From Candidatus Latescibacterota bacterium (GTDB lineage Bacteria; Krumholzibacteriota; Krumholzibacteriia; WVZY01), in the NCBI GenBank assembly GCA_011772205.1, contig WVZY01000016.1, positions 21,634-85,633 on the forward strand: 64,000 nt of DNA. Direction: 5' to 3'. The notes under the pieces were generated by a model. The model was not told the DNA's origin and searched no databases. It was given only the letters and a program-made list of their open reading frames with translations. How positions within the stretch are numbered: position 1 is the stretch's first letter; every line of letters begins with the position of its first letter. The translations under genes were made by a program, and so were the position numbers. Shown here in pieces: positions 1 through 64,000 of this stretch.

Positions 1-2183
1 AAACGGTCGACCTTGTCCATGATCCCCATCATCTCGAATGCCGAATTGAAATATGGCTCGGCTCCGCGGCCATCGAATTGATCGACATAGAGAATGTCTC
101 CGCCTCTTGCTGGACCCGCACCGGGAAGAATCTGCATCTCCATTGGGGCTGCGCAAGCCTCATCGATTTCGTCCACCGCACCCGTGAATTGGCTCCACCA
201 TGTTGAAGCCGCGTTGGCATCCGTTGCTCCGAAGAAGAACCACAGGGTGTCTCCACCCGTAAAGAAATGGTCGTTGAGATCGATGCAGAATTTGTCAGGC
301 ACCGGCCCGGTCCGCGGACCACTCGACTCCGTGAACACCGTGTCGAGGCGGAACTGATACCACGTACGTCCCCCGCAGATCACCGAATCGACCACTGGCC
401 AGCGGTAGCTATTCTCCACGATCTTATCGAGCGGCATCGGCTTGCTTTGAGGGTCGCGAGAGAGATAGAAGTACGCTGCCGAGCCAAATCCGCTCAACGG
501 ATCGGGCTCCTGGAGACCAAACGTCGGCTCGCTTACTGTAACGATTGCGGAATCGCCCGGCACATTGAGCCCGTCGCGATACGCCGTAATGTCGGTCGCT
601 GCATCAATGCGACCGGTTCCAACGCTGGTCCCGTCTTCAGGGAAGGTATCGTTGAAGAGATCGATGTCGCTTACACTCCACTGGGGACCCGTTATGCTAA
701 TGCGTCGGAATACGACATTGTCGAATAGCGGTGAGTGCGTGTGACATTCCTCGTACGGGCAATAATAATATTTGCAATAATCCCCACATCCCAGAGCCAG
801 CTGGACATGAGAGGCGTTAGGCGCGATGAGATCGCCGAGAGGCCGGACGCAAGTCCCCCATTCCTTAATGGAACCGTAATAGATATAATTGCGGTCTCGC
901 CATTTTCCAGGGCACGCATTGACCCAAGATCGAATGTGCCACACATAGAAGACCATTTCCGGCAGCTCCAGATCCAGGTATACATCATAGACCAGCTCAT
1001 AGACCGAACCAGCACCTTGAGTGTGGTCAATAAAAGGCGACCAGATCTCGTTAAAGATGTACTGGCCACGTGAGTTCACATAGGGAACGACGATCTGCTC
1101 GGGGTGCCCGCCACATGCATACGTAGCGGTAGATCCCTCGATAAATGCCCACATGCATGAGAGGTTCCATGCACAAGGATCCTCCTGGAGAAGAGTGCTC
1201 CCATGAAACAATCCAGCAAAATCCCCGTATGGCAGCCCTTTAGCGCAGGTCCAGTCACCGTCAGCTGCAGCGATATCTCCAGAAGACTCATCCTCGAAAT
1301 CCTCGAAGTCATAAACAGTGTAGGCTGTTCCAACAGTAATGCTGTCGATAATGACCGCACCATCCGTATCCCACAAGCCATCCTGATCAGACCAGCCGCC
1401 GTCGGACTCGAATTGGAAACGAATCCTGATGGCGCCTCGATGAGTTGAAATAAGTTCAGTGCGCGACTGCTTCGCTCCAACACCGTCGAAAGTCGCGATC
1501 CCGTGCCAATCCCACGGGGCGATCATTTCAACGCTTGATAACGAATCACATGTACTCTTTGTCGCATACTCGAGGTATGTATAGTCTAAGCCAGGCTCAG
1601 AATCCCAAGCGACAAGGTAGCTAATGAAAATCTCTTCGGTGTCTGGAACTTCGATGCACTTAAAACACCAGCTTTGATCCCATTCATTTCCGTAGCCTGG
1701 GAGAGCTGCGTACCTACAAAGGATCGTGTTTGCCGTATCAGGTCGGGCGCCACACCAAAGCGACTGCGAACCTTCGAGAGGAGCAAGGCGGCCGAATGTC
1801 CCACCATTCAGCCCCGCGAAATCGTCTATATGGAAATAACAGCCGGTCTGCGCGGTCAAATCATGCGACGTCCAAACCTCATCTGTGCATTTTCCTGCCC
1901 CTCCGTCAAACGTCCACTGAGCAAGGATAAACGTATCCGCATGAGCGGATGCCCTGAGCCCCTGCTCTTCCAATGGCCGATCCAAGTCTAGGATGCTCGG
2001 CTTTTCAACGCGAAACTTGTAACGTGCTTGATTTTTTTTAAGAGACGCCCTTCGCGCATGCGTCGGTGAGAAAAAGAAGCTGGCCAACAAAACACTGAGA
2101 ACAAAAACCTTTGAGATGTGGAGTAGATGTAGCTTAAATGATGGAGCGATTAAAAAATACCGATGCGGAGATTTCGAGTACAT
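1..2183 (-). CDS. Large secreted/cell-surface hypothetical protein; the C-terminus runs off the left window edge
   Basis: Hand translation of the minus strand from ATG 2183 (AGGAGG about 8 nt upstream) stays open to base 1, at least 727 codons. It starts MYSKSPHRYFLIAPSFKLHLLHISKVFVLSVLLASFFF (hydrophobic signal/anchor), followed by a Cys/Trp/Asp-rich region (...FESDGGWSDQDGLWDTDGAVIIDSI...). It is absent from the ORF track because it has no stop inside the window. The listed ORFs in 29-1991 are short other-frame shadows. Confidence 0.7.
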   Translation of the reverse strand, partial: MYSKSPHRYFLIAPSFKLHLLHISKVFVLSVLLASFFFSPTHARRASLKKNQARYKFRVEKPSILDLDRPLEEQGLRASAHADTFILAQWTFDGGAGKCTDEVWTSHDLTAQTGCYFHIDDFAGLNGGTFGRLAPLEGSQSLWCGARPDTANTILCRYAALPGYGNEWDQSWCFKCIEVPDTEEIFISYLVAWDSEPGLDYTYLEYATKSTCDSLSSVEMIAPWDWHGIATFDGVGAKQSRTELISTHRGAIRIRFQFESDGGWSDQDGLWDTDGAVIIDSITVGTAYTVYDFEDFEDESSGDIAAADGDWTCAKGLPYGDFAGLFHGSTLLQEDPCAWNLSCMWAFIEGSTATYACGGHPEQIVVPYVNSRGQYIFNEIWSPFIDHTQGAGSVYELVYDVYLDLELPEMVFYVWHIRSWVNACPGKWRDRNYIYYGSIKEWGTCVRPLGDLIAPNASHVQLALGCGDYCKYYYCPYEECHTHSPLFDNVVFRRISITGPQWSVSDIDLFNDTFPEDGTSVGTGRIDAATDITAYRDGLNVPGDSAIVTVSEPTFGLQEPDPLSGFGSAAYFYLSRDPQSKPMPLDKIVENSYRWPVVDSVICGGRTWYQFRLDTVFTESSGPRTGPVPDKFCIDLNDHFFTGGDTLWFFFGATDANAASTWWSQFTGAVDEIDEACAAPMEMQILPGAGPARGGDILYVDQFDGRGAEPYFNSAFEMMGIMDKVDR

Positions 2184-2333
2184 AATGACTACCTCCTAAC
2201 GCTCATGCGCTTCCTTTCTGATAAGTGCCGAATCGTTATGCTTGAGCACTGGATTGTGGGATCACGATAGAAGTATATCATATAATTAACGATATCCAAA
2301 GGACAAAGGTCGCCGCCGATCCCCATTCTTCCC

Positions 2334-3224
2334 CTATTCCAGGCACATGTCTATTTTGAGTCCGAGGACTCTGCCATGGCAATCCTCAGCAAGACAGAAC
2401 TTATAAAAGCCTCCTGGCCTGACAACACCCTTCGCTACTTGCATGCCAAGAGCAACACTATTAGAAAATCGATCATCAAATTCTGGATATTCTTCAGTCA
2501 GGATAAACTCCCCAGCGTACTCAAGAAATACAGCTATATGTGAAAAATGTATCCCTCCCGATACACCGCAGTGATAGAGAAGCTCGATCTCTCTCGTCCT
2601 TTTCCCTGTAGGTATCCATATATCTTGCCCAAATTCGAATACAAACTTACCGCCGCGAGATGGAATAAGGTGATAAGCAAAATTACCGTATATGCTCAGT
2701 GTCTTTGGCCAATACTTTTCCCTTTCGTAGAAATTCGTCTTCAAACTGAACTCACTGAAGCTGGTTTGTTCTGAAGCTGTTGGCAGGAATATGCCAGCAG
2801 ATACATTCGCGCCCGTTTCCTCCGTATAAACCCACCGTTTCTGAAGCCCGAGAAAAATATTGCCGATACCGTTCTCTTTATACGTACTTCTAATAGACGC
2901 AAAAGGATATATGGATGGGTCTCGGCGGGCATGATAAACAATTACTGGCAGCGAATAGATGAAATTAATATCTGAACTCACAGGCAAGTTGCAAGATAAA
3001 TCATAAATCCCCGAAAATCTCGAAAGATCATAATTCCGAGGCGAATACTCGTCTCCAAAGTACGGCCTCAGATACCTTAACGTGATTTGAGATTTACTCG
3101 TGGGAATACTCTGCAAAAGAACATTTTGCGCTGATGCAATGTCAACCGACAGTCCTGCACAAAGCAGCAAAGCTGATACTATTGAAGAGCGTTTTCCCAA
3201 GGCCGAATCGGCAAAACATGCCAT
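2334..3224 (-). CDS. Hypothetical secreted protein, possibly an outer-membrane beta-barrel
   Basis: ORF 2334..3281. The preferred start is ATG 3224 (GGAGG upstream), which gives a signal-like N-terminus MACFADSALGKRSSIVSALLLCAGLSVDIASAQ. The sequence has alternating aromatic/hydrophobic strand-like segments and no enzymatic motif. The fold is inferred from composition only. Confidence 0.5.
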   Translation of the reverse strand: MACFADSALGKRSSIVSALLLCAGLSVDIASAQNVLLQSIPTSKSQITLRYLRPYFGDEYSPRNYDLSRFSGIYDLSCNLPVSSDINFIYSLPVIVYHARRDPSIYPFASIRSTYKENGIGNIFLGLQKRWVYTEETGANVSAGIFLPTASEQTSFSEFSLKTNFYEREKYWPKTLSIYGNFAYHLIPSRGGKFVFEFGQDIWIPTGKRTREIELLYHCGVSGGIHFSHIAVFLEYAGEFILTEEYPEFDDRFSNSVALGMQVAKGVVRPGGFYKFCLAEDCHGRVLGLKIDMCLE

Positions 3225-3334
3225 TTGGACCTCCGCTTCTTGAACGCTGAGAACGAGGAGCGTGAATGAGACACGCAGCATCTAAGGTTTTTCAAGCCGG
3301 CCTCCCATTTCACGCCGCTACAGATGATTTACTT

Positions 3335-4702
3335 TTACTTTAGCAAGATCATTTTCCTCGTCAGTGCTTTATGTCCAGCTCTCAAGCGATAAAAATACAC
3401 TCCCGATCCGACTAAAGCCCCCCTGGCGTCAGTGCCGTCCCAGGTAAATTCTCTAACTCCTCTATCAAACCCAAACGCCTCATTGAAAAGAACCTTGATC
3501 AATTTGCCTTCTACATCGTAGATCGATAGATTAGCGAAAGAGTTCTCGGGAACCGTAAAAGATATGGTTGTCGTAGGACTGAATGGATTGGGATAATTCT
3601 GGCACAGTGCAAATCGACTCGATGGAATTGGTTCCTCAATTCCTGTCACCGTGCAACCCACAGGAAATGCCCCTATGAGCTGGCTACATAGGCTGTGATC
3701 AGGAGATGCCGGCGAAATGTCGGCAATCTTGAAGTTATGGTCGTCAGGATTGCAAAAACAGGGATCATCGATTTTATCGGCCGGGCCGAGGGGATCCCCT
3801 TGGATAGCACCATACTCGTTCGACCAAAATAGATTGCAGGCATGCACGCCGGCTGAGTCCATATATGCCAGGCCAAATCCTTCGGAATCGTCGCAAAAAA
3901 TATTTCGCAATATTGTGACAGTGGGGCTCCAGTGTATATTGATCGTTGCACCGTCTGGCGATACATTTGAATAGAACGTATTGTTCCACACATGCCCCGC
4001 CCCGACATAATAGTAGATGCACCCTGAAGTGACTGCGGAATTCTCGTAAAAAAGGTTATTGAACACTTCCATGCGACTCGAACTCGCGCACACGAGCGCT
4101 CCGCCTCCCTCTTGTGCGGAGTTTTCGCAAAACGTGCAATTTGTAATTCTCATCTCCCCATCGAGGAGCACCGCGGCGGCGCCGCCTTTATGATGGGCAT
4201 GGTTTCCTATGAAGGTGCATTTGTCTATTTCCGATCGGGATTCGGGATTGGCCACGACGATCGCTCCGCCATCGTAAGTTGACACGTTGTTTTCGAAGAC
4301 GCAATCGCGCAAGGTAACCCAAGCGCTCGACCCGACTCGCACGGAACCTCCGTTATTTGTGTGGTATCCATCGATAAACGTGAATCCACTTATTTCAGTT
4401 TCCGCGCCGCCCCAGAATACGATATGGCGATGGATGCCATTGCCGTCTATGATCGTATTTTCAGGACCATCGGTTGACACGAACGTCAAAGTGAAATTGA
4501 CTTCGAAATACTCCGGATACTTTCCAGGTCCAACTTCGATGGTATCAAATGGAATTGCCGCAGCAACAGCATCTGTGATGGTGTCGTAGTCTCCTGTGTT
4601 GTCCTTCCGGACGATGATGACGCGAGCGGAGCCCAAAATGGGATGAAATATGAATGGAGAGGATATGACCAGCAAAAGGAACGTAATTGCTTTTGTCCGC
4701 AT
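3335..4702 (-). CDS. Right-handed parallel beta-helix repeat protein with a T9SS-type C-terminal sorting domain
   Basis: ORF 3335..4789. Start ATG 4702 gives the signal peptide MRTKAITFLLLVISSPFIFHPILGSA. It contains repeated beta-helix rungs (GGAIVV, GGAAAV, GGGALV, NxF/NNxF). The C-terminus LCQNYPNPFSPTTTISF...GVYFYRLRAGHKALTRKMILLK is typical of T9SS / FlgD-Ig-like C-terminal domains. Confidence 0.75.
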   Translation of the reverse strand: MRTKAITFLLLVISSPFIFHPILGSARVIIVRKDNTGDYDTITDAVAAAIPFDTIEVGPGKYPEYFEVNFTLTFVSTDGPENTIIDGNGIHRHIVFWGGAETEISGFTFIDGYHTNNGGSVRVGSSAWVTLRDCVFENNVSTYDGGAIVVANPESRSEIDKCTFIGNHAHHKGGAAAVLLDGEMRITNCTFCENSAQEGGGALVCASSSRMEVFNNLFYENSAVTSGCIYYYVGAGHVWNNTFYSNVSPDGATINIHWSPTVTILRNIFCDDSEGFGLAYMDSAGVHACNLFWSNEYGAIQGDPLGPADKIDDPCFCNPDDHNFKIADISPASPDHSLCSQLIGAFPVGCTVTGIEEPIPSSRFALCQNYPNPFSPTTTISFTVPENSFANLSIYDVEGKLIKVLFNEAFGFDRGVREFTWDGTDARGALVGSGVYFYRLRAGHKALTRKMILLK

Positions 4703-4796
4703 GACGATACCCCCCTGATCAATCGGGAGTTGGAGCAAATGTCTCAGCACATGGCGATTGATTATCCGAGGTTTGCCTCTCCCTTGCATATGAGCA

Positions 4797-4931
4797 TTAT
4801 TTCAACAACACAATCTTCCTGCTCTGAGTTTGCCCTCCTGATTCAAGCTTGATGAAATAGACTCCAGAGCTCACCTTATCGCCATTTTGATCCCGCCCAT
4901 CCCATGACACGCGATGCTCGCCTTTTGATTG
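4797..4931 (-). pseudogene. Orphan relic of a T9SS C-terminal sorting domain (distal half only)
   Basis: Hand translation gives QSKGEHRVSWDGRDQNGDKVSSGVYFIKLESGGQTQSRKIVLLK followed by a stop. There is an in-frame TGA directly upstream (4932-4934) and no start codon or cargo domain. Confidence 0.6.
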
Positions 4932-5587
4932 TCAGCGAGGAGCCATCGCAATGCATGCCCCCACCTAAGCTGTTGCTTCCTCTCTTGACTGTTAGGAGTT
5001 GTTTCATAACAACATCACCTCGTGTGAAATAGCGCATCGTTCAAGAGTGATGGATGGGAACCTGATCTGCAAAGCTTACATTCTTAGAAGCACTTCTTCA
5101 TTTGTCGTATAACAATTTCCAGATCCATGAATCGTAGGATCCGGGTAAGATCTTCGTCCTCGAGGAAATGAATCAAAGATGCATTGTGGATTACTGCAGA
5201 ACGCGATGAAGAAATGTTCAAGAAGGATAATTTCGAAGGTGCTGAATTAATTGCGATCCCTCCCCCATCAATAAACCCTTCCCCTCGAGACGCGCCTGGC
5301 TGTTTGGTGTGCAGGGGATTTGGATAAGCGCGCAGATTATACCATAAAATAAACAATAATTGAAGGGCGAAGGGCAACAGTCGATGCACATCGACATTGG
5401 CAGGAGGACACCGTATATGCACACTGATGAAAATTGCGTTTCCCTTTATACACCTTACCCCCTTTATCCACAAAAAGCTGAAAAATAGAAAGATAGCTCA
5501 TTGATCCCTGCATTAAAAATGATCCACTCAAGACGCCACACGCTGGGTATAGCCGTCGATTTTTCTATAAGAACGTACTTTGCCCCT

Positions 5588-5785
5588 CTACTTTAAAAGC
5601 AGCATCTTCCTCGTCTGGACGAAGTTCTTCGTGTGCAGCCTGTAGAAATATATTCCAGTGGCTACCGACTGACCCATCTCGTTCCTGCCATCCCAGGTAA
5701 CCGCGAAGCATTCCGGGCGATGTGTTTGATATTCATTGACAAGCATTCGCACCAGCTGTCCGGCGACGTTATAGACCTTGATCCA
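5588..5785 (-). pseudogene. Orphan relic of a T9SS C-terminal sorting domain
   Basis: Hand translation gives WIKVYNVAGQLVRMLVNEYQTHRPECFAVTWDGRNEMGQSVATGIYFYRLHTKNFVQTRKMLLLK followed by a stop. There is an in-frame TGA at 5786-5788 where repeat copy A (5780..5893) overlaps the fragment's 5' end. No cargo domain lies upstream. Confidence 0.65.
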
Positions 5786-5893
5786 TCAAAATCCAACATT
5801 GCGCATGTCTCGTTTGCCGCGAGACGATTTCCGCAGCGCGCTATAACTTTAGACGCACGAGAGGACCATGAGCCGAGTGGTAGACGAGACATG
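5780..5893. repeat. Copy A of a ~90-bp element bounded by 10-bp terminal inverted repeats (CATGTCTCGT...ACGAGACATG), with a 24-nt flank on its left
   Basis: Core 5804..5893 matches 54323..54412 in the same orientation, with 7 mismatches in 90 nt by hand alignment. Flank 5780..5803 (GATCCATCAAAATCCAACATTGCG) recurs reverse-complemented on the other side of copy B. Confidence 0.7.
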
Positions 5894-6009
5894 CGAAGTC
5901 ATTTGAACGTAATTATCACCAGGTACTTCACAAGATAAATCGCTGCGATTTTCCGACGGATTCAGGTTAGAGTCGAACGCTTCTCGGCGTCATCTGGAAA
6001 TCCACACCA

Positions 6010-7071
6010 TCAATCGAGATCAAATCCCAATCCCGGCTTGCCCGTCGGGTACAGCATCCCTTTTCGGAGAATCACTGCTCCGGCCGACGGGTCGCCCTCG
6101 AGATCGAGGTGTCCATCCAGGTCGCAGTACGCCACGTTGGGCCTTGCCAGTGCAAAGCTGAGTCCCGCGGCAATTGCGAGCGCGGCCTCGTCCATGCACC
6201 CCACCATGACTTCCAGGCCGGCCGATCGCGCAACGGCATTTACCAGCTCCGCCTCGCAGATCCCTCCGACCTTCATCAGCTTCACGTTGACCATGTCGAC
6301 GAGATCCCGTTTCGCCAGGCGAAACGCATCCCGAAGGCTGGTGAGGCTTTCGTCTGCCATGATCGGCAGATGGGCCTTCTTTGTCACTCTTCCCAACAAC
6401 TCCGCGTCAGCGCTCGTGGTGGGTTGTTCGAAGAGCTCGAGTCGCGTTTGCCGGGTGGCTACGATGAACTTGAGTGATTCCCTGACCGAGTATCCCTGAT
6501 TGGCATCGAAGCGGAGCTCGATGTTGTCTCCAACTTTCTCTCGCACCCGGCGAATTCGGTCGATGTCCTCATCGACGTCCAGGCCGCCTTTGATCTTCAG
6601 GGCACGGAAGCCCTCGGCAACACGGCGCGCGGCGTGTTCGGTGGTCTGCTCAACAGACATGATGCCGATGGTAACGCTGGTCTTGAAACCCCGACGAAAT
6701 CCTCCCAAAAGCCTCCAAAGCGGGAGTCCTGTGACTTTTCCCAAAATGTCGTGGACGGCCATGTCCAATGCGGCAATGGCCGCGGGCTGCCCTTTGAGCA
6801 CCGATTTGATGCGCTCGACGAGTCGCGCCACCCGCAGCGGATCGGCTCCCCGCAAACGGTCGGCCGATTGGGCGATCCCGCTCAGCACGGACTCGCACGT
6901 CTCCCCCGTCACGTTCGCATCGGGCGCCGAGCAGCCATACCCGGTCACCCCTCGCGACGTTTCGATACGAACGAACACGTTCGTCGCGGCTTCAACGGTT
7001 TCATATGCTATCGTGTACGGCTCGCGCAGCCTCATCTCTACCGGCCACGCTTCCACCTTGGTGATCTTCAT
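6010..7071 (-). CDS. Enolase-superfamily dipeptide epimerase / N-acyl-amino-acid racemase-like enzyme (MR/MLE family)
   Basis: ORF 6010..7173. The start ATG 7071 gives MKITKVEAWPVEMRLREPYTIAYETVEAATNVFVRIETSRGVTGYGC..., the typical N-terminal capping domain. The barrel motifs are KIKGG, RFDANQGY, LFEQP and MADES. Confidence 0.8.
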   Translation of the reverse strand: MKITKVEAWPVEMRLREPYTIAYETVEAATNVFVRIETSRGVTGYGCSAPDANVTGETCESVLSGIAQSADRLRGADPLRVARLVERIKSVLKGQPAAIAALDMAVHDILGKVTGLPLWRLLGGFRRGFKTSVTIGIMSVEQTTEHAARRVAEGFRALKIKGGLDVDEDIDRIRRVREKVGDNIELRFDANQGYSVRESLKFIVATRQTRLELFEQPTTSADAELLGRVTKKAHLPIMADESLTSLRDAFRLAKRDLVDMVNVKLMKVGGICEAELVNAVARSAGLEVMVGCMDEAALAIAAGLSFALARPNVAYCDLDGHLDLEGDPSAGAVILRKGMLYPTGKPGLGFDLD

Positions 7072-7085
7072 GACACCAACCGCAC

Positions 7086-9422
7086 TCAGTAACGTTTCTG
7101 AAATATTTCGTCCAGCGAGAGCTTCTTGAGGTCCTCCACGAAGGCAACGAGATGTTTGACCATCGCATCCCACATTTTCTTCCCCTTCTCCGCGCTGGCC
7201 CGCGTGGGGTCGCCCATCACACCGCTGTCGGAAATTCTTTTCGTGAAGGCATGCCAGGAGATGGCGCGCTTTGAAGTGAAGTTCAAGTAGTGGCTGGAAA
7301 ACTCCGGCACGAGCTTCTCCGCGAACTCCATGCGAACGAGCTCCGGCCGCGTGGCCAGGCTCGTGCTCGTCTCGATCTCGCCGGCATGGACGTCATTGAA
7401 TGTTTCGGTCATCGACTCGATGTCCACGTCGCTCGTCTCACCCGTATCCACACAAACGAAAATGCGGGCGTCGCGGTTGATCTGCTGAGCGGCAAAGTTT
7501 AGCGCCGGTGTGTTGCCGGCGTGGCCGTTGATGATGACCAGCTTGGTAATGCCGTTTTTCGCCGCGCTCATGCCGATCTCGTACACCATGCTGGCGAGGG
7601 TCTGGTTGCCGATGCTGATCGTTCCGCTGAAATCGTCATGGTGATACGACACGCCGTATGATATCAGCGGAAAGACGATAGGCTTTGGATCGCTGCATGC
7701 TTTGGCCACGCTCGTTGCCAGATATTCCGCGTCGAAGGCGTCCGTATCGAGGGGCAGGTGCGGTCCGTGCTGCTCGATCGAGCCCACGGGCAGCAGTGCG
7801 ACGTCCGTTTCCTTGAATCGCTTTTTCGCTTCGGGCCACGTCATTTCCGCCAGCGAGTGCATGCTGCTGCGAGCGGCACTGCGGCTGGGTGACTTGCGCC
7901 GCCGGTCGCGTCTCTCGAACGGGTACGGGCGGTTGATCGCCGGATCGTTGAGCAAATCGACATCTTCCCACAGCCGTCCCATGCGGCGTACCGCTCCGTC
8001 GGCGTGCTCGAGCAGGATCCGGTAGAGGGGCGCCCGAATGTCGGCTGGAATGCTGTCCGGAGGCGACTTCTCGCCATCGAATCGCAGCTTGAGGATCTCG
8101 CGCCGCTGCTTTGCTGCGTGTTTGCTTTTGCCGCGCAGGCGAACCACTTCTCTTTCCTCGAGCATCCACATGAGCTGCTCGGCGCCGGACCGCTCCTGAT
8201 GAACCCCCTGGGTCACCAGCGCATCCAGGCAAAGGTCGATCTGCTGTTTTGTATAACCGCAGCGGGTCGGATCGCCGCCGTTGGCCAGTACCATACCGAC
8301 GATACGACGGCACTTCTCACATTTCCCGCAGGGGTACGCCCGTTTCCCCACTGTGGTTGCGGCGTGGCAGGACATTTGATGTGCGAACAAATTAGGGTAG
8401 CGCTGCACGAGAACGCGCTCGATCATGAGTTCGGACAGCGGCCGTAGAAGGGAGAACTGACTCAACGGCCAGCTCTTTTTGGCATAGTAGCGGCTGAGTG
8501 CATTGTCGAAGTAGCGGCTCTGGTCGTACAGGCCGTCGTAATGCGTGATCCCGTGGTACGTGGTTCGAGCGCTCGTGTCGTGTTCATCGCCGATAACCAG
8601 ACGCGCCGCGCCTCGTTTACGCACGAGCGGCAGCGCGCCAAAAAGGAATACGGCGACCGTCCACAACCGGATCGGATACTCATCCGAACGCAGCTGCGCA
8701 AAGTCCGGCCTGATGAACGGCAGCCGCCGAAGCATCCAGGCAAACATGCGATCCGAGGTCATCCACACGCGCGTCGTGTTCGCCACGTTCTCGTGGAAAT
8801 GCCGATAAGCATTGAGCGCGGTGAACCAGTGTCTACCGGACTCGTTGCCAAATATCGGGTGCACCTCGTAACCGAGTTCGTTCAACAGTCCATAGCTCAG
8901 CAAGCTGTCTTTGCCACCGCTGGACAGGACGGCGATCTTGTTGCGGTTACTGTTCGATGGTTCCCAGGTAATGCGCTCCCTGCTGGAGAAGCTTTCGAAT
9001 ATGAGTTCGGCGCGCAGGTAGCGGTTTTGCTTGACTATGGGGAGTCTTGCCGCTTCCGCTTTCAAGAACGGATTTGGCTCGAGAAGCTTCTTTACATAGA
9101 TTTCGCGCGCTGTGTTCTCCGCCATGTCACGCAGAAAGCGGCGGTCAACGGCGTCGAACGTCCCGTGAAAGACGATCCTGCCGCAGAAAAGACCGTAATT
9201 GAGCGCCACCTGAGCAGCGATCATATTGGCGAGGTTCACATCGGCGGGATCCTGTGGGTCGAACACCTCTTCGGCATATCGGAACATCAGCTCGGAGGTG
9301 TGGCGGGTACCTTTTTGAACAACGGCGTGCGGAGCAACCAGACGGCGTTTTTCCACCTTCACGGGTCCAACATGCAGCTCGTCGATGACGTTCAGGATCC
9401 GGAGCGGGTCGGCCTGTTTCAT
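7086..9422 (-). CDS. Fusion protein: N-terminal PP-loop (SGGKDS) ATP-pyrophosphatase-like domain with a Cys cluster, plus a C-terminal creatininase-family amidohydrolase domain
   Basis: ORF 7086..9605. The preferred start ATG 9422 overlaps the upstream stop (ATGA). The N-terminal part contains AVLSSGGKDSLLSYGLL (PP-loop) and CHAATTVGKRAYPCGKCEKC. The C-terminal ~240 aa contains LPVGSIEQHGPHLPLDTD, INGHAGN and HAGEIETS, which are creatininase-family signatures. Confidence 0.75.
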   Translation of the reverse strand: MKQADPLRILNVIDELHVGPVKVEKRRLVAPHAVVQKGTRHTSELMFRYAEEVFDPQDPADVNLANMIAAQVALNYGLFCGRIVFHGTFDAVDRRFLRDMAENTAREIYVKKLLEPNPFLKAEAARLPIVKQNRYLRAELIFESFSSRERITWEPSNSNRNKIAVLSSGGKDSLLSYGLLNELGYEVHPIFGNESGRHWFTALNAYRHFHENVANTTRVWMTSDRMFAWMLRRLPFIRPDFAQLRSDEYPIRLWTVAVFLFGALPLVRKRGAARLVIGDEHDTSARTTYHGITHYDGLYDQSRYFDNALSRYYAKKSWPLSQFSLLRPLSELMIERVLVQRYPNLFAHQMSCHAATTVGKRAYPCGKCEKCRRIVGMVLANGGDPTRCGYTKQQIDLCLDALVTQGVHQERSGAEQLMWMLEEREVVRLRGKSKHAAKQRREILKLRFDGEKSPPDSIPADIRAPLYRILLEHADGAVRRMGRLWEDVDLLNDPAINRPYPFERRDRRRKSPSRSAARSSMHSLAEMTWPEAKKRFKETDVALLPVGSIEQHGPHLPLDTDAFDAEYLATSVAKACSDPKPIVFPLISYGVSYHHDDFSGTISIGNQTLASMVYEIGMSAAKNGITKLVIINGHAGNTPALNFAAQQINRDARIFVCVDTGETSDVDIESMTETFNDVHAGEIETSTSLATRPELVRMEFAEKLVPEFSSHYLNFTSKRAISWHAFTKRISDSGVMGDPTRASAEKGKKMWDAMVKHLVAFVEDLKKLSLDEIFQKRY

Positions 9423-10558
9423 CGAAACGTGATCCACGCCAACTTCTCCCGTAAGAGACCTCGTTTTCTCTTGATTGCGGAACGGGCAGTGGCCACCCGC
9501 TTTTTCGCGAGGGGAGCTAGAGCTGCGATGACTTTCATGGGTCCATCTACCAGAACGTCGACGGTGGGCAGTCCGATGCGCCGTTCGATGGTGGCACACA
9601 CCCACGGCAGCTGGTGTTTTGGAATCCCTTCATGATTGATCGTCACCGCCACTACCTTTGTATCCGATATCAACTCCAGCGCTTGAATTTGCTTGCGCAT
9701 TGGGTGGATGGGATGGCCTGGAAATCCATCGTAATCCTTGCGGGCTGGCGCATGCTGCAGAACGATCGCGTCCGGGCGGGCCGCCGCGAGGATCTCGAAG
9801 CCCCCTGGGTAAGCGGGATTCATGAGGCTCCCCTGTCCCTCGATGACGATGACATCGGGTCTCCTTTCGACCCAAGCGAGGTAGACCGCATGCTCGATCT
9901 CACCGGCGACGAAATCGTTCACCAGCGAGTCCATGATGACGCCGTAACGCACCCCCTGCATCCACGCTGTTTGTCCGGTCCCGATCATTTCACACGTGAA
10001 TCCCGCTTGGCGAAAACCCTCCACCAGCTTCCATGCGGTGGTTCGCTTGCCGACAGCCGAATCGGTGCCCAGGACTGCGATCTTGAACGCGTTGACCTTC
10101 GCAATGTCGCCGGTGAAGAAATGCAGCTCAGACTTGGGCGGCGGCTTGCGCACATCGGTGAGGATCACGCCTTTTTTCGCGGCCAAGGCGCTCATCTCGG
10201 AATCTTCCGAGAGGAAGTCATGGAGACCGGAGTCCACGTTCAGACCCATGGTGATGGCCCGCTTTATATCTCTCCGGACCGCCGGGTCCATGCGGCCGCC
10301 ATCGGGGGCAAGACCGACGACCATGTGGCTGGCAGGGCGGCCTCGCATGTGCGATGCGTTTGCAGCCTCTTGCAGCGAGCCGAAGATAGGAATGTCATAG
10401 CTCTTACCGTCCAGAACCAGACCGGCCTCCTGTCCGCGATAGCGGCTGTCAATAACGCCTACCACGTTGTAACGTGCTGTAAAACGCACGAGGCCATGCG
10501 CCGTCTTTCCGTTGGGCGTATTGAAAGCTCCTTCACAGTAAACGATGGCATTGGGCAT
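9419..10558 (-). CDS. DUF1611-family protein (DgcN-like)
   Basis: ORF 9419..10828. The conserved region starts at MPNAIVYCEGAFNTPNGKTAHGLVR (ATG 10558). It contains a P-loop-like GTDSAVGKRTT motif and EGQGSL. The upstream 90 in-frame codons are low-complexity, so the true start could be as far up as 10828. Confidence 0.72.
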   Translation of the reverse strand: MPNAIVYCEGAFNTPNGKTAHGLVRFTARYNVVGVIDSRYRGQEAGLVLDGKSYDIPIFGSLQEAANASHMRGRPASHMVVGLAPDGGRMDPAVRRDIKRAITMGLNVDSGLHDFLSEDSEMSALAAKKGVILTDVRKPPPKSELHFFTGDIAKVNAFKIAVLGTDSAVGKRTTAWKLVEGFRQAGFTCEMIGTGQTAWMQGVRYGVIMDSLVNDFVAGEIEHAVYLAWVERRPDVIVIEGQGSLMNPAYPGGFEILAAARPDAIVLQHAPARKDYDGFPGHPIHPMRKQIQALELISDTKVVAVTINHEGIPKHQLPWVCATIERRIGLPTVDVLVDGPMKVIAALAPLAKKRVATARSAIKRKRGLLREKLAWITFR

Positions 10559-11341
10559 CGACTTTCCAATCGCCTGCTCGCGAGCGGGACGAGTACCTGA
10601 TTCATGATAAAGGTTCCTTGTAGCGCCACTCGAGCTGGAGGCTTCCGCCTGCTCTTCGAGGGGACGCAGGAAATCCCCGGTTGCTTCCATCGAGGGAGAT
10701 GCAGTGACTTGAAAGGATTCTTGGTCTGCGGTGGCTTCGTTCGGTCCAGGGTCGGACAGCGCACCGCCGCTGTCCTCAGCTGCTCCTTTTTCCATTCGTC
10801 TCACTTTCTTCCGGCCCTCTGCGCCCAACCGTTTGCATGCGATGGTCGGTAAACGACCACTTTTGAAGGGCTCATGGGCAGTGTCGATGGTGCGCCTATG
10901 GAGTCGTCGGCTGGCGAAGCTCCATTCGTTCAGCGCTGAGCCGAATCCCGATCGAGCAGCAGAGCACTGGTGATGTGATCGAGGGTCCGTTCAGCGCATT
11001 CGCTCCGCTGACTCGCGTGAGCAAACTGCAAAATTCGTACCGCAGCCCAGCCAACTTTGACTTCGATCGCCCAGGGCTCAACTGACGGTACTCAACCGCG
11101 AACGCTCACTCCCTCGCGACTTGACTCCGGTGGGCGAACTGCCAATTGCCGAAGAAACGATTGAGCCGCTATGTCATCTCCTCCAGCTAGCGGAACGGCT
11201 CCTGAAGAGTGAGTGTCATTTCGCATGACCTGCCTGATTATTGAAACCCTGCGAGGTCGGCCGCCCTCCGATCCTCGCCCGGTTTATATGGCCCATCTTG
11301 GGGCGGAGGCCTTTCAAGTGAACGGCTGCTAGCGCCGTTCA

Positions 11342-12979
<1,638 letters not shown>

Positions 12980-12995
12980 TCATTTAGAACGAAAT

Positions 12996-13280
12996 CTAGA
13001 TCGTCGCCAGAATATCGCTCTCGTGCATAATGAGATACGTATCGCCATCGATCTCAATTTCCGTTCCCGAGTATTTGCCGAACAGAACCCGGTCACCCTT
13101 CTTTACATCGAGCGGGATTCTCTCGCCCTTCTCGCTCAACCGACCCTCCCCAACCGCGATTACCTTTCCCTCCTGAGGCTTCTCTTTAGCGGTGTCAGGA
13201 ATAACGATGCTTCCCTTTCGTTTTTCCTCTTCCTCTTCTGGTACGATGAGAACCCGATCGGCTAGTGGACGGATCTTCAC
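12996..13280 (-). CDS. groES: Co-chaperonin GroES (Hsp10)
   Basis: 94 aa, GTG start with AGGAGG upstream. Sequence [44 protein letters not shown]. It sits 40 nt upstream of groEL. Confidence 0.95.
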
Positions 13281-13439
13281 TGAATCCTCCTATTCTGGCA
13301 CACAAGTCACATATACAAACCCGGGGGAACATGCCGGGCGAATGTTAACGTTATTGTTAACGCTTCGATCAACCAGTGAACCCCACGTGCGCGCCGTCCC
13401 CCGATTTTAATCTCGACATTAATATACTCTGGATAAAGC

Positions 13440-13464
13440 TTTATGTCAAGATGCTTGACATAAA
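13440..13464. promoter_or_regulatory. Perfect 11-bp-arm palindrome TTTATGTCAAG-ATG-CTTGACATAAA; candidate MarR operator
   Basis: Read directly from the sequence. The right arm contains the -35 hexamer of the putative marR promoter, and the site lies in the groES/marR divergent region. Confidence 0.5.
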
Positions 13465-13483
13465 AATTTTTAGCCACTATATT
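13455..13483 (+). promoter_or_regulatory. Sigma70-like promoter TTGACA-N17-TATATT for the MarR gene
   Basis: -35 at 13455-13460, a 17-nt spacer, and -10 at 13478-13483. The ATG at 13490 is only 6 nt past the -10, which implies a leaderless or near-leaderless transcript. Confidence 0.45.
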
Positions 13484-13489
13484 ATAGAT

Positions 13490-13984
13490 ATGAAACGAGA
13501 CCCTTTCGATAACGTCCGCGAGCAGTGGGATAAGGAACGACCGGACCTCGACACGTCGGGCCTGGAAGTACTATGGCGTATCTCTTATCTTCACAAAGAC
13601 TTGAGGCACGCTGCTGGCAAGAGACTCGCCAAGCTGAACCTGCCCAACTGGGCATTCGATGTACTGGCGAGCCTGCGCCGGCAAGGGCCTCCCTACCAGA
13701 TGTCCCCATCGGAATTATGTGAGGCGGCCATTCTGACGTCCGGGGCCATGACGAACCGGCTCGACCGCCTGGAGGAAGCAGGCCTCGTGGAGCGTCACCC
13801 CGATCCGAACGACCGCAGGAGCTTGAATGTCAGGCTCACGTCCAAGGGTAAGGACGTCATCGACCGGGCCGTCGGCGTGCGCTTCGAGCACGCCAACCAG
13901 GCACTGTCTCCGCTCAGCGAAGCGGAACGGCGTCAGCTGGTACGCCTGTTGAGGAAACTCGTGGCCGCCCGCGTTGAGGTTTGA
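13490..13984 (+). CDS. MarR-family transcriptional regulator
   Basis: The internal start of ORF 13376..13984 gives MKRDPFDNVREQWDKERPDLD... The winged-helix region reads MSPSELCEAAILTSGAMTNRLDRLEEAGLVERHPDPNDRRSLNVRLTSKG. Confidence 0.85.
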   Translation: MKRDPFDNVREQWDKERPDLDTSGLEVLWRISYLHKDLRHAAGKRLAKLNLPNWAFDVLASLRRQGPPYQMSPSELCEAAILTSGAMTNRLDRLEEAGLVERHPDPNDRRSLNVRLTSKGKDVIDRAVGVRFEHANQALSPLSEAERRQLVRLLRKLVAARVEV

Positions 13985-14284
13985 TTGGTCGCCCAACGAT
14001 CCTAGTATGGATGCCCTGCTGCAGAGCAGATACGTGCTACGGCACCTTTTCGATGTTTCCATCAATTCAGGGGAAGATCAATCATCCAAAACTGTTCAGC
14101 TCGAGTCCGTTCTGGGCCCCCTAACTGCAAGAAGTAAGAGCTATCCTTGGCGCAGGATATGTGCCATAATCATCAAAAGTCTGCACTGCACATGTCTTGT
14201 AACTCACGGAGCGAACAAAGACGATCCTGAGCTAAAAGTTCTTCTGCATGTAAGAACGAATAGCTAATCTCAAAGGAGGTTGTC

Positions 14285-15049
14285 GTGTTTGCTCCGAAAT
14301 CCCACCATAAGATGACGTCACATAAGTGCGCCAGCACTATGCGGTCGCTCTTTCGCTGTCCCCCCAATCCTGCGTCAGCAACCCAACACTTTTGCAGGGG
14401 ATTAGGCTTTTTGTCATTACTGTTGTTGGTTGCCGGCGCCGTGCCCGTCCATGCGCATGTCCAGATCGGTAACTACACCCTGGCCACGTCCGCTTTTGCC
14501 GATGAGGCCACGCAGGTCGCCGGCACGCCCTGGACATCAGGCTGTTTCCACAGACAAACCTACCGTATATGCATGCCGCCAGAGAACGGACTGGCTGGAT
14601 ACGGTGGTATAGGCATCGATGCCGGTGTGCACATCGCAAGCGATATGGTCTTTCAATTGGATTTCATCGATAACGTTGTTGTGAATCAAACAGGGTCGGA
14701 TCTGGTCCTATTCGACGCAGCTTTTACCGCTACAAGCGGCTACAACATAGCTGTGGGTGATAGTGCAGGATTTGAAACTTTCATCGCGTTTCCTCCCGAC
14801 AGGGCAATCTACGCGGGTATCTCCGATTTGTACTGGTATGACTTCCACGGGCCTCATTGGGCCGGTGTCATGGCAATCGAAATTGAACTGGATGATTTCG
14901 GGATCGCTCCGGGTGCGCTCATCACATCGATTCGCATTCAGGCAACGGAGCCTACCGGCTCGAATCCTTTGTCCGCGGCAGCGCTGCATAGCGATGTTGT
15001 CCCCGCGGAGAGTCGAACCTGGGGACTGATCAAGTCACTGTATCGATGA
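14285..15049 (+). CDS. Hypothetical secreted protein
   Basis: GTG start with AAGGAGG 6 nt upstream. Hydrophobic segment LGFLSLLLLVAGAVPVHA. No recognisable catalytic motif. Ends ...SRTWGLIKSLYR. Confidence 0.55.
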   Translation: MFAPKSHHKMTSHKCASTMRSLFRCPPNPASATQHFCRGLGFLSLLLLVAGAVPVHAHVQIGNYTLATSAFADEATQVAGTPWTSGCFHRQTYRICMPPENGLAGYGGIGIDAGVHIASDMVFQLDFIDNVVVNQTGSDLVLFDAAFTATSGYNIAVGDSAGFETFIAFPPDRAIYAGISDLYWYDFHGPHWAGVMAIEIELDDFGIAPGALITSIRIQATEPTGSNPLSAAALHSDVVPAESRTWGLIKSLYR

Positions 15050-15059
15050 CTGCAGGGAT

Positions 15060-16664
15060 TTACTGAAACTCAAACGCACCAATATCAATGATGCCGACAA
15101 GGGGGCGCACCTCAGCCGTTCCCACCGGGATGAGCACGGCCTCCGGCGGATGATAGCCCGGCGTTAGAAGCGGATTCGGAAACGGTGAACCGTCTGGACT
15201 GGTCGTCGTCAGTGTTCCCGCGTCGATCACGGGGGAGCCGGTCGCCGGCCTGAGCAGGTTGCCCGCCATATCTACCAACCCTGGATCCGACCCGGTAAGG
15301 GTTCCCGTCCATTCCGGAGGGAATCCAGCACCCGTGTGAACCCAGTTGTTGCTCCCGCTCACCCGCCTGCCGAATACCCAATTGGCTTCGGAATCATCGA
15401 GCACATAATAAGAGGTGATGTAGAAGATATTGTTGTGCATTTCCACACTCTCGACGCCGAAATGCGGAAAGATGTGAGATCTGGGATTGCTGCTGTAATG
15501 AATGAACGTGTTGTTCATGAAGCGATAGCGCCCATTGCTCTGCCCGGTGCCATCGCCGCCAATACGCACATTGCGGCTGTAGCGCCTGGCAATCAACACA
15601 TTGCCGACCACGTCGCTGTCTTCCCGTGCCGTCTCCTCTGCGACTCCCCCGGCAGGATCCGGCCCGAGGAGCTCCAGGTTGTGGTAATAAGGCGCCTCCA
15701 GCCAGTTGTAGTAGATCTCGTTTCGCTCGGCCCGGCTCTTGACGTTGTTCCCGCCATTGCTGTCATGGATGTAACAGTACTGCAGACGAAATACGGATCC
15801 AGGGTAGTCGTCCTCGTTGGTTGCGATGTATAGCTGATGACGGCCGGTCCCTTCGCCGCAGCTGTAGACCTCGCAATACTCCACAGTGAGGCTGCCCGAG
15901 CCCTGGTCTGCGCCGAGGATGCCATGCGGGCAATCGTGGACGATGCAGTCGCGTATCGTGATGTCGTTTGCATGATGGTACAGCCCGCGAAATCCTGCAT
16001 TGCGAATCTCGAAGCTCTCGAACACGTAGTGGTTCATGTTGAACTCCACGACGTCGGTGCCACCATCGATGACCGGGCGATTGCCGCTGACCTTGACCCC
16101 CCGGATGGTGATGGGCTGTGCAGCAGATCCTGCCCTGCTGAAAATGACACCACCCGAATAGGTATTGCCCCCATCTACCAATACGAGATCCCCGGGTATG
16201 AGCAGCCCCACCACTTGTTGAATACTGGTATACGCTCTATTGGGACCAACCAGATAGACGTTCCCAGCGGAGGTCGTGGCCGTCGCTTGACCGGACCTTT
16301 CGCTTTCGTTGCCGGCGGCATCAAAGGCGCTCACTCGGTAACTGTAGCTGGTCCCCGCACTGAGACCGGTGTCGGCATAGGTGGTCACAGCCGTGACACC
16401 AACGGCTGCGTCGTTACGATACACCCGGTAACCATCAACGCCGACATTGTCCGTACTCGGGGACCACGAGACATCGATTCGTGTATTGGAAAAGGTATTC
16501 GCAGCGACGTTCTGGGGCACACTCGGTGCCAGCGTGTCGGGCCCGTTCGACACGAGCGGGGGACCATCACCGCCCTTCTCATCACAGCCAAAAAGGAGCA
16601 GCATTGCAAGCGCCGGTGGAGCAAAGCTAAGAACCAAGGATCTCTGTAGCGACTTTTGGAACAT
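15060..16664 (-). CDS. Lipoprotein with an FN3 domain and a parallel beta-helix (pectate-lyase-fold) domain
   Basis: The N-terminus MFQKSLQRSLVLSFAPPALAMLLLFGCDEKGG has a lipobox-like LFGC. The FN3 region reads PSVPQNVAANTFSNTRIDVSWSPSTDNVGVDGYRVYRNDAAV...YRVSAFDAAGNES. Beta-helix rungs follow, ending DIGAFEFQ. Confidence 0.7.
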   Translation of the reverse strand: MFQKSLQRSLVLSFAPPALAMLLLFGCDEKGGDGPPLVSNGPDTLAPSVPQNVAANTFSNTRIDVSWSPSTDNVGVDGYRVYRNDAAVGVTAVTTYADTGLSAGTSYSYRVSAFDAAGNESERSGQATATTSAGNVYLVGPNRAYTSIQQVVGLLIPGDLVLVDGGNTYSGGVIFSRAGSAAQPITIRGVKVSGNRPVIDGGTDVVEFNMNHYVFESFEIRNAGFRGLYHHANDITIRDCIVHDCPHGILGADQGSGSLTVEYCEVYSCGEGTGRHQLYIATNEDDYPGSVFRLQYCYIHDSNGGNNVKSRAERNEIYYNWLEAPYYHNLELLGPDPAGGVAEETAREDSDVVGNVLIARRYSRNVRIGGDGTGQSNGRYRFMNNTFIHYSSNPRSHIFPHFGVESVEMHNNIFYITSYYVLDDSEANWVFGRRVSGSNNWVHTGAGFPPEWTGTLTGSDPGLVDMAGNLLRPATGSPVIDAGTLTTTSPDGSPFPNPLLTPGYHPPEAVLIPVGTAEVRPLVGIIDIGAFEFQ

Positions 16665-16905
16665 CGTTGACCCTTTCGGTGAGTGTATCTTCTAGCAAAT
16701 GGTGCACCATTCCAACATCCTGATTAGATCTCTGCCATAAAATGAGCTAAAAACGGCATCCCCTCCTATCGCTCGATAGACTCCTCAAAGGATCCGATCT
16801 ATTAATAATTCTTGACACATGAACTCCGAAAAGTACTATAATGCGCTTCAACTCACTCAGCCAGTGCAAATGTGAACTTTTCTCAAGTGAGTAAGAGCAG
16901 CCAAC

Positions 16906-18129
16906 GTGAAAAAGATACTTTCCGTATTTTCAACAATATTGATCATCCTCCTCATCTTCCCTTTTCCTGCCGACTCGTACGAACTGACCGGCCGGATTTC
17001 GAGCGACCTTTACGCCTATCAGGGATCCAACGATGATCACATTCGTCCGTACCTTCGGTTTAGGGCGAATATGCTGGCGTGGAGGGCGGAGGACGGCCGA
17101 TCGCTCCGCTTCCATACGTCGCTGCGCTGGACATCGGATTTCGCCGATAAGCTAACGTCCGATCCCGAACTGTTTGTCTATGACGCCTACGCTCACCTGT
17201 CGGGATTGCCGACCTGGACCGATGTGTATGTCGGGCGCCAGTTCGTGTATACAGGGGTTGGCAGTGCTCTCATGGACGGTGGACGGCTCCATTTTCGCCG
17301 TGCCAAAAATTTGAGTCTCAATGTCTTCGGCGGGAGTTCGGTATCGAGCGAAGATCCAGATAAGGTGCGCTCGCTGGACGATGATCTCGTGCTCGGCGGT
17401 CACTTCATTGCGCGACCGGACAGGGCCACTAAATTGGGTCTCAGTTGGATGTTGAGACGGCGCGACGGCGACCAGAGTTTTCATCGCGTGGGGATCGATG
17501 TCGACCGGTTGTTTGGCCCGGCTGAGATTTACGGACGGGTGTCGTATAACGCCGCCGATCTCCGCCTGGCCGAAATACTGACTCGGGCGGTCTACCGGCC
17601 GGGGGCGTGGTATGTATCCGGCGAATACGGATGGCGGGAGCCGTTTGTGGCGAGCAACTCGATCTTCGCGCTGATCGATTTCAAAGAATACCGGATCGGC
17701 CGGGTCGAAGCGCGCCGCCGCGTGTGGCGGCAGCTATCCGTCCTGGCCAACGTGCAGGCCGACCTGTCGAGCGACGAAGATGCGTGGCGGACCGGAATCG
17801 GTGTCAGCACGCCGCTGGTTTCGGTCTCATGGATTCACCAGACAGGATATGCGGGAGACAATGACGGCGTGAGCGGTCATGTCAACGTCAGGTTGAATGA
17901 CCGGCTGGACTGTTACGCATCCGCCAACCTGTTCCGCTATCGTGTCCAGCAGGAGCAGGTGGAGCGTTCCGATGCGTATGCATCAACGGCGGGGCTTCGC
18001 TGGCGGCCCGGCTGGGGAGTGACGATCGTGACGGAGGGCCAGTATCTCCGAAACGCGGTTCTAAAAGACGATAGCAGGTTCCTTCTTCGGATCTCGAAAG
18101 ACTTCTCGATAAGTTCGAAAAACGGGTGA
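16906..18129 (+). CDS. Putative outer-membrane beta-barrel (porin-like) protein
   Basis: GTG start. Signal peptide MKKILSVFSTILIILLIFPFPADS. Many amphipathic strand-like segments with aromatic girdles (YVGRQFVYTG, LSWMLRRRDG, WYVSGEYGWREP, LRWRPGWGVTIVTEGQY). Its stop overlaps the next gene's start (GTGA). Confidence 0.5.
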   Translation: MKKILSVFSTILIILLIFPFPADSYELTGRISSDLYAYQGSNDDHIRPYLRFRANMLAWRAEDGRSLRFHTSLRWTSDFADKLTSDPELFVYDAYAHLSGLPTWTDVYVGRQFVYTGVGSALMDGGRLHFRRAKNLSLNVFGGSSVSSEDPDKVRSLDDDLVLGGHFIARPDRATKLGLSWMLRRRDGDQSFHRVGIDVDRLFGPAEIYGRVSYNAADLRLAEILTRAVYRPGAWYVSGEYGWREPFVASNSIFALIDFKEYRIGRVEARRRVWRQLSVLANVQADLSSDEDAWRTGIGVSTPLVSVSWIHQTGYAGDNDGVSGHVNVRLNDRLDCYASANLFRYRVQQEQVERSDAYASTAGLRWRPGWGVTIVTEGQYLRNAVLKDDSRFLLRISKDFSISSKNG

Positions 18130-19193
18130 AAGGACAGATGATGCGGGCGGCAGCCGTCATTTCCATGATAACGATACTGATCTCCGGAACGATCCTCGCG
18201 AGCAGATACCCTGGTGTCGAGCTGCACGTACCGGAAAGCGATATAATTTTCGCGCACGCCGACCATACCGATCTGGGTTGCACCGATTGCCATGCCGATA
18301 TCGAGGAGAGCGCTGACGCACAGGATCGGAATTTCCCGTCAATGGATGTTTGCGGGGACTGCCACGACATCGAAGCCGATGAGGACTGCGGGTCGTGTCA
18401 CCGAGATCCCGACGATCCGCAGGCGTCTCCGCACCCGGAGCGAATGATCATTTTCAGCCATAAGAATCATCTTGCCCGCAATATAGATTGCGCCACCTGC
18501 CACGCCACCATCGCTACCAGCTCGGAACCATCGCACGAGCACATGCCGACCATGCGCCAGTGCTTCGCGTGTCATGACGGGGTGAAGGCAGACGACGGCT
18601 GTGCGTTATGCCACGGTGACCATCTCACGTTAGCAGATATTCATCCGGCAGAGTGGCGGCATCAGCACGGGGATCGGGCGGCTCTCGAGCGGGAATGGTG
18701 CACGCAGTGCCACCGGCGGGAGAATTCATGTCTCGAGTGTCATCGCGGCGATAATCTAACGGGCAGCATACATGATCTCAATTATATTTATACGCACGGT
18801 TTGGACGCAAAAAACAAGCGCTTCGACTGCGCCAAATGCCATGACAACCGTTCCTTCTGCTACGCATGCCACGAGCGGGAAAACCGCATCCCGCTCCTGC
18901 ACTCGTCGGTTGCGTGGCTCACCGATCACGGCCGCACGGCCCGGCGGGATGTGGAGAGCTGCGCATCGTGCCACGATTCCGCCGATCCGACGTGCGCCCG
19001 GAGCGGATGCCACCGCGACGCCGATGGTTTGAGGGGTACCGATCCGCGCTTTCATGCATCGAACCTGACTTTATTCGACTCGAAGGGGCCGTGGCACAGG
19101 GATGACGGCTATTACTGCTACCGCTGTCATACGAATACGCGAAGATCCGGACAAGGATTTTGCGGCTACTGCCACGGGTACGAAGAGGACTAG
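18126..19193 (+). CDS. Multihaem cytochrome c (13 CxxCH plus one CxxxxCH)
   Basis: I counted 13 CxxCH motifs by eye (CTDCH, CGDCH, CGSCH, CATCH, CFACH, CALCH, CTQCH, CLECH, CAKCH, CYACH, CASCH, CYRCH, CGYCH) plus CARSGCH. The N-terminal hydrophobic segment is AAAVISMITILISGTILA. The start could be GTG 18126 or ATG 18138/18141. Confidence 0.85.
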   Translation: MKGQMMRAAAVISMITILISGTILASRYPGVELHVPESDIIFAHADHTDLGCTDCHADIEESADAQDRNFPSMDVCGDCHDIEADEDCGSCHRDPDDPQASPHPERMIIFSHKNHLARNIDCATCHATIATSSEPSHEHMPTMRQCFACHDGVKADDGCALCHGDHLTLADIHPAEWRHQHGDRAALEREWCTQCHRRENSCLECHRGDNLTGSIHDLNYIYTHGLDAKNKRFDCAKCHDNRSFCYACHERENRIPLLHSSVAWLTDHGRTARRDVESCASCHDSADPTCARSGCHRDADGLRGTDPRFHASNLTLFDSKGPWHRDDGYYCYRCHTNTRRSGQGFCGYCHGYEED

Positions 19194-19199
19194 GAGGCT

Positions 19200-20693
19200 A
19201 TGATTCGTCCGCGATACAGACAACACATCACGCAGCTTTGGCTCATGGCCTGTGCATTGATTGCCGCAACACTCACGCACGGCTGCAGCACGGAGAGAAA
19301 TCCAACGACGCTTCCAGGAGCCCACCCCGAGAGCTGGATGGATGAGGAATCGCCGGATTTCCACGGCCGTTTCGTTTCCCTGGACGGTACGGTAAGCTGT
19401 GCGCACTGTCACGGTATCGATGAGCCAGGCGGCCGGGTGGGCGTCGCTTGTGTGGATTGTCATGGTCCTGGTTCGAGCAACTGTATCGCCTGCCACGGCG
19501 GCCTGGACAACATCACCGGCGCCCCGCCATACGGGCTTCGCGGAGAAACATCGGATACGACGCTGGCCGTCGGTGCGCACACCACCCACCTCGACGCGTC
19601 ATCCATAGCCGCCCCGTTGTCATGCAACGCTTGCCACATTGTTCCCCTCTTTTTGTTCAGTCCCACCCATCTCGACCTATCACCGCCGGGCGGGCAACCT
19701 CTCGACTCCATTGCGGAAATAACGTGGCACGGGATTGCCGACGGTGGCAATGCTGTCTGGAACCGGTCCTCACGGACCTGCGCGGGGACTTACTGCCACG
19801 GCAGCTTTACTGGTGGCAATGCCAACAATGCTCCTATTTGGACCGGCACCGGTCAGGCCACCTGCGGCTCCTGCCACGATGTGGGGAGCGATCCAGCTCA
19901 GCTACAATGGAAACACGAGTACCATATCGAGACGGCCGGACTGCTGTGTGCTGACTGCCACGCATCTGTAATAGATACAGAGCATAATATCATTGACCTC
20001 ACGTTACACGTGAACGGCCGGGCAGATACCCTGAGACGAGACCCTTCCATCTGCGATGTCTGTCATGGGTCAGGCCCCGAGGTATGCGTGGGCTGCCACG
20101 GAGGCGTCGACAATCTGACCGGCGCGCCACCGCTGGGCCTCCGGGGAGAGACTTCGGCGGACCAGCTGGCGGTGGGTGCGCATACCCTCCATATGGAAGG
20201 CGGCACGCTGGCCGATGCGTTTGCCTGCTCGGATTGCCACAAGGTTCCTTCGAGTTTGATCGACGACGGTCATCTTGGTTTGGATTCGATTGCCGAGATG
20301 ACTTTCAGTCCGCTGGCGGGACCGTCGGCGTCCTGGACCCGCTCCACGGCGACTTGCAGCAGTATCTACTGCCATGGGAGCTTTGCGGGCGGCAACATGT
20401 CCAACAGCCCCGTGTGGACGGGATTCGATCAGGCGGATTGCGGCTCGTGTCACGATGTGGGCAGCAATCCCAACTCACTTAGCGGCCAGCATCGCGACCA
20501 TATACAAGAGGAGAACCTGGACTGCATTGAGTGCCACGTCTCGGTGGTGAGCCGACAATTGAGCATCATTGATAAGAAGCTGCACGTCGACGGATTGAAA
20601 ACGGTTGCTTTCTTGAAAGGCGGGACGTATCAGAGTGGCTCGTGCTCGGGCCTGAACAGCACGAGCTGCCACGGGACGGAAGATTGGTGGTAG
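19200..20693 (+). CDS. Multihaem cytochrome c lipoprotein with CxxxxCH...CxxCH repeat modules (11 CxxCH plus 2 CxxxxCH)
   Basis: AGGAGG lies upstream. The N-terminus ...LWLMACALIAATLTHGCSTE is lipoprotein-like. The motifs CAGTYCHGSFTGGN...CGSCHDVG and CSSIYCHGSFAGGN...CGSCHDVG resemble the Geobacter CxxxxCH...CxxCH domain family. The two halves are clearly homologous. Confidence 0.85.
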   Translation: MIRPRYRQHITQLWLMACALIAATLTHGCSTERNPTTLPGAHPESWMDEESPDFHGRFVSLDGTVSCAHCHGIDEPGGRVGVACVDCHGPGSSNCIACHGGLDNITGAPPYGLRGETSDTTLAVGAHTTHLDASSIAAPLSCNACHIVPLFLFSPTHLDLSPPGGQPLDSIAEITWHGIADGGNAVWNRSSRTCAGTYCHGSFTGGNANNAPIWTGTGQATCGSCHDVGSDPAQLQWKHEYHIETAGLLCADCHASVIDTEHNIIDLTLHVNGRADTLRRDPSICDVCHGSGPEVCVGCHGGVDNLTGAPPLGLRGETSADQLAVGAHTLHMEGGTLADAFACSDCHKVPSSLIDDGHLGLDSIAEMTFSPLAGPSASWTRSTATCSSIYCHGSFAGGNMSNSPVWTGFDQADCGSCHDVGSNPNSLSGQHRDHIQEENLDCIECHVSVVSRQLSIIDKKLHVDGLKTVAFLKGGTYQSGSCSGLNSTSCHGTEDWW

Positions 20694-21219
20694 GGGGATG
20701 GTTCAGCAGAAGAGATCTATTCAGCGGTAATCCGCTCCGTTCTGAAGTAGCTTTCGTTTCTCTCAAGTTGCTGGGTGATGAATCCTGGTTGTCGAGTGTA
20801 ATGGACTCGGCAGCCGGGCTTTTTGTGAAGACTGTATAATTAGAATTCCTCACTACACGCCCCCTTCGCTACGTCATCCGCCTGCGGCGGGCGATGCTTG
20901 CTACGGAAGGCTATGCGCTCTCACCACGCCTCAGTTCTGCTAACTCCACGCAAGGGAACCCAATCAAATTGTCCGCCAACAGACCCGAAGCAAATGGTAC
21001 TTCTCAAGATCACCACGCGTTGTAGCAAATACCGCTAGGCTCTTTTCACAAATGCCACGATAGACGAGCAGTTGTAAGAATGCTTTAATCCAATAAGATT
21101 CCGGAATTAGCTGCTGAGCACTCTGGAATTAGGGGCATAGCAATAAAGTCAATGTCAATAGTCTGAGGCAACAAAATCCGTTAATAGAGCGAGAAGACAA
21201 CGAATGGAGATGGTCGTTC

Positions 21220-21633
21220 GTGAGAGAAGCAACGCAGAAGATACGGCTCATTCTCGTGGATGACGAGGCCGAATTCTTAGCATCCACAGCTGCAGCGCTG
21301 ATACGGCGAGGGATAGACGTGACTACCGCCCGGAGCGGATGGATCGCGCTCGAATTGTTGAACGACCAAAAGTTTGACGTAGCGATTCTCGACCTCAAGA
21401 TGCCCGGGATGTCTGGAAAGGTGCTCCATAGTGAGATCAAGCGACGCTGCCCGGACATGCCTGTGATTATTCTAACCGGTCACGGAAATTCCGAGCAAGT
21501 AGGTCATTTCTCCAAGGAAGGAATTTTTCACTATCTTTCCAAACCTTGCGATATGGAGACTCTCGTCAGCGTGACCAGACAATCTGTGGACAAATACTGG
21601 CAGAGATGGTTTCGCAGATTGAACCTCTCTTAA
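21220..21633 (+). CDS. Stand-alone response-regulator receiver protein (CheY-like)
   Basis: GTG start. Sequence MREATQKIRLILVDDEAEFL...FDVAILDLKMPGMSG...PVIILTGHG...LSKP. No output domain. Confidence 0.8.
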   Translation: MREATQKIRLILVDDEAEFLASTAAALIRRGIDVTTARSGWIALELLNDQKFDVAILDLKMPGMSGKVLHSEIKRRCPDMPVIILTGHGNSEQVGHFSKEGIFHYLSKPCDMETLVSVTRQSVDKYWQRWFRRLNLS

Positions 21634-22080
21634 TATTGCACGACGAGCTCTTTGGTCAATTGCCATGGATCGCTCTGCCAACGATATCGACAAGCCATTG
21701 ATAACGGTGCTTTTCAAATAGCCAGCAGCTCTTTTTCGTTCACGGGTCGAATAAGCCCGGTTATTGAAAATGATACACTCAATAGCCGGGCTTATTTTTA
21801 GGGAGACACCTCGTGATGGAAATTCCGGATTATTCGCACTGAGCGTGCGAGACGCGCTGCGTGATGGGGATGACGAACTATTGCGCGGATGCAAGCAGGG
21901 AGGCTCTGCGCAGGTGAGGAACCCCCATCACGCAGCAATCATACAAGCATCCTCCGCTGATGGCGAACAACCGACCGAAGCGAACGCAGGTCCGTAGTCC
22001 TCGTTTCCCATCCGTCCGCAAAATAACCTACTGTGTCTTAGAGTTTCCTATGCTTGAAACCAGCGCGAAATTATGAAAGA

Positions 22081-22106
22081 ACGCGGGAGCAAAACTGCTC
22101 CCGCGT
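22081..22106. terminator. Perfect 10-bp hairpin ACGCGGGAGC-AAAACT-GCTCCCGCGT downstream of the 22170..22697 gene
   Basis: Read from the sequence. On the minus strand the hairpin is followed by TTCTTTCATAATTTC. Confidence 0.5.
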
Positions 22107-22169
22107 CCGAGGATTATTTATTTCCTCACTCCTATTTACGCCACACAGCTACTTGACGTCCATCCCGGT

Positions 22170-22697
22170 TCAGGGAAGAGAGACAGGCGACTCTTTTCCG
22201 ATTCCGTTCTCCAACAGGTTATTCCTGCAGTCAACGACCTGGATACCTTCGGGCCAGACCGAATGCGGGAGCACCTTGAACAACGTACCTGATGGGGAGT
22301 TGCCGGGCGACTGGTACGTCAGGGTCATCACGTGGACCGCATCAAATAAGCAGGTCCCGTACGCGATTGCGATCCCATCGTCGATGTCGCCAATACTCAA
22401 CGGAAATTGAACTTCGGCTCCAATTCGTACCCAGCCAGCAGGTGTTTCAATCTTGAAAGCTGATGCCGTTGCACCGTTCGCGACGTCATGGACAACGTAA
22501 AATACCACAGTGCCACCGGTGTCGACCAAGTTGGGATCAGTTCCCTCCTCATCTGCATAAACTCCAATGCTGCCCGCTAAAACAGGCTCCTCCGGTGGCT
22601 TCCTGGTAGAAGCGGGGTTATCGCTACTACAAGCGATGAAGAGACTGAGTACGAGCAGGATGCAGACAGGACAAATGATTCTAAATGCCTTATTCAT
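22170..22697 (-). CDS. Hypothetical lipoprotein
   Basis: The internal start ATG 22697 (GGAGGAGG upstream) gives MNKAFRIICPVCILLVLSLFIACSSDNPAS, a lipobox. No functional motif. Confidence 0.55.
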   Translation of the reverse strand: MNKAFRIICPVCILLVLSLFIACSSDNPASTRKPPEEPVLAGSIGVYADEEGTDPNLVDTGGTVVFYVVHDVANGATASAFKIETPAGWVRIGAEVQFPLSIGDIDDGIAIAYGTCLFDAVHVMTLTYQSPGNSPSGTLFKVLPHSVWPEGIQVVDCRNNLLENGIGKESPVSLP

Positions 22698-23075
22698 CTT
22701 GCTTTGAACCTCCTCCCAGATGAGAGCGCAATGGACAAGTGCCAAAGAATGGCTCCTTGCCGATATCATGGAATATGACCTCTGGCAATCGGCGAATGGG
22801 AGCAAAAATTGTTCCACTATTTCTGATCCTATTGTTCCACCCGTCCCGTCAAAGGTAGTGAGGCTCATAATGCCCTATCGTTATCCATATCTTCAAAATG
22901 CAGCCCGCAAAATGCGGCGGGCACGCGGGAATATTATCGATGGACTTCGTTGCACACCTGCCATCGGTTTTAAAGATCGCTGCATCATTGCTCACTAGCA
23001 CGCGAAGCAATGACACCGAAGTCCATGGATAAAAGTCCAGGCAAGCGACAATTTATGCCGAACTAACGCAAAAAG

Positions 23076-23084
23076 TGTTATAAT
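23076..23084 (+). promoter_or_regulatory. Extended -10 promoter element TGTTATAAT upstream of the 23193 response regulator gene
   Basis: Exact TGnTATAAT read at 23076-23084, about 110 nt upstream of the start. Confidence 0.35.
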
Positions 23085-23192
23085 GCCAGTGGGAAAAGAC
23101 CGAGATAGTAAGAACCTTAGAAACCATAGAATAACGAATACGCCACACGACATTTCCCGTTGCAAACCCTGTCCACGAGGGAGGTGGTTTGA

Positions 23193-23867
23193 TTGTCGGA
23201 AGAGGAAAACTCGAAGGAAAAGAAAAAAAAGCGTACTAAAGGCGTAAAAAAGAAGATTGAAGATTGGATGGTGAGGATCTCGTTTGCCGAAGCCGGGGAA
23301 CCTGATGCCGGATTCGAGGTTACCGGGGAAGAAATCAAGCGCAAAATAAAGCTCGCGATGGACAAGATCATGATCACGCGGTCGGAGAAAATGGCTCCCA
23401 AGCGAGCCGAAGCAGTTGATCAGGAACCAATCGTTAGGCCTCCGGCAGCCCGGGAGAGAAAGGAACGACCGGCCGGCGAAAGTCTACAAGTCATGATCAT
23501 CGATGATGAGCCCATCGTAGGAAAGCGCCTTCAACCCGCCCTGAGCAAGTACGGGATGGACGTCGAGGTGTTCACAGAATCCACCGAGGCACTCTCTCGG
23601 CTCAACGAGAAAGAATTCGACATCGTCGTCACCGATCTAAAGATGGAAGAAGTGGACGGCCTCCAGGTGCTGGCACACGTGATGTCGACATGCCCCAACA
23701 CCAGGGTGATCATGATCACCGGATACGGCTCAGTAGAGGTGGCCAGAGAAGCGCTCACCAAAGGTGCGTTTGATTTCGTCTCCAAACCCTTCAAGCCCAA
23801 GGACCTGCGGGCAATCATCAACAAAGCAGCATTGTCGATGGGATTCGAGGGAATTGATAGCGGCTAG
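23193..23867 (+). CDS. Response-regulator receiver protein with a ~95-aa Lys/Glu-rich N-terminal extension
   Basis: TTG start with GAGGGAGG upstream. N-terminus MSEEENSKEKKKKRTKGVKKKIEDW... The receiver domain reads LQVMIIDDEPIVGKRL...DIVVTDLKMEEVDGLQVL...VIMITGYG...FVSKPF. No DNA-binding or enzymatic output domain. Confidence 0.75.
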   Translation: MSEEENSKEKKKKRTKGVKKKIEDWMVRISFAEAGEPDAGFEVTGEEIKRKIKLAMDKIMITRSEKMAPKRAEAVDQEPIVRPPAARERKERPAGESLQVMIIDDEPIVGKRLQPALSKYGMDVEVFTESTEALSRLNEKEFDIVVTDLKMEEVDGLQVLAHVMSTCPNTRVIMITGYGSVEVAREALTKGAFDFVSKPFKPKDLRAIINKAALSMGFEGIDSG

Positions 23868-23921
23868 AATATAGCGGCAAGGCAGCGCGGCTGGGCACGC
23901 AACATTTCGGGGAGTTGATTT

Positions 23922-24326
23922 TCAGGCTCCGGATGCTTCTTCATTGAGCGAGTCGGCGGCGCGAGCGACGATACTGCGGATCTCGTTTACGTCGAAGGGC
24001 TTAGCGATGAAATCGAAGGCGCCGCTCGCCATCGCTTTACGGGCCATATCCATCATGGCGAATGCGGTGATGATGATGACTTTCGTACTGGATGACTTCT
24101 GCATTACGTGCTCCAAAACTTGAATCCCGTCGATGTCACCCATCACAATATCTGTAACCACAATGTCAAACTTCTTCTCGTCGAATCTCCTGAGGGCAAG
24201 CTCCGGATCCTCGAAAGCTTCCACTTCGAAACCGAGTCTGCGCAACGCGATTTTCACCGATCTGCAGACCATGGGCTCATCGTCCAGTACGAGAACCTCA
24301 AGTCCTTTGTATTTCCCTTCCTCCAT
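23922..24326 (-). CDS. Stand-alone response-regulator receiver protein
   Basis: 134 aa. Sequence LEVLVLDDEPMVCRSV...DIVVTDIVMGDIDGIQVL...VIIITAF...FIAKPF. Confidence 0.85.
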   Translation of the reverse strand: MEEGKYKGLEVLVLDDEPMVCRSVKIALRRLGFEVEAFEDPELALRRFDEKKFDIVVTDIVMGDIDGIQVLEHVMQKSSSTKVIIITAFAMMDMARKAMASGAFDFIAKPFDVNEIRSIVARAADSLNEEASGA

Positions 24327-24372
24327 AGATCTTCCTGCCGGAACTCAATGGTAACTCGGGTTCACCGGGTCT

Positions 24373-25956
24373 TCAATCATCTCCTCCCTCATCCTCGGAC
24401 TTCTCAGGACGAGAAGTAATATCGGAAGGTATGGTGGTCACAGGCAACAGCACGGTGAAGGTGGATCCGACACCCAGCTCGCTTTTCACCAAGAGATACC
24501 CGCCCAGCTTCCTTACGATTCCTCGGGAAACAGACAGCCCCAGTCCGGTTCCCTTGGCCTTGGGCTTGGTGGTAAAGAACGGATCGAAGATCTGGCTCAA
24601 GACATGCCCCGGCATGCCTGGACCGTTATCAGTGACGTCCACGCCCACAAAACCGTCCCGCCGATTCGTGTTGGTGCTGATGCGGATCTCTCCTTTTTCG
24701 GGGAGGACATCCAGAGCGTTGATGATCAGGTTCATGAACACCTGGCCAAGCAGATGACTGTCGCCATGCACGGCCGGCAGCACGTCCGGTACATCCATGA
24801 TCAGACGAACCTTCTTCATCCGTATTTGGTTGGCCACAAGCTCCACGGTCTTTTCCAGGATCGTTTTCATGTCCAGGGGTTCAAACTTGGTCTCACTGTG
24901 CCGAGCGAAGTCCAGCAAATTCCTAACAATCTTTTTCGTCCGCTCCACTTGAGCGACCAGATCCTGGAGCATCTCTTGCTTCTCACTATCTTCCAGGGAG
25001 TCGTATTCCTCCTCGAGCAATGAGGCAGTGAGCAGGATGTTGTTCATGGGGTTGTTCAGCTCATGTGCCACGCCCGAAACCAGGTTGCCCATGGCCCGGA
25101 GCTTGTGGGACTCCATTAGGATGCGGTGCTGTTGATCCAGCTCCCTCACCATCCGGTTGATATTCAGAGCGAGCAGGGAGAATTCGTCGCGGTACCTGCG
25201 CTTTGGAGTAATGGGCGTGAAATCTCCGGATGCGATCCTGTCGGTATACCCGATGAAGCGGTTTAAAGCCTTCAGGATGTAACGCGCTAAGAAGGCCACT
25301 ACCAACATCATGAGCGCGAACAGCACTCCCAGAAAGTAGAACGGCACATTGCGGGTCAAGTGGAGCATGGAATGAACCATCCTTCTCTCCTTGACCACGA
25401 ACTCCTGCGCTTGTGCAAACACCTTAGCGCCGTGTTCCCTCAGTTCCCCTTCATATTCGGCTCGATTACCCTGGCCCACAACGTCCAAGAGCTGTATGTA
25501 AACAGCCAGGTGCTCGTTCATGTCTCGAAGAGTTTTCTCCCCTACGACTCTGCGGAAGCGCTCGGCGTTTTCCTCGCTGAGACTTTGAGCCGTCCGAGCA
25601 TGTTCACGGGCATCATCTAGGTTGGTACCGTACAGCAGGAAGTTTTTCTCAAACCTGCGGGCTTGCTGAATCTCCACTTTGTAGTCGTCGGCCGCCTCCA
25701 GGAAGAGAATCTTGTCGTGCACCCCGGCAAGGACACTAATGATCCAGATAGTGATAAACAGTGTGAATAAGAAGAGGAGAGAAAAGGACAGTATCAACCG
25801 CAAGCGGATGTTGAAGATGGGCCTGTCCAGGATCGCCTTGTCTGCAGCTTCGTCGTATTCTCTGTCCCGCCGCGCAAATCCCTCCGAAGTAAGTACCGAG
25901 TGCAGGTCTGGAGGACTCGGAGTCTCCGGATGTGTGCTTTGATCGCTTTCCGGCAT
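24373..25956 (-). CDS. Sensor histidine kinase (two TM segments, HAMP, HisKA, HATPase)
   Basis: H-box VSGVAHELNNPMNNI, N-box NLIINALDV, G-boxes DNGPGM and GTGLGLS. HAMP-like segment IASGDFTPITPKRRYRDEFSLLALNINRMV. Confidence 0.85.
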   Translation of the reverse strand: MPESDQSTHPETPSPPDLHSVLTSEGFARRDREYDEAADKAILDRPIFNIRLRLILSFSLLFLFTLFITIWIISVLAGVHDKILFLEAADDYKVEIQQARRFEKNFLLYGTNLDDAREHARTAQSLSEENAERFRRVVGEKTLRDMNEHLAVYIQLLDVVGQGNRAEYEGELREHGAKVFAQAQEFVVKERRMVHSMLHLTRNVPFYFLGVLFALMMLVVAFLARYILKALNRFIGYTDRIASGDFTPITPKRRYRDEFSLLALNINRMVRELDQQHRILMESHKLRAMGNLVSGVAHELNNPMNNILLTASLLEEEYDSLEDSEKQEMLQDLVAQVERTKKIVRNLLDFARHSETKFEPLDMKTILEKTVELVANQIRMKKVRLIMDVPDVLPAVHGDSHLLGQVFMNLIINALDVLPEKGEIRISTNTNRRDGFVGVDVTDNGPGMPGHVLSQIFDPFFTTKPKAKGTGLGLSVSRGIVRKLGGYLLVKSELGVGSTFTVLLPVTTIPSDITSRPEKSEDEGGDD

Positions 25957-26003
25957 CCCCTACCTCTGCCATTCGAACGGCTAATAGGAACAGCTATTAA
26001 GTC

Positions 26004-26396
26004 TTATTCGGCCTCCGAGGATTTCTTGAGTTCTCGGGTCGCCTTTTCGAGCAACTTGCGAAGCTCCTTGGGCCGAAAGGGCTTGGCGATGAAACCGAAA
26101 GCACCTTTTGCCTGTGCTTCCCGCGCCAATTCCACCGTTGCGTATCCGGTGATCATGATCGTTTTCGATCTGGGAGAGTTCTCTTGAACAGCCTGCAGAA
26201 CATCCAAGCCGTTCACCTCGTCCATTCGTATGTCAGCGACGACAATATCGAATAATTCCTTTTTCAATCGATCGATGGCCTCTTGACCGCTTTGATAGAC
26301 TTCGATTGCGTATCCATCTTTTTCCAGAGCTATTTTGAGCCGCTTGCCAACAATCTCTTCATCATCGACGAGCAATACCTTTATCTTGCTTTCCAT
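26004..26396 (-). CDS. Stand-alone response-regulator receiver protein
   Basis: The internal start ATG 26396 of ORF 26004..26654 gives MESKIKVLLVDDEEIVGKRL...DIVVADIRMDEVNGLDVL...IMITGYA...FIAKPF (130 aa). Confidence 0.85.
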   Translation of the reverse strand: MESKIKVLLVDDEEIVGKRLKIALEKDGYAIEVYQSGQEAIDRLKKELFDIVVADIRMDEVNGLDVLQAVQENSPRSKTIMITGYATVELAREAQAKGAFGFIAKPFRPKELRKLLEKATRELKKSSEAE

Positions 26397-26407
26397 TATG
26401 AATCCCT

Positions 26408-27502
26408 TCAGAGTGGCGCGGCGGGTTCCTTGCTTGCGATCAAAGAGGCATGTACCTTCCGCCGTTGTATGTACGCTTTGAAGACAAAGAACAGAATGAT
26501 CAGTGCGCCGGTGATTCCGCTGGCAAAGAGCAAACCTTTGCTCAGCGAGTTGAAAATGGCGTCTTTGCTTGGGTCGAATTCGATATAACCGAGCTGCCGC
26601 AAGTAAGCTGGGATGTTGACGGCCCGGCTGATCACGCACAGCAATATGATGCATGAGGTAGCCAAACGGATAACCACCTCCCGCACCACTTTCGTGCCGT
26701 ACGCGCCCATGTGAATGCCGATGAGGGAGCCTATGAAGAGCAATAAGGTTAACCGTATGTCCACCATTCCTCTAAGCCCGTAGTTCAGCGCCCCCCAGGC
26801 GCCCATGAACTGGGCCAAGAATAGCTCTGTTCCGGCGGCGACCTGAGAGGAGACGCCGAAGAGGTAAATCATGGCCGGAACGCCGATGAATCCTCCCACA
26901 CCAATGGTCCCGGCCAGATACCCGGTTGCCAGGCCGCAGATCAGGACAATCCAAAGAGACACCTTCACATCTGCCACCGAAAAGTTGATCAAGGGATACA
27001 AGTGCAATCGGCTGAGGAAATCTACGATCCTTCGTGACGGTTTGACCTCCTCCGCTCCACGGGACCGAATGATGTCACGAAGCATGGAAATGGAAACAAA
27101 GGAGAGCACGAATACGAAGATCAAGCTGATGTACAGATTGGCTCCAGCTCCCTTCTCCTCTCCCTTGCCGCCGGCCACACCCGCCAGCTTCATCAGCCAT
27201 GCCGCCAGTGAGATGCCGGCCGCGGCGGTGATCAGCATGAAAATGGCCAGCTTCTTGTCCACGTGCCCCATCTCCCCGTGACGCTTGGCCCCAATCATGG
27301 CCTTGCCGAACTTATGGGTGATGTTGCTGGCCACCGCAATGTTACCCGGCACACCTAGGTTCATCATCCCGGGGGTCATGAAGAAAGCACCGCCGCTACC
27401 AATGAAGCCACTCAACGTCCCCCCAATGAAGCCGAGCAAGATCACCTGGGCGGCTGCTGCCCAGTCGATCTCGACAAAACTTCCCAAAATGAAATCGGGC
27501 AT
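26408..27502 (-). CDS. TauE/SafE-family (DUF81) anion permease
   Basis: Start ATG 27502 (AGGGAGA upstream). Multiple TM helices with the GxxxGxxGxGGG-type motif (LLGFIGGTLSGFIGSGGAFF; LATGYLAGTIGVGGFIGVP). Confidence 0.8.
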   Translation of the reverse strand: MPDFILGSFVEIDWAAAAQVILLGFIGGTLSGFIGSGGAFFMTPGMMNLGVPGNIAVASNITHKFGKAMIGAKRHGEMGHVDKKLAIFMLITAAAGISLAAWLMKLAGVAGGKGEEKGAGANLYISLIFVFVLSFVSISMLRDIIRSRGAEEVKPSRRIVDFLSRLHLYPLINFSVADVKVSLWIVLICGLATGYLAGTIGVGGFIGVPAMIYLFGVSSQVAAGTELFLAQFMGAWGALNYGLRGMVDIRLTLLLFIGSLIGIHMGAYGTKVVREVVIRLATSCIILLCVISRAVNIPAYLRQLGYIEFDPSKDAIFNSLSKGLLFASGITGALIILFFVFKAYIQRRKVHASLIASKEPAAPL

Positions 27503-27513
27503 GTGGTTCTCCC

Positions 27514-29028
27514 TTACTCGAACCTGAATAGTTTGAGGAGGTGACGTGCAAAGTTGCCATATAAGTATGCAAAGACAGGCACGAACAACAAGATGGCTGC
27601 TGTAGCGAGGATGCTTCTCCAGGTTCCTGTTCCGGAGAGGAAGGAGAGAGCCTTTTCCTGATTTGTGAATATCAGGAAGGTTAAGAGAAACGCCAGCGCT
27701 GCAAAGACGAGAAACCTCACCCATTGCGCCGGCCCGAACAGATACTGAGTCTTCAGCTCCTCCGTTCCGACAACCGGCACGCGGAAGGCGCCCGAGAGGT
27801 GTCCGATCAAGTCGCGTGAAAGCCGTTTGCGTACCGACTCCGATTTTGACATGAACACATCACCCACCACAATCAAACTGTATGGAGCCGTTCTGTCCAA
27901 GCTGCTGATCAGATCCTTAGCGCTGCCGGGCACGATCCGGCTTCCTCCAGCACGCCCTGCATCGATCAGGCGCTGCCGTGTTTGCTGAAGACCGGTATCT
28001 TCCATTCCCTCCTCTTCACCCGCAACATCATCCAAGATACCCCCGTGTTCTTCTACGCTCTCTGTCTCCGCTCCTGTTTCAGCGGGCTCGATACCTGCCA
28101 GCTGGCCGACTTCCGTCCCGCTTTTGGCCAGTTGAATCAGCTCAACCGCTGCATTCCACTTGCTGGCTATCTCCAGGATCTGGTTCAGTGACTCGCTTTG
28201 CGGATCGTACCGCTCCTGGATCCACATGATGTTAGTGGTTGCCATCGTGCAGAGGATCTCTTCGACGCCTTCGATCGCTTTGAGCACGTCCGAGATGAAT
28301 TGAGCGCTGCGCTCCTGGCGTGGCAGGTAGGTCACCGAAATCCTGCCGCGCTCCGCTCTCACCTGGACATCCAAGTCCCGCGTCCTTTGGTCTGCTCCGA
28401 TAGCCAGACGGCACCGCGAAGCGAGCAACAGATCTTCCATTACCTTGCGTGTGGCCGGCGTGATTTGGTATTCCGGGAGCTGGGCCACAGTGACCAATGC
28501 GGCCGCAGCGTTGTCCACATTCAAGTGGGAAAGGTTGATCACCATATCGTAATGTGCCGGGTCTTGCCAGTCGATGTTGTAGAGCGTTCGCGCCCAGCGT
28601 CTGCGGTCCTCGTCCACCTGCTCGATGTACTTCAACGCTTTCTCGCGGCTCAGATTGAGCCGGTTCATGGAAACCTCAGTGCGTTGATCCGGGTCCATGA
28701 TTACCCGTACTCGGAGCACGTGCGAAACGCCTGGCAGCGCCAGGTGCCCGATCCGGCCGTTATAGACCAGGCCTCCCCCGATGGCCCGTTCACAAAGAGT
28801 AGCGGTGACAAATGCTTTGAATCGTTCCCTCTCGATGGCCAGCCTTTCGCTCAGGGGCTGGCGCCGGGAAACAGCGATCTCCAACTTGCCCACAAGGATC
28901 CCCGCATGCGTAGCTGCATCGGTAAGCTCCTCACGGGCAAGGCAGCCGTATCCTAGGTTTCCGGCAAGCTTCTCCGCCAGGCTCTTCCCCCCGGCGAAAG
29001 TGCCTCTAGAAACGCAGACAAGTTGCAT
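27514..29028 (-). CDS. Cytidylate-kinase-like family protein with C-terminal transmembrane helices
   Basis: The N-terminus MQLVCVSRGTFAGGKSLAEKLAGNLGYGC...YDMVINLSHL resembles the cytidylate kinase-like family 2. The C-terminal hydrophobic segments are FLVFAALAFLLTFLIF and ILATAAILLFVPVFAYLYG. Confidence 0.6.
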   Translation of the reverse strand: MQLVCVSRGTFAGGKSLAEKLAGNLGYGCLAREELTDAATHAGILVGKLEIAVSRRQPLSERLAIERERFKAFVTATLCERAIGGGLVYNGRIGHLALPGVSHVLRVRVIMDPDQRTEVSMNRLNLSREKALKYIEQVDEDRRRWARTLYNIDWQDPAHYDMVINLSHLNVDNAAAALVTVAQLPEYQITPATRKVMEDLLLASRCRLAIGADQRTRDLDVQVRAERGRISVTYLPRQERSAQFISDVLKAIEGVEEILCTMATTNIMWIQERYDPQSESLNQILEIASKWNAAVELIQLAKSGTEVGQLAGIEPAETGAETESVEEHGGILDDVAGEEEGMEDTGLQQTRQRLIDAGRAGGSRIVPGSAKDLISSLDRTAPYSLIVVGDVFMSKSESVRKRLSRDLIGHLSGAFRVPVVGTEELKTQYLFGPAQWVRFLVFAALAFLLTFLIFTNQEKALSFLSGTGTWRSILATAAILLFVPVFAYLYGNFARHLLKLFRFE

Positions 29029-29202
29029 CCTCTTTCCTTCCCTCGTTGGTAATTATCTTTAAGAGGATATACTACCCAGGTATCATCTTCAACAGCGATT
29101 ATCAGGTGGTGGGCGATTCAATCATCCGAAAACTGGCGGCATAGAGATTCGATGATCAATGTTATCCCTAAACCAATTGAAATTCTATCATGGAATCGGA
29201 AC

Positions 29203-30237
29203 TCACAACTCCTCCGCAATACGCTCCAGTTCCCTTTCGGCATCGATAACGAGCTCATCAATGACATCGTTCACGGACTTTATTTCATCTACGATGCCCA
29301 CAGCCTGGCCGGCCATGAGAGATCCACGCTCCACATCGCCTTCGACGACCGCCCGGCGCAATCCGCCGATCCAGAATTTTTCGACTTCCAAGACTGCCCC
29401 CTCACGATCGATCTCCCCGGCATCCAGCTTTTTGAGCACTTCGAACTGCAATTTGTTGAATTCGTCCGTACCCTTGTTCCTCAAAGCACGAACAGGTATG
29501 ACGGGCAGGCGAGAATCGAACTGCGGCGTCGCAATGGCTTCGCGTGCCTGCGCTCGTTTGAATGCCAACTTGAATCGATCGTGCGCAGCACATTCCGTTG
29601 TCATAACGAAACGGGTTCCAATTTGCACTCCCGCCGCACCCATCAGGAGCAAATGAGCCATCATTTTGCCCGTGGCGACACCGCCGGCAATGAAGATCGG
29701 AATATCTTCGCTGTGCTTGAAGAGAATCTGCTGCCACAGGATCGGGCCGGCGACCGGACCGATATGTCCCCCCGCTTCCATGCCTTCGAGGATGAGACCA
29801 TCCACTCCGAAGCGAATCATCCGCTGGGCGATCACATTCGTGGAGGCGAAAACGAGCACCTTTGCGCTGGAAAGCTTTGCCTTTTCGATTTCGGGTCCTC
29901 GCGGCAATCCTCCCGCAAAGATAATGACAGGCAGCTTGGCCTGTGTTGCCACATCGAGATGATTCTTGTAGTTCGGAGCGACAGTAATCAAATTGACGGC
30001 AAACGGCTTATCGGTGAGCATGCGCGTTTCCACGACCTGCTGTTCCAGCACTTCGGGCGGGACGTTCCCGCAGGCCAGACTCGCAAACGCGCCGGCATTG
30101 CACACCTGCGATACGAGTTTCGGATCACTGACCCACGTCATGGCACCGCACATGATCGGGTATTCCACGCCCAGAAGTTCCTGTCCATGTTTCCACAGCT
30201 TGTTCAATTGGGTTGCCGTTGGTTTTTTCGTCTCCAT
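29203..30237 (-). CDS. Nitronate monooxygenase / FabK-like FMN oxidoreductase (NMO family)
   Basis: 344 aa. Contains LLGVEYPIMCGAMTWVSDPKLVSQVCNAGAFASL, GLILEGMEAGGHIG and IPIFIAGGVATG. Confidence 0.8.
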   Translation of the reverse strand: METKKPTATQLNKLWKHGQELLGVEYPIMCGAMTWVSDPKLVSQVCNAGAFASLACGNVPPEVLEQQVVETRMLTDKPFAVNLITVAPNYKNHLDVATQAKLPVIIFAGGLPRGPEIEKAKLSSAKVLVFASTNVIAQRMIRFGVDGLILEGMEAGGHIGPVAGPILWQQILFKHSEDIPIFIAGGVATGKMMAHLLLMGAAGVQIGTRFVMTTECAAHDRFKLAFKRAQAREAIATPQFDSRLPVIPVRALRNKGTDEFNKLQFEVLKKLDAGEIDREGAVLEVEKFWIGGLRRAVVEGDVERGSLMAGQAVGIVDEIKSVNDVIDELVIDAERELERIAEEL

Positions 30238-30757
30238 CTGTCCTCCATGTTGTTGGCGGTTCGAATTCCTTCGATCTCAATCATATGGTTTCCCCGGAAA
30301 TGTGCATCTGACGAGATCAACCGGCGTGAAGTGGTCCGCAGCGCGCCATAAGAGTATTTACGAGGCCGAAATGTCGGTTGATATCTTCGGCTAATGTACA
30401 GGAACAGGCCGGATATTCAAACATGAAGATGGGCGGCAGAAGCCTTCTTATGACAATACTGATTTCATGAATTATCTCGAATTGCTCTCAATATATAATC
30501 GCTCCAGCCCGCTCGACGTCTTCCACCCGCACAAAATCCCCCCCAAAAAACCCATTTCCACTCCCAGTTTTTTCGTTAAAGACTTGACAGAATATCCAGC
30601 ACCCGGCATACTTCCCATTGGTAGTCCCCCAGGCATAAGTCCAACTGCGCACTGGGGATCCGCTCTGCCAACCAATTCACGGCAATATAGGTGAAAATGA
30701 GTTTTTAGTGGCACACTGGGTATAAATGCGTGTGCGGCTTTTCCTGACGGGCTGGTG

Positions 30758-31393
30758 ATGACACTAAGAGACTTATTGCAGGAGAAAAAGACGGCCATCG
30801 TTGAGAGGTGGCTGGAAGACATACTGGCCACATATGCCAGCGATGCTTCGAGTTTCCTCAGGCGAGAGAGGGATCCGTTTGCCAATCCTGTGAGCCATGC
30901 GTTTCGCGTCGGTACGCGCGCTATCTTCGAGAACATCGTCGAAGGATTGGACGCGGACACCGTCTGCCGTCATCTTAACGAGATCATTAAAATCAGAGCC
31001 ATCCAAGACTTTTCTCCATCGCGGGCAGTGTCGTTCGTCTTTCTCCTTAAAAAAGCCATTCGCACCGAACTCGGAAACGACATAGAAGACCGCCAACTCT
31101 CCAAAGAGCTGGCGGAGATCGACACCGATATCGACCAAATAGCGCTTTTCGCATTTGATATATATTCACGATGCCGAGAGCAGGTGTACGAGCTTCGAGT
31201 CAACGAAGTAAAGAGAAGCGTTTCAGCTTTAATGGGAAGGTTTACTGGAAACGACTCCGATCCGGAGTCGCTTCCCGGGCCATCCGGTGGCAACAAGTCA
31301 TCCGGCAATCCCAAGCCGGACTCATTGCCCCGCTTGTCCGATGACGATGGGTTGTCCGGCGATAGCTCGTCCGTGCGGGGTGGTAAGAAGTGA
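30758..31393 (+). CDS. RsbRD-N-terminal-domain-like protein in the dsrT position (putative DsrT)
   Basis: Starts MTLRDLLQEKKTAIVERWLEDILATYASDASSFLRRERDPFANPVSHAF (ATG 30758, or GTG 30755). Its stop overlaps the dsrM GTG start (GTGA). Assigned by position directly upstream of dsrMKJOP and by N-terminal similarity recalled from memory. Confidence 0.5.
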   Translation: MTLRDLLQEKKTAIVERWLEDILATYASDASSFLRRERDPFANPVSHAFRVGTRAIFENIVEGLDADTVCRHLNEIIKIRAIQDFSPSRAVSFVFLLKKAIRTELGNDIEDRQLSKELAEIDTDIDQIALFAFDIYSRCREQVYELRVNEVKRSVSALMGRFTGNDSDPESLPGPSGGNKSSGNPKPDSLPRLSDDDGLSGDSSSVRGGKK

Positions 31394-32379
31394 ACGTTTT
31401 CATTTCGCTCGCAGCAGTTGTCTTTCTCTTTCTAGCGGGCCTGTTAGGAGCGGGAGCAGGTCTCGACGCTCTGTTCGGTATCGTCATTCCATACATCGCT
31501 ATTTTTCTTTTTCTGGGCGGGTTGATCTACCGCGTAATGATCTGGGCAAATGTGCCGGTCCCCTTCCGCATTCCCACGACATCCGGGCAGGAGAAGTCGC
31601 TTCCGTGGATCAAGCAGTCAAAGCTGGACAACCCCAGCAGCACACTCGGTGTTATCGGCAGAATGGCTTTGGAAATTCTCTGTTTCCGATCGCTTCTGAA
31701 AAATACGAAAACGGAATTGCACGAAGACGGACATGTCGCGTACGGGTCCAGCTTATGGCTGTGGCTCGGGTCCATGGCGTTTCACTGGTCGATGCTCATT
31801 ATACTATTGAGGCACATTCGGCTCTTCATCGAACCGGTACCTGGTGCCATCACGTTCCTGCACAAACTGGATGGATTCCTGCAGATCGGGGCCCCGGTTT
31901 TCTACGTGACGTCATTTATATTCCCGATAGCCCTGCTGTACTTGTTGTTCAGGAGGCTGGGCGATCCCAAACTGCGCTACATCTCACTCGTAAACGATTA
32001 TTTTCCCTTGTTCCTGCTAATAGGCGTCGGCATCAGCGGATTCTGGCTAAGGTATATTTCGAAAACGGACATCGCGTCCGTCAAAGAGCTGACTGTGGGA
32101 CTCATGAGCTTCCGGCCAGTCACTCCCGCTGCGATCAGCCCACTTTTCTACGGGCATCTGTTCCTCGTTTGCGTGCTCTTGGGCTACTTCCCATTCAGCA
32201 AGCTGGTCCACATGGCCGGCGTGTTCTTTAGCCCCACGCGGAACCTGGCGAACACCAACCGGGAGGCTCATCATGCCAATCCATGGGACTATCCCGTAAA
32301 GGTACATACATATGAGGAATACGAGGATGAGTTCAGGGAAAAGATGAAGGCTGTCGGCATCCCGGTCGAGAAAGAATGA
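31390..32379 (+). CDS. dsrM: DsrM, membrane dihaem cytochrome b (NarI/HdrE-like)
   Basis: 329 aa, polytopic. It contains the kind of conserved His-bearing helices expected of this family (MAFHWSMLIILLRHIRLF; FYGHLFLVCVLLGYFPFSKLVHMAG). It sits immediately upstream of dsrK, overlapping it by ATGA. Confidence 0.85.
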   Translation: MNVFISLAAVVFLFLAGLLGAGAGLDALFGIVIPYIAIFLFLGGLIYRVMIWANVPVPFRIPTTSGQEKSLPWIKQSKLDNPSSTLGVIGRMALEILCFRSLLKNTKTELHEDGHVAYGSSLWLWLGSMAFHWSMLIILLRHIRLFIEPVPGAITFLHKLDGFLQIGAPVFYVTSFIFPIALLYLLFRRLGDPKLRYISLVNDYFPLFLLIGVGISGFWLRYISKTDIASVKELTVGLMSFRPVTPAAISPLFYGHLFLVCVLLGYFPFSKLVHMAGVFFSPTRNLANTNREAHHANPWDYPVKVHTYEEYEDEFREKMKAVGIPVEKE

Positions 32380-34082
32380 CCATGGCGAAATTTGACGAAC
32401 CCGGCTATTACAAGCACGAAGATCTTTTGAAGGTGGACTATCACCCGCCGAGAACGGGGTGGATGGATACTCCCGTCGACTTCAGGCCGGGCACCTATAT
32501 CTATCCAGGAAAAGCCAAGAACCTGAAGTATCTGGACCTCCCGAATCCGAGGAACTGGGCCGTTACCGACGAGGATTGGAAGCTCCAGGAAAACTGGAAG
32601 GAAATCGTCCTCGACGGGATGGCGGAACGGCTGCGCAGGTACCGCACCTTCAGGCTGTTCATGGATATCTGTGTTCGCTGCGGAGCCTGTGCGGATAAGT
32701 GCCACTTCTTCATCGGAGGGGGAGATCCGAAGAACATGCCCGTGCTTCGCGCCGAGCTCTTGCGCTCCATCTATCGGAAAGACTTCACTGCCTTGGGAAA
32801 GATCCTGGGCAAAATAGCGGGAGCGCGCGAGCTCACCTACGATGTCATCAAGGAATGGTTTTATTATTTCTACCAGTGCACCGAGTGCCGGCGTTGCTCC
32901 GTCTTTTGCCCGTACGGCATCGATACGGCTGAGATCACCATGATGGGCAGAGAGCTCCTCGGCTTGCTCGGATTGTACGTCAACTGGGCGATCGAACCGG
33001 TGGCCAACTGCTTCCGGACCGGCAACCACTTGGGGATTCCGCCGCACGGCCTCCTCGACACGCTGGAATTCATGGTGGATGACATCGAGGAAGCGACCGG
33101 TATCAAGGTCGACATCCCCATGAACAAGAAAGGGGCGGAGGTTCTCTTCGTCACACCCTCCGGTGACTACGTCGCCGAACCGGGCATCCAAACCTGCATG
33201 AGTTACATGATCCTCTTCAACGAGATTGGCCTCGACTACACGTGGAGCACGTACGCTTCCGAAGGCGGGAACTTCGGCCTGTTTACTTCCCATGAAATGA
33301 TCAAGCGGCTGAACGCCAAGATATATGCAGAGGCCAAACGATTGGGCGTCAAATGGATCTTGGGCGGTGAGTGCGGGCATATGTGGAGGACCATGCACCA
33401 GTACATGAATACCGTAAACGGCCCTCCTGATTTTCTGGAGGTGCCGAAATCTCCCTTTACGGGCACGGTGTTCGAAAACGCCCGGTCCGCCAAGATCGTC
33501 CATATAATGGAATTCACTGCCGATCTCATCAAGCACGGCAAGCTGAAGCTCGATCCCAGCCGAAACGATCACATACGCGTCACCTTCCACGATTCCTGCA
33601 ACACGGCACGGGGCATGGGCATCCTCGAGGAGCCGAGGTACGTGATGAAGAGTGTGTGCAACAACTTCTTCGAGATGCCGGAGAACACGATCCGCGAACA
33701 GACGTTTTGCTGCGGGGGCGGTGCCGGATTGGGAACGGACGAAAATATGGAAATGCGCTTGCGCGGCGGGCTCCCAAGGGGGAGCGCCGTCAAATACGTG
33801 CAGGAGAAATACGGAGTGAATCAGCTCGCGGCGATGTGTGCCATCGACAGAGCCACGCTGATTACGGTATGCGACTACTGGGCACCCGGCGTGAAAGTGA
33901 CGGGCATCAGCGAACTCGTAGCGAATGCGATGATACTCAAGGGTGAGAAAAAGCGCACAAAGAACCTGCGCCTGGAAACGATCCCCGGTGCCGAAGAAGA
34001 GGATACCGCCCAGGGGAATATCGAGCACCTGGAGACGATCGAGGGAATGCACACGACAAAGGGAGGATCCAGCAATGAATGA
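32376..34082 (+). CDS. dsrK: DsrK, HdrD-like Fe-S/CCG-domain catalytic subunit
   Basis: Cluster motifs CVRCGACADKC and CTECRRCSVFCPYG. CCG-domain motifs CNTARG and FCCGGGAGLG. Confidence 0.9.
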   Translation: MTMAKFDEPGYYKHEDLLKVDYHPPRTGWMDTPVDFRPGTYIYPGKAKNLKYLDLPNPRNWAVTDEDWKLQENWKEIVLDGMAERLRRYRTFRLFMDICVRCGACADKCHFFIGGGDPKNMPVLRAELLRSIYRKDFTALGKILGKIAGARELTYDVIKEWFYYFYQCTECRRCSVFCPYGIDTAEITMMGRELLGLLGLYVNWAIEPVANCFRTGNHLGIPPHGLLDTLEFMVDDIEEATGIKVDIPMNKKGAEVLFVTPSGDYVAEPGIQTCMSYMILFNEIGLDYTWSTYASEGGNFGLFTSHEMIKRLNAKIYAEAKRLGVKWILGGECGHMWRTMHQYMNTVNGPPDFLEVPKSPFTGTVFENARSAKIVHIMEFTADLIKHGKLKLDPSRNDHIRVTFHDSCNTARGMGILEEPRYVMKSVCNNFFEMPENTIREQTFCCGGGAGLGTDENMEMRLRGGLPRGSAVKYVQEKYGVNQLAAMCAIDRATLITVCDYWAPGVKVTGISELVANAMILKGEKKRTKNLRLETIPGAEEEDTAQGNIEHLETIEGMHTTKGGSSNE

Positions 34083-34458
34083 CAAGAGCAAGAGCATCGT
34101 CGGACTGGTCATCTTCCTCGCCCTTGTGATTTTTCCGGTTTTGTACAACTTTGCGGTAGGGGGCGCCGGGCCGCGACCGGAACTGGAACTACCCGAAGGT
34201 GAATCCAGATGTGTCGAAGACAAAGACTTCATGACCGCACATCACATGGATCTTCTGCTCGAATGGCGTGACGCGGTCGTTCGTCAAGGTAAGAAAAATT
34301 ACACATCCCAGGCTTTTGGCGAAATATACGAGATGAGCCTCACGGGGACGTGCATGAATTGCCATACAAAGAGGGAGACATTTTGCACCCGGTGTCACGA
34401 TTATGCCGATGTCGACAACGATTGCTGGGGCTGCCATGTCGAGCCGGAGGGACAATGA
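34075..34458 (+). CDS. dsrJ: DsrJ, periplasmic trihaem cytochrome c
   Basis: The internal start ATG 34075 of ORF 33943..34458 gives MNDKSKSIVGLVIFLALVIFPVLY (anchor). There are three CxxCH motifs (CMNCH, CTRCH, CWGCH). It overlaps the dsrK stop by 8 nt. Confidence 0.85.
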   Translation: MNDKSKSIVGLVIFLALVIFPVLYNFAVGGAGPRPELELPEGESRCVEDKDFMTAHHMDLLLEWRDAVVRQGKKNYTSQAFGEIYEMSLTGTCMNCHTKRETFCTRCHDYADVDNDCWGCHVEPEGQ

Positions 34459-34461
34459 ACG

Positions 34462-35250
34462 ATGGACGAGAGTAGGCGGGACTTTCTGAAGAAATTCGGT
34501 TTTGCCCTGCTCAGTGTAGGCGGTGGCTTCCCGCTCCTGCGTACCATTGCATCGGCCAGTGAAAAAGAGCTCAGGACCGGGGCAGCCGTTTCCACTCAAT
34601 GGGGCATGGTCATCGACATCCAAAAATGCCTGAGCGAGCAAGTGCGTCGTGCCTGCATCGAGGCGTGCAACCGCGAGCACAACGTACCCGAGATCCCCGA
34701 TCCCGAAGAAGAAGTGAAATGGATATGGAGTGAGACTTACGAAGATGCATTTCCCGAAGGGATTCATCCTTACACCGCTGATTACCTGAAGGGAAAACCG
34801 GTGCTGGTGCTCTGCAACCACTGCACGAATCCCCCCTGCGTAAAAGTCTGTCCCACACAGGCCACGTGGAAGAGAGAAGAGGATGGCATCGTCATGATGG
34901 ACATGCACAGGTGTATCGGTTGCCGCTATTGCATCGCCGGATGTCCGTACGGCGCCCGAAGCTTCAACTGGAGAGATCCGCGCCCTTACATAAAGGGTGA
35001 CCTCACGCCATTCCCTACGAGGGCCAAGGGCGTTGTAGAGAAATGCAACTTCTGCGCGGAGCGCCTCAGGAAAGGACAAGAGCCTGCCTGTGTCGCAGCC
35101 GTCAAGAATATACCGGGCATGGAAGGCGCATTGACGTTCGGGGATCTGTACGATCCCAACTCGGAGGTATCACGGGTGCTTCGTGAGAACCACACGATTT
35201 GCAGAAAGGTGAGCCTCGGCACTGGTCCGAACGTCTTTTATATCGTTTGA
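34462..35250 (+). CDS. dsrO: DsrO, periplasmic 4Fe-4S ferredoxin-like subunit (Tat signal)
   Basis: Twin-arginine signal MDESRRDFLKKFGFALL. Cluster motifs CNHCTNPPCVKVCP, CIGCRYCIAGCPYG and CNFCAERL. Confidence 0.9.
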   Translation: MDESRRDFLKKFGFALLSVGGGFPLLRTIASASEKELRTGAAVSTQWGMVIDIQKCLSEQVRRACIEACNREHNVPEIPDPEEEVKWIWSETYEDAFPEGIHPYTADYLKGKPVLVLCNHCTNPPCVKVCPTQATWKREEDGIVMMDMHRCIGCRYCIAGCPYGARSFNWRDPRPYIKGDLTPFPTRAKGVVEKCNFCAERLRKGQEPACVAAVKNIPGMEGALTFGDLYDPNSEVSRVLRENHTICRKVSLGTGPNVFYIV

Positions 35251-35257
35251 GGTCATT

Positions 35258-36421
35258 ATGCTGGAGCAAGCGTTTCAAGGAACGAAGAGATACTGGACCC
35301 TCGTCGGATTCTGGGTGCTCGTTATCGTCGCCGGCACCGCGGCTTTCAGCCATCAGCTCATCAAGGGCTTAACGGTGACCGGAATGAGCCGCGATGTCGC
35401 GTGGGGTCTTTATATCTCGCAATTCACCTTCCTGGTCGGAGTCGCCGCTTCCGCCGTGATGGTGGTCCTTCCCTATTATCTGCACAATTATAAAAAGTTC
35501 GGAAGGATGGTCATCCTGGGCGAATTCCTGGCGGTATCGGCCGTCGTCATGTGCGCTCTCTTTATCTTCGTCGACTTGGGTCAGCCAAGGCGAGTGCTGA
35601 ACGTGCTTCTCTATCCAACGCTGAATTCGGTAATGTTCTGGGATTCGGTCGTACTGATGGGTTACCTCGTATTGAACCTGGTGATCGGCTTCGTGACGTT
35701 CGATGCCGAGCGCAAGGGAGCGCCGCCGTCCACATGGATCAAGCCGCTCATTTATCTCTCCATCCCCTGGGCGATCAGCATCCATACGGTTACTGCGTTC
35801 CTGTACTCCGGGCTGGCGGCAAGACCTTTCTGGATGACGGCCATTCTGGCGCCGCGCTTTTTGGCTTCGGCTTTCGCCTCCGGCCCGAGTCTTCTGATCA
35901 TTCTTGCCCTCATTTTGAGGAAGTACACGAGGTTCGATCCCGGAAAAGAAGCGATCCAGAAGCTTGGGACAATCGTTGCCTACGCGATGGTGGTCAATCT
36001 TTTCTTCGTGCTCGTCGAACTCTTTACAGCGCTCTACAGCGACCTGCCGCACCATATGCATCATTTCGAATACCTGTTCATGGGCCTGCACGGCAAAAGC
36101 ACGCTGGCCCCATGGATGTGGGTGTCCGGACTGCTAACTGTTGCTGCCGTCGTGCTGCTGGTGATCCCGAAAGTGCGCAAACAAGAAAATCTCCTGGCCA
36201 TTATTTGTCTTGCGGTAATCGTCTCCATTTGGATCGAGAAAGGCATGGGGTTGATAGTCACTGGATTCATCCCCTCTCCGCTCGGAGGGATCACCGAGTA
36301 CACGCCTACCGGACCTGAAATCACGATCACTATTGGCGTGTATGGCATTGGATTTCTGATCCTGACGCTGCTTTACAAGATCGTGGTCAGCGTCCGGGAA
36401 AAAACAGAACAGATCAGATAA
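35258..36421 (+). CDS. dsrP: DsrP, NrfD/PsrC-like integral membrane quinone-interacting subunit
   Basis: 387 aa with about 10 hydrophobic helices. Last gene of the dsrMKJOP block. Confidence 0.85.
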   Translation: MLEQAFQGTKRYWTLVGFWVLVIVAGTAAFSHQLIKGLTVTGMSRDVAWGLYISQFTFLVGVAASAVMVVLPYYLHNYKKFGRMVILGEFLAVSAVVMCALFIFVDLGQPRRVLNVLLYPTLNSVMFWDSVVLMGYLVLNLVIGFVTFDAERKGAPPSTWIKPLIYLSIPWAISIHTVTAFLYSGLAARPFWMTAILAPRFLASAFASGPSLLIILALILRKYTRFDPGKEAIQKLGTIVAYAMVVNLFFVLVELFTALYSDLPHHMHHFEYLFMGLHGKSTLAPWMWVSGLLTVAAVVLLVIPKVRKQENLLAIICLAVIVSIWIEKGMGLIVTGFIPSPLGGITEYTPTGPEITITIGVYGIGFLILTLLYKIVVSVREKTEQIR

Positions 36422-36580
36422 GCGATTTAGCAGAGGGAGGTTGACAAACTGCCTGAAGTGGCATAGCCTGAAGCTTCATATTAGCCAGCAAACGAGACAT
36501 TCTAAATAGGAAGAGGAGAATCACACAAACGTAAGGCCCCGTTGTGGGGCTGGTAAACGCTGATCCAAGGAGGAGGCACT

Positions 36581-37786
36581 ATGGCGGATTCCGGCAACGG
36601 GAAAACCCCGCTACTAGACGAACTAGAGAAAGGACCTTGGCCCAGCTTTGTCACCCAGATAAAGTCTGTGGCCGAGAAAAACCCGAGGGCGAGAGCCCTG
36701 CTCCAGCTGCTGGAGCGATCGTACCGCGAGAAGATCGGGCATTGGAAGCACGGCGGGATCGTCGGCGTTTTTGGATACGGCGGCGGCGTCATCGGCCGTT
36801 ACTCGGATCTGCCGGAAGAATACCCCGATGTAGCTCACTTCCACACCCTGCGCGTCAACCAGCCATCCGGATGGTTCTACACGTCCGACTCACTTCGGAC
36901 CCTGGCAGACCTTTGGGAAGAGCACGGCTCCGGTCTTACCAACATGCACGGTTCCACCGGGGATATCATTCTCCTGGGAACCAGCACCGACGAGCTGGAG
37001 CCCACTTTCGAGGCACTCACGAATGCGGGATTCGACCTCGGCGGGTCGGGCTCCTGCGTACGGACGCCTAGCTGCTGCATCGGCCAGGCCAGGTGCGAGT
37101 GGGCGTGCTACGATACGCTGGCGCTCACTCACGATCTGACCATGGCCTTTCAGGACGAGCTGCACCGGCCGTTTTTCCCTTACAAATTCAAATTCAAATG
37201 CGCCGGTTGTCCCAATGACTGTGTCGCGTCGATCGCCAGAGCGGACATGTCCATCATAGGCACATGGCGGGATGACATACAAGTCGACAAGGCCGCTGTC
37301 AAAGCCTATGCCGATGACGGTATGAACATCGAGAGAGATGTATGCGGCAACTGCCCGACAAAGTGCATTCAGTGGGCCGGCAAGGAGATCGATATCGACA
37401 ACGAGAACTGTGTCAAGTGCATGCACTGCATCAACGTCATGCCGAAGGCCCTCAGTCCAGGCAAGGATCGGGGAGCGACTATTCTTCTTGGCTCCAAAGC
37501 TCCGATTTTGGAGGGCGCAATCATTTCTTCGGTCCTCATCCCGTTCATAAAAATCGAGCCCCCTTATACGGAAATCAAGGAGCTGACCGAGAAGATATGG
37601 GATTTCTGGGGCGAGCACGGTAAGAACCGCGAGCGTGTAGGCGAGCTCATGCAGCGAGTGGGCTTGGGCAACTTCCTCGAAGAAATCGAACTGGAGCCCA
37701 TTCCCGAGATGATCGCCCACCCTCGCGAGAACCCATACATATTCTTTGAAGAGTATTTCGAAGAAGATGAAGAAGAGGGAGAATAA
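36581..37786 (+). CDS. dsrA: Dissimilatory sulfite reductase alpha subunit
   Basis: N-terminus [28 protein letters not shown]. Sirohaem/cluster Cys motif [19 protein letters not shown]. Ferredoxin insert [10 protein letters not shown]...[21 protein letters not shown]. Confidence 0.93.
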
Positions 37787-37840
37787 CCGCCCGGCGACAA
37801 TATCAGCCGGCTGACTGTTTGCGGATCAGGAGGATGAAGA

Positions 37841-38923
37841 ATGGCCGAAGCTAAAGAAAGAAAAACCGATATTGGGCCGCCGCATTACGAGAAATTAATG
37901 CCGCCCATCATCAAGAAGAACTACGGCAAGTGGAAATACCACGAGCGCCTGAAACCCGGCGTTCTGGTGCATGTCGCTGAATCGGGAGACAAGCTGTTCA
38001 CGGTGCGCGCCGGTTCCCCGAGATTGGTCAGTGTGGAGTATCTGCGCAAGTACGCCGAACTGGCTGATAAGTACTGCGATGGCTACCTGCGTTTCACGAG
38101 CCGGAACAACGTCGAGTTCCTGCTCACGGACGAATCCAAGATCGATCCATTGATCAAAGAACTGAAGTCCGAGGGCTTTCCCGTGGGCGGCGTCGGCGCG
38201 GCGATCTCGAATATCGTTCATACGCAGGGGTGGGTTCACTGTCACTCCGCTGCGACGGATGCTTCCGGGATCGTCAAGTCCGTCATGGACGACCTGCACG
38301 AGTACTTTGCGGGGAAGGAGGTTCCCGGCAAACTCCGCATCGCACTGGCTTGCTGTCTGAATATGTGCGGCGCCGTGCACTGCTCGGATATTGCCATCCT
38401 GGGTATCCACCGCCGCCCTCCGCGTATCGACCACAGCAACCTCAACAAGGTCTGCGAAATTCCCAATGTGATCGCATCGTGTCCCACGGGAGCGATACGC
38501 CCGGCAACGGTAGATGGCCAGTCATCTGTCGAAGTGGAAGAGGACAGGTGCATGTTCTGCGCCAACTGTTATACGGTCTGCCCATCCATGCCGCTCAATG
38601 ACCCCCTGAACGATGGATTGTCCATCTGGGTCGGCGGCAAGGTTTCCAACGCCCGCTCGGAGCCCAGGTTTTCCAAGCTGGCGATCCCTTATATCCCCAA
38701 CAATCCTCCTCGCTGGCCGGAGGTCGTGGAGGCCGTCAGGAACATCGTGGAGGTCTGGGTAAAGCATGCCCGCAAGTATGAGCGCATGGGCGAGTTCATC
38801 GATCGCATCGGCTGGCCTCGCTTCTTCAAGCTGACCGGGATCGAGTTCAGCAAGGAGCACATCGACGATTACAAGTACGCGGGACTGACGTACAAGCGAT
38901 CTGCCCAGCTGCGGCATTCCTGA
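37841..38923 (+). CDS. dsrB: Dissimilatory sulfite reductase beta subunit
   Basis: Contains [66 protein letters not shown] and [12 protein letters not shown]. Confidence 0.93.
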
Positions 38924-39044
38924 TGCCGGTGGACTCATCCCGAGAGTCCACTCGGAGGCAGCCTGAAACGCCTCGAGGGAAACAAAGCGCGAAAAGCAAT
39001 ACCGTAGCAGCTGATTGCTGTCATCGGGAAAACGATCGAAAAAA

Positions 39045-39086
39045 CCGGCAGCGGCTCCAGCAACCTGGAGCACTGCCGGTTTGCTT
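39045..39086. terminator. Bidirectional rho-independent terminator between convergent dsrB and the 39108 membrane-protein gene
   Basis: AAAAA-CCGGCAGCGGCTCCAG-CAAC-CTGGAGCACTGCCGG-TTTGCTT. A long GC-rich stem is flanked by an A-run and a T-run. Confidence 0.65.
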
Positions 39087-39107
39087 ATTACGCGCGGGCC
39101 TTTACTC

Positions 39108-39551
39108 TCAGTGCCCGCCCGAAATGAGGCCGCTCGCCGCTAAGCAAAGCACCAGAACCTCGAGCAGGGCGATAACTACGTATATCTTGTCCTTCTTTTT
39201 TATCAAAACGGGAACAATGGCTATGTAGCATACGATCGTGAGGCCGGCCAGTATGGCTATTCCGATGAAGTTGAGGAGGTCACCGCGTCCCACCATCATA
39301 ATCCATCCCCATCCACCCGGGCAGCCGGACGCCTGAAGGTAGTCCGCGACGTTCATTGACCAGTATTGGGAGAGCGTACCCATCGGAAGGCACGGATCGA
39401 CCGCTCCGGAGACGTAAACGATAAACGTGATGAACAATACCAACAAGCCAATATACATGCCCTTGGCCAGAATACTCGCATACAGCTCCTGCTCCTCTAG
39501 CTTGATTTTGTAATCGGGTTCGATTTCAAGTTCTTCATTATCTATTTCCAT
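39108..39551 (-). CDS. Small polytopic membrane protein (possible DUF1634-like partner of the TauE permease)
   Basis: The internal start ATG 39551 (GAGGAG upstream) gives MEIDNEELEIEPDYKIKLEEQELYASILAKGMYIGLLVLFITFIVYVSG. There are 3-4 hydrophobic helices. It lies 40 nt downstream of the TauE gene. The family assignment is tentative. Confidence 0.5.
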   Translation of the reverse strand: MEIDNEELEIEPDYKIKLEEQELYASILAKGMYIGLLVLFITFIVYVSGAVDPCLPMGTLSQYWSMNVADYLQASGCPGGWGWIMMVGRGDLLNFIGIAILAGLTIVCYIAIVPVLIKKKDKIYVVIALLEVLVLCLAASGLISGGH

Positions 39552-39591
39552 GGTCTTGATCGCTCCTCGTGAACCAGTCAGTTTGACATGG

Positions 39592-40605
39592 CTACAAATG
39601 ATCCACAAGCGCCGATGCCTCGGACATGGCGTGGTGAGGTTGTTCAACGCTATTGATCGATGTGATTCCCTTGTGCACCGCTTTGAATCCCGCGAATGCC
39701 AGAACCAAAATCACCATCCATCGAATGATCGTGGGTTTGGAGATCCTCAAAAGGCGAACGCCCACAAACGACCCGAGCATAATGCCCACCAGCGAAGGCA
39801 CGACCATCAAAGGAATCACGCAGCCTCTGTTCATGTAGATCCATGCGGCCGAGGTATCAGTGATGGACAGAAGAAACTTGCTCGTGGCCACGCTGGTCTT
39901 CAAGGGAGCCCCCATGACGAGATTCAGCACGGGCACGTTGGCCCATCCGGCACCAAGTCCGAACATACCCGCCATAACGCCTATGATCGTGAAGAGACAC
40001 AGGCCGAGTGGCGTCCGGTGGATTTTCCATTCGATGATTTGTCCCGTGCTCTCTTCCCTGTACACGCCGTAAATCTTCAAAGTTCTGGAGAGCGTGTCTG
40101 CCTGGGGAACATCCGGGATGGTCGACTTCTTCGCCACAAACATCAGCACACAGATTCCGAGGATGGTTGTCCCCAGGCAGATCTGAACGACATGGGTCGG
40201 CAGCGCAAGTCCGATCATGGCGCCGACGATGGCGCAGGTGGAGGCGATGAGCGCCACGGGGAGAGCCAGCCTCAAACTGGCCAGTCTGGTTTTCAGTAAA
40301 CCGGGTCCGGCGGCCAAGGCACCTGAGAGCGCCACCAGCAGACCGGTCGCACGAACGAAGTCCAGGTGAAAAGGAAAGAACCCGCTTATGATGGGCACAA
40401 AGAGAACGCCGCCACCAACTCCGGCAAGTACGGCCACGACACCCATGACGAAGGTAACCACGAACAAGATCAATGGCCAAATCCACCAAGGCGCGCCATC
40501 AGCAGCAGGTGCCATTGATCCGGCAGCACCGCCAGCTTGAAGAGGACCCGCCACCGGAGCGATCAATAGAAGCCCAAGAAGCACAGCGTTTCCAAACTTG
40601 CCCAT
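39592..40605 (-). CDS. TauE/SafE-family (DUF81) anion permease
   Basis: 337 aa. Signal-like N-terminus, then VLAGVGGGVLFVPIISGF and IIGVMAGMFGLGAGWANVPVLNLVMG, the duplicated 4-TM module typical of the family. Confidence 0.8.
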   Translation of the reverse strand: MGKFGNAVLLGLLLIAPVAGPLQAGGAAGSMAPAADGAPWWIWPLILFVVTFVMGVVAVLAGVGGGVLFVPIISGFFPFHLDFVRATGLLVALSGALAAGPGLLKTRLASLRLALPVALIASTCAIVGAMIGLALPTHVVQICLGTTILGICVLMFVAKKSTIPDVPQADTLSRTLKIYGVYREESTGQIIEWKIHRTPLGLCLFTIIGVMAGMFGLGAGWANVPVLNLVMGAPLKTSVATSKFLLSITDTSAAWIYMNRGCVIPLMVVPSLVGIMLGSFVGVRLLRISKPTIIRWMVILVLAFAGFKAVHKGITSINSVEQPHHAMSEASALVDHL

Positions 40606-40626
40606 CTTCCCTACTTCTCAACGATG

Positions 40627-41022
40627 CTATGCGATGATTTCCAGGTCCATCGCCGGCGGATTGGTCAATGTCCCGTGAATGGGGCACGCTTCAGCAATGC
40701 GCCGAATGATCGGCTTTTTATCTTCGGGAACGTCCCGGGGAATCTCGAGGTCGATCGTTATAGCACCCACGCGCTTGGGATTATCGGCGAGTTCAAAGGT
40801 GAGGCTCGCCGACACTTCGCCGTCGTGATATCCGTGCTTGTCGCAGTAGCGCTGAACCATCATCGCAATGCAAGCTCCGAGGGAACCTACAAGCAATTCA
40901 GAAGGCGACAGGCCCTGATCCCGGCCGCCGTCGTCCTCCAACATATCGCTGATTGCCTGATGCCCTCGAACCTGAATCGCGAATTCCAGGCCGCTCTTGC
41001 GCGTGATACTAATGAGGTCCAT
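40627..41022 (-). CDS. OsmC/Ohr-family protein
   Basis: 131 aa. Contains GRDQGLSPSELLVGSLGACIAMMV and IAEACPIHGTL, the two conserved Cys-containing motifs of OsmC-like proteins. Confidence 0.85.
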   Translation of the reverse strand: MDLISITRKSGLEFAIQVRGHQAISDMLEDDGGRDQGLSPSELLVGSLGACIAMMVQRYCDKHGYHDGEVSASLTFELADNPKRVGAITIDLEIPRDVPEDKKPIIRRIAEACPIHGTLTNPPAMDLEIIA

Positions 41023-41068
41023 CGCGCTTCAATAGTCGTGCCCTTCGGAGCCGATTGCCCCTGGCAGC

Positions 41069-42298
41069 TTACTTCTTTTCGCCTTCGCCCGTAGCGAAAC
41101 CATGGAGCTTTATATCGACTTTCTTCTCGAGACCCTGATAGTAGTCCTGCAGGATTGTTAGAACCTCGGGCCGGCTGAAGTCGGCTGGTACCTCGCCACC
41201 TTCGGACAGCGTCTTGCGCAGCATTGTACCGCTGAGGAGCAGACGGTCCTCCTTGCCGTGCGGGCAGGTCTTCATTGAGGCCATGCCACGACACTTGAAG
41301 CAGTAGAAGGTCCAATCGATCTTGAGCGGCTGGCACTCCAGCGCGTCTTTGGGGATCTCTTCAAAGATCTTTTGCGCATCGAAAGGACCGTAATAGTCGC
41401 CTACTCCCGCATGATCGCGGCCAACGATCAGGTGACTGCAGCCGTAGTTCTGGCGGAAAACTGCATGAAGCAGCGCTTCGCGTGGCCCGCCATAGCGCAT
41501 CTCCAAAGGATAACCTCCCTGGATCACCGAATCCTTAAGGAAGTAATTATCCACCAACACGTCGATGCATTTGACCCGGACATCGGCAGGGATGTCGCCG
41601 GCTTTCAGCTTGCCCAAGAGCTGATGGATGTACAGGCCGTCGAGTATCTCGAGAGCAATCTTGGCCAAGTATTCATGTGAGCGGTGCATGGGATTACGCA
41701 GCTGCAGGGCCGCTACAGTGCTCCATCCCTTTTCCTCGAACATTTTGCGCGCTTCCGCCGGACGTTGGTAGATGCCCGCAAATTCCTCGGGGAAGTAGCT
41801 CTCGCTGATTACTTTGATGGGGCCCGCAAGGTTGACATCCTTCTGAGACATCACCTTGGCAACGCCCGGATGCTCGGTATCGGTGGTCCTGAAGACCTCT
41901 CGGCATTCCAATTCCTTGTCAATGGCGTACTTCTTGGTGACGGTCATGGTGGCAATGGGATCCAGGCTCTCCTCGTCAATAAGCACGACCTCCTCATTAT
42001 CTTTGATTGCATTTGCATCTTCTTTGGTCGCTGATACTGTCACCGGGATCGGCCAGAAGGTACCGTCTTTGAGTTTCATGTCCCGGCAGACGCCCTTCCA
42101 ATCCTCATCGCACATAAAACCTCCCAGTGGCGTGAACGCGCCGATGCCCATCATGATTGCATCACCCGTCTCACGGGACGTAATCGGAACCTTTCGCAGC
42201 CCTTCGGCTTTCTTCTTCTCCTCGGACAGCTCCTTTCCCTCCAGCAGGAGCGGCTTGAGCTTTTTGTCCTTACCGTGTGGTTTCACTAACTTGCTCAT
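41069..42298 (-). CDS. sat: Sulfate adenylyltransferase (ATP sulfurylase)
   Basis: Start ATG 42298 (AAGGAGG upstream) gives [21 protein letters not shown]. Motifs [13 protein letters not shown] and VGRDHAGVG. Confidence 0.93.
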
Positions 42299-42404
42299 TG
42301 TGTCTGTGCCTCCTTCCATGAAGACTCTCGTCAATCGCTAGACCACATAACATTGACTTTCCTTTTTCTCAATAAAGGAATCCTCTGTGGAAAAGCATCT
42401 ATGG

Positions 42405-43562
42405 TTATTGCTCTGCCGACTCCACGGCTTCTTCCCTGCCGGAATATCTGGCGTGCACGAGCGCCACTGTCCGGTAGACCATGTGCGCGAACCGGGAGAA
42501 CGGCAGATAGATCAATAGAGCAAACACCACCACCAGGTGGACGAAATAGACCGGATATGCTACGGATGCGATATTCACGAAGCGCAGAATTTCCGTGACA
42601 ATTCCCGTGATGATCACGGCGTAAAGAATCCAGATAAACGTCCAATCATTATAGGTGCTGATTTCTGTATCTCGTTGCTTCCTAGCTCGTTCGTAAATGA
42701 TCCAAGTGACGCCGACGAGCATTGCTAGCGTACTCACGTTGCCGAAAATTTTGAGTGGATGAAACAGGGGGAGCGGGTAGTAATGAAAGACATATTCGCT
42801 AATCACGACGGCAATAGTAGTCAGGAACAGACCGGCGAAGCCGTAGAAGGTCAGCAGGTGTGATATATACCGGTTCTTGTTTTCAGTGCAGTCCCGGAAC
42901 TTGGTGTGGGTCAGGATGTCTTTCACCGCGCCTACGATGCCGGTTCCTACGCTGCTGGTGCTGGCCGTTGTTGAGCTTTGGTTGAAACTTTGCCTGGAAA
43001 TCCGGCTGTTGAGATCCTTCCAGAAGCGCGACACGCCGACCAAGCAAGCAACGATCATGAGAGCAACGAACGAGCCGAAGAATATTTGAAGCGGCAAATG
43101 CGCGAAGAAACGCCCGTATTCCACATCGCCCGGAGGTGGATTGAGAGTTCCGAGCCCTGCTAGCACTGCGAGTATGAGTACAGCCGGGATGCCCAGGAGC
43201 AGCGGGAGAAACGCCGGTTTGCCGAGAGCTTTGCCCATGAATCGGGGAAATGAGTAATTGCGGATGGTATAATCCCGCACGGCCGCGAGAACGTCGCTCG
43301 GCGCAGCACTCCTTGGACAAGTAACGTTGCAGTCGCCGCAGCGATGACACAACCAGACATCGGGATCGCCGATGAGCTTGTCCTTGAGACCCCACTGCGC
43401 CCAGATCATTTCTTTGCGGGGAAACGGATGCCGATCTGGAGAAAGCGTGCAGGAGATCGAGCAGGTGGCGCACTGGAAACACTGCTTCAGACTCTCGCCG
43501 CCCAGGTCGATGATTTCCCGTACAAACTCCCTGTCCGGTTTTACTAGATAGGCGTCCGGCAT
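42405..43562 (-). CDS. qmoC: QmoC (HdrC-like Fe-S domain fused to an HdrE-like membrane cytochrome b domain)
   Basis: Contains CFQCATCSISC and CHRCGDCNVTCPR, followed by about 6 TM helices. The start could be ATG 43562 or TTG 43574. It lies 3-15 nt after qmoB. Confidence 0.85.
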   Translation of the reverse strand: MPDAYLVKPDREFVREIIDLGGESLKQCFQCATCSISCTLSPDRHPFPRKEMIWAQWGLKDKLIGDPDVWLCHRCGDCNVTCPRSAAPSDVLAAVRDYTIRNYSFPRFMGKALGKPAFLPLLLGIPAVLILAVLAGLGTLNPPPGDVEYGRFFAHLPLQIFFGSFVALMIVACLVGVSRFWKDLNSRISRQSFNQSSTTASTSSVGTGIVGAVKDILTHTKFRDCTENKNRYISHLLTFYGFAGLFLTTIAVVISEYVFHYYPLPLFHPLKIFGNVSTLAMLVGVTWIIYERARKQRDTEISTYNDWTFIWILYAVIITGIVTEILRFVNIASVAYPVYFVHLVVVFALLIYLPFSRFAHMVYRTVALVHARYSGREEAVESAEQ

Positions 43563-43577
43563 GCTTCCCACCAACTC

Positions 43578-45833
43578 CTAAAGACCCTTGAACGGATTCG
43601 GACCCACCTCATCTATTTGCTCGGCGAACTCATCTATGATTTGCTGCAGTCTGCCGTACTCGGAGATGGATATCTCCTCCACGCGGATCCGCTCCGATTC
43701 GAGAACGAGCTGTTCCAGCTTCTCCTGTATGTTTTCGCCGCGCGTCCCCATTAATTCGCTGCCGCGAATGAAGTGACACTGATAATCGTCGCCCGATTTG
43801 CAGCCGATGAGCAATATGCCGTCATATCCCCGCGAAAGCGCATCGCTGATCCAGACCACGTTCACCGATCCAAGGCAACGGACCGGGATAAAACGAATGT
43901 ACGGAGAATAACGAAGGCGCTTGATCCCAATCGTATCCAGAGCTGGATAGGCGTCGTTCTCGCAGATGAGGCCCAGCAAGCGTGGTTTTTCTTCATCTTC
44001 ATCGGGAACTTCAACGGCTTTGATCATGGATGAAAGGATTTCGATGGAATAGTCGGCAAAATTGACGATGCGTTCCGGACAGGATCCTAGACAGATACCG
44101 CAGCGACGGCAACGGAAGGGATTGGGCTGGGGCGTACCCTCGGCATCTTCGTTTAACGTTCCGAACGGGCATTCCATCGTGCAGCGCTTGCACTGCGTGC
44201 AGCGCTGCATGAAGAAGTCGGGGATCGACCGGTCCTCCCAGCGAGGGTGAACGGCCGCGCCCTGCGACGATAACTCCACGCATTGGATGGCTTTCATCGC
44301 CGCACCTGCAGCGTCCTCCCGGCACGCGTCAGTATCGTTCGGTGCACGCATGCATCCAGCAGCATAAATACCCGTGCGGCGGGTTTCGTACGGAAAACAG
44401 ATAAAATGGGAGTCGGGAAAATCGTACTTGAGAGCGGGTAAATCAGGTCCTTGTCTGTAATCGAGGTTCAGGATTTCAGTTCCCTCATGGTGCGCGAGTT
44501 TTACGACCGTTTCCTTCGCCGCATCGAGCTTGGCTCCCTCTTCGCCTTGTGCTATCAGCTCACGAGCGCTTTTCAATGCGCGAATCGCCTCACCATCCGC
44601 CGCCACCGGGACCATGCCCGTGGCCAGCACGACGAGGTCGGCATCCACCTGGATATGCGGCTCTATGAGCGTGTTCTCCACGTCGACTCGGAGACGGTCG
44701 CCATCAATCGGCTCGACGCCTATCACGTCGCCCTTGGTGAGAAAGATGTCCGTGTTTTCCTGCACGCGGCGGTAAAAATCCTCGTATTGCCCGGGTGAAC
44801 GGATGTCCTTGTACAGAATGTACACCTGCGCATCAGGATTGCGCTCCCGGATATGGATCGCCTGCTTGAGGGAGGTTCGACAGCAAACGGCCGAGCAGTA
44901 CGGCAGGTGTTCGGCATCGCGCGAGCCTGCGCATTGAATGAATGCAACACTCTTGGCTGGTTGGCCGTCGGAAGGCCTGGTGATGGTTCCGTTCCCTGCG
45001 AGTTCCTCCATCTGGACATTGGTAATCACATTTGGAGATCGGCCGTAACAAAGATGGCTCAACTTCGTTGCATCGTACGGCTTCCAACCCGTCGCCTGAA
45101 TAATGGCCCCAATACGAAATGTGACCGTCTTGCTCCCAACTTTGACGGAGACGTCGAATTGACCGGGCTGGCCACTGATTTTTTCAATTGCCGCCCCTTT
45201 AATAACATGGATTCGCTCGTGTCCTTCGACCTCTGCGACCATCTCCTGGCATTGCGTTGGCTGCGGATCTCGATAGGGAGGCCGTTTGGGAAACAGGCTG
45301 GTGAACTTCGTCAACCAGCCGCCGAGATGCTCTTCTTTTTCCACAAGCGTAACCTGGTAACCGGCCCTGGCGGCTTCCAGCGCCGCTGTCATACCGGTAA
45401 TCCCACCACCCACTACGAGAATGGTCTTGTTGACCTCTTCGAGATGGGGTTCCGGCCGCTTGGCTTTCCGTGCTCTTGCTATCCCAATGCGGAAATAGTC
45501 TTCCGCGAGCATCTGTGTATCTTCATTATTTGGCTCGTGGCACCACACAACGTGCTCCCGAAGATTAACCCGCTCGGTAAAGCACTTGTCAAATGTGAAA
45601 GCAGCCGTCATGGCCCGTGGCGAACACGCTGCAATCACAACAGCCTCTGCTCCCTCATTGACATCTTTCTTAATGGTTTCAATGCCTTCCGGCCCGCACA
45701 GCCAGGGATGGTCCCGGCAGATCTCGATTCCGGAATCATTGGTAGCCACGTTGCGCAGCGCTTCGATATCGAGCGACTTATCGATATCACAGCCGCGACA
45801 AATGTACGTTGCGATTCGCTTTTCTTCTCCCAC
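43578..45833 (-). CDS. qmoB: QmoB (HdrA-like flavoprotein with an MvhD-like C-terminal domain)
   Basis: 751 aa. FAD motif ILVVGGGITGMTAALEAARAG. Ferredoxin motifs CTQCKRCTMECPFG and CRRCGICLGSCP. The C-terminus reads LGLICENDAYPALD...LLIGCKSGDDYQCHF. Confidence 0.9.
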   Translation of the reverse strand: MGEEKRIATYICRGCDIDKSLDIEALRNVATNDSGIEICRDHPWLCGPEGIETIKKDVNEGAEAVVIAACSPRAMTAAFTFDKCFTERVNLREHVVWCHEPNNEDTQMLAEDYFRIGIARARKAKRPEPHLEEVNKTILVVGGGITGMTAALEAARAGYQVTLVEKEEHLGGWLTKFTSLFPKRPPYRDPQPTQCQEMVAEVEGHERIHVIKGAAIEKISGQPGQFDVSVKVGSKTVTFRIGAIIQATGWKPYDATKLSHLCYGRSPNVITNVQMEELAGNGTITRPSDGQPAKSVAFIQCAGSRDAEHLPYCSAVCCRTSLKQAIHIRERNPDAQVYILYKDIRSPGQYEDFYRRVQENTDIFLTKGDVIGVEPIDGDRLRVDVENTLIEPHIQVDADLVVLATGMVPVAADGEAIRALKSARELIAQGEEGAKLDAAKETVVKLAHHEGTEILNLDYRQGPDLPALKYDFPDSHFICFPYETRRTGIYAAGCMRAPNDTDACREDAAGAAMKAIQCVELSSQGAAVHPRWEDRSIPDFFMQRCTQCKRCTMECPFGTLNEDAEGTPQPNPFRCRRCGICLGSCPERIVNFADYSIEILSSMIKAVEVPDEDEEKPRLLGLICENDAYPALDTIGIKRLRYSPYIRFIPVRCLGSVNVVWISDALSRGYDGILLIGCKSGDDYQCHFIRGSELMGTRGENIQEKLEQLVLESERIRVEEISISEYGRLQQIIDEFAEQIDEVGPNPFKGL

Positions 45834-45842
45834 TGGACGACC

Positions 45843-47102
45843 TCACACGCAATTTTGAAGAGCCTTCAACGCCGTGCCCGTGGCATCGCGCATACAGGCG
45901 GACACATCGACCGGCCGCTTCGCGCAGCCCGCGACTAATAATCCTGGCTGGTTCTGCTCGGCGACGAGGAACCCATGCTCGTCCCGAATCAATCCATTCG
46001 GCACATCGACGCCGACCTCTGATGGAACGATTCCCGTGGCCAGTACAACGAGGTTCACACGCTGGCTAACTCGTCCACCGCCGAAAACATCCTCCGCCTC
46101 GACCACCAAGTCCTGGGTCGCGGGGTCCTCTTCGATCTTGGCGACCTTGCCCTTTACTATTGACAGCTTCTCGTCCTCCTGCCGGGCGGCATAGAAATCC
46201 TCCAACCGCCCTGGTGCTCTCACATCGATATAAAAAATGAAAATTTGAGTTTCCGGATACTGCTCTCGTATGTATGTCGCCTGCTTCAGTGAAGCCAGGC
46301 AGCACACTCCTGAACAGTGCTTCAGATAGTTCTCATCCCGCGAGCCGGCGCATTGAACGAAGGCGACGCTATCGATCTCCTTGCCGTCGGACGGCCTCGT
46401 AATGCGTCCCTCAGTCGGCCCGTTTGCAGCCGCCAGCCTTTCCATAATGCTGTTTGTGATGACGTTCGAGTACTGGCCGAATCCGAGATTTTCGATCTGC
46501 GCAGCATCATAGGGCTGCCACCCAGTGGCGAATACAACCGCACCAACCTCGACCTCTTCCGTGCGAGGCTTTTCCTCCAGATCGACGGCATTGTACTGGC
46601 AGGCCTCGACACACTTTGAACATGAAGTCCCCTCGCACACTCCCCCATCGATCACGAAGCGCTGGGGGTAAACTGCCTCGAATGGAAGATAAATCGCTTT
46701 CGTCTTGTCCAGGCCATAGTTGAAAACGTTCGACCGCTCGACCGGACACACATCGACGCACGCCCCGCAGGCCGTGCAGTTCTCGTTAACATGGCGGGGA
46801 TAATGCTTGATCGTCGCTCGGTAGTTCCCAGGCTCGCCAACAATCTTCTCGACCTCAGCAAGGGTATGGCATTGTATGCGACCGTTCGCGCGCAAGCGCC
46901 GCAAACTGATCTCCAGGCCACACATCGGCGGGCAGAGCTTGGGAAAGTACTTGTTCGATTGGGCAACGCGGCCGCCCAAGTATGCATTCTTTTCGACCAG
47001 AACAATACTGCATCCCGCCTCCGCAGCCTCGATGGCCACGGTGATACCGCTTATCCCGCCCCCGATGACGAGAATCTTGCCCTGTTTGCCGTTTCCGCTC
47101 AT
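45843..47102 (-). CDS. qmoA: QmoA (HdrA-like flavoprotein)
   Basis: 419 aa. Contains KILVIGGGISGITVAIEAAEAG and CTACGACVDVCP...CSKCVEACQYNA. It is followed by qmoB after 9 nt. Confidence 0.9.
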   Translation of the reverse strand: MSGNGKQGKILVIGGGISGITVAIEAAEAGCSIVLVEKNAYLGGRVAQSNKYFPKLCPPMCGLEISLRRLRANGRIQCHTLAEVEKIVGEPGNYRATIKHYPRHVNENCTACGACVDVCPVERSNVFNYGLDKTKAIYLPFEAVYPQRFVIDGGVCEGTSCSKCVEACQYNAVDLEEKPRTEEVEVGAVVFATGWQPYDAAQIENLGFGQYSNVITNSIMERLAAANGPTEGRITRPSDGKEIDSVAFVQCAGSRDENYLKHCSGVCCLASLKQATYIREQYPETQIFIFYIDVRAPGRLEDFYAARQEDEKLSIVKGKVAKIEEDPATQDLVVEAEDVFGGGRVSQRVNLVVLATGIVPSEVGVDVPNGLIRDEHGFLVAEQNQPGLLVAGCAKRPVDVSACMRDATGTALKALQNCV

Positions 47103-47995
47103 TACTTCTCCTCTTCGGGGCCCTCCACCGACTCCTTTTCGAAGAGCTTTTTCTTTTCGAGCGTCCCTTTGAACGCCTCGATGACCTCTGATTTCACTTT
47201 AACAGTCTTCTCGCCGAAAATACTGAACTGCAGCCAGAGAAACGCGAAACGCAGGAGCGTTTCGTCGTTGTAACTCATTTCATCGACGAAATCCTCGTCC
47301 ACCTCGAATCGTTGCAACAGCGTGCTACCGAATACGAATTCCCGGAACTTATCCAAGTCGTAGCAGGCGGTAAAAAACATGTGCATCTTCTCGGGAGAGA
47401 GGACCCCTCCATCATCGAAGAACTTGTGAAGGGTCAATTCCTTGAATCCTTCGCCCCACTCGTCGTACTCGCTGACGCCCTGATCATCCAGCCACTGTCC
47501 GACGGTCCACTTCGTTGGCTCTTCGAAGCCCTCACACCCTTCTTCCTGCAAAAGGAAGTAGAACCGCTCGCCGCGCCATCCGTCCGGCGTGTCCTTTTGC
47601 GCCGCCAGCCCCAAGGGATACATGCGGCAGGGCCACGGCCGATCCGAATAGATGCTGCACCCACCCTCCGACAGAAACGGACACGTTTTGGCTTCATCGT
47701 CGTTCATGCGCAGCATGACGACCGGCGTTTTCATTTCCTTGTGGATGGGCATGAGGGTGTATTGCTTGAGGAATTCGCTCGATTTCATCTCGAGCCGCTT
47801 CCTCATGCGCAGAACGTCGTAAGGGGACAGGAAGATGTTGACGTCGCTACAGCACTTGTTGAAACACGAAATGCCGGGGTGGCAGGAAAACGTGAAGGTG
47901 TCTTCTGGACCTAGCCGGGGATAGTCCTTCAAGATTTTCTCTTGAAGCTGCTCTTGCGGATCCTTTGGAAAGGGGGAGCGCTTCTCTTCGCTCAT
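47102..47995 (-). CDS. YkgJ/UPF0153-like CxxCxxCC cysteine-cluster protein, coupled to qmoA
   Basis: 297 aa. Contains FSCHPGISCFNKCCSDVNIFLSPYDV and CPFLSEGGCSIYSDRPWPCRMYP. Its TAA stop overlaps the qmoA ATG by 1 nt (TAATG). Confidence 0.7.
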   Translation of the reverse strand: MSEEKRSPFPKDPQEQLQEKILKDYPRLGPEDTFTFSCHPGISCFNKCCSDVNIFLSPYDVLRMRKRLEMKSSEFLKQYTLMPIHKEMKTPVVMLRMNDDEAKTCPFLSEGGCSIYSDRPWPCRMYPLGLAAQKDTPDGWRGERFYFLLQEEGCEGFEEPTKWTVGQWLDDQGVSEYDEWGEGFKELTLHKFFDDGGVLSPEKMHMFFTACYDLDKFREFVFGSTLLQRFEVDEDFVDEMSYNDETLLRFAFLWLQFSIFGEKTVKVKSEVIEAFKGTLEKKKLFEKESVEGPEEEK

Positions 47996-48276
47996 TCGCC
48001 GCCTCCCTCGTCATCCCCCACGATCATCTCTCGCGCCGCGGCGTCCGACCAGACCGGAAGTGGTAATGAGGCGCCGGTGGTTGGATTTACCGCATACCGG
48101 TATGAAGCCTCCTGATTATATTGTTCCTTCATCCAAACCCATCCCCTCTTGTAATAGGAACAGTTATCATTGAAGCAAACGAAGAAGAATTCCTCGCTCC
48201 AGGTCGCGTCTTCTGGTACACGCCACTTCTGGAGACGGGATTTACAATGCGGGCACGTTCTGGGTATATCTGCCAT
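47992..48276 (-). CDS. Small zinc-ribbon-like protein (94 aa), coupled to the YkgJ-like gene
   Basis: Starts MADIPRTCPHCKSRLQKWRVPEDATWSEEFFFVCFNDNCSYY (CxxC...CxxxxC). GAGGAA RBS. ATGA overlap with the downstream gene. Confidence 0.55.
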   Translation of the reverse strand: MADIPRTCPHCKSRLQKWRVPEDATWSEEFFFVCFNDNCSYYKRGWVWMKEQYNQEASYRYAVNPTTGASLPLPVWSDAAAREMIVGDDEGGGE

Positions 48277-48447
48277 CAGGTTCCTCGGTCGATCAGCGGT
48301 CTTTCGAGCTGGCCTTGGAACCGTTCATCCCTTAGCCGCGCAAAACAAAAACGCCTTTCGGAGACGAGGGAGCACAATAGGCGTCGAGAACCGGGATCTC
48401 CGGACGCCGCAAAGCGACGCCCGGAAATCCCAAGAATCCACACATCA

Positions 48448-50340
48448 TCATTGTGAGATGTATTTCACGGGCCTCTTTATCATCTTCCACTCGCCGGTGT
48501 CTTTGTCGTAAGTGCAATTGCAGAAGGCAAGCCAGTTCTCGTTATCCATTTTGGGCTTATCGGCCCGGAAGTAATAACCCGGCCAGCGCGTTTCCTCACG
48601 GAAGAGGATGGAATGCACGTGCGCCTCCGCCTGATACATACGGTGGATATTCTCCCAGCACCGCATCAACTCGTGCAGGCTCTCCGCCGCAAGGTTTTTG
48701 GAGTCTTCCTTGAGGTACCCCAACAGCTCCATGCCCTTCTCGAGCAGCTTGTCGCTTGTCTTGAACTGGCTGGACACACCACCCGCATACTCGTCCATTA
48801 TCTTCTGAAGCCTGTACATGAACTGTTTGGGACGGATATAATTCGGGTTGATGTCAGGGTCTGTTGTCTTGTCCTTGTGCTCCTGGAACGTGACCAAAGG
48901 CTTCAAGATCTCTGCCTTCAGGGCATCGACCTGCGCCTGATCCACCTTGGGAGGAACGTTGTTGTCGACGATGTAGGAGATAGCCGCCTTGGCGGCGATA
49001 CGCCCCTCAGCATGCGAGCCGGAAGAGAACTTGTGGCTCGATGCTCCTGATGCATCGCCCGCAGCGAACATACCGTAGATCGTCGTCATGTGCGGGTAGC
49101 CCCAGAAATACTCGTCCCTCGTGGCATCCGTCTGCAGGTCCTCCGGACCGGAAACCCATGCACCTGATGCGCCGGAGTGGGACCCAATAAAGTAAGGATC
49201 ACACGCCATGATCTCGGAAGGCTTCACCTCAGGTTCGACGTTCGTTGCCGCCCACAGGATCGCTTGCGAGATCGTCATATCGAGGAAGTCCTCCCATGCC
49301 TCTGCCTCGAGCTCCTTGAGCTTCTTCTTGGCTGCCTTTCCATCAGGCGCTTCACCCGCGATTCGTTTGATCGCATCGGAGGTCTGCATGTAAATCGGAC
49401 TCTTGCCGTCCATTACGTCCAGCATCATCAGCCAGTTACGGATGTTGGCGGGACGCGGCTTCACCTTGCCGTAAGGCTCCCACTTGTCGAGCTCTGCAGC
49501 GTTATCTTGCATGTAGTTGCCGCCTCGCGCATTGGTTGCGATCGACTTGAACAGAAGGAACCATGCGCCCACCGGACCGTACGCATCCTTGAAACGGACC
49601 GGGATGAAGCGGACCTCTTGGCACGTCATCTCGGCGCCGGCGTAGATCGTAAAGAATGCGCTCGCGCCCGAATTGAATGGAGGATACCAGGAGCGGCCGA
49701 AGCCCTCGCCAGTCGAACGCGGCTTGAACACGTGAACCGCGCCGCCCATGGCCACCAGCGTAGCCTTGGCTTTGAACACATATACCTTATTTTCTCTGAT
49801 GCTGAATCCGATCGCGCCGACGCACTTGTCGCCGTCCATCAACGGGTGCGTGATGAAGACGCGCTCAAATATCTCTCCGTTCGCCTCCACCAGGGCGTTC
49901 TTGGCAGCCTCCGCAATGACGACTTTGTAAGACTCACCGTTAATCATCAACTGCCAACGACCCTCGTGGACGTAATTGCCCTCTGCATCCTTCCAGATCG
50001 GAAGGCCCCACTTCTCGAACAGGTGGACCGTCGAGTCCACATGCCGCGCAATGCTGGCTACCAGGTCTTCGCGGGTGATGCCCATGAGATCGTTCCGAAC
50101 GTACTCGACGTAGTCTTCTAGGGTGTTGTTTCCGCTGTTCAAGTCCACGTACTGGTTGATCGCCGAAAGACCCATCGCGACCGCGCCCGAACGATCCACT
50201 GCTGCCTTGTCAACCAAGGTGACTTTCAATCCGTGTTTCTTGGCCCAGTAAGCCGCTTCCACTGCCGCACCGCAAGCGGCCATCCCGCCGCCGCAGATCA
50301 GCAGATCTGTTTCCACCGTTACGACTTCGAAATCAGCCAT
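48448..50340 (-). CDS. aprA: Adenylylsulfate (APS) reductase alpha subunit
   Basis: 630 aa. Starts MADFEVVTVETDLLICGGGMAACGAAVEAAYWAKKHGLKVTLVDKA (FAD motif), with the characteristic length and C-terminus. Confidence 0.95.
   Translation of the reverse strand: MADFEVVTVETDLLICGGGMAACGAAVEAAYWAKKHGLKVTLVDKAAVDRSGAVAMGLSAINQYVDLNSGNNTLEDYVEYVRNDLMGITREDLVASIARHVDSTVHLFEKWGLPIWKDAEGNYVHEGRWQLMINGESYKVVIAEAAKNALVEANGEIFERVFITHPLMDGDKCVGAIGFSIRENKVYVFKAKATLVAMGGAVHVFKPRSTGEGFGRSWYPPFNSGASAFFTIYAGAEMTCQEVRFIPVRFKDAYGPVGAWFLLFKSIATNARGGNYMQDNAAELDKWEPYGKVKPRPANIRNWLMMLDVMDGKSPIYMQTSDAIKRIAGEAPDGKAAKKKLKELEAEAWEDFLDMTISQAILWAATNVEPEVKPSEIMACDPYFIGSHSGASGAWVSGPEDLQTDATRDEYFWGYPHMTTIYGMFAAGDASGASSHKFSSGSHAEGRIAAKAAISYIVDNNVPPKVDQAQVDALKAEILKPLVTFQEHKDKTTDPDINPNYIRPKQFMYRLQKIMDEYAGGVSSQFKTSDKLLEKGMELLGYLKEDSKNLAAESLHELMRCWENIHRMYQAEAHVHSILFREETRWPGYYFRADKPKMDNENWLAFCNCTYDKDTGEWKMIKRPVKYISQ
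48451..48470. promoter_or_regulatory. Rex-box-like inverted repeat TGTGAG-N6-TTCACG at the 3' end of aprA
   Basis: TTGTGAGATGTATTTCACGG matches 10 of 12 positions of the TGTGAA-N6-TTCACA core as I recall it. It lies within the last codons of aprA, about 175 nt upstream of the Zn-ribbon/YkgJ/qmo genes. Confidence 0.3.
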
Positions 50341-50400
50341 TTTCGCTCAACTCCTTAACACTCCTCTGTCGAGGGAAACAGGTTCATATCCCATCCGCGC

Positions 50401-50871
50401 TTACTTAAGCTTGGGGATCTTGTCCATTTTGACCGGGCCCTTCTCGGTGTTCAGGCCATCAGGCTCGCACATTAAAGTTGGGCTCTTCAGATCATCGTCG
50501 CCGGTCGGATAATGGTCGAACGGCTGCGCTTGGCCTTCCGCGACGCCCCTGCGGATGGGGAACTTGAAGCGTTTCGGCTTGATTTCCTTGCTGCGGAATT
50601 GGATGGTCCACAAGATATCCTCGGAACTACGCAACGCCGTTACACTCGCCCCCAGCGGAACGAAATCGGCATAACCGCGGACTTCGACCGCTTGCGTCGG
50701 ACAAATCTTGACGCAGTTGTAGCATTCCCAGCACATCTCCGGATCCTGGTTGTAAGCCTTGTCGGTCTTCTTATCGAGCACCATCAAGTCGTTCGGACAA
50801 ATGTGCTGACATGCTGTTTTGTCCAGGTCCTTGCATCCGTCACACTTGTCCGGAATCACAAAACTTGGCAT
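50401..50871 (-). CDS. aprB: Adenylylsulfate (APS) reductase beta subunit
   Basis: Starts MPSFVIPDKCDGCKDLDKTACQHICPNDLM and contains CWECYNCVKICPTQA, followed by the long C-terminal tail. Confidence 0.93.
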   Translation of the reverse strand: MPSFVIPDKCDGCKDLDKTACQHICPNDLMVLDKKTDKAYNQDPEMCWECYNCVKICPTQAVEVRGYADFVPLGASVTALRSSEDILWTIQFRSKEIKPKRFKFPIRRGVAEGQAQPFDHYPTGDDDLKSPTLMCEPDGLNTEKGPVKMDKIPKLK

Positions 50872-50873
50872 GC

Positions 50874-51530
50874 TCAGCCTCCTTTCTCACTGCCGCTTCC
50901 CTTCCGTGCTTTGATCGCGTAGGAGAGCAGGCTTAAGCTTGAAAACATACGTGCTTCTACCAAAGAAACACCGTTCGGAGTCCGCACGTGAACGCAGGAC
51001 ATATTCAGCACACCCTGCACACCGGCGGATACCAATTCATCCGCTACCGTCTGGGCCGCTTTGGCGGGTACTGCAATAACTCCAATCTCTACATTCTTCT
51101 CGCGCACCGCCCTGGGCAGTTCATCTATGCTTTGCACGATTAGCTTTCCGACCTTCCTGCCGATGACACGGCGACTTGAATCGAACAATCCGCAGATATT
51201 AAAGCCCTGTCGGGAAAACTCCTCATGCTGGGCCAGCGCCCGGCCCAGATTGCCAGCGCCGACAATTACTACGTTGCTGCCCTGATCTCTTCCGATCAGT
51301 GTGAGAATGGATGACTCCAGATCTTCAATCTTGTATCCCCGCTTGGCCGTACCGCTGATGTCCAGCCAGGAGAGATCTTGGCGGACTGTTGAGCTGGTTA
51401 CTTCCAGCGCTTCGGCCAGTTCGAGCGAGGATATCCACTCCTGTCCCTGTTCGATTTGCATGCGAACATATTGCAGGTAGTGTGATAGCCGACGTATGAC
51501 AGGAATCGGTACTTGAGTCTTATGGTTCAT
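50874..51530 (-). CDS. rex: Redox-sensing transcriptional repressor Rex
   Basis: 218 aa. The winged helix reads IPVIRRLSHYLQYV...SSLELAEALEVTSSTVRQDLS. The Rossmann motif is NVVIVGAGNLGRAL. The stop lies 2 nt before the aprB ATG. Confidence 0.88.
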   Translation of the reverse strand: MNHKTQVPIPVIRRLSHYLQYVRMQIEQGQEWISSLELAEALEVTSSTVRQDLSWLDISGTAKRGYKIEDLESSILTLIGRDQGSNVVIVGAGNLGRALAQHEEFSRQGFNICGLFDSSRRVIGRKVGKLIVQSIDELPRAVREKNVEIGVIAVPAKAAQTVADELVSAGVQGVLNMSCVHVRTPNGVSLVEARMFSSLSLLSYAIKARKGSGSEKGG

Positions 51531-51573
51531 TTACCTCCCCGCCCATTCTCCCACTCTCGGGATGCGTGGCACC

Positions 51574-51602
51574 ATTTTAGACTTTAGGCTGAAAGCCGTC
51601 AA
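51574..51602 (-). promoter_or_regulatory. Sigma70-like promoter TTGACG-N17-TAAAAT for rex-aprBA
   Basis: Read on the minus strand: -35 at 51597-51602 and -10 at 51574-51579, about 44 nt upstream of the rex ATG. Confidence 0.4.
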
Positions 51603-51767
51603 GTACTTAACGCAATTTTTTAACGCTTTTTTCGATCCGCTCTCCCCGGCAGCTCGAAGCGTGCGTCACATTATAAGGATTAAATCAGTCTATTGTCGTA
51701 TAACTCTTTTATATATAATTTATTACGATTTTCTTTCCCTCGCAGGCAGCTTCGATGCGTTAAAAGC

Positions 51768-51795
51768 TTGACAGGAAAAATTCTTTTGTTAAAAT
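51768..51795 (+). promoter_or_regulatory. Sigma70-like promoter TTGACA-N16-TAAAAT for dsrC
   Basis: -35 at 51768-51773 and -10 at 51790-51795. This implies a GC-rich 5' UTR of about 170 nt before dsrC. Confidence 0.4.
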
Positions 51796-51969
51796 ATAGA
51801 CGATTTATTGTGCAGCGGCTTGAGGACGCCTGGATTTTCGAAAAGCCTGCGTCGATGGCGTTGCGGCCGGCGGTGGGCGGGCCCTCGCGGCGACGAATCA
51901 TGCACGGCTGGAGAGTGCGCTGGGTCGACAAGTGCGCCAAAGGCGCAAAAGAAAAGAAGGAGACGAACT

Positions 51970-52287
51970 ATGCCATATGCCGATTTAGGTGGTAAGAACC
52001 TGGAAATAGATGAGGACGGATTCATTCAAGATCCCGATGCATGGGACGAAGCAGTTGCCAAGGCACTCGCGGAAACCGAGGGCGTTGCAGACATGAGCGA
52101 CGAACATTGGAAAGTCGTGAATTACCTCCGCGAGTATTATCTCGAGTACAGCATGGCGCCGATGATTCGGAAACTCTGCAAGGAAACCGGTTTCCCGCTT
52201 AAGAAAATCTACGAACTTTTCCCCAGTGGCCCCGCAAAAGGAGCTTGCAAGGTAGCGGGGCTTCCAAAGCCGACCGGCTGCGTATAG
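51970..52287 (+). CDS. dsrC: DsrC (TusE/DsrC family, with both C-terminal cysteines)
   Basis: The internal start of ORF 51808..52287 (AAGGAG upstream) gives MPYADLGGKNLEIDEDGFIQDPDAWDEAVAKALA. The C-terminus is GACKVAGLPKPTGCV. Confidence 0.93.
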   Translation: MPYADLGGKNLEIDEDGFIQDPDAWDEAVAKALAETEGVADMSDEHWKVVNYLREYYLEYSMAPMIRKLCKETGFPLKKIYELFPSGPAKGACKVAGLPKPTGCV

Positions 52288-52330
52288 TTCGGAAAACTTC
52301 TTTTCAAGGCATCAGTAGGAAAGACGAGAT

Positions 52331-52359
52331 AGTCCCTCGAGGAGCTTGTTCGAGGGACT
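52331..52359. terminator. Perfect 10-bp hairpin AGTCCCTCGA-N9-TCGAGGGACT between convergent dsrC and the CbiA/DsrN-like gene
   Basis: Read from the sequence. There is no strong T-tract, so it may be only a stem-loop. Confidence 0.4.
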
Positions 52360-52364
52360 GCGTT

Positions 52365-53909
52365 CTATGCAGGACCGCTTCGTCTGCGTAACATACCCGC
52401 CTGCACCAGTGACCGCGCCCAGTTCCCCACACCCAACGCGTGAATGTGACAGTACGTGGCAAGCGTGTTTTTGCGGCAGATACCGTCATGTTCGCCGTCG
52501 ATTCCATAGCCACGCTGTACCCGGAAAGCAAAAGACAGTTTCTTTTCATCCAAGTCGAGCACCCGCGAATAATGGAATTCGTGTCCGCGAAACGAATCCC
52601 CCACCGGAAAATAGGGATTGGAGCGCGTCACTTCCATGATCGCATACCCATGCCCTTGCGGTCTGGTATCAAACCCGAAGACCACCGGCAGCGCTCCCGC
52701 CATGGGATACGTGTTTTCTCCCATAATGAGGCTCCGGCCGAGATAAACAGCCCCGGCACATTCGGCGTAAACCGGCATACCTGCTTCTACGGCTGCCGCA
52801 ACGGCGTGCCGGAAATCGACGTTCGCTGCAAGCTCCTCCGCAAACGTCTCCGGAAACCCCCCACCTATGTAGATCGCATCCGCTTCTGGAAGCTTCCTGT
52901 CGCGCAGCGGAGATGATTCGATGAGGCGTCCACCTTCTCGTTCCAGCGCTTCAAGGTTCTCGGGATAGTAAAATTGAAATGCTTCGTCACGAAAGACGCC
53001 GATTCGAACCTGGTGCGAATCCGGCTCCGGTTTTATCGTATCTTTTCCCCCAGGCTTGCCGACCTTGCCCGTTTCCGCGGAGGGCACCTCGTGAGCTGGC
53101 AGTTCCTTCTCAGCGAGGTCGCCACGCGTCCCCCCAGCACTAGCTTCTGGCTCGCTTACCAGCGGCGGGGCCGTTCGGGCAATATTCATGAGGGCATCCA
53201 GATCGATGTGTTCTTCAACGACACGCGCGGCTGCCTGGACCGCTCCGGGCACTTCACCGTGCTCTTGAGGTGGCACCAAACCGAGATGCCTTTCTGGAAA
53301 TGGGCATTCGGCAAGCCGGGGGATCGCGCCCAGAACGGGTAGGCCGCAGTACGTTTGGATGACGTCGCGAAGAACGGACTCATGCCTGCGACCGGCCACC
53401 TGGTTCAGAACGACGCCTTTGATATGTACGGCGGGGTCGAACCGCTGACACCCCAGTACCATCGCACCCAGCGTTCGCGTGGTCTTGGAGCAATCGCATA
53501 CGAGGATTACCGGTGCTTTGAGCAGCTTGGCCAGTTCGGCGGCACTGTAAGTGCCCCCGGCGTCCATTCCGTCGAATAGACCTCGATTTCCTTCGATAAC
53601 TGCTAGATCACTCCCTCTTGCAGTCCGAACAAAAGAATCGAATACGACATCTCTCTCGATCATAAAGAGGTCCAAGTTCCGGCAGGGATGTCCCGCGGCA
53701 GCAGCGAGCCACGCCGCATCGATATAGTCCGCTCCCTTTTTGTAAGGAGCGACGGCGAAGCCCAGGTTGCGCCATGCGGCGGTCAGTCCCACTGAGACAA
53801 GTGTTTTGCCTCCACTGCCGCGCAGCCCGGCAATCATGATTCGAGGTAATGGCAAGATGCGGGACTCTAGGTGCCCACGTGCTCGACTACCACCGCTGTC
53901 CCGTAACAT
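52365..53909 (-). CDS. dsrN: Cobyrinic acid a,c-diamide synthase family amidase, probably DsrN (sirohaem amidase)
   Basis: Contains [21 protein letters not shown] (P-loop) and a glutamine amidotransferase C-terminal half ([30 protein letters not shown]). Located next to dsrC. The start is uncertain: 53909 overlaps ybjQ, and the alternative is ATG 53837. Confidence 0.7.
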
Positions 53910-54211
53910 AATACTTCTGTCACTCCCTCCATCACTTCAGTAGCATCGTAGCGAATCCCGGTGACGGCATTTGCTCCCAGCTCTTCTGCATGGGTGATCA
54001 TCATGTCGAAGGCTTCTTTGCGTGTTTTCTCGCAAAGTTCAGTGAAGAGCGTAATATTGCCCCCAACTATTGTCTGCAATGAGGCTCCGATCTTGCCAAA
54101 GATCGAGCGCGACCGAACGGTAATGCCGCGAACGATACCGAGCGTTTTGATCACCCGATATCCATCGAGATGGAACGCTGTTGTTGTCATCGATACGTCA
54201 ATTGGCTTCAT
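53867..54211 (-). CDS. YbjQ/UPF0145-family protein
   Basis: 114 aa. Sequence [75 protein letters not shown]. Confidence 0.85.
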
Positions 54212-54322
54212 TTCTAACTCGCCTTTCTTGAGTCGTTAGGTGCACCTAACCTGAATCCGCCGGAAAATCGCAGCGATTTATCTTTTAAGGTGCTTGGTGC
54301 CAATTGCATTCAAATGAATGCA

Positions 54323-54436
54323 CATGTCTCGTTTGCCGCGAGGCGATCTCCGCAGCGCGCTATAACTTTAGACGCGCGCGAGGACCACGAGCCGAGGGGT
54401 AAACGAGACATGCGCAATGCTGGATCTTGATGGATT
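54323..54436. repeat. Copy B of the ~90-bp inverted-repeat-bounded element, with the 24-nt flank on its right
   Basis: Core 54323..54412 is about 92 percent identical to 5804..5893 in the same orientation. Flank 54413..54436 matches 21 of 24 positions of the reverse complement of 5780..5803. Confidence 0.7.
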
Positions 54437-54498
54437 CACGCTAAGTATTGGCATAAACGTTGCGATCTTTTAAGCCCCCTGCTTCCCGCCCTTGGCCG

Positions 54499-54852
54499 CT
54501 AGGATCTTTTTCGCTTCAGCCAGAAATCGAACGGTCGTCCGGGCACAAAGATATCCAGACCGCTCGACGGCCTGTCGAGCGGATTTTTGACGATATGTGC
54601 CTCGCCCCCGGCGATGTATGCTGCATCCCCTTCGTCGAGTACTTGTTCTCCGTCGTTGTCCGTTATGATACTGAGCTTGCCTTCCAGCACAACAAGAACT
54701 TGTACGTTAGGGTGTTCGTGGCGAGGGGAGGCATGCCCGGCAGGTTTGATGAAGTGTTCAACGGATATGTCATCTTCACTACACAGGCTCGAGCGTTTCC
54801 AATGCTTCTCGGGCTCATAACTCTCGGCTTTGCCGAAGCGGACAACTTTCAT
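54499..54852 (-). CDS. Cupin-domain protein
   Basis: 117 aa. Contains GHASPRHEHPNVQVLVVLEGKL and GDAAYIAGGEAHIV, the two cupin motifs. Confidence 0.75.
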   Translation of the reverse strand: MKVVRFGKAESYEPEKHWKRSSLCSEDDISVEHFIKPAGHASPRHEHPNVQVLVVLEGKLSIITDNDGEQVLDEGDAAYIAGGEAHIVKNPLDRPSSGLDIFVPGRPFDFWLKRKRS

Positions 54853-55005
54853 TACTTTTCTCCACTCTGGTGGTTGGCGCCCGCTGCCAACTGGCCGCGA
54901 TCACGCGCCAGCAGCTTTTGCTCATATAACCGCATTATCAATCCATTTGCTCGGCATTGTCATGCGCCGCTATTTCTTTTAATAATCTCAATGCTCGTTT
55001 ATACG

Positions 55006-57504
55006 CTATTCTGCGTTTTTTACATATTTATCCAGCCAATTGGTCATCTCCCAGAGCATGTGCATTATCGATTCCCGTGATCGATAACCATGGCTTTCCA
55101 GAGGAAGCATTACCAATTTCGCCGTGCCGCCGTGCCCTTTAATGGCATTATAGAAGCGCTCGCTTTGCATGGGAAAAGTGCCCGAGTTGTTGTCGGCTTC
55201 GCCGTGAATGAGTAATATCGGTTCGTTCACGCTATCGGCATGCATAAAGGGAGACATCTCGAAATAAACATCAAGTGCTTCCCATAAGGTTCTTTCTTCC
55301 GCTTGAAATCCAAATGGCGTCAATGTTCGATTATAAGCTCCACTACGGGCAATACCGGCGGAGAATAGATCCGAATGAGCCAGCAGGTTGGCGGTCATAA
55401 AGGCTCCATAAGAATGCCCGCCAATGGCAATTCGATTTCTCTCAGCCACTCCTCGACGCACCATCTCTTCGACGGCCGCTTTTGCGCTGGCCACCAATTG
55501 CTCGACATAGGTATCATTTGGCTCCTCATCCCCTTCCCCAATGATTGGCATGGTTGGATCATCGAGCACCCCATACCCTGAAACCAACCATAACAACGGT
55601 GACCACCAGCCGATTCTTACAAAGCGATAGGGAGAATCGGTCACCTGTCCGGCCGCGTCGGCACTCTTGAACTCCTGAGGGTAGGCCCACATGAGCATGG
55701 GCAATGGACCGTCATCAGTTTTATAATTTGGAGGCAAGTACAATGTTGCCGTCATCTTAACCCCATCTTCCCGCTCATAGCGAATCAGTTCCTTTTGAAC
55801 GTCTTTCAATTGAGGCGTAGGATGCGGGAATTTGGTGATTTGAGATAACTGTTCATTTTTGAGATCGCGGATAAAATAGTTGGGCGGCTTACTAATCGAC
55901 TCTCGACGCGTGATCATTATTAATTTGTCAGTATCCAATAATTCGACCGGTCGTTCGAAATAGGGCGCTTCCGATCGCCACAAGCGTTTTGTTTCTTTCC
56001 GCATTAAATCATAGGAGTCAATGAACGGCCGATCTCCTTCAGGGGATGCCCCATCGCCAACCAAATATATGGTGTTCCCTTGCTCGCTGGTCAGCAAAAC
56101 AGAGTGACCGTTGGGCAACTCTCTCATGAGCGGATATCCGGGATGGTTGTATCTGTCCTGCCAGGAAAAATCATGCAGCAGTGTTGTATCTGGTTTCTCT
56201 GAAGACGGATTGATCTTCCATGAACGAATCCGGCGATCTCGCCACCACCACTCGTTGACGATGGCCAATTGTTCGTTTCCCCATAAAACATTATAGTAAC
56301 GCAATTGCAGCGATACCAATAATCGAGGTTCTCCTGAGAATGGATCGTTTAACGTGTAAATATTATCCCGTATTTCCGCTTCCGCCTTTGGGTCTCCGCC
56401 GTCCTGCGCTTCCACCCAGCATAAAGCTGCCGGCTCATTTGACAGCCATTCGAAAGACCGCGGACCGGTTGGCACAGCTCCGAAACCAATTGGTACTTCC
56501 TCGGCGAGAGGCAGATCGGCAATCTGCTTCACCACGTTGCCTTCCAAGTCCCATACTTCGACAGAGTGAGGGAAACGATAGGCTGGCACCAGATAAGAAA
56601 ATGGCCGGTGAACCGTTTCCACGAGAATATACAATCCATTCGGCGACGGTTCTATTCTCCGAATGATGCCGGTTTTCCCAATTTGTTTTCCTTTGCCATC
56701 GATCATAACTCTGAATATCTGGACCGTAAAATGATGTTCAAAAAGTTTCTCGTCATGAGCATTTTTCAGTAAATCTTGATAGGTGCGCGCGGGTGCTTTT
56801 TTCCCACTTGTTTCTTGGATGACAGGCGCACTGGGCACACCTGACTCAACAGGCGCTTTGCCGATATCATCCGGCATGATTTTGCAGATGATGGTTTGAT
56901 TATCCGGAAGCCATTCAAATGCCGAGCGGTATGCACTGTTGATCTTGTCGGCAACGAGCTTCTTGGCTGTTTTAGCGGATACATCGATGACCCATAAATC
57001 TTGACCATTTTCTCTCGAATTGATGAAGGCGATATGATTTCCATCCGGTGACCACCTGATGTTGCGAATTTTCGCCTTTTCCGGCAATCCTCTTATTTCA
57101 AATTCTTTTCCGTCTTTGATATCCAACAGCTTTAGACCCGTCACATAGCGGCCGCGGCTTGGCCCACGATTTTTAGGGTTCATCCTGATTCCAGCCAGAC
57201 GAAGTTCCGGCTGAGCCAATTCTTCGATAGCAATGAGATTTGGATATTCTTGGATTAACATCCACTTCTGCGTTGGATCAATGCTGACATAGGGAGTCGG
57301 TGGCGCGTCAATGAGATCAGCGATCGCCTTCGGCGGTGTTTGATACTTTTGGGTGCTCGATGATTGGGCAGATAATTCACTCCACGGCAAACAAATGATA
57401 ATGGCCGAAAGCATCAGGGAACACATGATCACGGAAATATGCCTTCTAAATGTCGCAATGCACAACATGATACATCCTCCTCTTCCAGCAGTAGGAAAAT
57501 ACAT
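55006..57504 (-). CDS. S9-family serine peptidase (prolyl oligopeptidase / dipeptidyl peptidase type) with an N-terminal beta-propeller
   Basis: Nucleophile motif IAIGGHSYGAFMT. Late LLIHGEADNN and ESHGY motifs. Signal-like segment MCSLMLSAIIICLPWSELSAQ. The start could be 57504 or ATG 57468. Confidence 0.85.
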   Translation of the reverse strand: MYFPTAGRGGCIMLCIATFRRHISVIMCSLMLSAIIICLPWSELSAQSSSTQKYQTPPKAIADLIDAPPTPYVSIDPTQKWMLIQEYPNLIAIEELAQPELRLAGIRMNPKNRGPSRGRYVTGLKLLDIKDGKEFEIRGLPEKAKIRNIRWSPDGNHIAFINSRENGQDLWVIDVSAKTAKKLVADKINSAYRSAFEWLPDNQTIICKIMPDDIGKAPVESGVPSAPVIQETSGKKAPARTYQDLLKNAHDEKLFEHHFTVQIFRVMIDGKGKQIGKTGIIRRIEPSPNGLYILVETVHRPFSYLVPAYRFPHSVEVWDLEGNVVKQIADLPLAEEVPIGFGAVPTGPRSFEWLSNEPAALCWVEAQDGGDPKAEAEIRDNIYTLNDPFSGEPRLLVSLQLRYYNVLWGNEQLAIVNEWWWRDRRIRSWKINPSSEKPDTTLLHDFSWQDRYNHPGYPLMRELPNGHSVLLTSEQGNTIYLVGDGASPEGDRPFIDSYDLMRKETKRLWRSEAPYFERPVELLDTDKLIMITRRESISKPPNYFIRDLKNEQLSQITKFPHPTPQLKDVQKELIRYEREDGVKMTATLYLPPNYKTDDGPLPMLMWAYPQEFKSADAAGQVTDSPYRFVRIGWWSPLLWLVSGYGVLDDPTMPIIGEGDEEPNDTYVEQLVASAKAAVEEMVRRGVAERNRIAIGGHSYGAFMTANLLAHSDLFSAGIARSGAYNRTLTPFGFQAEERTLWEALDVYFEMSPFMHADSVNEPILLIHGEADNNSGTFPMQSERFYNAIKGHGGTAKLVMLPLESHGYRSRESIMHMLWEMTNWLDKYVKNAE

Positions 57505-57925
57505 GTATGGGACATCCCACCTTCATTTCTTTCCGGACATACAGCAGGTCCATCCAAGATAGCGAATTGACAACAGCCAATGGCTTTCCGTGAGCCATCT
57601 CAAAAGATCTCACGAAGTCAGTGAGCGGTACGTTACCTTGCTATATACTAAATGGCGTGGGCAAGCGGACAGTACGCACTCAATATTAGCATTTCTGGGG
57701 AAGTTTGCAATCGCGTCCAGAGGTGGAAAATCTGAGCATTCGGAAATACTAGAACACCCCGCTCGAGGCTGGAAGTTCCTCCGACGGCGGGGCACGCGTC
57801 GGCTTTCACTCGCTCAACGCTACTCCGAGGGCATGCACGCATGCATTGAGAATTGCCCATTCATCACCGTGCCAATTGCACACACGCATGCGCTGGTTGT
57901 TGTTTATTTGAAGCGTTGAGTTCCT

Positions 57926-59605
57926 TTAGATCAGGTCAATGTAGCCGCATGGACATACTTCCATGCACTTGTCGCACCCGTTGCACTTGTTTATGTCGAA
58001 CATGAAGGCCTCGCCCTTCACCCGTGGCTTGATGACGGCTTGTTCCTGACATAAGATCCAACACTCTTCACAACCGAAGCAATAACCGCAGCTCATGCAG
58101 CGTTTGGCTTCCTGGACGGCTTGTTCGGGTGTAAGGCCCTTGTTGACTTCGGCGAACATTTGCGCCAATCGCTCCTCGATTGCGAGAGATTCCGCCTCCA
58201 GCCGGTCTGCTTTCGGGTACCAGTCCATACGCAGGCGCTTGGTTGTGATGGCCGGCAGATCTCCAGGTATCGGGGGCTCCAGGCCGCGAAGCTTGAAGTC
58301 AATTGCAATCGCCGCCCCACGTCCCTGGCCGATGGCCGTGCTGGCAAGGGCCAGGTTCACTGCATCCCCGCCGGCGTAAATGCCCTCCTCCTTGAGCAAG
58401 GCGCCGTGGTCGTCTATCTTGAACCAGTCGCGCCCGTCTATAAGGGACTCGAAGCCGGTGAAATCCGGTTCCTGACTGATCGCCGCGATGACGGTCGTTG
58501 CCGGAATCTCGAATTCGGATCCATCTATGGGAACGGGGCGCCGCCTCCCTGACTCATCGGGCTCGCCAAGCTCCATGCGGATGCACTTCATGTTGGTGAT
58601 CCGGTTGTTTTCCTTTACGAATCCCGCGGGTGCCGCCAGGTACTCCAGCTTGATCCCTTCTTTCTGCGCTTCTTCGATTTCCTCGTCGATTGCGGGCATC
58701 TCATTGATCGTGCGACGGTACACGATGGAGGTGGTCGCCCCCAGCCGCCTGCAGATTCTGGCGGCGTCAATGGCCGTATCGCCGCCTCCCACCACGATCA
58801 CATTGTCTCCGACGTCGATTGTCTCGCCGTGATGGATGCGGTTGAGGAATTCCACACCAGAAAGAACGTTTTCGGCGTCTTCACCTTCCACTCCCAGCAG
58901 CTTGCCTTTGTGCGCACCGATGCTGAGGAAGACGGCCTGGTAATCCCGGCGGAGGTCGTCGAGCGGGATATCCGTCCCGATGCGAGTGTTGCATTTCAGT
59001 TCCACGCCGAAATCGAGGATCCGCTGAATCTCGCGATCGAGGATATCCTCCGGAAGCCTGTACCGAGGAATGCCCCACAGAAGCATCCCACCGGGTTTCT
59101 CTGTGGCTTCGAAAACGGTTACGGAATAGCCCATGCGGGTTAGCTGATAAGCGCAGGTCAATCCCGCGGGGCCGGCGCCAACGACGGCAATTTTCTCCAG
59201 GCGCTTCTCTTCCGTCAGCTTTTTGAACGTGAGGCCTTTCTCCAATCCGTAATCGCCGATCGTTCGTTCGATTTTATTGACACCCACAGCGCCATCCAGT
59301 TCGATGCGATTGCATCCGCTCTCGCAAGGATGTGGGCAGATGCGCCCGCATACGGCGGGAAAAGGACTGGTTTCCGTGTAAATGTGCCACGCCTCCTCCA
59401 GCGCCTGGTCCTGAGTCTTGCCAAACTTTTCGGCCTGCGCAAGCGTCGTCACGAACCTGCGGACCTGGTTACCGGCCGGGCAGGAGTCCATGCATCCAGG
59501 CAGCTTGGGAGCCTGAATCGGTCTCTTACCCGAATCCACATGTGCCGCACCACTCCCCCTCGAGGCGAACGACTTCTTCTTTTTCTTTACTACTTTTTTA
59601 ACCAC
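57926..59605 (-). CDS. GltD-like NAD(P)H/FAD oxidoreductase with N-terminal Fe-S and a C-terminal 2x[4Fe-4S] ferredoxin domain (DsrL-like architecture)
   Basis: 559 aa, GTG start. Contains CGRICPHPCESGC, KIAVVGAGPAGLTCAYQL and VIVVGGGDTAIDAA. The C-terminus reads CMSCGYCFGCEECWILC...CNGCDKCMEVCPCG. Confidence 0.8.
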   Translation of the reverse strand: MVKKVVKKKKKSFASRGSGAAHVDSGKRPIQAPKLPGCMDSCPAGNQVRRFVTTLAQAEKFGKTQDQALEEAWHIYTETSPFPAVCGRICPHPCESGCNRIELDGAVGVNKIERTIGDYGLEKGLTFKKLTEEKRLEKIAVVGAGPAGLTCAYQLTRMGYSVTVFEATEKPGGMLLWGIPRYRLPEDILDREIQRILDFGVELKCNTRIGTDIPLDDLRRDYQAVFLSIGAHKGKLLGVEGEDAENVLSGVEFLNRIHHGETIDVGDNVIVVGGGDTAIDAARICRRLGATTSIVYRRTINEMPAIDEEIEEAQKEGIKLEYLAAPAGFVKENNRITNMKCIRMELGEPDESGRRRPVPIDGSEFEIPATTVIAAISQEPDFTGFESLIDGRDWFKIDDHGALLKEEGIYAGGDAVNLALASTAIGQGRGAAIAIDFKLRGLEPPIPGDLPAITTKRLRMDWYPKADRLEAESLAIEERLAQMFAEVNKGLTPEQAVQEAKRCMSCGYCFGCEECWILCQEQAVIKPRVKGEAFMFDINKCNGCDKCMEVCPCGYIDLI

Positions 59606-59797
59606 GACAATCCTCTTTGTGTTTAAGCTCCACCGGACGGCACAATATCGATGGGTTCGATTGCCGGATGGTTCTTGGTGAATGTGCCTGCTGGGCAGGT
59701 GAAACAGACGCCTTCTCGTTCGGCCCTCCAGCCGTAGCTACCCGCTCGGCAGAGCGACCGGTTCCGTGTCTACCCAAAGGTGGAGGTTGAGCTGCGC

Positions 59798-60031
59798 CTA
59801 ACCCTCCTCCTCAGGCAGTTCGACGTAACTGCTTCCCTTGTAAGTGTATACACATCTGCCAGATTCGACTAGCAGGCGGACGGCTTCCTTGCACGTACTC
59901 CTACTGCACTCGCTGCCGAAGCGCTCCATCATCTCTTGGGTGAGTTCCCGTGCTGTGTACTTCTTCCTGCCTTTGTACTCCTTGACCAACTCATACATGG
60001 CATCTGCAATTTGCTCGATGCTCACTGCCAT
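59798..60031 (-). CDS. Small (77 aa) winged-helix-like protein, possibly DsrD-like
   Basis: The internal start ATG 60031 (GAGGAG upstream) gives MAVSIEQIADAMYELVKEYKGRKKYTARELTQEMMERFGSECSRSTCKEAVRLLVESGRCVYTYKGSSYVELPEEEG. Its size and the K-K-Y...K-x-A-V-x-x-L-V...Y-x-x-x-G-S-S-Y pattern loosely parallel DsrD, but the WSSGSTT motif is not conserved. Confidence 0.35.
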   Translation of the reverse strand: MAVSIEQIADAMYELVKEYKGRKKYTARELTQEMMERFGSECSRSTCKEAVRLLVESGRCVYTYKGSSYVELPEEEG

Positions 60032-60261
60032 CTGTGCTCCTCTCACGTAGCAAGTTCCTCTCCCAACCCCCTTATTCTTCCCCACCAAGTCCCAATTACC
60101 CTTTACTCGCATTGTAATAAGTTGATGGTTTCTGTCAAGTCCTTAACGAATTTCTTAGGCCTGCGCTCCCTCTGTCTTGACCCAGCCAACGCAGTTTGAT
60201 ACCTTCTTGCCCTGCGGAATGGTGGAATCCAAAGAGCAAAGAATCGGCCGGCGGTTGTTCA

Positions 60262-60948
60262 ATGGAGAAGGAAGATATGGGCTTGCAGCATCTGTTTCCC
60301 TCGATGCTGAAGCTCGATGGGGCGAAAGTGATAGTGATCGGCGGAGGAGCCGTGGCCGAGCGAAAGGTCCGGTCGCTGCTCGAATGCGGGGCGTCCGTAA
60401 CGGTCATCGCCCCCACGCTGACGAAGAGCTTGTCCCGGCTCGCTGCTGAAAAGCGCCTGACCCATTTCGCGCGATCGTTTCGTTCGGGAGACCTAACAGG
60501 CGCTGCACTCGCTTTTGCCGCCATCGATGACATCCGTGTCAACGCCGCTGTGGCTGAGGAAGCCGGACGCCTGAACGTACTCGTTAACGTTGTCGACCAG
60601 CCGGCCTTGTGTACTTTCATTGTGCCTGCTGTTACAAGGCAGGGCCGGCTGACCATTGCCGTCTCTACCGGCGGCGTTAGTCCTGCGTGGGCGCGGCGCA
60701 TAAAAGAGCACATGAGCAGCGAGTTCGGTAAAGAATACGCGCGTTTGCTCGATGCCTTGGCCACAGTCCGCAGGCGCTGTCTGAAGGATATTACCGATCC
60801 TGCCAGACGCAGGAGATTTCTCCAACAACTGGCCGATGATTCATTACTTGAATTGGCGCGTTCCAAGGAAGTGAAAGCGCTCGAGGCGGAAATCTTGGAG
60901 CGTCTCGAACGATGGTCTGAAGATGCTCGAGCCGATCCACCCGGTTGA
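60262..60948 (+). CDS. Precorrin-2 dehydrogenase / sirohydrochlorin ferrochelatase (SirC / CysG N-terminal-domain type)
   Basis: Contains LDGAKVIVIGGGAVAERKVRSLLECGASVTVIAP (Rossmann) and TIAVSTGGVSPAWARRIK. The start could be ATG 60262 or ATG 60277. Confidence 0.8.
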   Translation: MEKEDMGLQHLFPSMLKLDGAKVIVIGGGAVAERKVRSLLECGASVTVIAPTLTKSLSRLAAEKRLTHFARSFRSGDLTGAALAFAAIDDIRVNAAVAEEAGRLNVLVNVVDQPALCTFIVPAVTRQGRLTIAVSTGGVSPAWARRIKEHMSSEFGKEYARLLDALATVRRRCLKDITDPARRRRFLQQLADDSLLELARSKEVKALEAEILERLERWSEDARADPPG

Positions 60949-61021
60949 ACCACGGATGAACGCGGCGGTATAACTGGCGCTAGAGCGATGAAGCGAGCAA
61001 GGAGGGACAGGGGGTATAGCA

Positions 61022-61759
61022 ATGACACCACAAGGTAGGGTTTTCCTGGTCGGAGCGGGGCCAGGTGACCCGGAACTCATCACACTTCGAGGAGTGCGCG
61101 CACTGCAGCAAGCGGATATCGTGCTGTATGATCGCCTCGTTTCCAAGGAGATTCTGGGGCACGCGCAGCCGGATGCAGAGCTTGTCTATGTGGGCAAGCG
61201 CTGCGGCAGCCACTCTGTTCCGCAGGAAGAAATCAACAGGAGGCTCGTCGATTATGCGAGGCGCGGCAAGCACGTCGTTCGACTCAAGAACGGCGATCCG
61301 TTCGTATTCGGGCGAGGTGGAGAAGAAGCTGACGCCTTGGCAGAGGCAGGCATTCCCTTTGAAGTGATACCTGGAGTAACGGCCGCCGTGGCCGCAGGTG
61401 CCTGCTGCGGCCTGCCGTTGACGAAGCGGAGCGTGAGTTCATGCGTGACCTTGGTAACGGGACATGAGGACCCGACGAAAGACCAGTCGGATATAAATTG
61501 GGCCGCGCTCGCTTGTACGAAAGGCACCATCGTGATCTATATGGCCATGGCACATCTGCAGCAGGTCGTCACGAGACTGATCGATTCGGGTCTCCCTGCT
61601 GACACTCCGGCAGCTGTAATTAGCAAGGCGACAATGCCCGACCAAGTATGCCTCGCTGCTCCACTGGAGGAACTGCCACCACTAGTGCAAGAGCGCGGTG
61701 TGACCCCGCCCTCCGTCGTCATCATCGGGAAGGTCGTCCAGATTGAACCACAACGTTAA
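61022..61759 (+). CDS. cobA: Uroporphyrinogen-III C-methyltransferase (SUMT)
   Basis: Contains RVFLVGAGPGDPELITLRGVRALQQADIVLYDRLV, VVRLKNGDPFVFGRGGEE and VIPGVTAAVAA. Confidence 0.9.
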   Translation: MTPQGRVFLVGAGPGDPELITLRGVRALQQADIVLYDRLVSKEILGHAQPDAELVYVGKRCGSHSVPQEEINRRLVDYARRGKHVVRLKNGDPFVFGRGGEEADALAEAGIPFEVIPGVTAAVAAGACCGLPLTKRSVSSCVTLVTGHEDPTKDQSDINWAALACTKGTIVIYMAMAHLQQVVTRLIDSGLPADTPAAVISKATMPDQVCLAAPLEELPPLVQERGVTPPSVVIIGKVVQIEPQR

Positions 61760-61808
61760 CGAATCGACTGGATTTGGTGGTTAAGCCCCTTTAACAAAGG
61801 AGTGACAC

Positions 61809-62249
61809 ATGTCGATCAAGGAGTATCAGGAGAAAATAGCGGCCAACATGCGCAATTGGCAGAAGATCGAAAATTCAGGAATTGCTTCGACCAACCGTAT
61901 CATCGAGAAGACCCGGAATCCGGTAGTGCGCATGGTCATGGAGATCATTCAGCGCGATTCAGAAATGCACCACCGCGTCCAGGAGCTGATCGCCGAGAGC
62001 CTGGAAGCAACAACGGTAACTCTGAGTCCTGATGAGCTAGCGGCTGTATGGGGTATGATCGAGGAACACGTCAAGCTCGAACGGTCCACCATCGAACTGG
62101 CTAAAAACAGCCTGGAAGAGACCGAAAAGGCCAAGGGCATGCTCGTGCAGCATTATCTGCTCGAGTACCTGCTGAAAGACGAGGAAAAACACGAAGAAAT
62201 CCTCGCGAATCTCGATAAGATCAAAGGCGGGATGTACCCATACGCTTGA
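61809..62249 (+). CDS. Hypothetical helical protein
   Basis: 146 aa. Predicted all-helical, Glu/His-rich (SEMHHRVQELIAE, KDEEKHEEIL). RBS AAAGGAG. No family recognised. Confidence 0.5.
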   Translation: MSIKEYQEKIAANMRNWQKIENSGIASTNRIIEKTRNPVVRMVMEIIQRDSEMHHRVQELIAESLEATTVTLSPDELAAVWGMIEEHVKLERSTIELAKNSLEETEKAKGMLVQHYLLEYLLKDEEKHEEILANLDKIKGGMYPYA

Positions 62250-62305
62250 GCGTTTGGCGAGAAAACCCGGAGATTCCGTTTGCGCGGCGCGCCTCATGGG
62301 GAAAC

Positions 62306-63667
62306 TCACGAGCTGCTTATCTTCTTTCCATTTGAAATGGATCCATTCGAAGCGGGCGCGATGTCCGTTTGCAAAGAAGCGTCCCGCAGTATTCTCACCA
62401 TGGACTCGTCAGCCTGAGCCAGGAAAGCTTCAACGGCTTCCGTACCAACTTCGTAAGCGACTCCCCTCAACCCGGCGGTCGGGAGGTGGGCGAAACGCCT
62501 GGCTAATGTCTCTGCCCAGCGTCGAACGGCCTCCCGCTCATTCTCTTTGAGACCTGAAAGCTCCTTGCGGAACAAGCGCTCAACGCCTTCGAGCGCTGTG
62601 TGCCTGTACCGGCGCTGCACGGCCGCAAAGAGTGGCGCGAGAATCCGATCCACCAGGCGCCTGCGCAAGCCGAGGAGGGCGTCATCCACGATCGCCCTGG
62701 CATCCGCCGCTTCCAGCAAGCGTCTCTCACGGTTTCGCTCTGCCTCTGCAAGCACCTCCTCCATGCCAATACGATTCAAGCCCGCCTTATCGGCATCATT
62801 GGGAGAAACATCCGGGGGGATGGACAAGTCGATAATAAGGGGTGGCTCACCCGAAGGCGCGCGGGCAGCTAACCGCTCGAGGTCCTGATGCTCCAGGATG
62901 CCGTCGGGAGAACCCGTCGCCAAGAGGACGACTTCGACGGATTCAGGCCGAGCGCGAAACTCATCGAGCGTGCGGGCTTCCCCGCCGATCTCGCCGGCCA
63001 GCGCTTCGGCGCGCTCGAGCGTTCGGTTGACTACGTAGACAACCGTGTGATTCTCGCTGACAGCGCGAGCGCAGCGCTCCGTCATTGCGGACACGCCGAT
63101 TACCGCAACCGGGCCCGGCGTGCGTCGCAATCGGTTGCGTACGTGATCCAAAGCGATTTCCGCGAGCGACTGTCTGCCCTCACCGATGGTGGACCGGCTG
63201 TGGACACGGCGCGCTACTTTGAAGGCCTCTTCAAACAGAAGATCGAGGCGAGGACCCGTGAGGCCAAGTTTGCGCGAGAGCTCGAAAGAGTCCCGCACTT
63301 GGCCGCTGATTTCGGGCTCCCCCACTCGCGCGGAGTCGAGACTCGAGGCAACCAGGAACAGGTGCTCGGCGGCCTTCTCTCCCACCCAAACTTCGAATGC
63401 ACGTTCCGCTTCGCCGGGCTCCGGCTCGCGTCCCACGAGCGCTTCGAAAAAGATAGCGCGGTAGTCCGCAACAGCCGTCTCACCGTCGTTTACAAACGTC
63501 AATTCTACCCGGTTGCACGTGGCGAGATAGACGAGCTCATCCACCCTGTTCCGCCGCGCGAAACGCTGAAGCCAATCTGAACGCTTTTCCAATGGAACCG
63601 TGAAACCAGCCAGTGCTTGAGGTCCGCCATTTCGCCAGGAGATCCCGGTCACTCCAATCCTATCCAT
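62306..63667 (-). CDS. hemA: Glutamyl-tRNA reductase
   Basis: 453 aa. Contains LVYLATCNRVELTF (catalytic Cys motif) and the NADPH motif VAVIGVSAMTERCA. Confidence 0.92.
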   Translation of the reverse strand: MDRIGVTGISWRNGGPQALAGFTVPLEKRSDWLQRFARRNRVDELVYLATCNRVELTFVNDGETAVADYRAIFFEALVGREPEPGEAERAFEVWVGEKAAEHLFLVASSLDSARVGEPEISGQVRDSFELSRKLGLTGPRLDLLFEEAFKVARRVHSRSTIGEGRQSLAEIALDHVRNRLRRTPGPVAVIGVSAMTERCARAVSENHTVVYVVNRTLERAEALAGEIGGEARTLDEFRARPESVEVVLLATGSPDGILEHQDLERLAARAPSGEPPLIIDLSIPPDVSPNDADKAGLNRIGMEEVLAEAERNRERRLLEAADARAIVDDALLGLRRRLVDRILAPLFAAVQRRYRHTALEGVERLFRKELSGLKENEREAVRRWAETLARRFAHLPTAGLRGVAYEVGTEAVEAFLAQADESMVRILRDASLQTDIAPASNGSISNGKKISSS

Positions 63668-64000
63668 TACTTCCCTTCCGGTTTCTACTCATATCGCCTT
63701 CTCCCTATCCGCCCTTTGTCGTGCTGGAGCTTGGGTGAGGCTTTGTATGCAGGTTACCACTCGCCCGATGAAAAGTCGATTTGGACTCGCAGGTGAGCAG
63801 CTAAGATTACTGGTGTGGTAATGAGTGGCGGTCCGAATAGTGAGGGAACCTCGTCCGCTTCAATCGCCATACGAAGCGCCGTAGAAAACCAGCGCTTCGC
63901 GAAATTATAGGGCGGATTCGAGAATGCATCAAGCGCATTTCCCATGACGTGCTGCGCCTGGCAGCATCATTCTGTTTGGCGAGTACCTTGCTTCACCCAT

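Follow-up and report, generated by a model that had tools for sequence, protein, structure and literature searches.

A long-standing question in sulfate respiration is how APS reductase gains or loses electrons and whether partners other than QmoABC are required. The original prediction for the DNA studied here had taken the direct succession of aprA and qmoA as the normal arrangement, and this order is indeed found in Nitrospirae genomes, in which the two genes carry adjacent locus tags (PMC5812927). In a 64,000-nt stretch of a Candidatus Latescibacterota contig (WVZY01000016.1), referred to as the window, two further genes are located between aprA and qmoA. This raises the question of which of its neighbors the gene pair belongs to, and what the encoded proteins, designated Zn94 and Ykg297, might contribute to APS reductase function.

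Organization of the apr-qmo locus

Gene identities were assigned using Pfam and NCBIfam profiles, and AprA, AprB and QmoC score above the trusted cut-offs. The order on the minus strand is aprB, aprA, a spacer, Zn94, Ykg297, qmoABC and sat; the features of the locus are as follows:

50874..51530, minus strand: rex-like gene for a redox-sensing repressor, adjoining aprB on its upstream side (PF06971 and PF02629)
50401..50871, minus strand: aprB, APS reductase beta subunit, 156 aa (TIGR02060, 181.7 bits, cut-off 135.65; PF12139)
48448..50340, minus strand: aprA, APS reductase alpha subunit, 630 aa (TIGR02061, 886 bits)
48277-48447, minus strand: aprA-Zn94 spacer, 171 nt
48391..48433, minus strand: perfect stem-loop of 20 bp, located in the spacer right behind aprA
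48342..48366, minus strand: weak intrinsic-terminator-like hairpin and T-run (CGTCTCCGAAAGGCG TTTTTGTTTT) in the spacer, from a consensus scan
47992..48276, minus strand: Zn94, 94-aa acidic zinc-ribbon protein (PF04606)
47102..47995, minus strand: Ykg297, 297-aa acidic soluble CxxCxxCC/YkgJ-type protein (PF03692)
45843..47102, minus strand: qmoA, 419 aa, HdrA-like flavoprotein (Pfam/NCBIfam)
43578..45833, minus strand: qmoB, 751 aa, HdrA-like with an MvhD/FlpD domain (PF02662, E=6.6e-40; HdrA2-like)
42405..43574, minus strand: qmoC, 389 aa, membrane subunit (NF038018, 438 bits, cut-off 300)
41069..42334, minus strand: sat, ATP sulfurylase, 421 aa (PF01747, E=9e-87; PF14306)

The two open reading frames predicted between aprA and qmoA are therefore present at these coordinates, and the profiles bear out their assignment to a four-cysteine zinc ribbon and to the YkgJ/UPF0153 type. 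AprA aligns with Archaeoglobus fulgidus AprA (PDB 1JNR_A) over its full length and without large insertions (777 bits), AprB matches the A. fulgidus protein (PDB 1JNR_B) with E=1e-50, and no extra or missing domains were seen in AprA, AprB, QmoA and QmoB. The idea that the pair compensates for altered AprA or AprB domains was rejected, since both proteins are canonical when aligned with 1JNR and 3GYX. An Rfam scan of the window detected no known RNA family. The window as a whole is a compact island and also contains dsrN, another maturation gene.

The gene pair is linked to aprBA

Conservation next to qmoA in relatives had been proposed as a test of the pair. The idea withstands it, with qmoA as the next gene in 34 of 42 metagenome loci (~80%); other genes follow in the remaining 8. 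The constant partner of the pair is, however, aprBA and not qmoA, since the two genes are located directly behind aprA even at loci without qmoAB. The arrangement directly behind aprBA was found in ~140 related loci from metagenomes and metagenome-assembled genomes (MAGs) of uncultured sulfur-cycling bacteria. aprA is the direct upstream neighbor in 57 of 58 informative loci recovered with Ykg297 as seed and likewise in 57 of 58 informative metagenome loci recovered with Zn94; the loci that do not show it either have a gap of 100 Ns at this position (L009) or lie on a 1.5-kb contig with 0.9x coverage (L079). Zn94 is followed by Ykg297 in all 74 Zn94-seeded loci, and seven out of seven distant Ykg297 relatives (45-54% identical; MAGs labeled as Zixibacteria, Omnitrophota and others) are encoded directly after aprA.

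The genes downstream of the pair are variable. qmoAB are absent from loci L001, L019, L024, L025, L030 and L036 and also from L054, L057, L058, L060 and L062, although they could be encoded elsewhere in the genome, and in all of these loci the pair is still found behind aprA. At L001, the pair is followed by a Ykg paralog together with Nitrate_red_gam and Fer4_8/CCG (HdrED-like) genes, and at L025 by TauE and a QmoC-like gene; in other cases, dsrAB or unrelated genes come next. Usually, the pair thus has aprBA on one side and a membrane electron-transfer module on the other. A subunit of QmoABC would be expected to co-occur obligately with qmoA, qmoB and qmoC, which the gene content at these loci does not show. 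The conserved position downstream of aprBA is that of AprBA-associated accessory genes such as qmoABC and aprM.

Conservation of Zn94 and Ykg297

Judging by their homologs, which number hundreds to thousands each, Zn94 and Ykg297 are genuine genes under purifying selection. Homologs differ at 0.47-0.49 per site at third codon positions, compared to 0.12-0.21 at positions 1 and 2. Together with the recurrence in ~140 independent loci, the homolog numbers and this codon-position bias place both the open reading frames and their order far beyond chance. Median identities across related loci are 73% for Ykg297 and 69% for Zn94, and their conservation is about that of QmoA (66%) and QmoB (67%); the values for QmoC and AprA are 42% and 86%, respectively.

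The Ykg297-type subfamily comprises at least 3990 proteins, and its carriers are labeled as Gemmatimonadota, Planctomycetota SG8-4, Zixibacteria, Omnitrophota, Desulfobacterota UBA2156 and others. These labels are very mixed, while the AprA proteins of pair-carrying loci are 73-91% identical, which suggests that the apr cassette has been transferred. The two genes could therefore be passengers of a laterally transferred cassette and have nothing to do with APS reduction; a role in general Fe-S or Zn handling would be one example. We give this explanation very little weight: the linkage persists in ~140 loci, at identities as low as 45-50% and in varied downstream contexts, the purifying selection on the pair is strong, and every family member examined is apr-linked, with none found away from aprBA.

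Gene overlaps, stem-loop and expression

The overlaps that had led to the proposal of coupling to qmoA are present in the window: the stop codon of Zn94 and the start codon of Ykg297 overlap by 4 nt (ATGA), and the TAA stop of Ykg297 shares one base with the ATG of qmoA (TAATG). The first overlap is conserved in 45 of 55 loci, and Ykg297 and qmoA overlap or abut in 33 of 42. Zn94 and Ykg297 are usually translationally coupled to each other, and to qmoA where this gene adjoins. This part of the proposal stands, with the correction that the pair is kept next to aprBA at qmoAB-less loci too. A GAGGA Shine-Dalgarno sequence is located 6 nt upstream of the Zn94 start codon.

Upstream of the pair, the spacer to aprA varies between 84 and 331 nt across loci. 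In the window, it folds with a minimum free energy of -76 kcal/mol (z=-3.63 against 200 shuffles). Since a consensus scan for terminator-like sites in the region gave no more hits than expected from shuffles, fold z-scores were used for the element behind aprA: in 46 of 54 related loci, the fold of the first 90 nt has z<-2, and 47 of 54 contain a helix of at least 10 bp. The stem-loop may act as an RNA stabilizer or partial terminator; the hairpin and T-run at 48342..48366 are only suggestive of a terminator-like site. The conserved stem-loop and the spacer make it likely that the pair is produced at the level of Qmo and not of AprBA, and its expression is therefore probably Qmo-like and below that of AprBA.

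A metatranscriptome check had also been suggested, and the expression evidence it gave is weak. In one sediment metatranscriptome, which was found through a related locus, contigs that cross-map at 85% likeness or more give a transcript depth of 1-36 over the Ykg and qmoAB regions compared to 100-3500 over aprBA. Homologous transcripts therefore exist at this level, but no transcripts of at least 96% identity mapped to Zn94 or Ykg297 in this sample. The window sequence itself was found in three DNA metagenome runs and in none of the RNA runs.

Ykg297 is a cysteine-rich two-domain protein

Ykg297 matches the CxxCxxCC family PF03692 with 40.3 bits (cut-off 23, E=5.1e-10, residues 43-129), as do all 85 aligned homologs. 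The protein consists of a cysteine domain (residues ~34-160) and a helical C-terminal domain (~165-290), and its cysteines are arranged as C38-x5-C44-x3-C48C49...C105-x7-C113-x9-C123...C154. All eight are invariant in an alignment of 85 sequences, likewise D60, R119, P120, W121 and R124, and they are 97-100% conserved among 116 family sequences including members of 31-54% identity. The AlphaFold2 model (pLDDT 83.2, pTM 0.76) has no Foldseek match in the PDB (best E 0.73, TM about 0.1), and a profile search of PDB sequences returned nothing significant. For the C-terminal domain, Pfam searches with 85 homologs at E<=1 gave PF03692 only, and PHROGs gave nothing.

The sole characterized relative of the cysteine domain is FliB, the SAM-dependent flagellin lysine-N-methylase of Salmonella, whose CX4CX3CC motif binds an oxygen-sensitive [4Fe-4S] cluster (PMC8598068). 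By analogy, Ykg297 may bind one or more Fe-S clusters, or Fe-S plus Zn, via its eight invariant cysteines. Ykg297 is not a FliB equivalog: it scores 16.5 bits with the NCBIfam FliB model (NF038110), whose cut-off is 85, and the alignment covers only residues 36-117, at model positions 7-85 of 373. A flagellar context was also rejected, as aprBA, qmo, sat or dsr genes surround it at every locus examined.

This relationship is the basis of an explanation that is doubtful in itself and yet nearly as likely as the redox adaptor discussed below. Ykg297 could be a FliB-like [4Fe-4S], possibly SAM-dependent enzyme that catalytically modifies, assembles or repairs AprA or AprB; Zn94 would then be its adaptor, its specificity subunit or its substrate. 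Besides the nature of FliB, this is suggested by P0373, a full-length family member of 34% identity to Ykg297 with all eight cysteines kept, which is fused to the C-terminus of a radical-SAM domain. Also in its favor, the pair tracks aprBA whichever electron-transfer genes come next, is located behind a conserved hairpin and is apparently expressed far below aprBA, and the window carries another maturation gene in dsrN. The similarity to FliB is, however, weak and confined to the cysteine domain, and neither a SAM-binding motif nor a methyltransferase domain was detected by Pfam and NCBIfam scans of Ykg297 and 85 homologs. Conservation at the level of Qmo would be unusual for an assembly factor. 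Furthermore, A. fulgidus and Desulfovibrio gigas lack the pair and still possess highly similar AprBA. To our knowledge, no such modification has been reported for the solved AprBA structures of these two organisms. If Ykg297 were a modifying enzyme of this kind, APS reductase, an enzyme central to biogeochemistry, would turn out to undergo a maturation step not recognized so far.

Zn94 is an acidic zinc-ribbon protein

Zn94 matches PF04606 (Ogr_Delta) with 38.1 bits (cut-off 26.3, E=1.5e-9, residues 7-50), and so do all 52 homologs. It contains a four-cysteine ribbon (C8xxC11...C34x4C39), via which it is predicted to bind Zn. An alignment of 52 sequences, in which mean column identity is 67%, further shows five invariant tryptophans and a conserved C-terminal 'PVWSDxATREMIV' tail. 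The AlphaFold2 model (pLDDT 82.6, pTM 0.70) has no Foldseek match in the PDB (best E about 1) or in BFVD (best E 0.39, TM <0.35), no PHROG family was hit at E<=0.01, and nothing significant was retrieved from PDB sequences by a profile search.

An Ogr/Delta-type transcription activator was rejected for Zn94 beyond the ribbon itself: PHROGs and BFVD gave no match, and the protein is acidic (pI 4.93, net charge about -4) and encoded in an apr-qmo operon, where a basic DNA- or RNA polymerase-binding character and a phage-type context would be expected of such an activator. This bears on the wider possibility of a regulatory module, in which Zn94 and Ykg297 would tune AprBA or Qmo allosterically or by redox state, or in which Zn94 would control transcription of the operon. 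The Pfam assignment of Zn94 speaks for it, and a Rex-type repressor gene is located upstream of aprB in the window and also in 15 related loci, which places the operon under redox regulation. Redox sensing is a frequent role of Fe-S cysteine clusters. A small accessory protein of this kind has a precedent within the pathway in DsrD, an allosteric activator of DsrAB (PMC10591310). Regulation nevertheless appears improbable, since Zn94 is acidic and tryptophan-rich, resembles Ogr/Delta only over the four-cysteine ribbon, and is encoded by an operon-internal gene coupled to Ykg297, which is atypical for a transcription factor.

A possible role as redox adaptor of APS reductase

The position directly after the APS reductase genes in ~140 loci makes it likely that Zn94 and Ykg297 are unrecognized helpers of this key sulfur-cycle enzyme. 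As our best guess, to which we assign a probability of about 0.35, they form a conserved accessory module dedicated to AprBA, an Fe-S/Zn heterodimer that acts as a redox adaptor. According to this model, Zn94 and Ykg297 would assemble into a soluble acidic 1:1 heterodimer, which would be made at Qmo-like, sub-AprBA levels and dock on AprBA. It would then relay electrons between AprB and a quinol-oxidizing membrane module. In the window this module would be QmoABC; other lineages would use a lone QmoC-type protein or an HdrDE/DsrMK-like pair. The linkage to aprBA, the position before the membrane module, the coupling, the sequence constraint and the eight cysteines including a CC pair are in line with this role, as are the [4Fe-4S]-binding motif of FliB, the conserved hairpin behind aprA and the lower transcript depth over the Ykg and qmoAB regions.

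Several observations count against the redox adaptor. The pair persists at loci without adjacent qmoAB (e.g., L057, L060, L062), and model organisms whose AprBA is very similar manage without it. Moreover, the cysteine pattern is unlike that of an ordinary electron-transfer ferredoxin. FliB is an enzyme and not an electron carrier, and this, together with the radical-SAM fusion in P0373, points toward SAM-type chemistry. Finally, the transcript support comes from cross-mapping contigs of at least 85% likeness.

A bolder version, which we regard as unlikely, holds that the two proteins are unrecognized core components of the APS reductase system in a large share of environmental sulfur-cycling bacteria, a new Fe-S/Zn heterodimer of folds lacking solved relatives that physically bridges AprB to the membrane quinol-oxidizing module. 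At qmoAB-less loci, such a bridge could give AprBA a direct connection to a lone QmoC-type or HdrDE-type protein, thereby providing an alternative, QmoAB-independent electron route for APS reduction or sulfite oxidation.

Comparison with known systems

A literature search retrieved no functional description of the pair and only a passing remark in PMC6338057, which places 'two conserved hypothetical genes' after aprA and ahead of qmoC; Thiel et al. 2019 probably encountered the same genes in Ignavibacteria-related MAGs. Ramos et al. 2012 stated that no candidate partner genes co-localize with sat-aprBA-qmoABC in the model organisms then known. In contrast, two genes do co-localize with aprBA in the loci described here, and the pair could be used to recognize one type of apr cassette in genome data.

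Among characterized proteins, FliB shares with Ykg297 an N-terminal PF03692/YkgJ-type domain, the motif C-x(4-5)-C-x3-CC and eight conserved cysteines; however, Ykg297 is unrelated outside the cysteine domain and belongs to an APS reductase context and not to flagella. The same Pfam domain is found in Escherichia coli YkgJ/UPF0153 (COG0727, 'Fe-S-cluster containing protein'), and Ykg297 homologs are annotated in databases as 'YkgJ family cysteine cluster protein'. E. coli YkgJ itself is short, with a single domain and no known function, whereas Ykg297 carries an additional conserved helical C-terminal domain of ~130 aa and represents a distinct subfamily, apr-linked in every member examined. 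Zn94 has the four-cysteine zinc ribbon with similar spacing in common with the phage P2 Ogr and P4 Delta activators (PF04606), but differs in its acidic, tryptophan-rich body, its conserved C-terminal tail and its non-phage operon.

Small accessory genes with roles once or still unclear are also known from other sulfate-reduction operons, such as DsrD and DVU0851, a hypothetical gene that lies beyond qmoC in D. vulgaris. These occupy other positions and have no detected homology to the pair, DVU0851 having been compared by description only. The closest parallel in terms of position is found in QmoABC, QmoAB-HdrBC and AprM, which occupy the same slot directly downstream of aprBA and are conserved across lineages. 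Zn94 and Ykg297 are not related to them in sequence, are soluble and lack flavin or heme domains, and in most loci they are present in addition to QmoABC.

Gene order and coding evidence

In the window, two small genes, which encode the 94-aa zinc-ribbon protein Zn94 and the 297-aa YkgJ-type protein Ykg297, are located between aprBA, encoding the dissimilatory APS reductase, and qmoABC, encoding its membrane electron-transfer complex. The identities of the operon products were checked with Pfam and NCBIfam:

50874-51530 (-), rex, in the apr-qmo operon
50401-50871 (-), aprB, TIGR02060 match
48448-50340 (-), aprA, TIGR02061 match with 886 bits
48277-48447 (-), aprA-Zn94 spacer of 171 nt
47992-48276 (-), Zn94, 94 aa, PF04606 Ogr_Delta, E=1.5e-9
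47102-47995 (-), Ykg297, 297 aa, PF03692 CxxCxxCC, E=5e-10
45843-47102 (-), qmoA, HdrA-like
43578-45833 (-), qmoB, HdrA-like with FlpD/MvhD domain
42405-43574 (-), qmoC, NF038018 match
41069-42334 (-), sat, matches the Sat family

Both ORFs are real genes, as judged from homologue numbers, third-position bias, GC3 and the Shine-Dalgarno sequence of Zn94. An indexed database yields 1670 scored homologues of Ykg297 and at least 168 of Zn94, the top ones of which are mostly 65-82% identical. Across 55-56 related loci, differences per site reach 0.49 (Zn94) and 0.47 (Ykg297) at the third codon position and 0.12-0.21 at positions 1 and 2, and half or more of the altered codons are synonymous, as in QmoA. 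The GC3 of both ORFs agrees with that of the adjoining genes, and a GAGGA Shine-Dalgarno sequence is located 6 nt before the Zn94 ATG. The original prediction of two extra ORFs coupled to qmoA is borne out by homologues, codon-position pattern and overlaps, and the overlaps it described are exact: the Zn94 stop and the Ykg297 start share the 4 nt ATGA, and the Ykg297 TAA and the qmoA ATG have one base in common (TAATG). Among related loci, the first junction is a 4-nt overlap in 45/55 cases, and the second overlaps by 1, 4 or 8 nt in 33/42. Zn94 and Ykg297 very probably form a 1:1 pair.

Linkage to aprBA

A search seeded with Ykg297 only, using one genome per GTDB species, yielded 51 loci, onto which, together with four contig look-ups, the window proteins were mapped; the loci carry labels such as Gemmatimonadota, Planctomycetota/Phycisphaerae SG8-4, "delta proteobacterium", Desulfobacteraceae UBA2156 and Chitinivibrionia. 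The Zn94 gene is directly followed by the Ykg297 gene in all of these loci, and aprB-aprA lies directly upstream wherever enough upstream sequence is present, the sole exception being L009. There, a 100-N assembly gap (7550-7649) abuts the Zn94 gene and unrelated TPR-type genes lie past the gap, so that this locus probably reflects joining during scaffolding and not a genuine exception. Downstream of the pair, qmoABC-sat is found in most loci, with seven arranged otherwise. Three of these (L001, L019 and L024), which lack qmoAB in the locus, have the order sat-aprBA-Zn-Ykg; next come an additional Ykg paralog with 52-56% identity and every cysteine retained, a Nitrate_red_gam-type membrane protein resembling HdrE/DsrM and a Fer4_8/CCG protein resembling HdrD/DsrK (8959-12391 in L001), with a divergent QmoC-like gene upstream of sat. 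In the other four (L025, L030, L036 and L054), sat-aprBA-Zn-Ykg-TauE is found together with a QmoC-like gene further on.

For distant members, a profile built from sequences of 31-45% mutual identity returned at least 3990 proteins (E<=1e-10). Seven of them, 45-54% identical to P0241, the first sequence of the query profile, were looked up in Zixibacteria- and Omnitrophota-labelled MAGs and a 2.5-Mb contig; 7/7 are encoded downstream of aprBA and separated from it only by a zinc-ribbon gene, which in L058 and L062 had been missed by gene callers. The pair is followed there by qmoABC (L056, L059, L061), by nothing related (L057, L058, L060) or by dsrAB (L062). As an independent control, a Zn94-seeded scan of metagenome contigs gave 80 further loci, with aprA upstream in 57/58 informative cases (the exception is a 1.5-kb contig with 0.9x coverage), Ykg downstream in 74/74, two of which are split by assembly frameshifts, and qmoA next in 34/42. 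Since aprA is nearly always upstream and the downstream genes vary, the invariant unit is aprB-aprA-[spacer]-Zn-Ykg. Zn94 and Ykg297 thus constitute a conserved module of two genes that is specific to the aprBA locus; qmoA, to which the pair had originally been assigned, is coupled to it and is its commonest neighbour, but is not obligatory. The original interpretation is supported in part, with aprBA in place of qmoA as the actual partner.

Relative to the window's proteins, the median identity in related loci is 86% for AprA, 82% for AprB, 73% for Ykg297, 69% for Zn94, 68% for Sat, 67% for QmoB, 66% for QmoA and 42% for QmoC. The pair is therefore constrained like a core subunit, and that it is carried along as a passenger is very improbable. 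Across MAGs with labels such as Gemmatimonadota, Planctomycetota, Spirochaetales, Desulfobacterota and Chitinivibrionia, AprA identity is 73-91%, which indicates lateral spread of the whole apr cassette, mis-binning or both. The window's QmoC (42405-43574) and Rex (50874-51530) share 79-82% identity with their counterparts in L017, a groundwater MAG labelled Chitinivibrionia, but only ~42% and ~30% with those of the other loci, although AprA, Ykg and QmoAB of these loci are just as similar. The contrast suggests that the cassette is a mosaic or that qmoC and rex have been replaced.

Spacer and expression

Between aprA and Zn94, all loci have a spacer of 84-331 nt. In the window, it contains a perfect 20-bp stem-loop directly 3' of aprA (48391-48433, -), with a weak hairpin and T-run downstream, and folds with an MFE of -76 kcal/mol (z=-3.6). 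A strong stem-loop within the first 90 nt past aprA is present in 46/54 related loci at z<-2, with unlike sequences. It probably acts as an RNA 3'-end, stabiliser, attenuator or partial-terminator element, through which aprBA would be expressed considerably more strongly than the genes downstream; the pair is made from the operon part beyond this hairpin. In one sediment metatranscriptome, contigs of at least 85% likeness have a word depth of ~100-3500 over aprBA and ~1-36 over the Ykg, qmoA and qmoB regions, with a sharp fall after aprA, contig depth being a poor measure of expression. No contig of this metatranscriptome maps on Zn94/Ykg297 at 96% likeness or above, and the mapped contigs are therefore transcripts of relatives; none of the RNA runs searched contains the window sequence. 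The lower depth past aprA is loosely consistent with the proposed effect of the stem-loop.

The surrounding sulfur island

The operon is embedded in a compact dissimilatory-sulfur island, with side blocks at 30755-40605 and 51970-59605, which includes dsrMKJOP, dsrAB, TauE, sat, qmoCBA, the pair, aprAB, rex and dsrC:

36581-37786, dsrA
37841-38923, dsrB
51970-52287, dsrC
52365-53909, dsrN-like amidase gene
57926-59605, gene for a GltD/DsrL-like NAD(P)-binding Fe-S flavoprotein

No convincing dsrD ORF was found downstream of dsrB (38923-39550). The organism need not perform classical sulfate reduction and is possibly a sulfur oxidiser or disproportionator. Two TauE-type genes are present in the window, and genes resembling TauE/SafE sulfite exporters are found repeatedly in the neighbourhood of the apr cluster; recurrent TauE/SafE-type and cytidylate-kinase-like genes are located at 39592-40605, 26408-27724 and 27514-29028 in the window, at 1-1602 in L001 and at 8912-9943 in L025, the cytidylate-kinase-like gene being present in both the window and L001. 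A 131-aa ORF (40627-41022, -) lies just downstream of sat, and the gene at the same position in L002 has an OsmC domain (PF02566).

Predicted proteins and possible roles

Zn94 is acidic (pI 4.9), with 67% mean column identity in its alignment and a confident predicted model (pLDDT 83). Its invariant features are C8, C11, C34, C39, five Trp and the C-terminal tail PVWSDxATREMIV. An Ogr/Delta-type identity beyond the four-cysteine ribbon was dropped, as nothing in PDB, BFVD or PHROGs matched.

Ykg297 is soluble and acidic (pI 4.8) and possesses eight near-invariant cysteines (C38-x5-C44-x3-C48C49, C105-x7-C113-x9-C123, C154), which are 97-100% conserved in 116 family sequences and invariant in an 85-sequence homologue alignment, as are D60, R119, P120, W121, R124 and several aromatic residues. 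The confident AF2 model (pLDDT 83, pTM 0.76) combines a beta/loop N-domain, which resembles a metal knuckle, with a helical C-domain of ~130 residues, which no Pfam family covers. Neither profile search nor fold comparison found a PDB relative (best Foldseek E 0.73, TM ~0.1). The only biochemically characterised protein with a cysteine domain of this type is the Salmonella flagellin lysine methylase FliB, whose NCBIfam model hits Ykg297 below threshold (16.5 bits; cut-off 85). P0373, a 690-aa protein of the representative library, contains a radical-SAM domain (PF04055, 88-238) fused to a complete Ykg module (451-690) with 34% identity to Ykg297 and all eight cysteines retained. The FliB homology and this fusion speak for a FliB-like, possibly SAM-dependent, factor that would mature or modify AprBA or act on Zn94, as do the strict linkage to aprBA whatever genes come next and the apparently sub-stoichiometric expression; this close rival is only slightly less probable than the adaptor role discussed below.

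Ranked highest, with a probability of only about one in three (0.35), is an adaptor role, in which an Fe-S/Zn heterodimer of Zn94 and Ykg297 would dock onto AprBA and connect AprB to the membrane quinol-oxidising module. This reading is placed first because the pair usually lies between aprBA and QmoABC, QmoC alone or HdrDE-like genes, because its translation is coupled to that of qmoA where this gene comes next, because it is conserved at subunit level, and because the route by which electrons arrive at AprBA is a standing question and, according to Ramos et al. (2012), model organisms have no co-localised partner genes. A regulatory role is improbable and, like that of a passenger, less likely than either adaptor or maturation factor.

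Comparison with known systems

No functional description of Zn94 or Ykg297 was found in the literature. The sole relevant text is one sentence on a "Ca." organism with two conserved hypothetical genes after aprA (PMC6338057), which very probably are the same pair; the searchable text of large comparative Dsr/Apr/Qmo studies does not mention it (PMC10504309, PMC10591310, PMC6018805). FliB, in which eight cysteines are conserved as in Ykg297, uses its CX4CX3CC motif to bind a [4Fe-4S] cluster; this cluster is sensitive to oxygen and is required when the enzyme methylates flagellin lysines in a SAM-dependent reaction (PMC8598068). Compared with the A. fulgidus and D. gigas enzymes, the window's AprA and AprB align over their entire length and neither lack nor gain a domain, and QmoA and QmoB show the usual size and domains; nothing obvious is left for the pair to compensate. 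The apr-qmo gene cluster is known, and what is new are two conserved uncharacterised accessory genes whose products have predicted folds without solved relatives. Functional AprBA-Qmo systems that are not known to include the pair operate in, among others, Desulfovibrio, Archaeoglobus and Chlorobi. In Nitrospirae genomes, aprA and qmoA are adjacent (PMC5812927).
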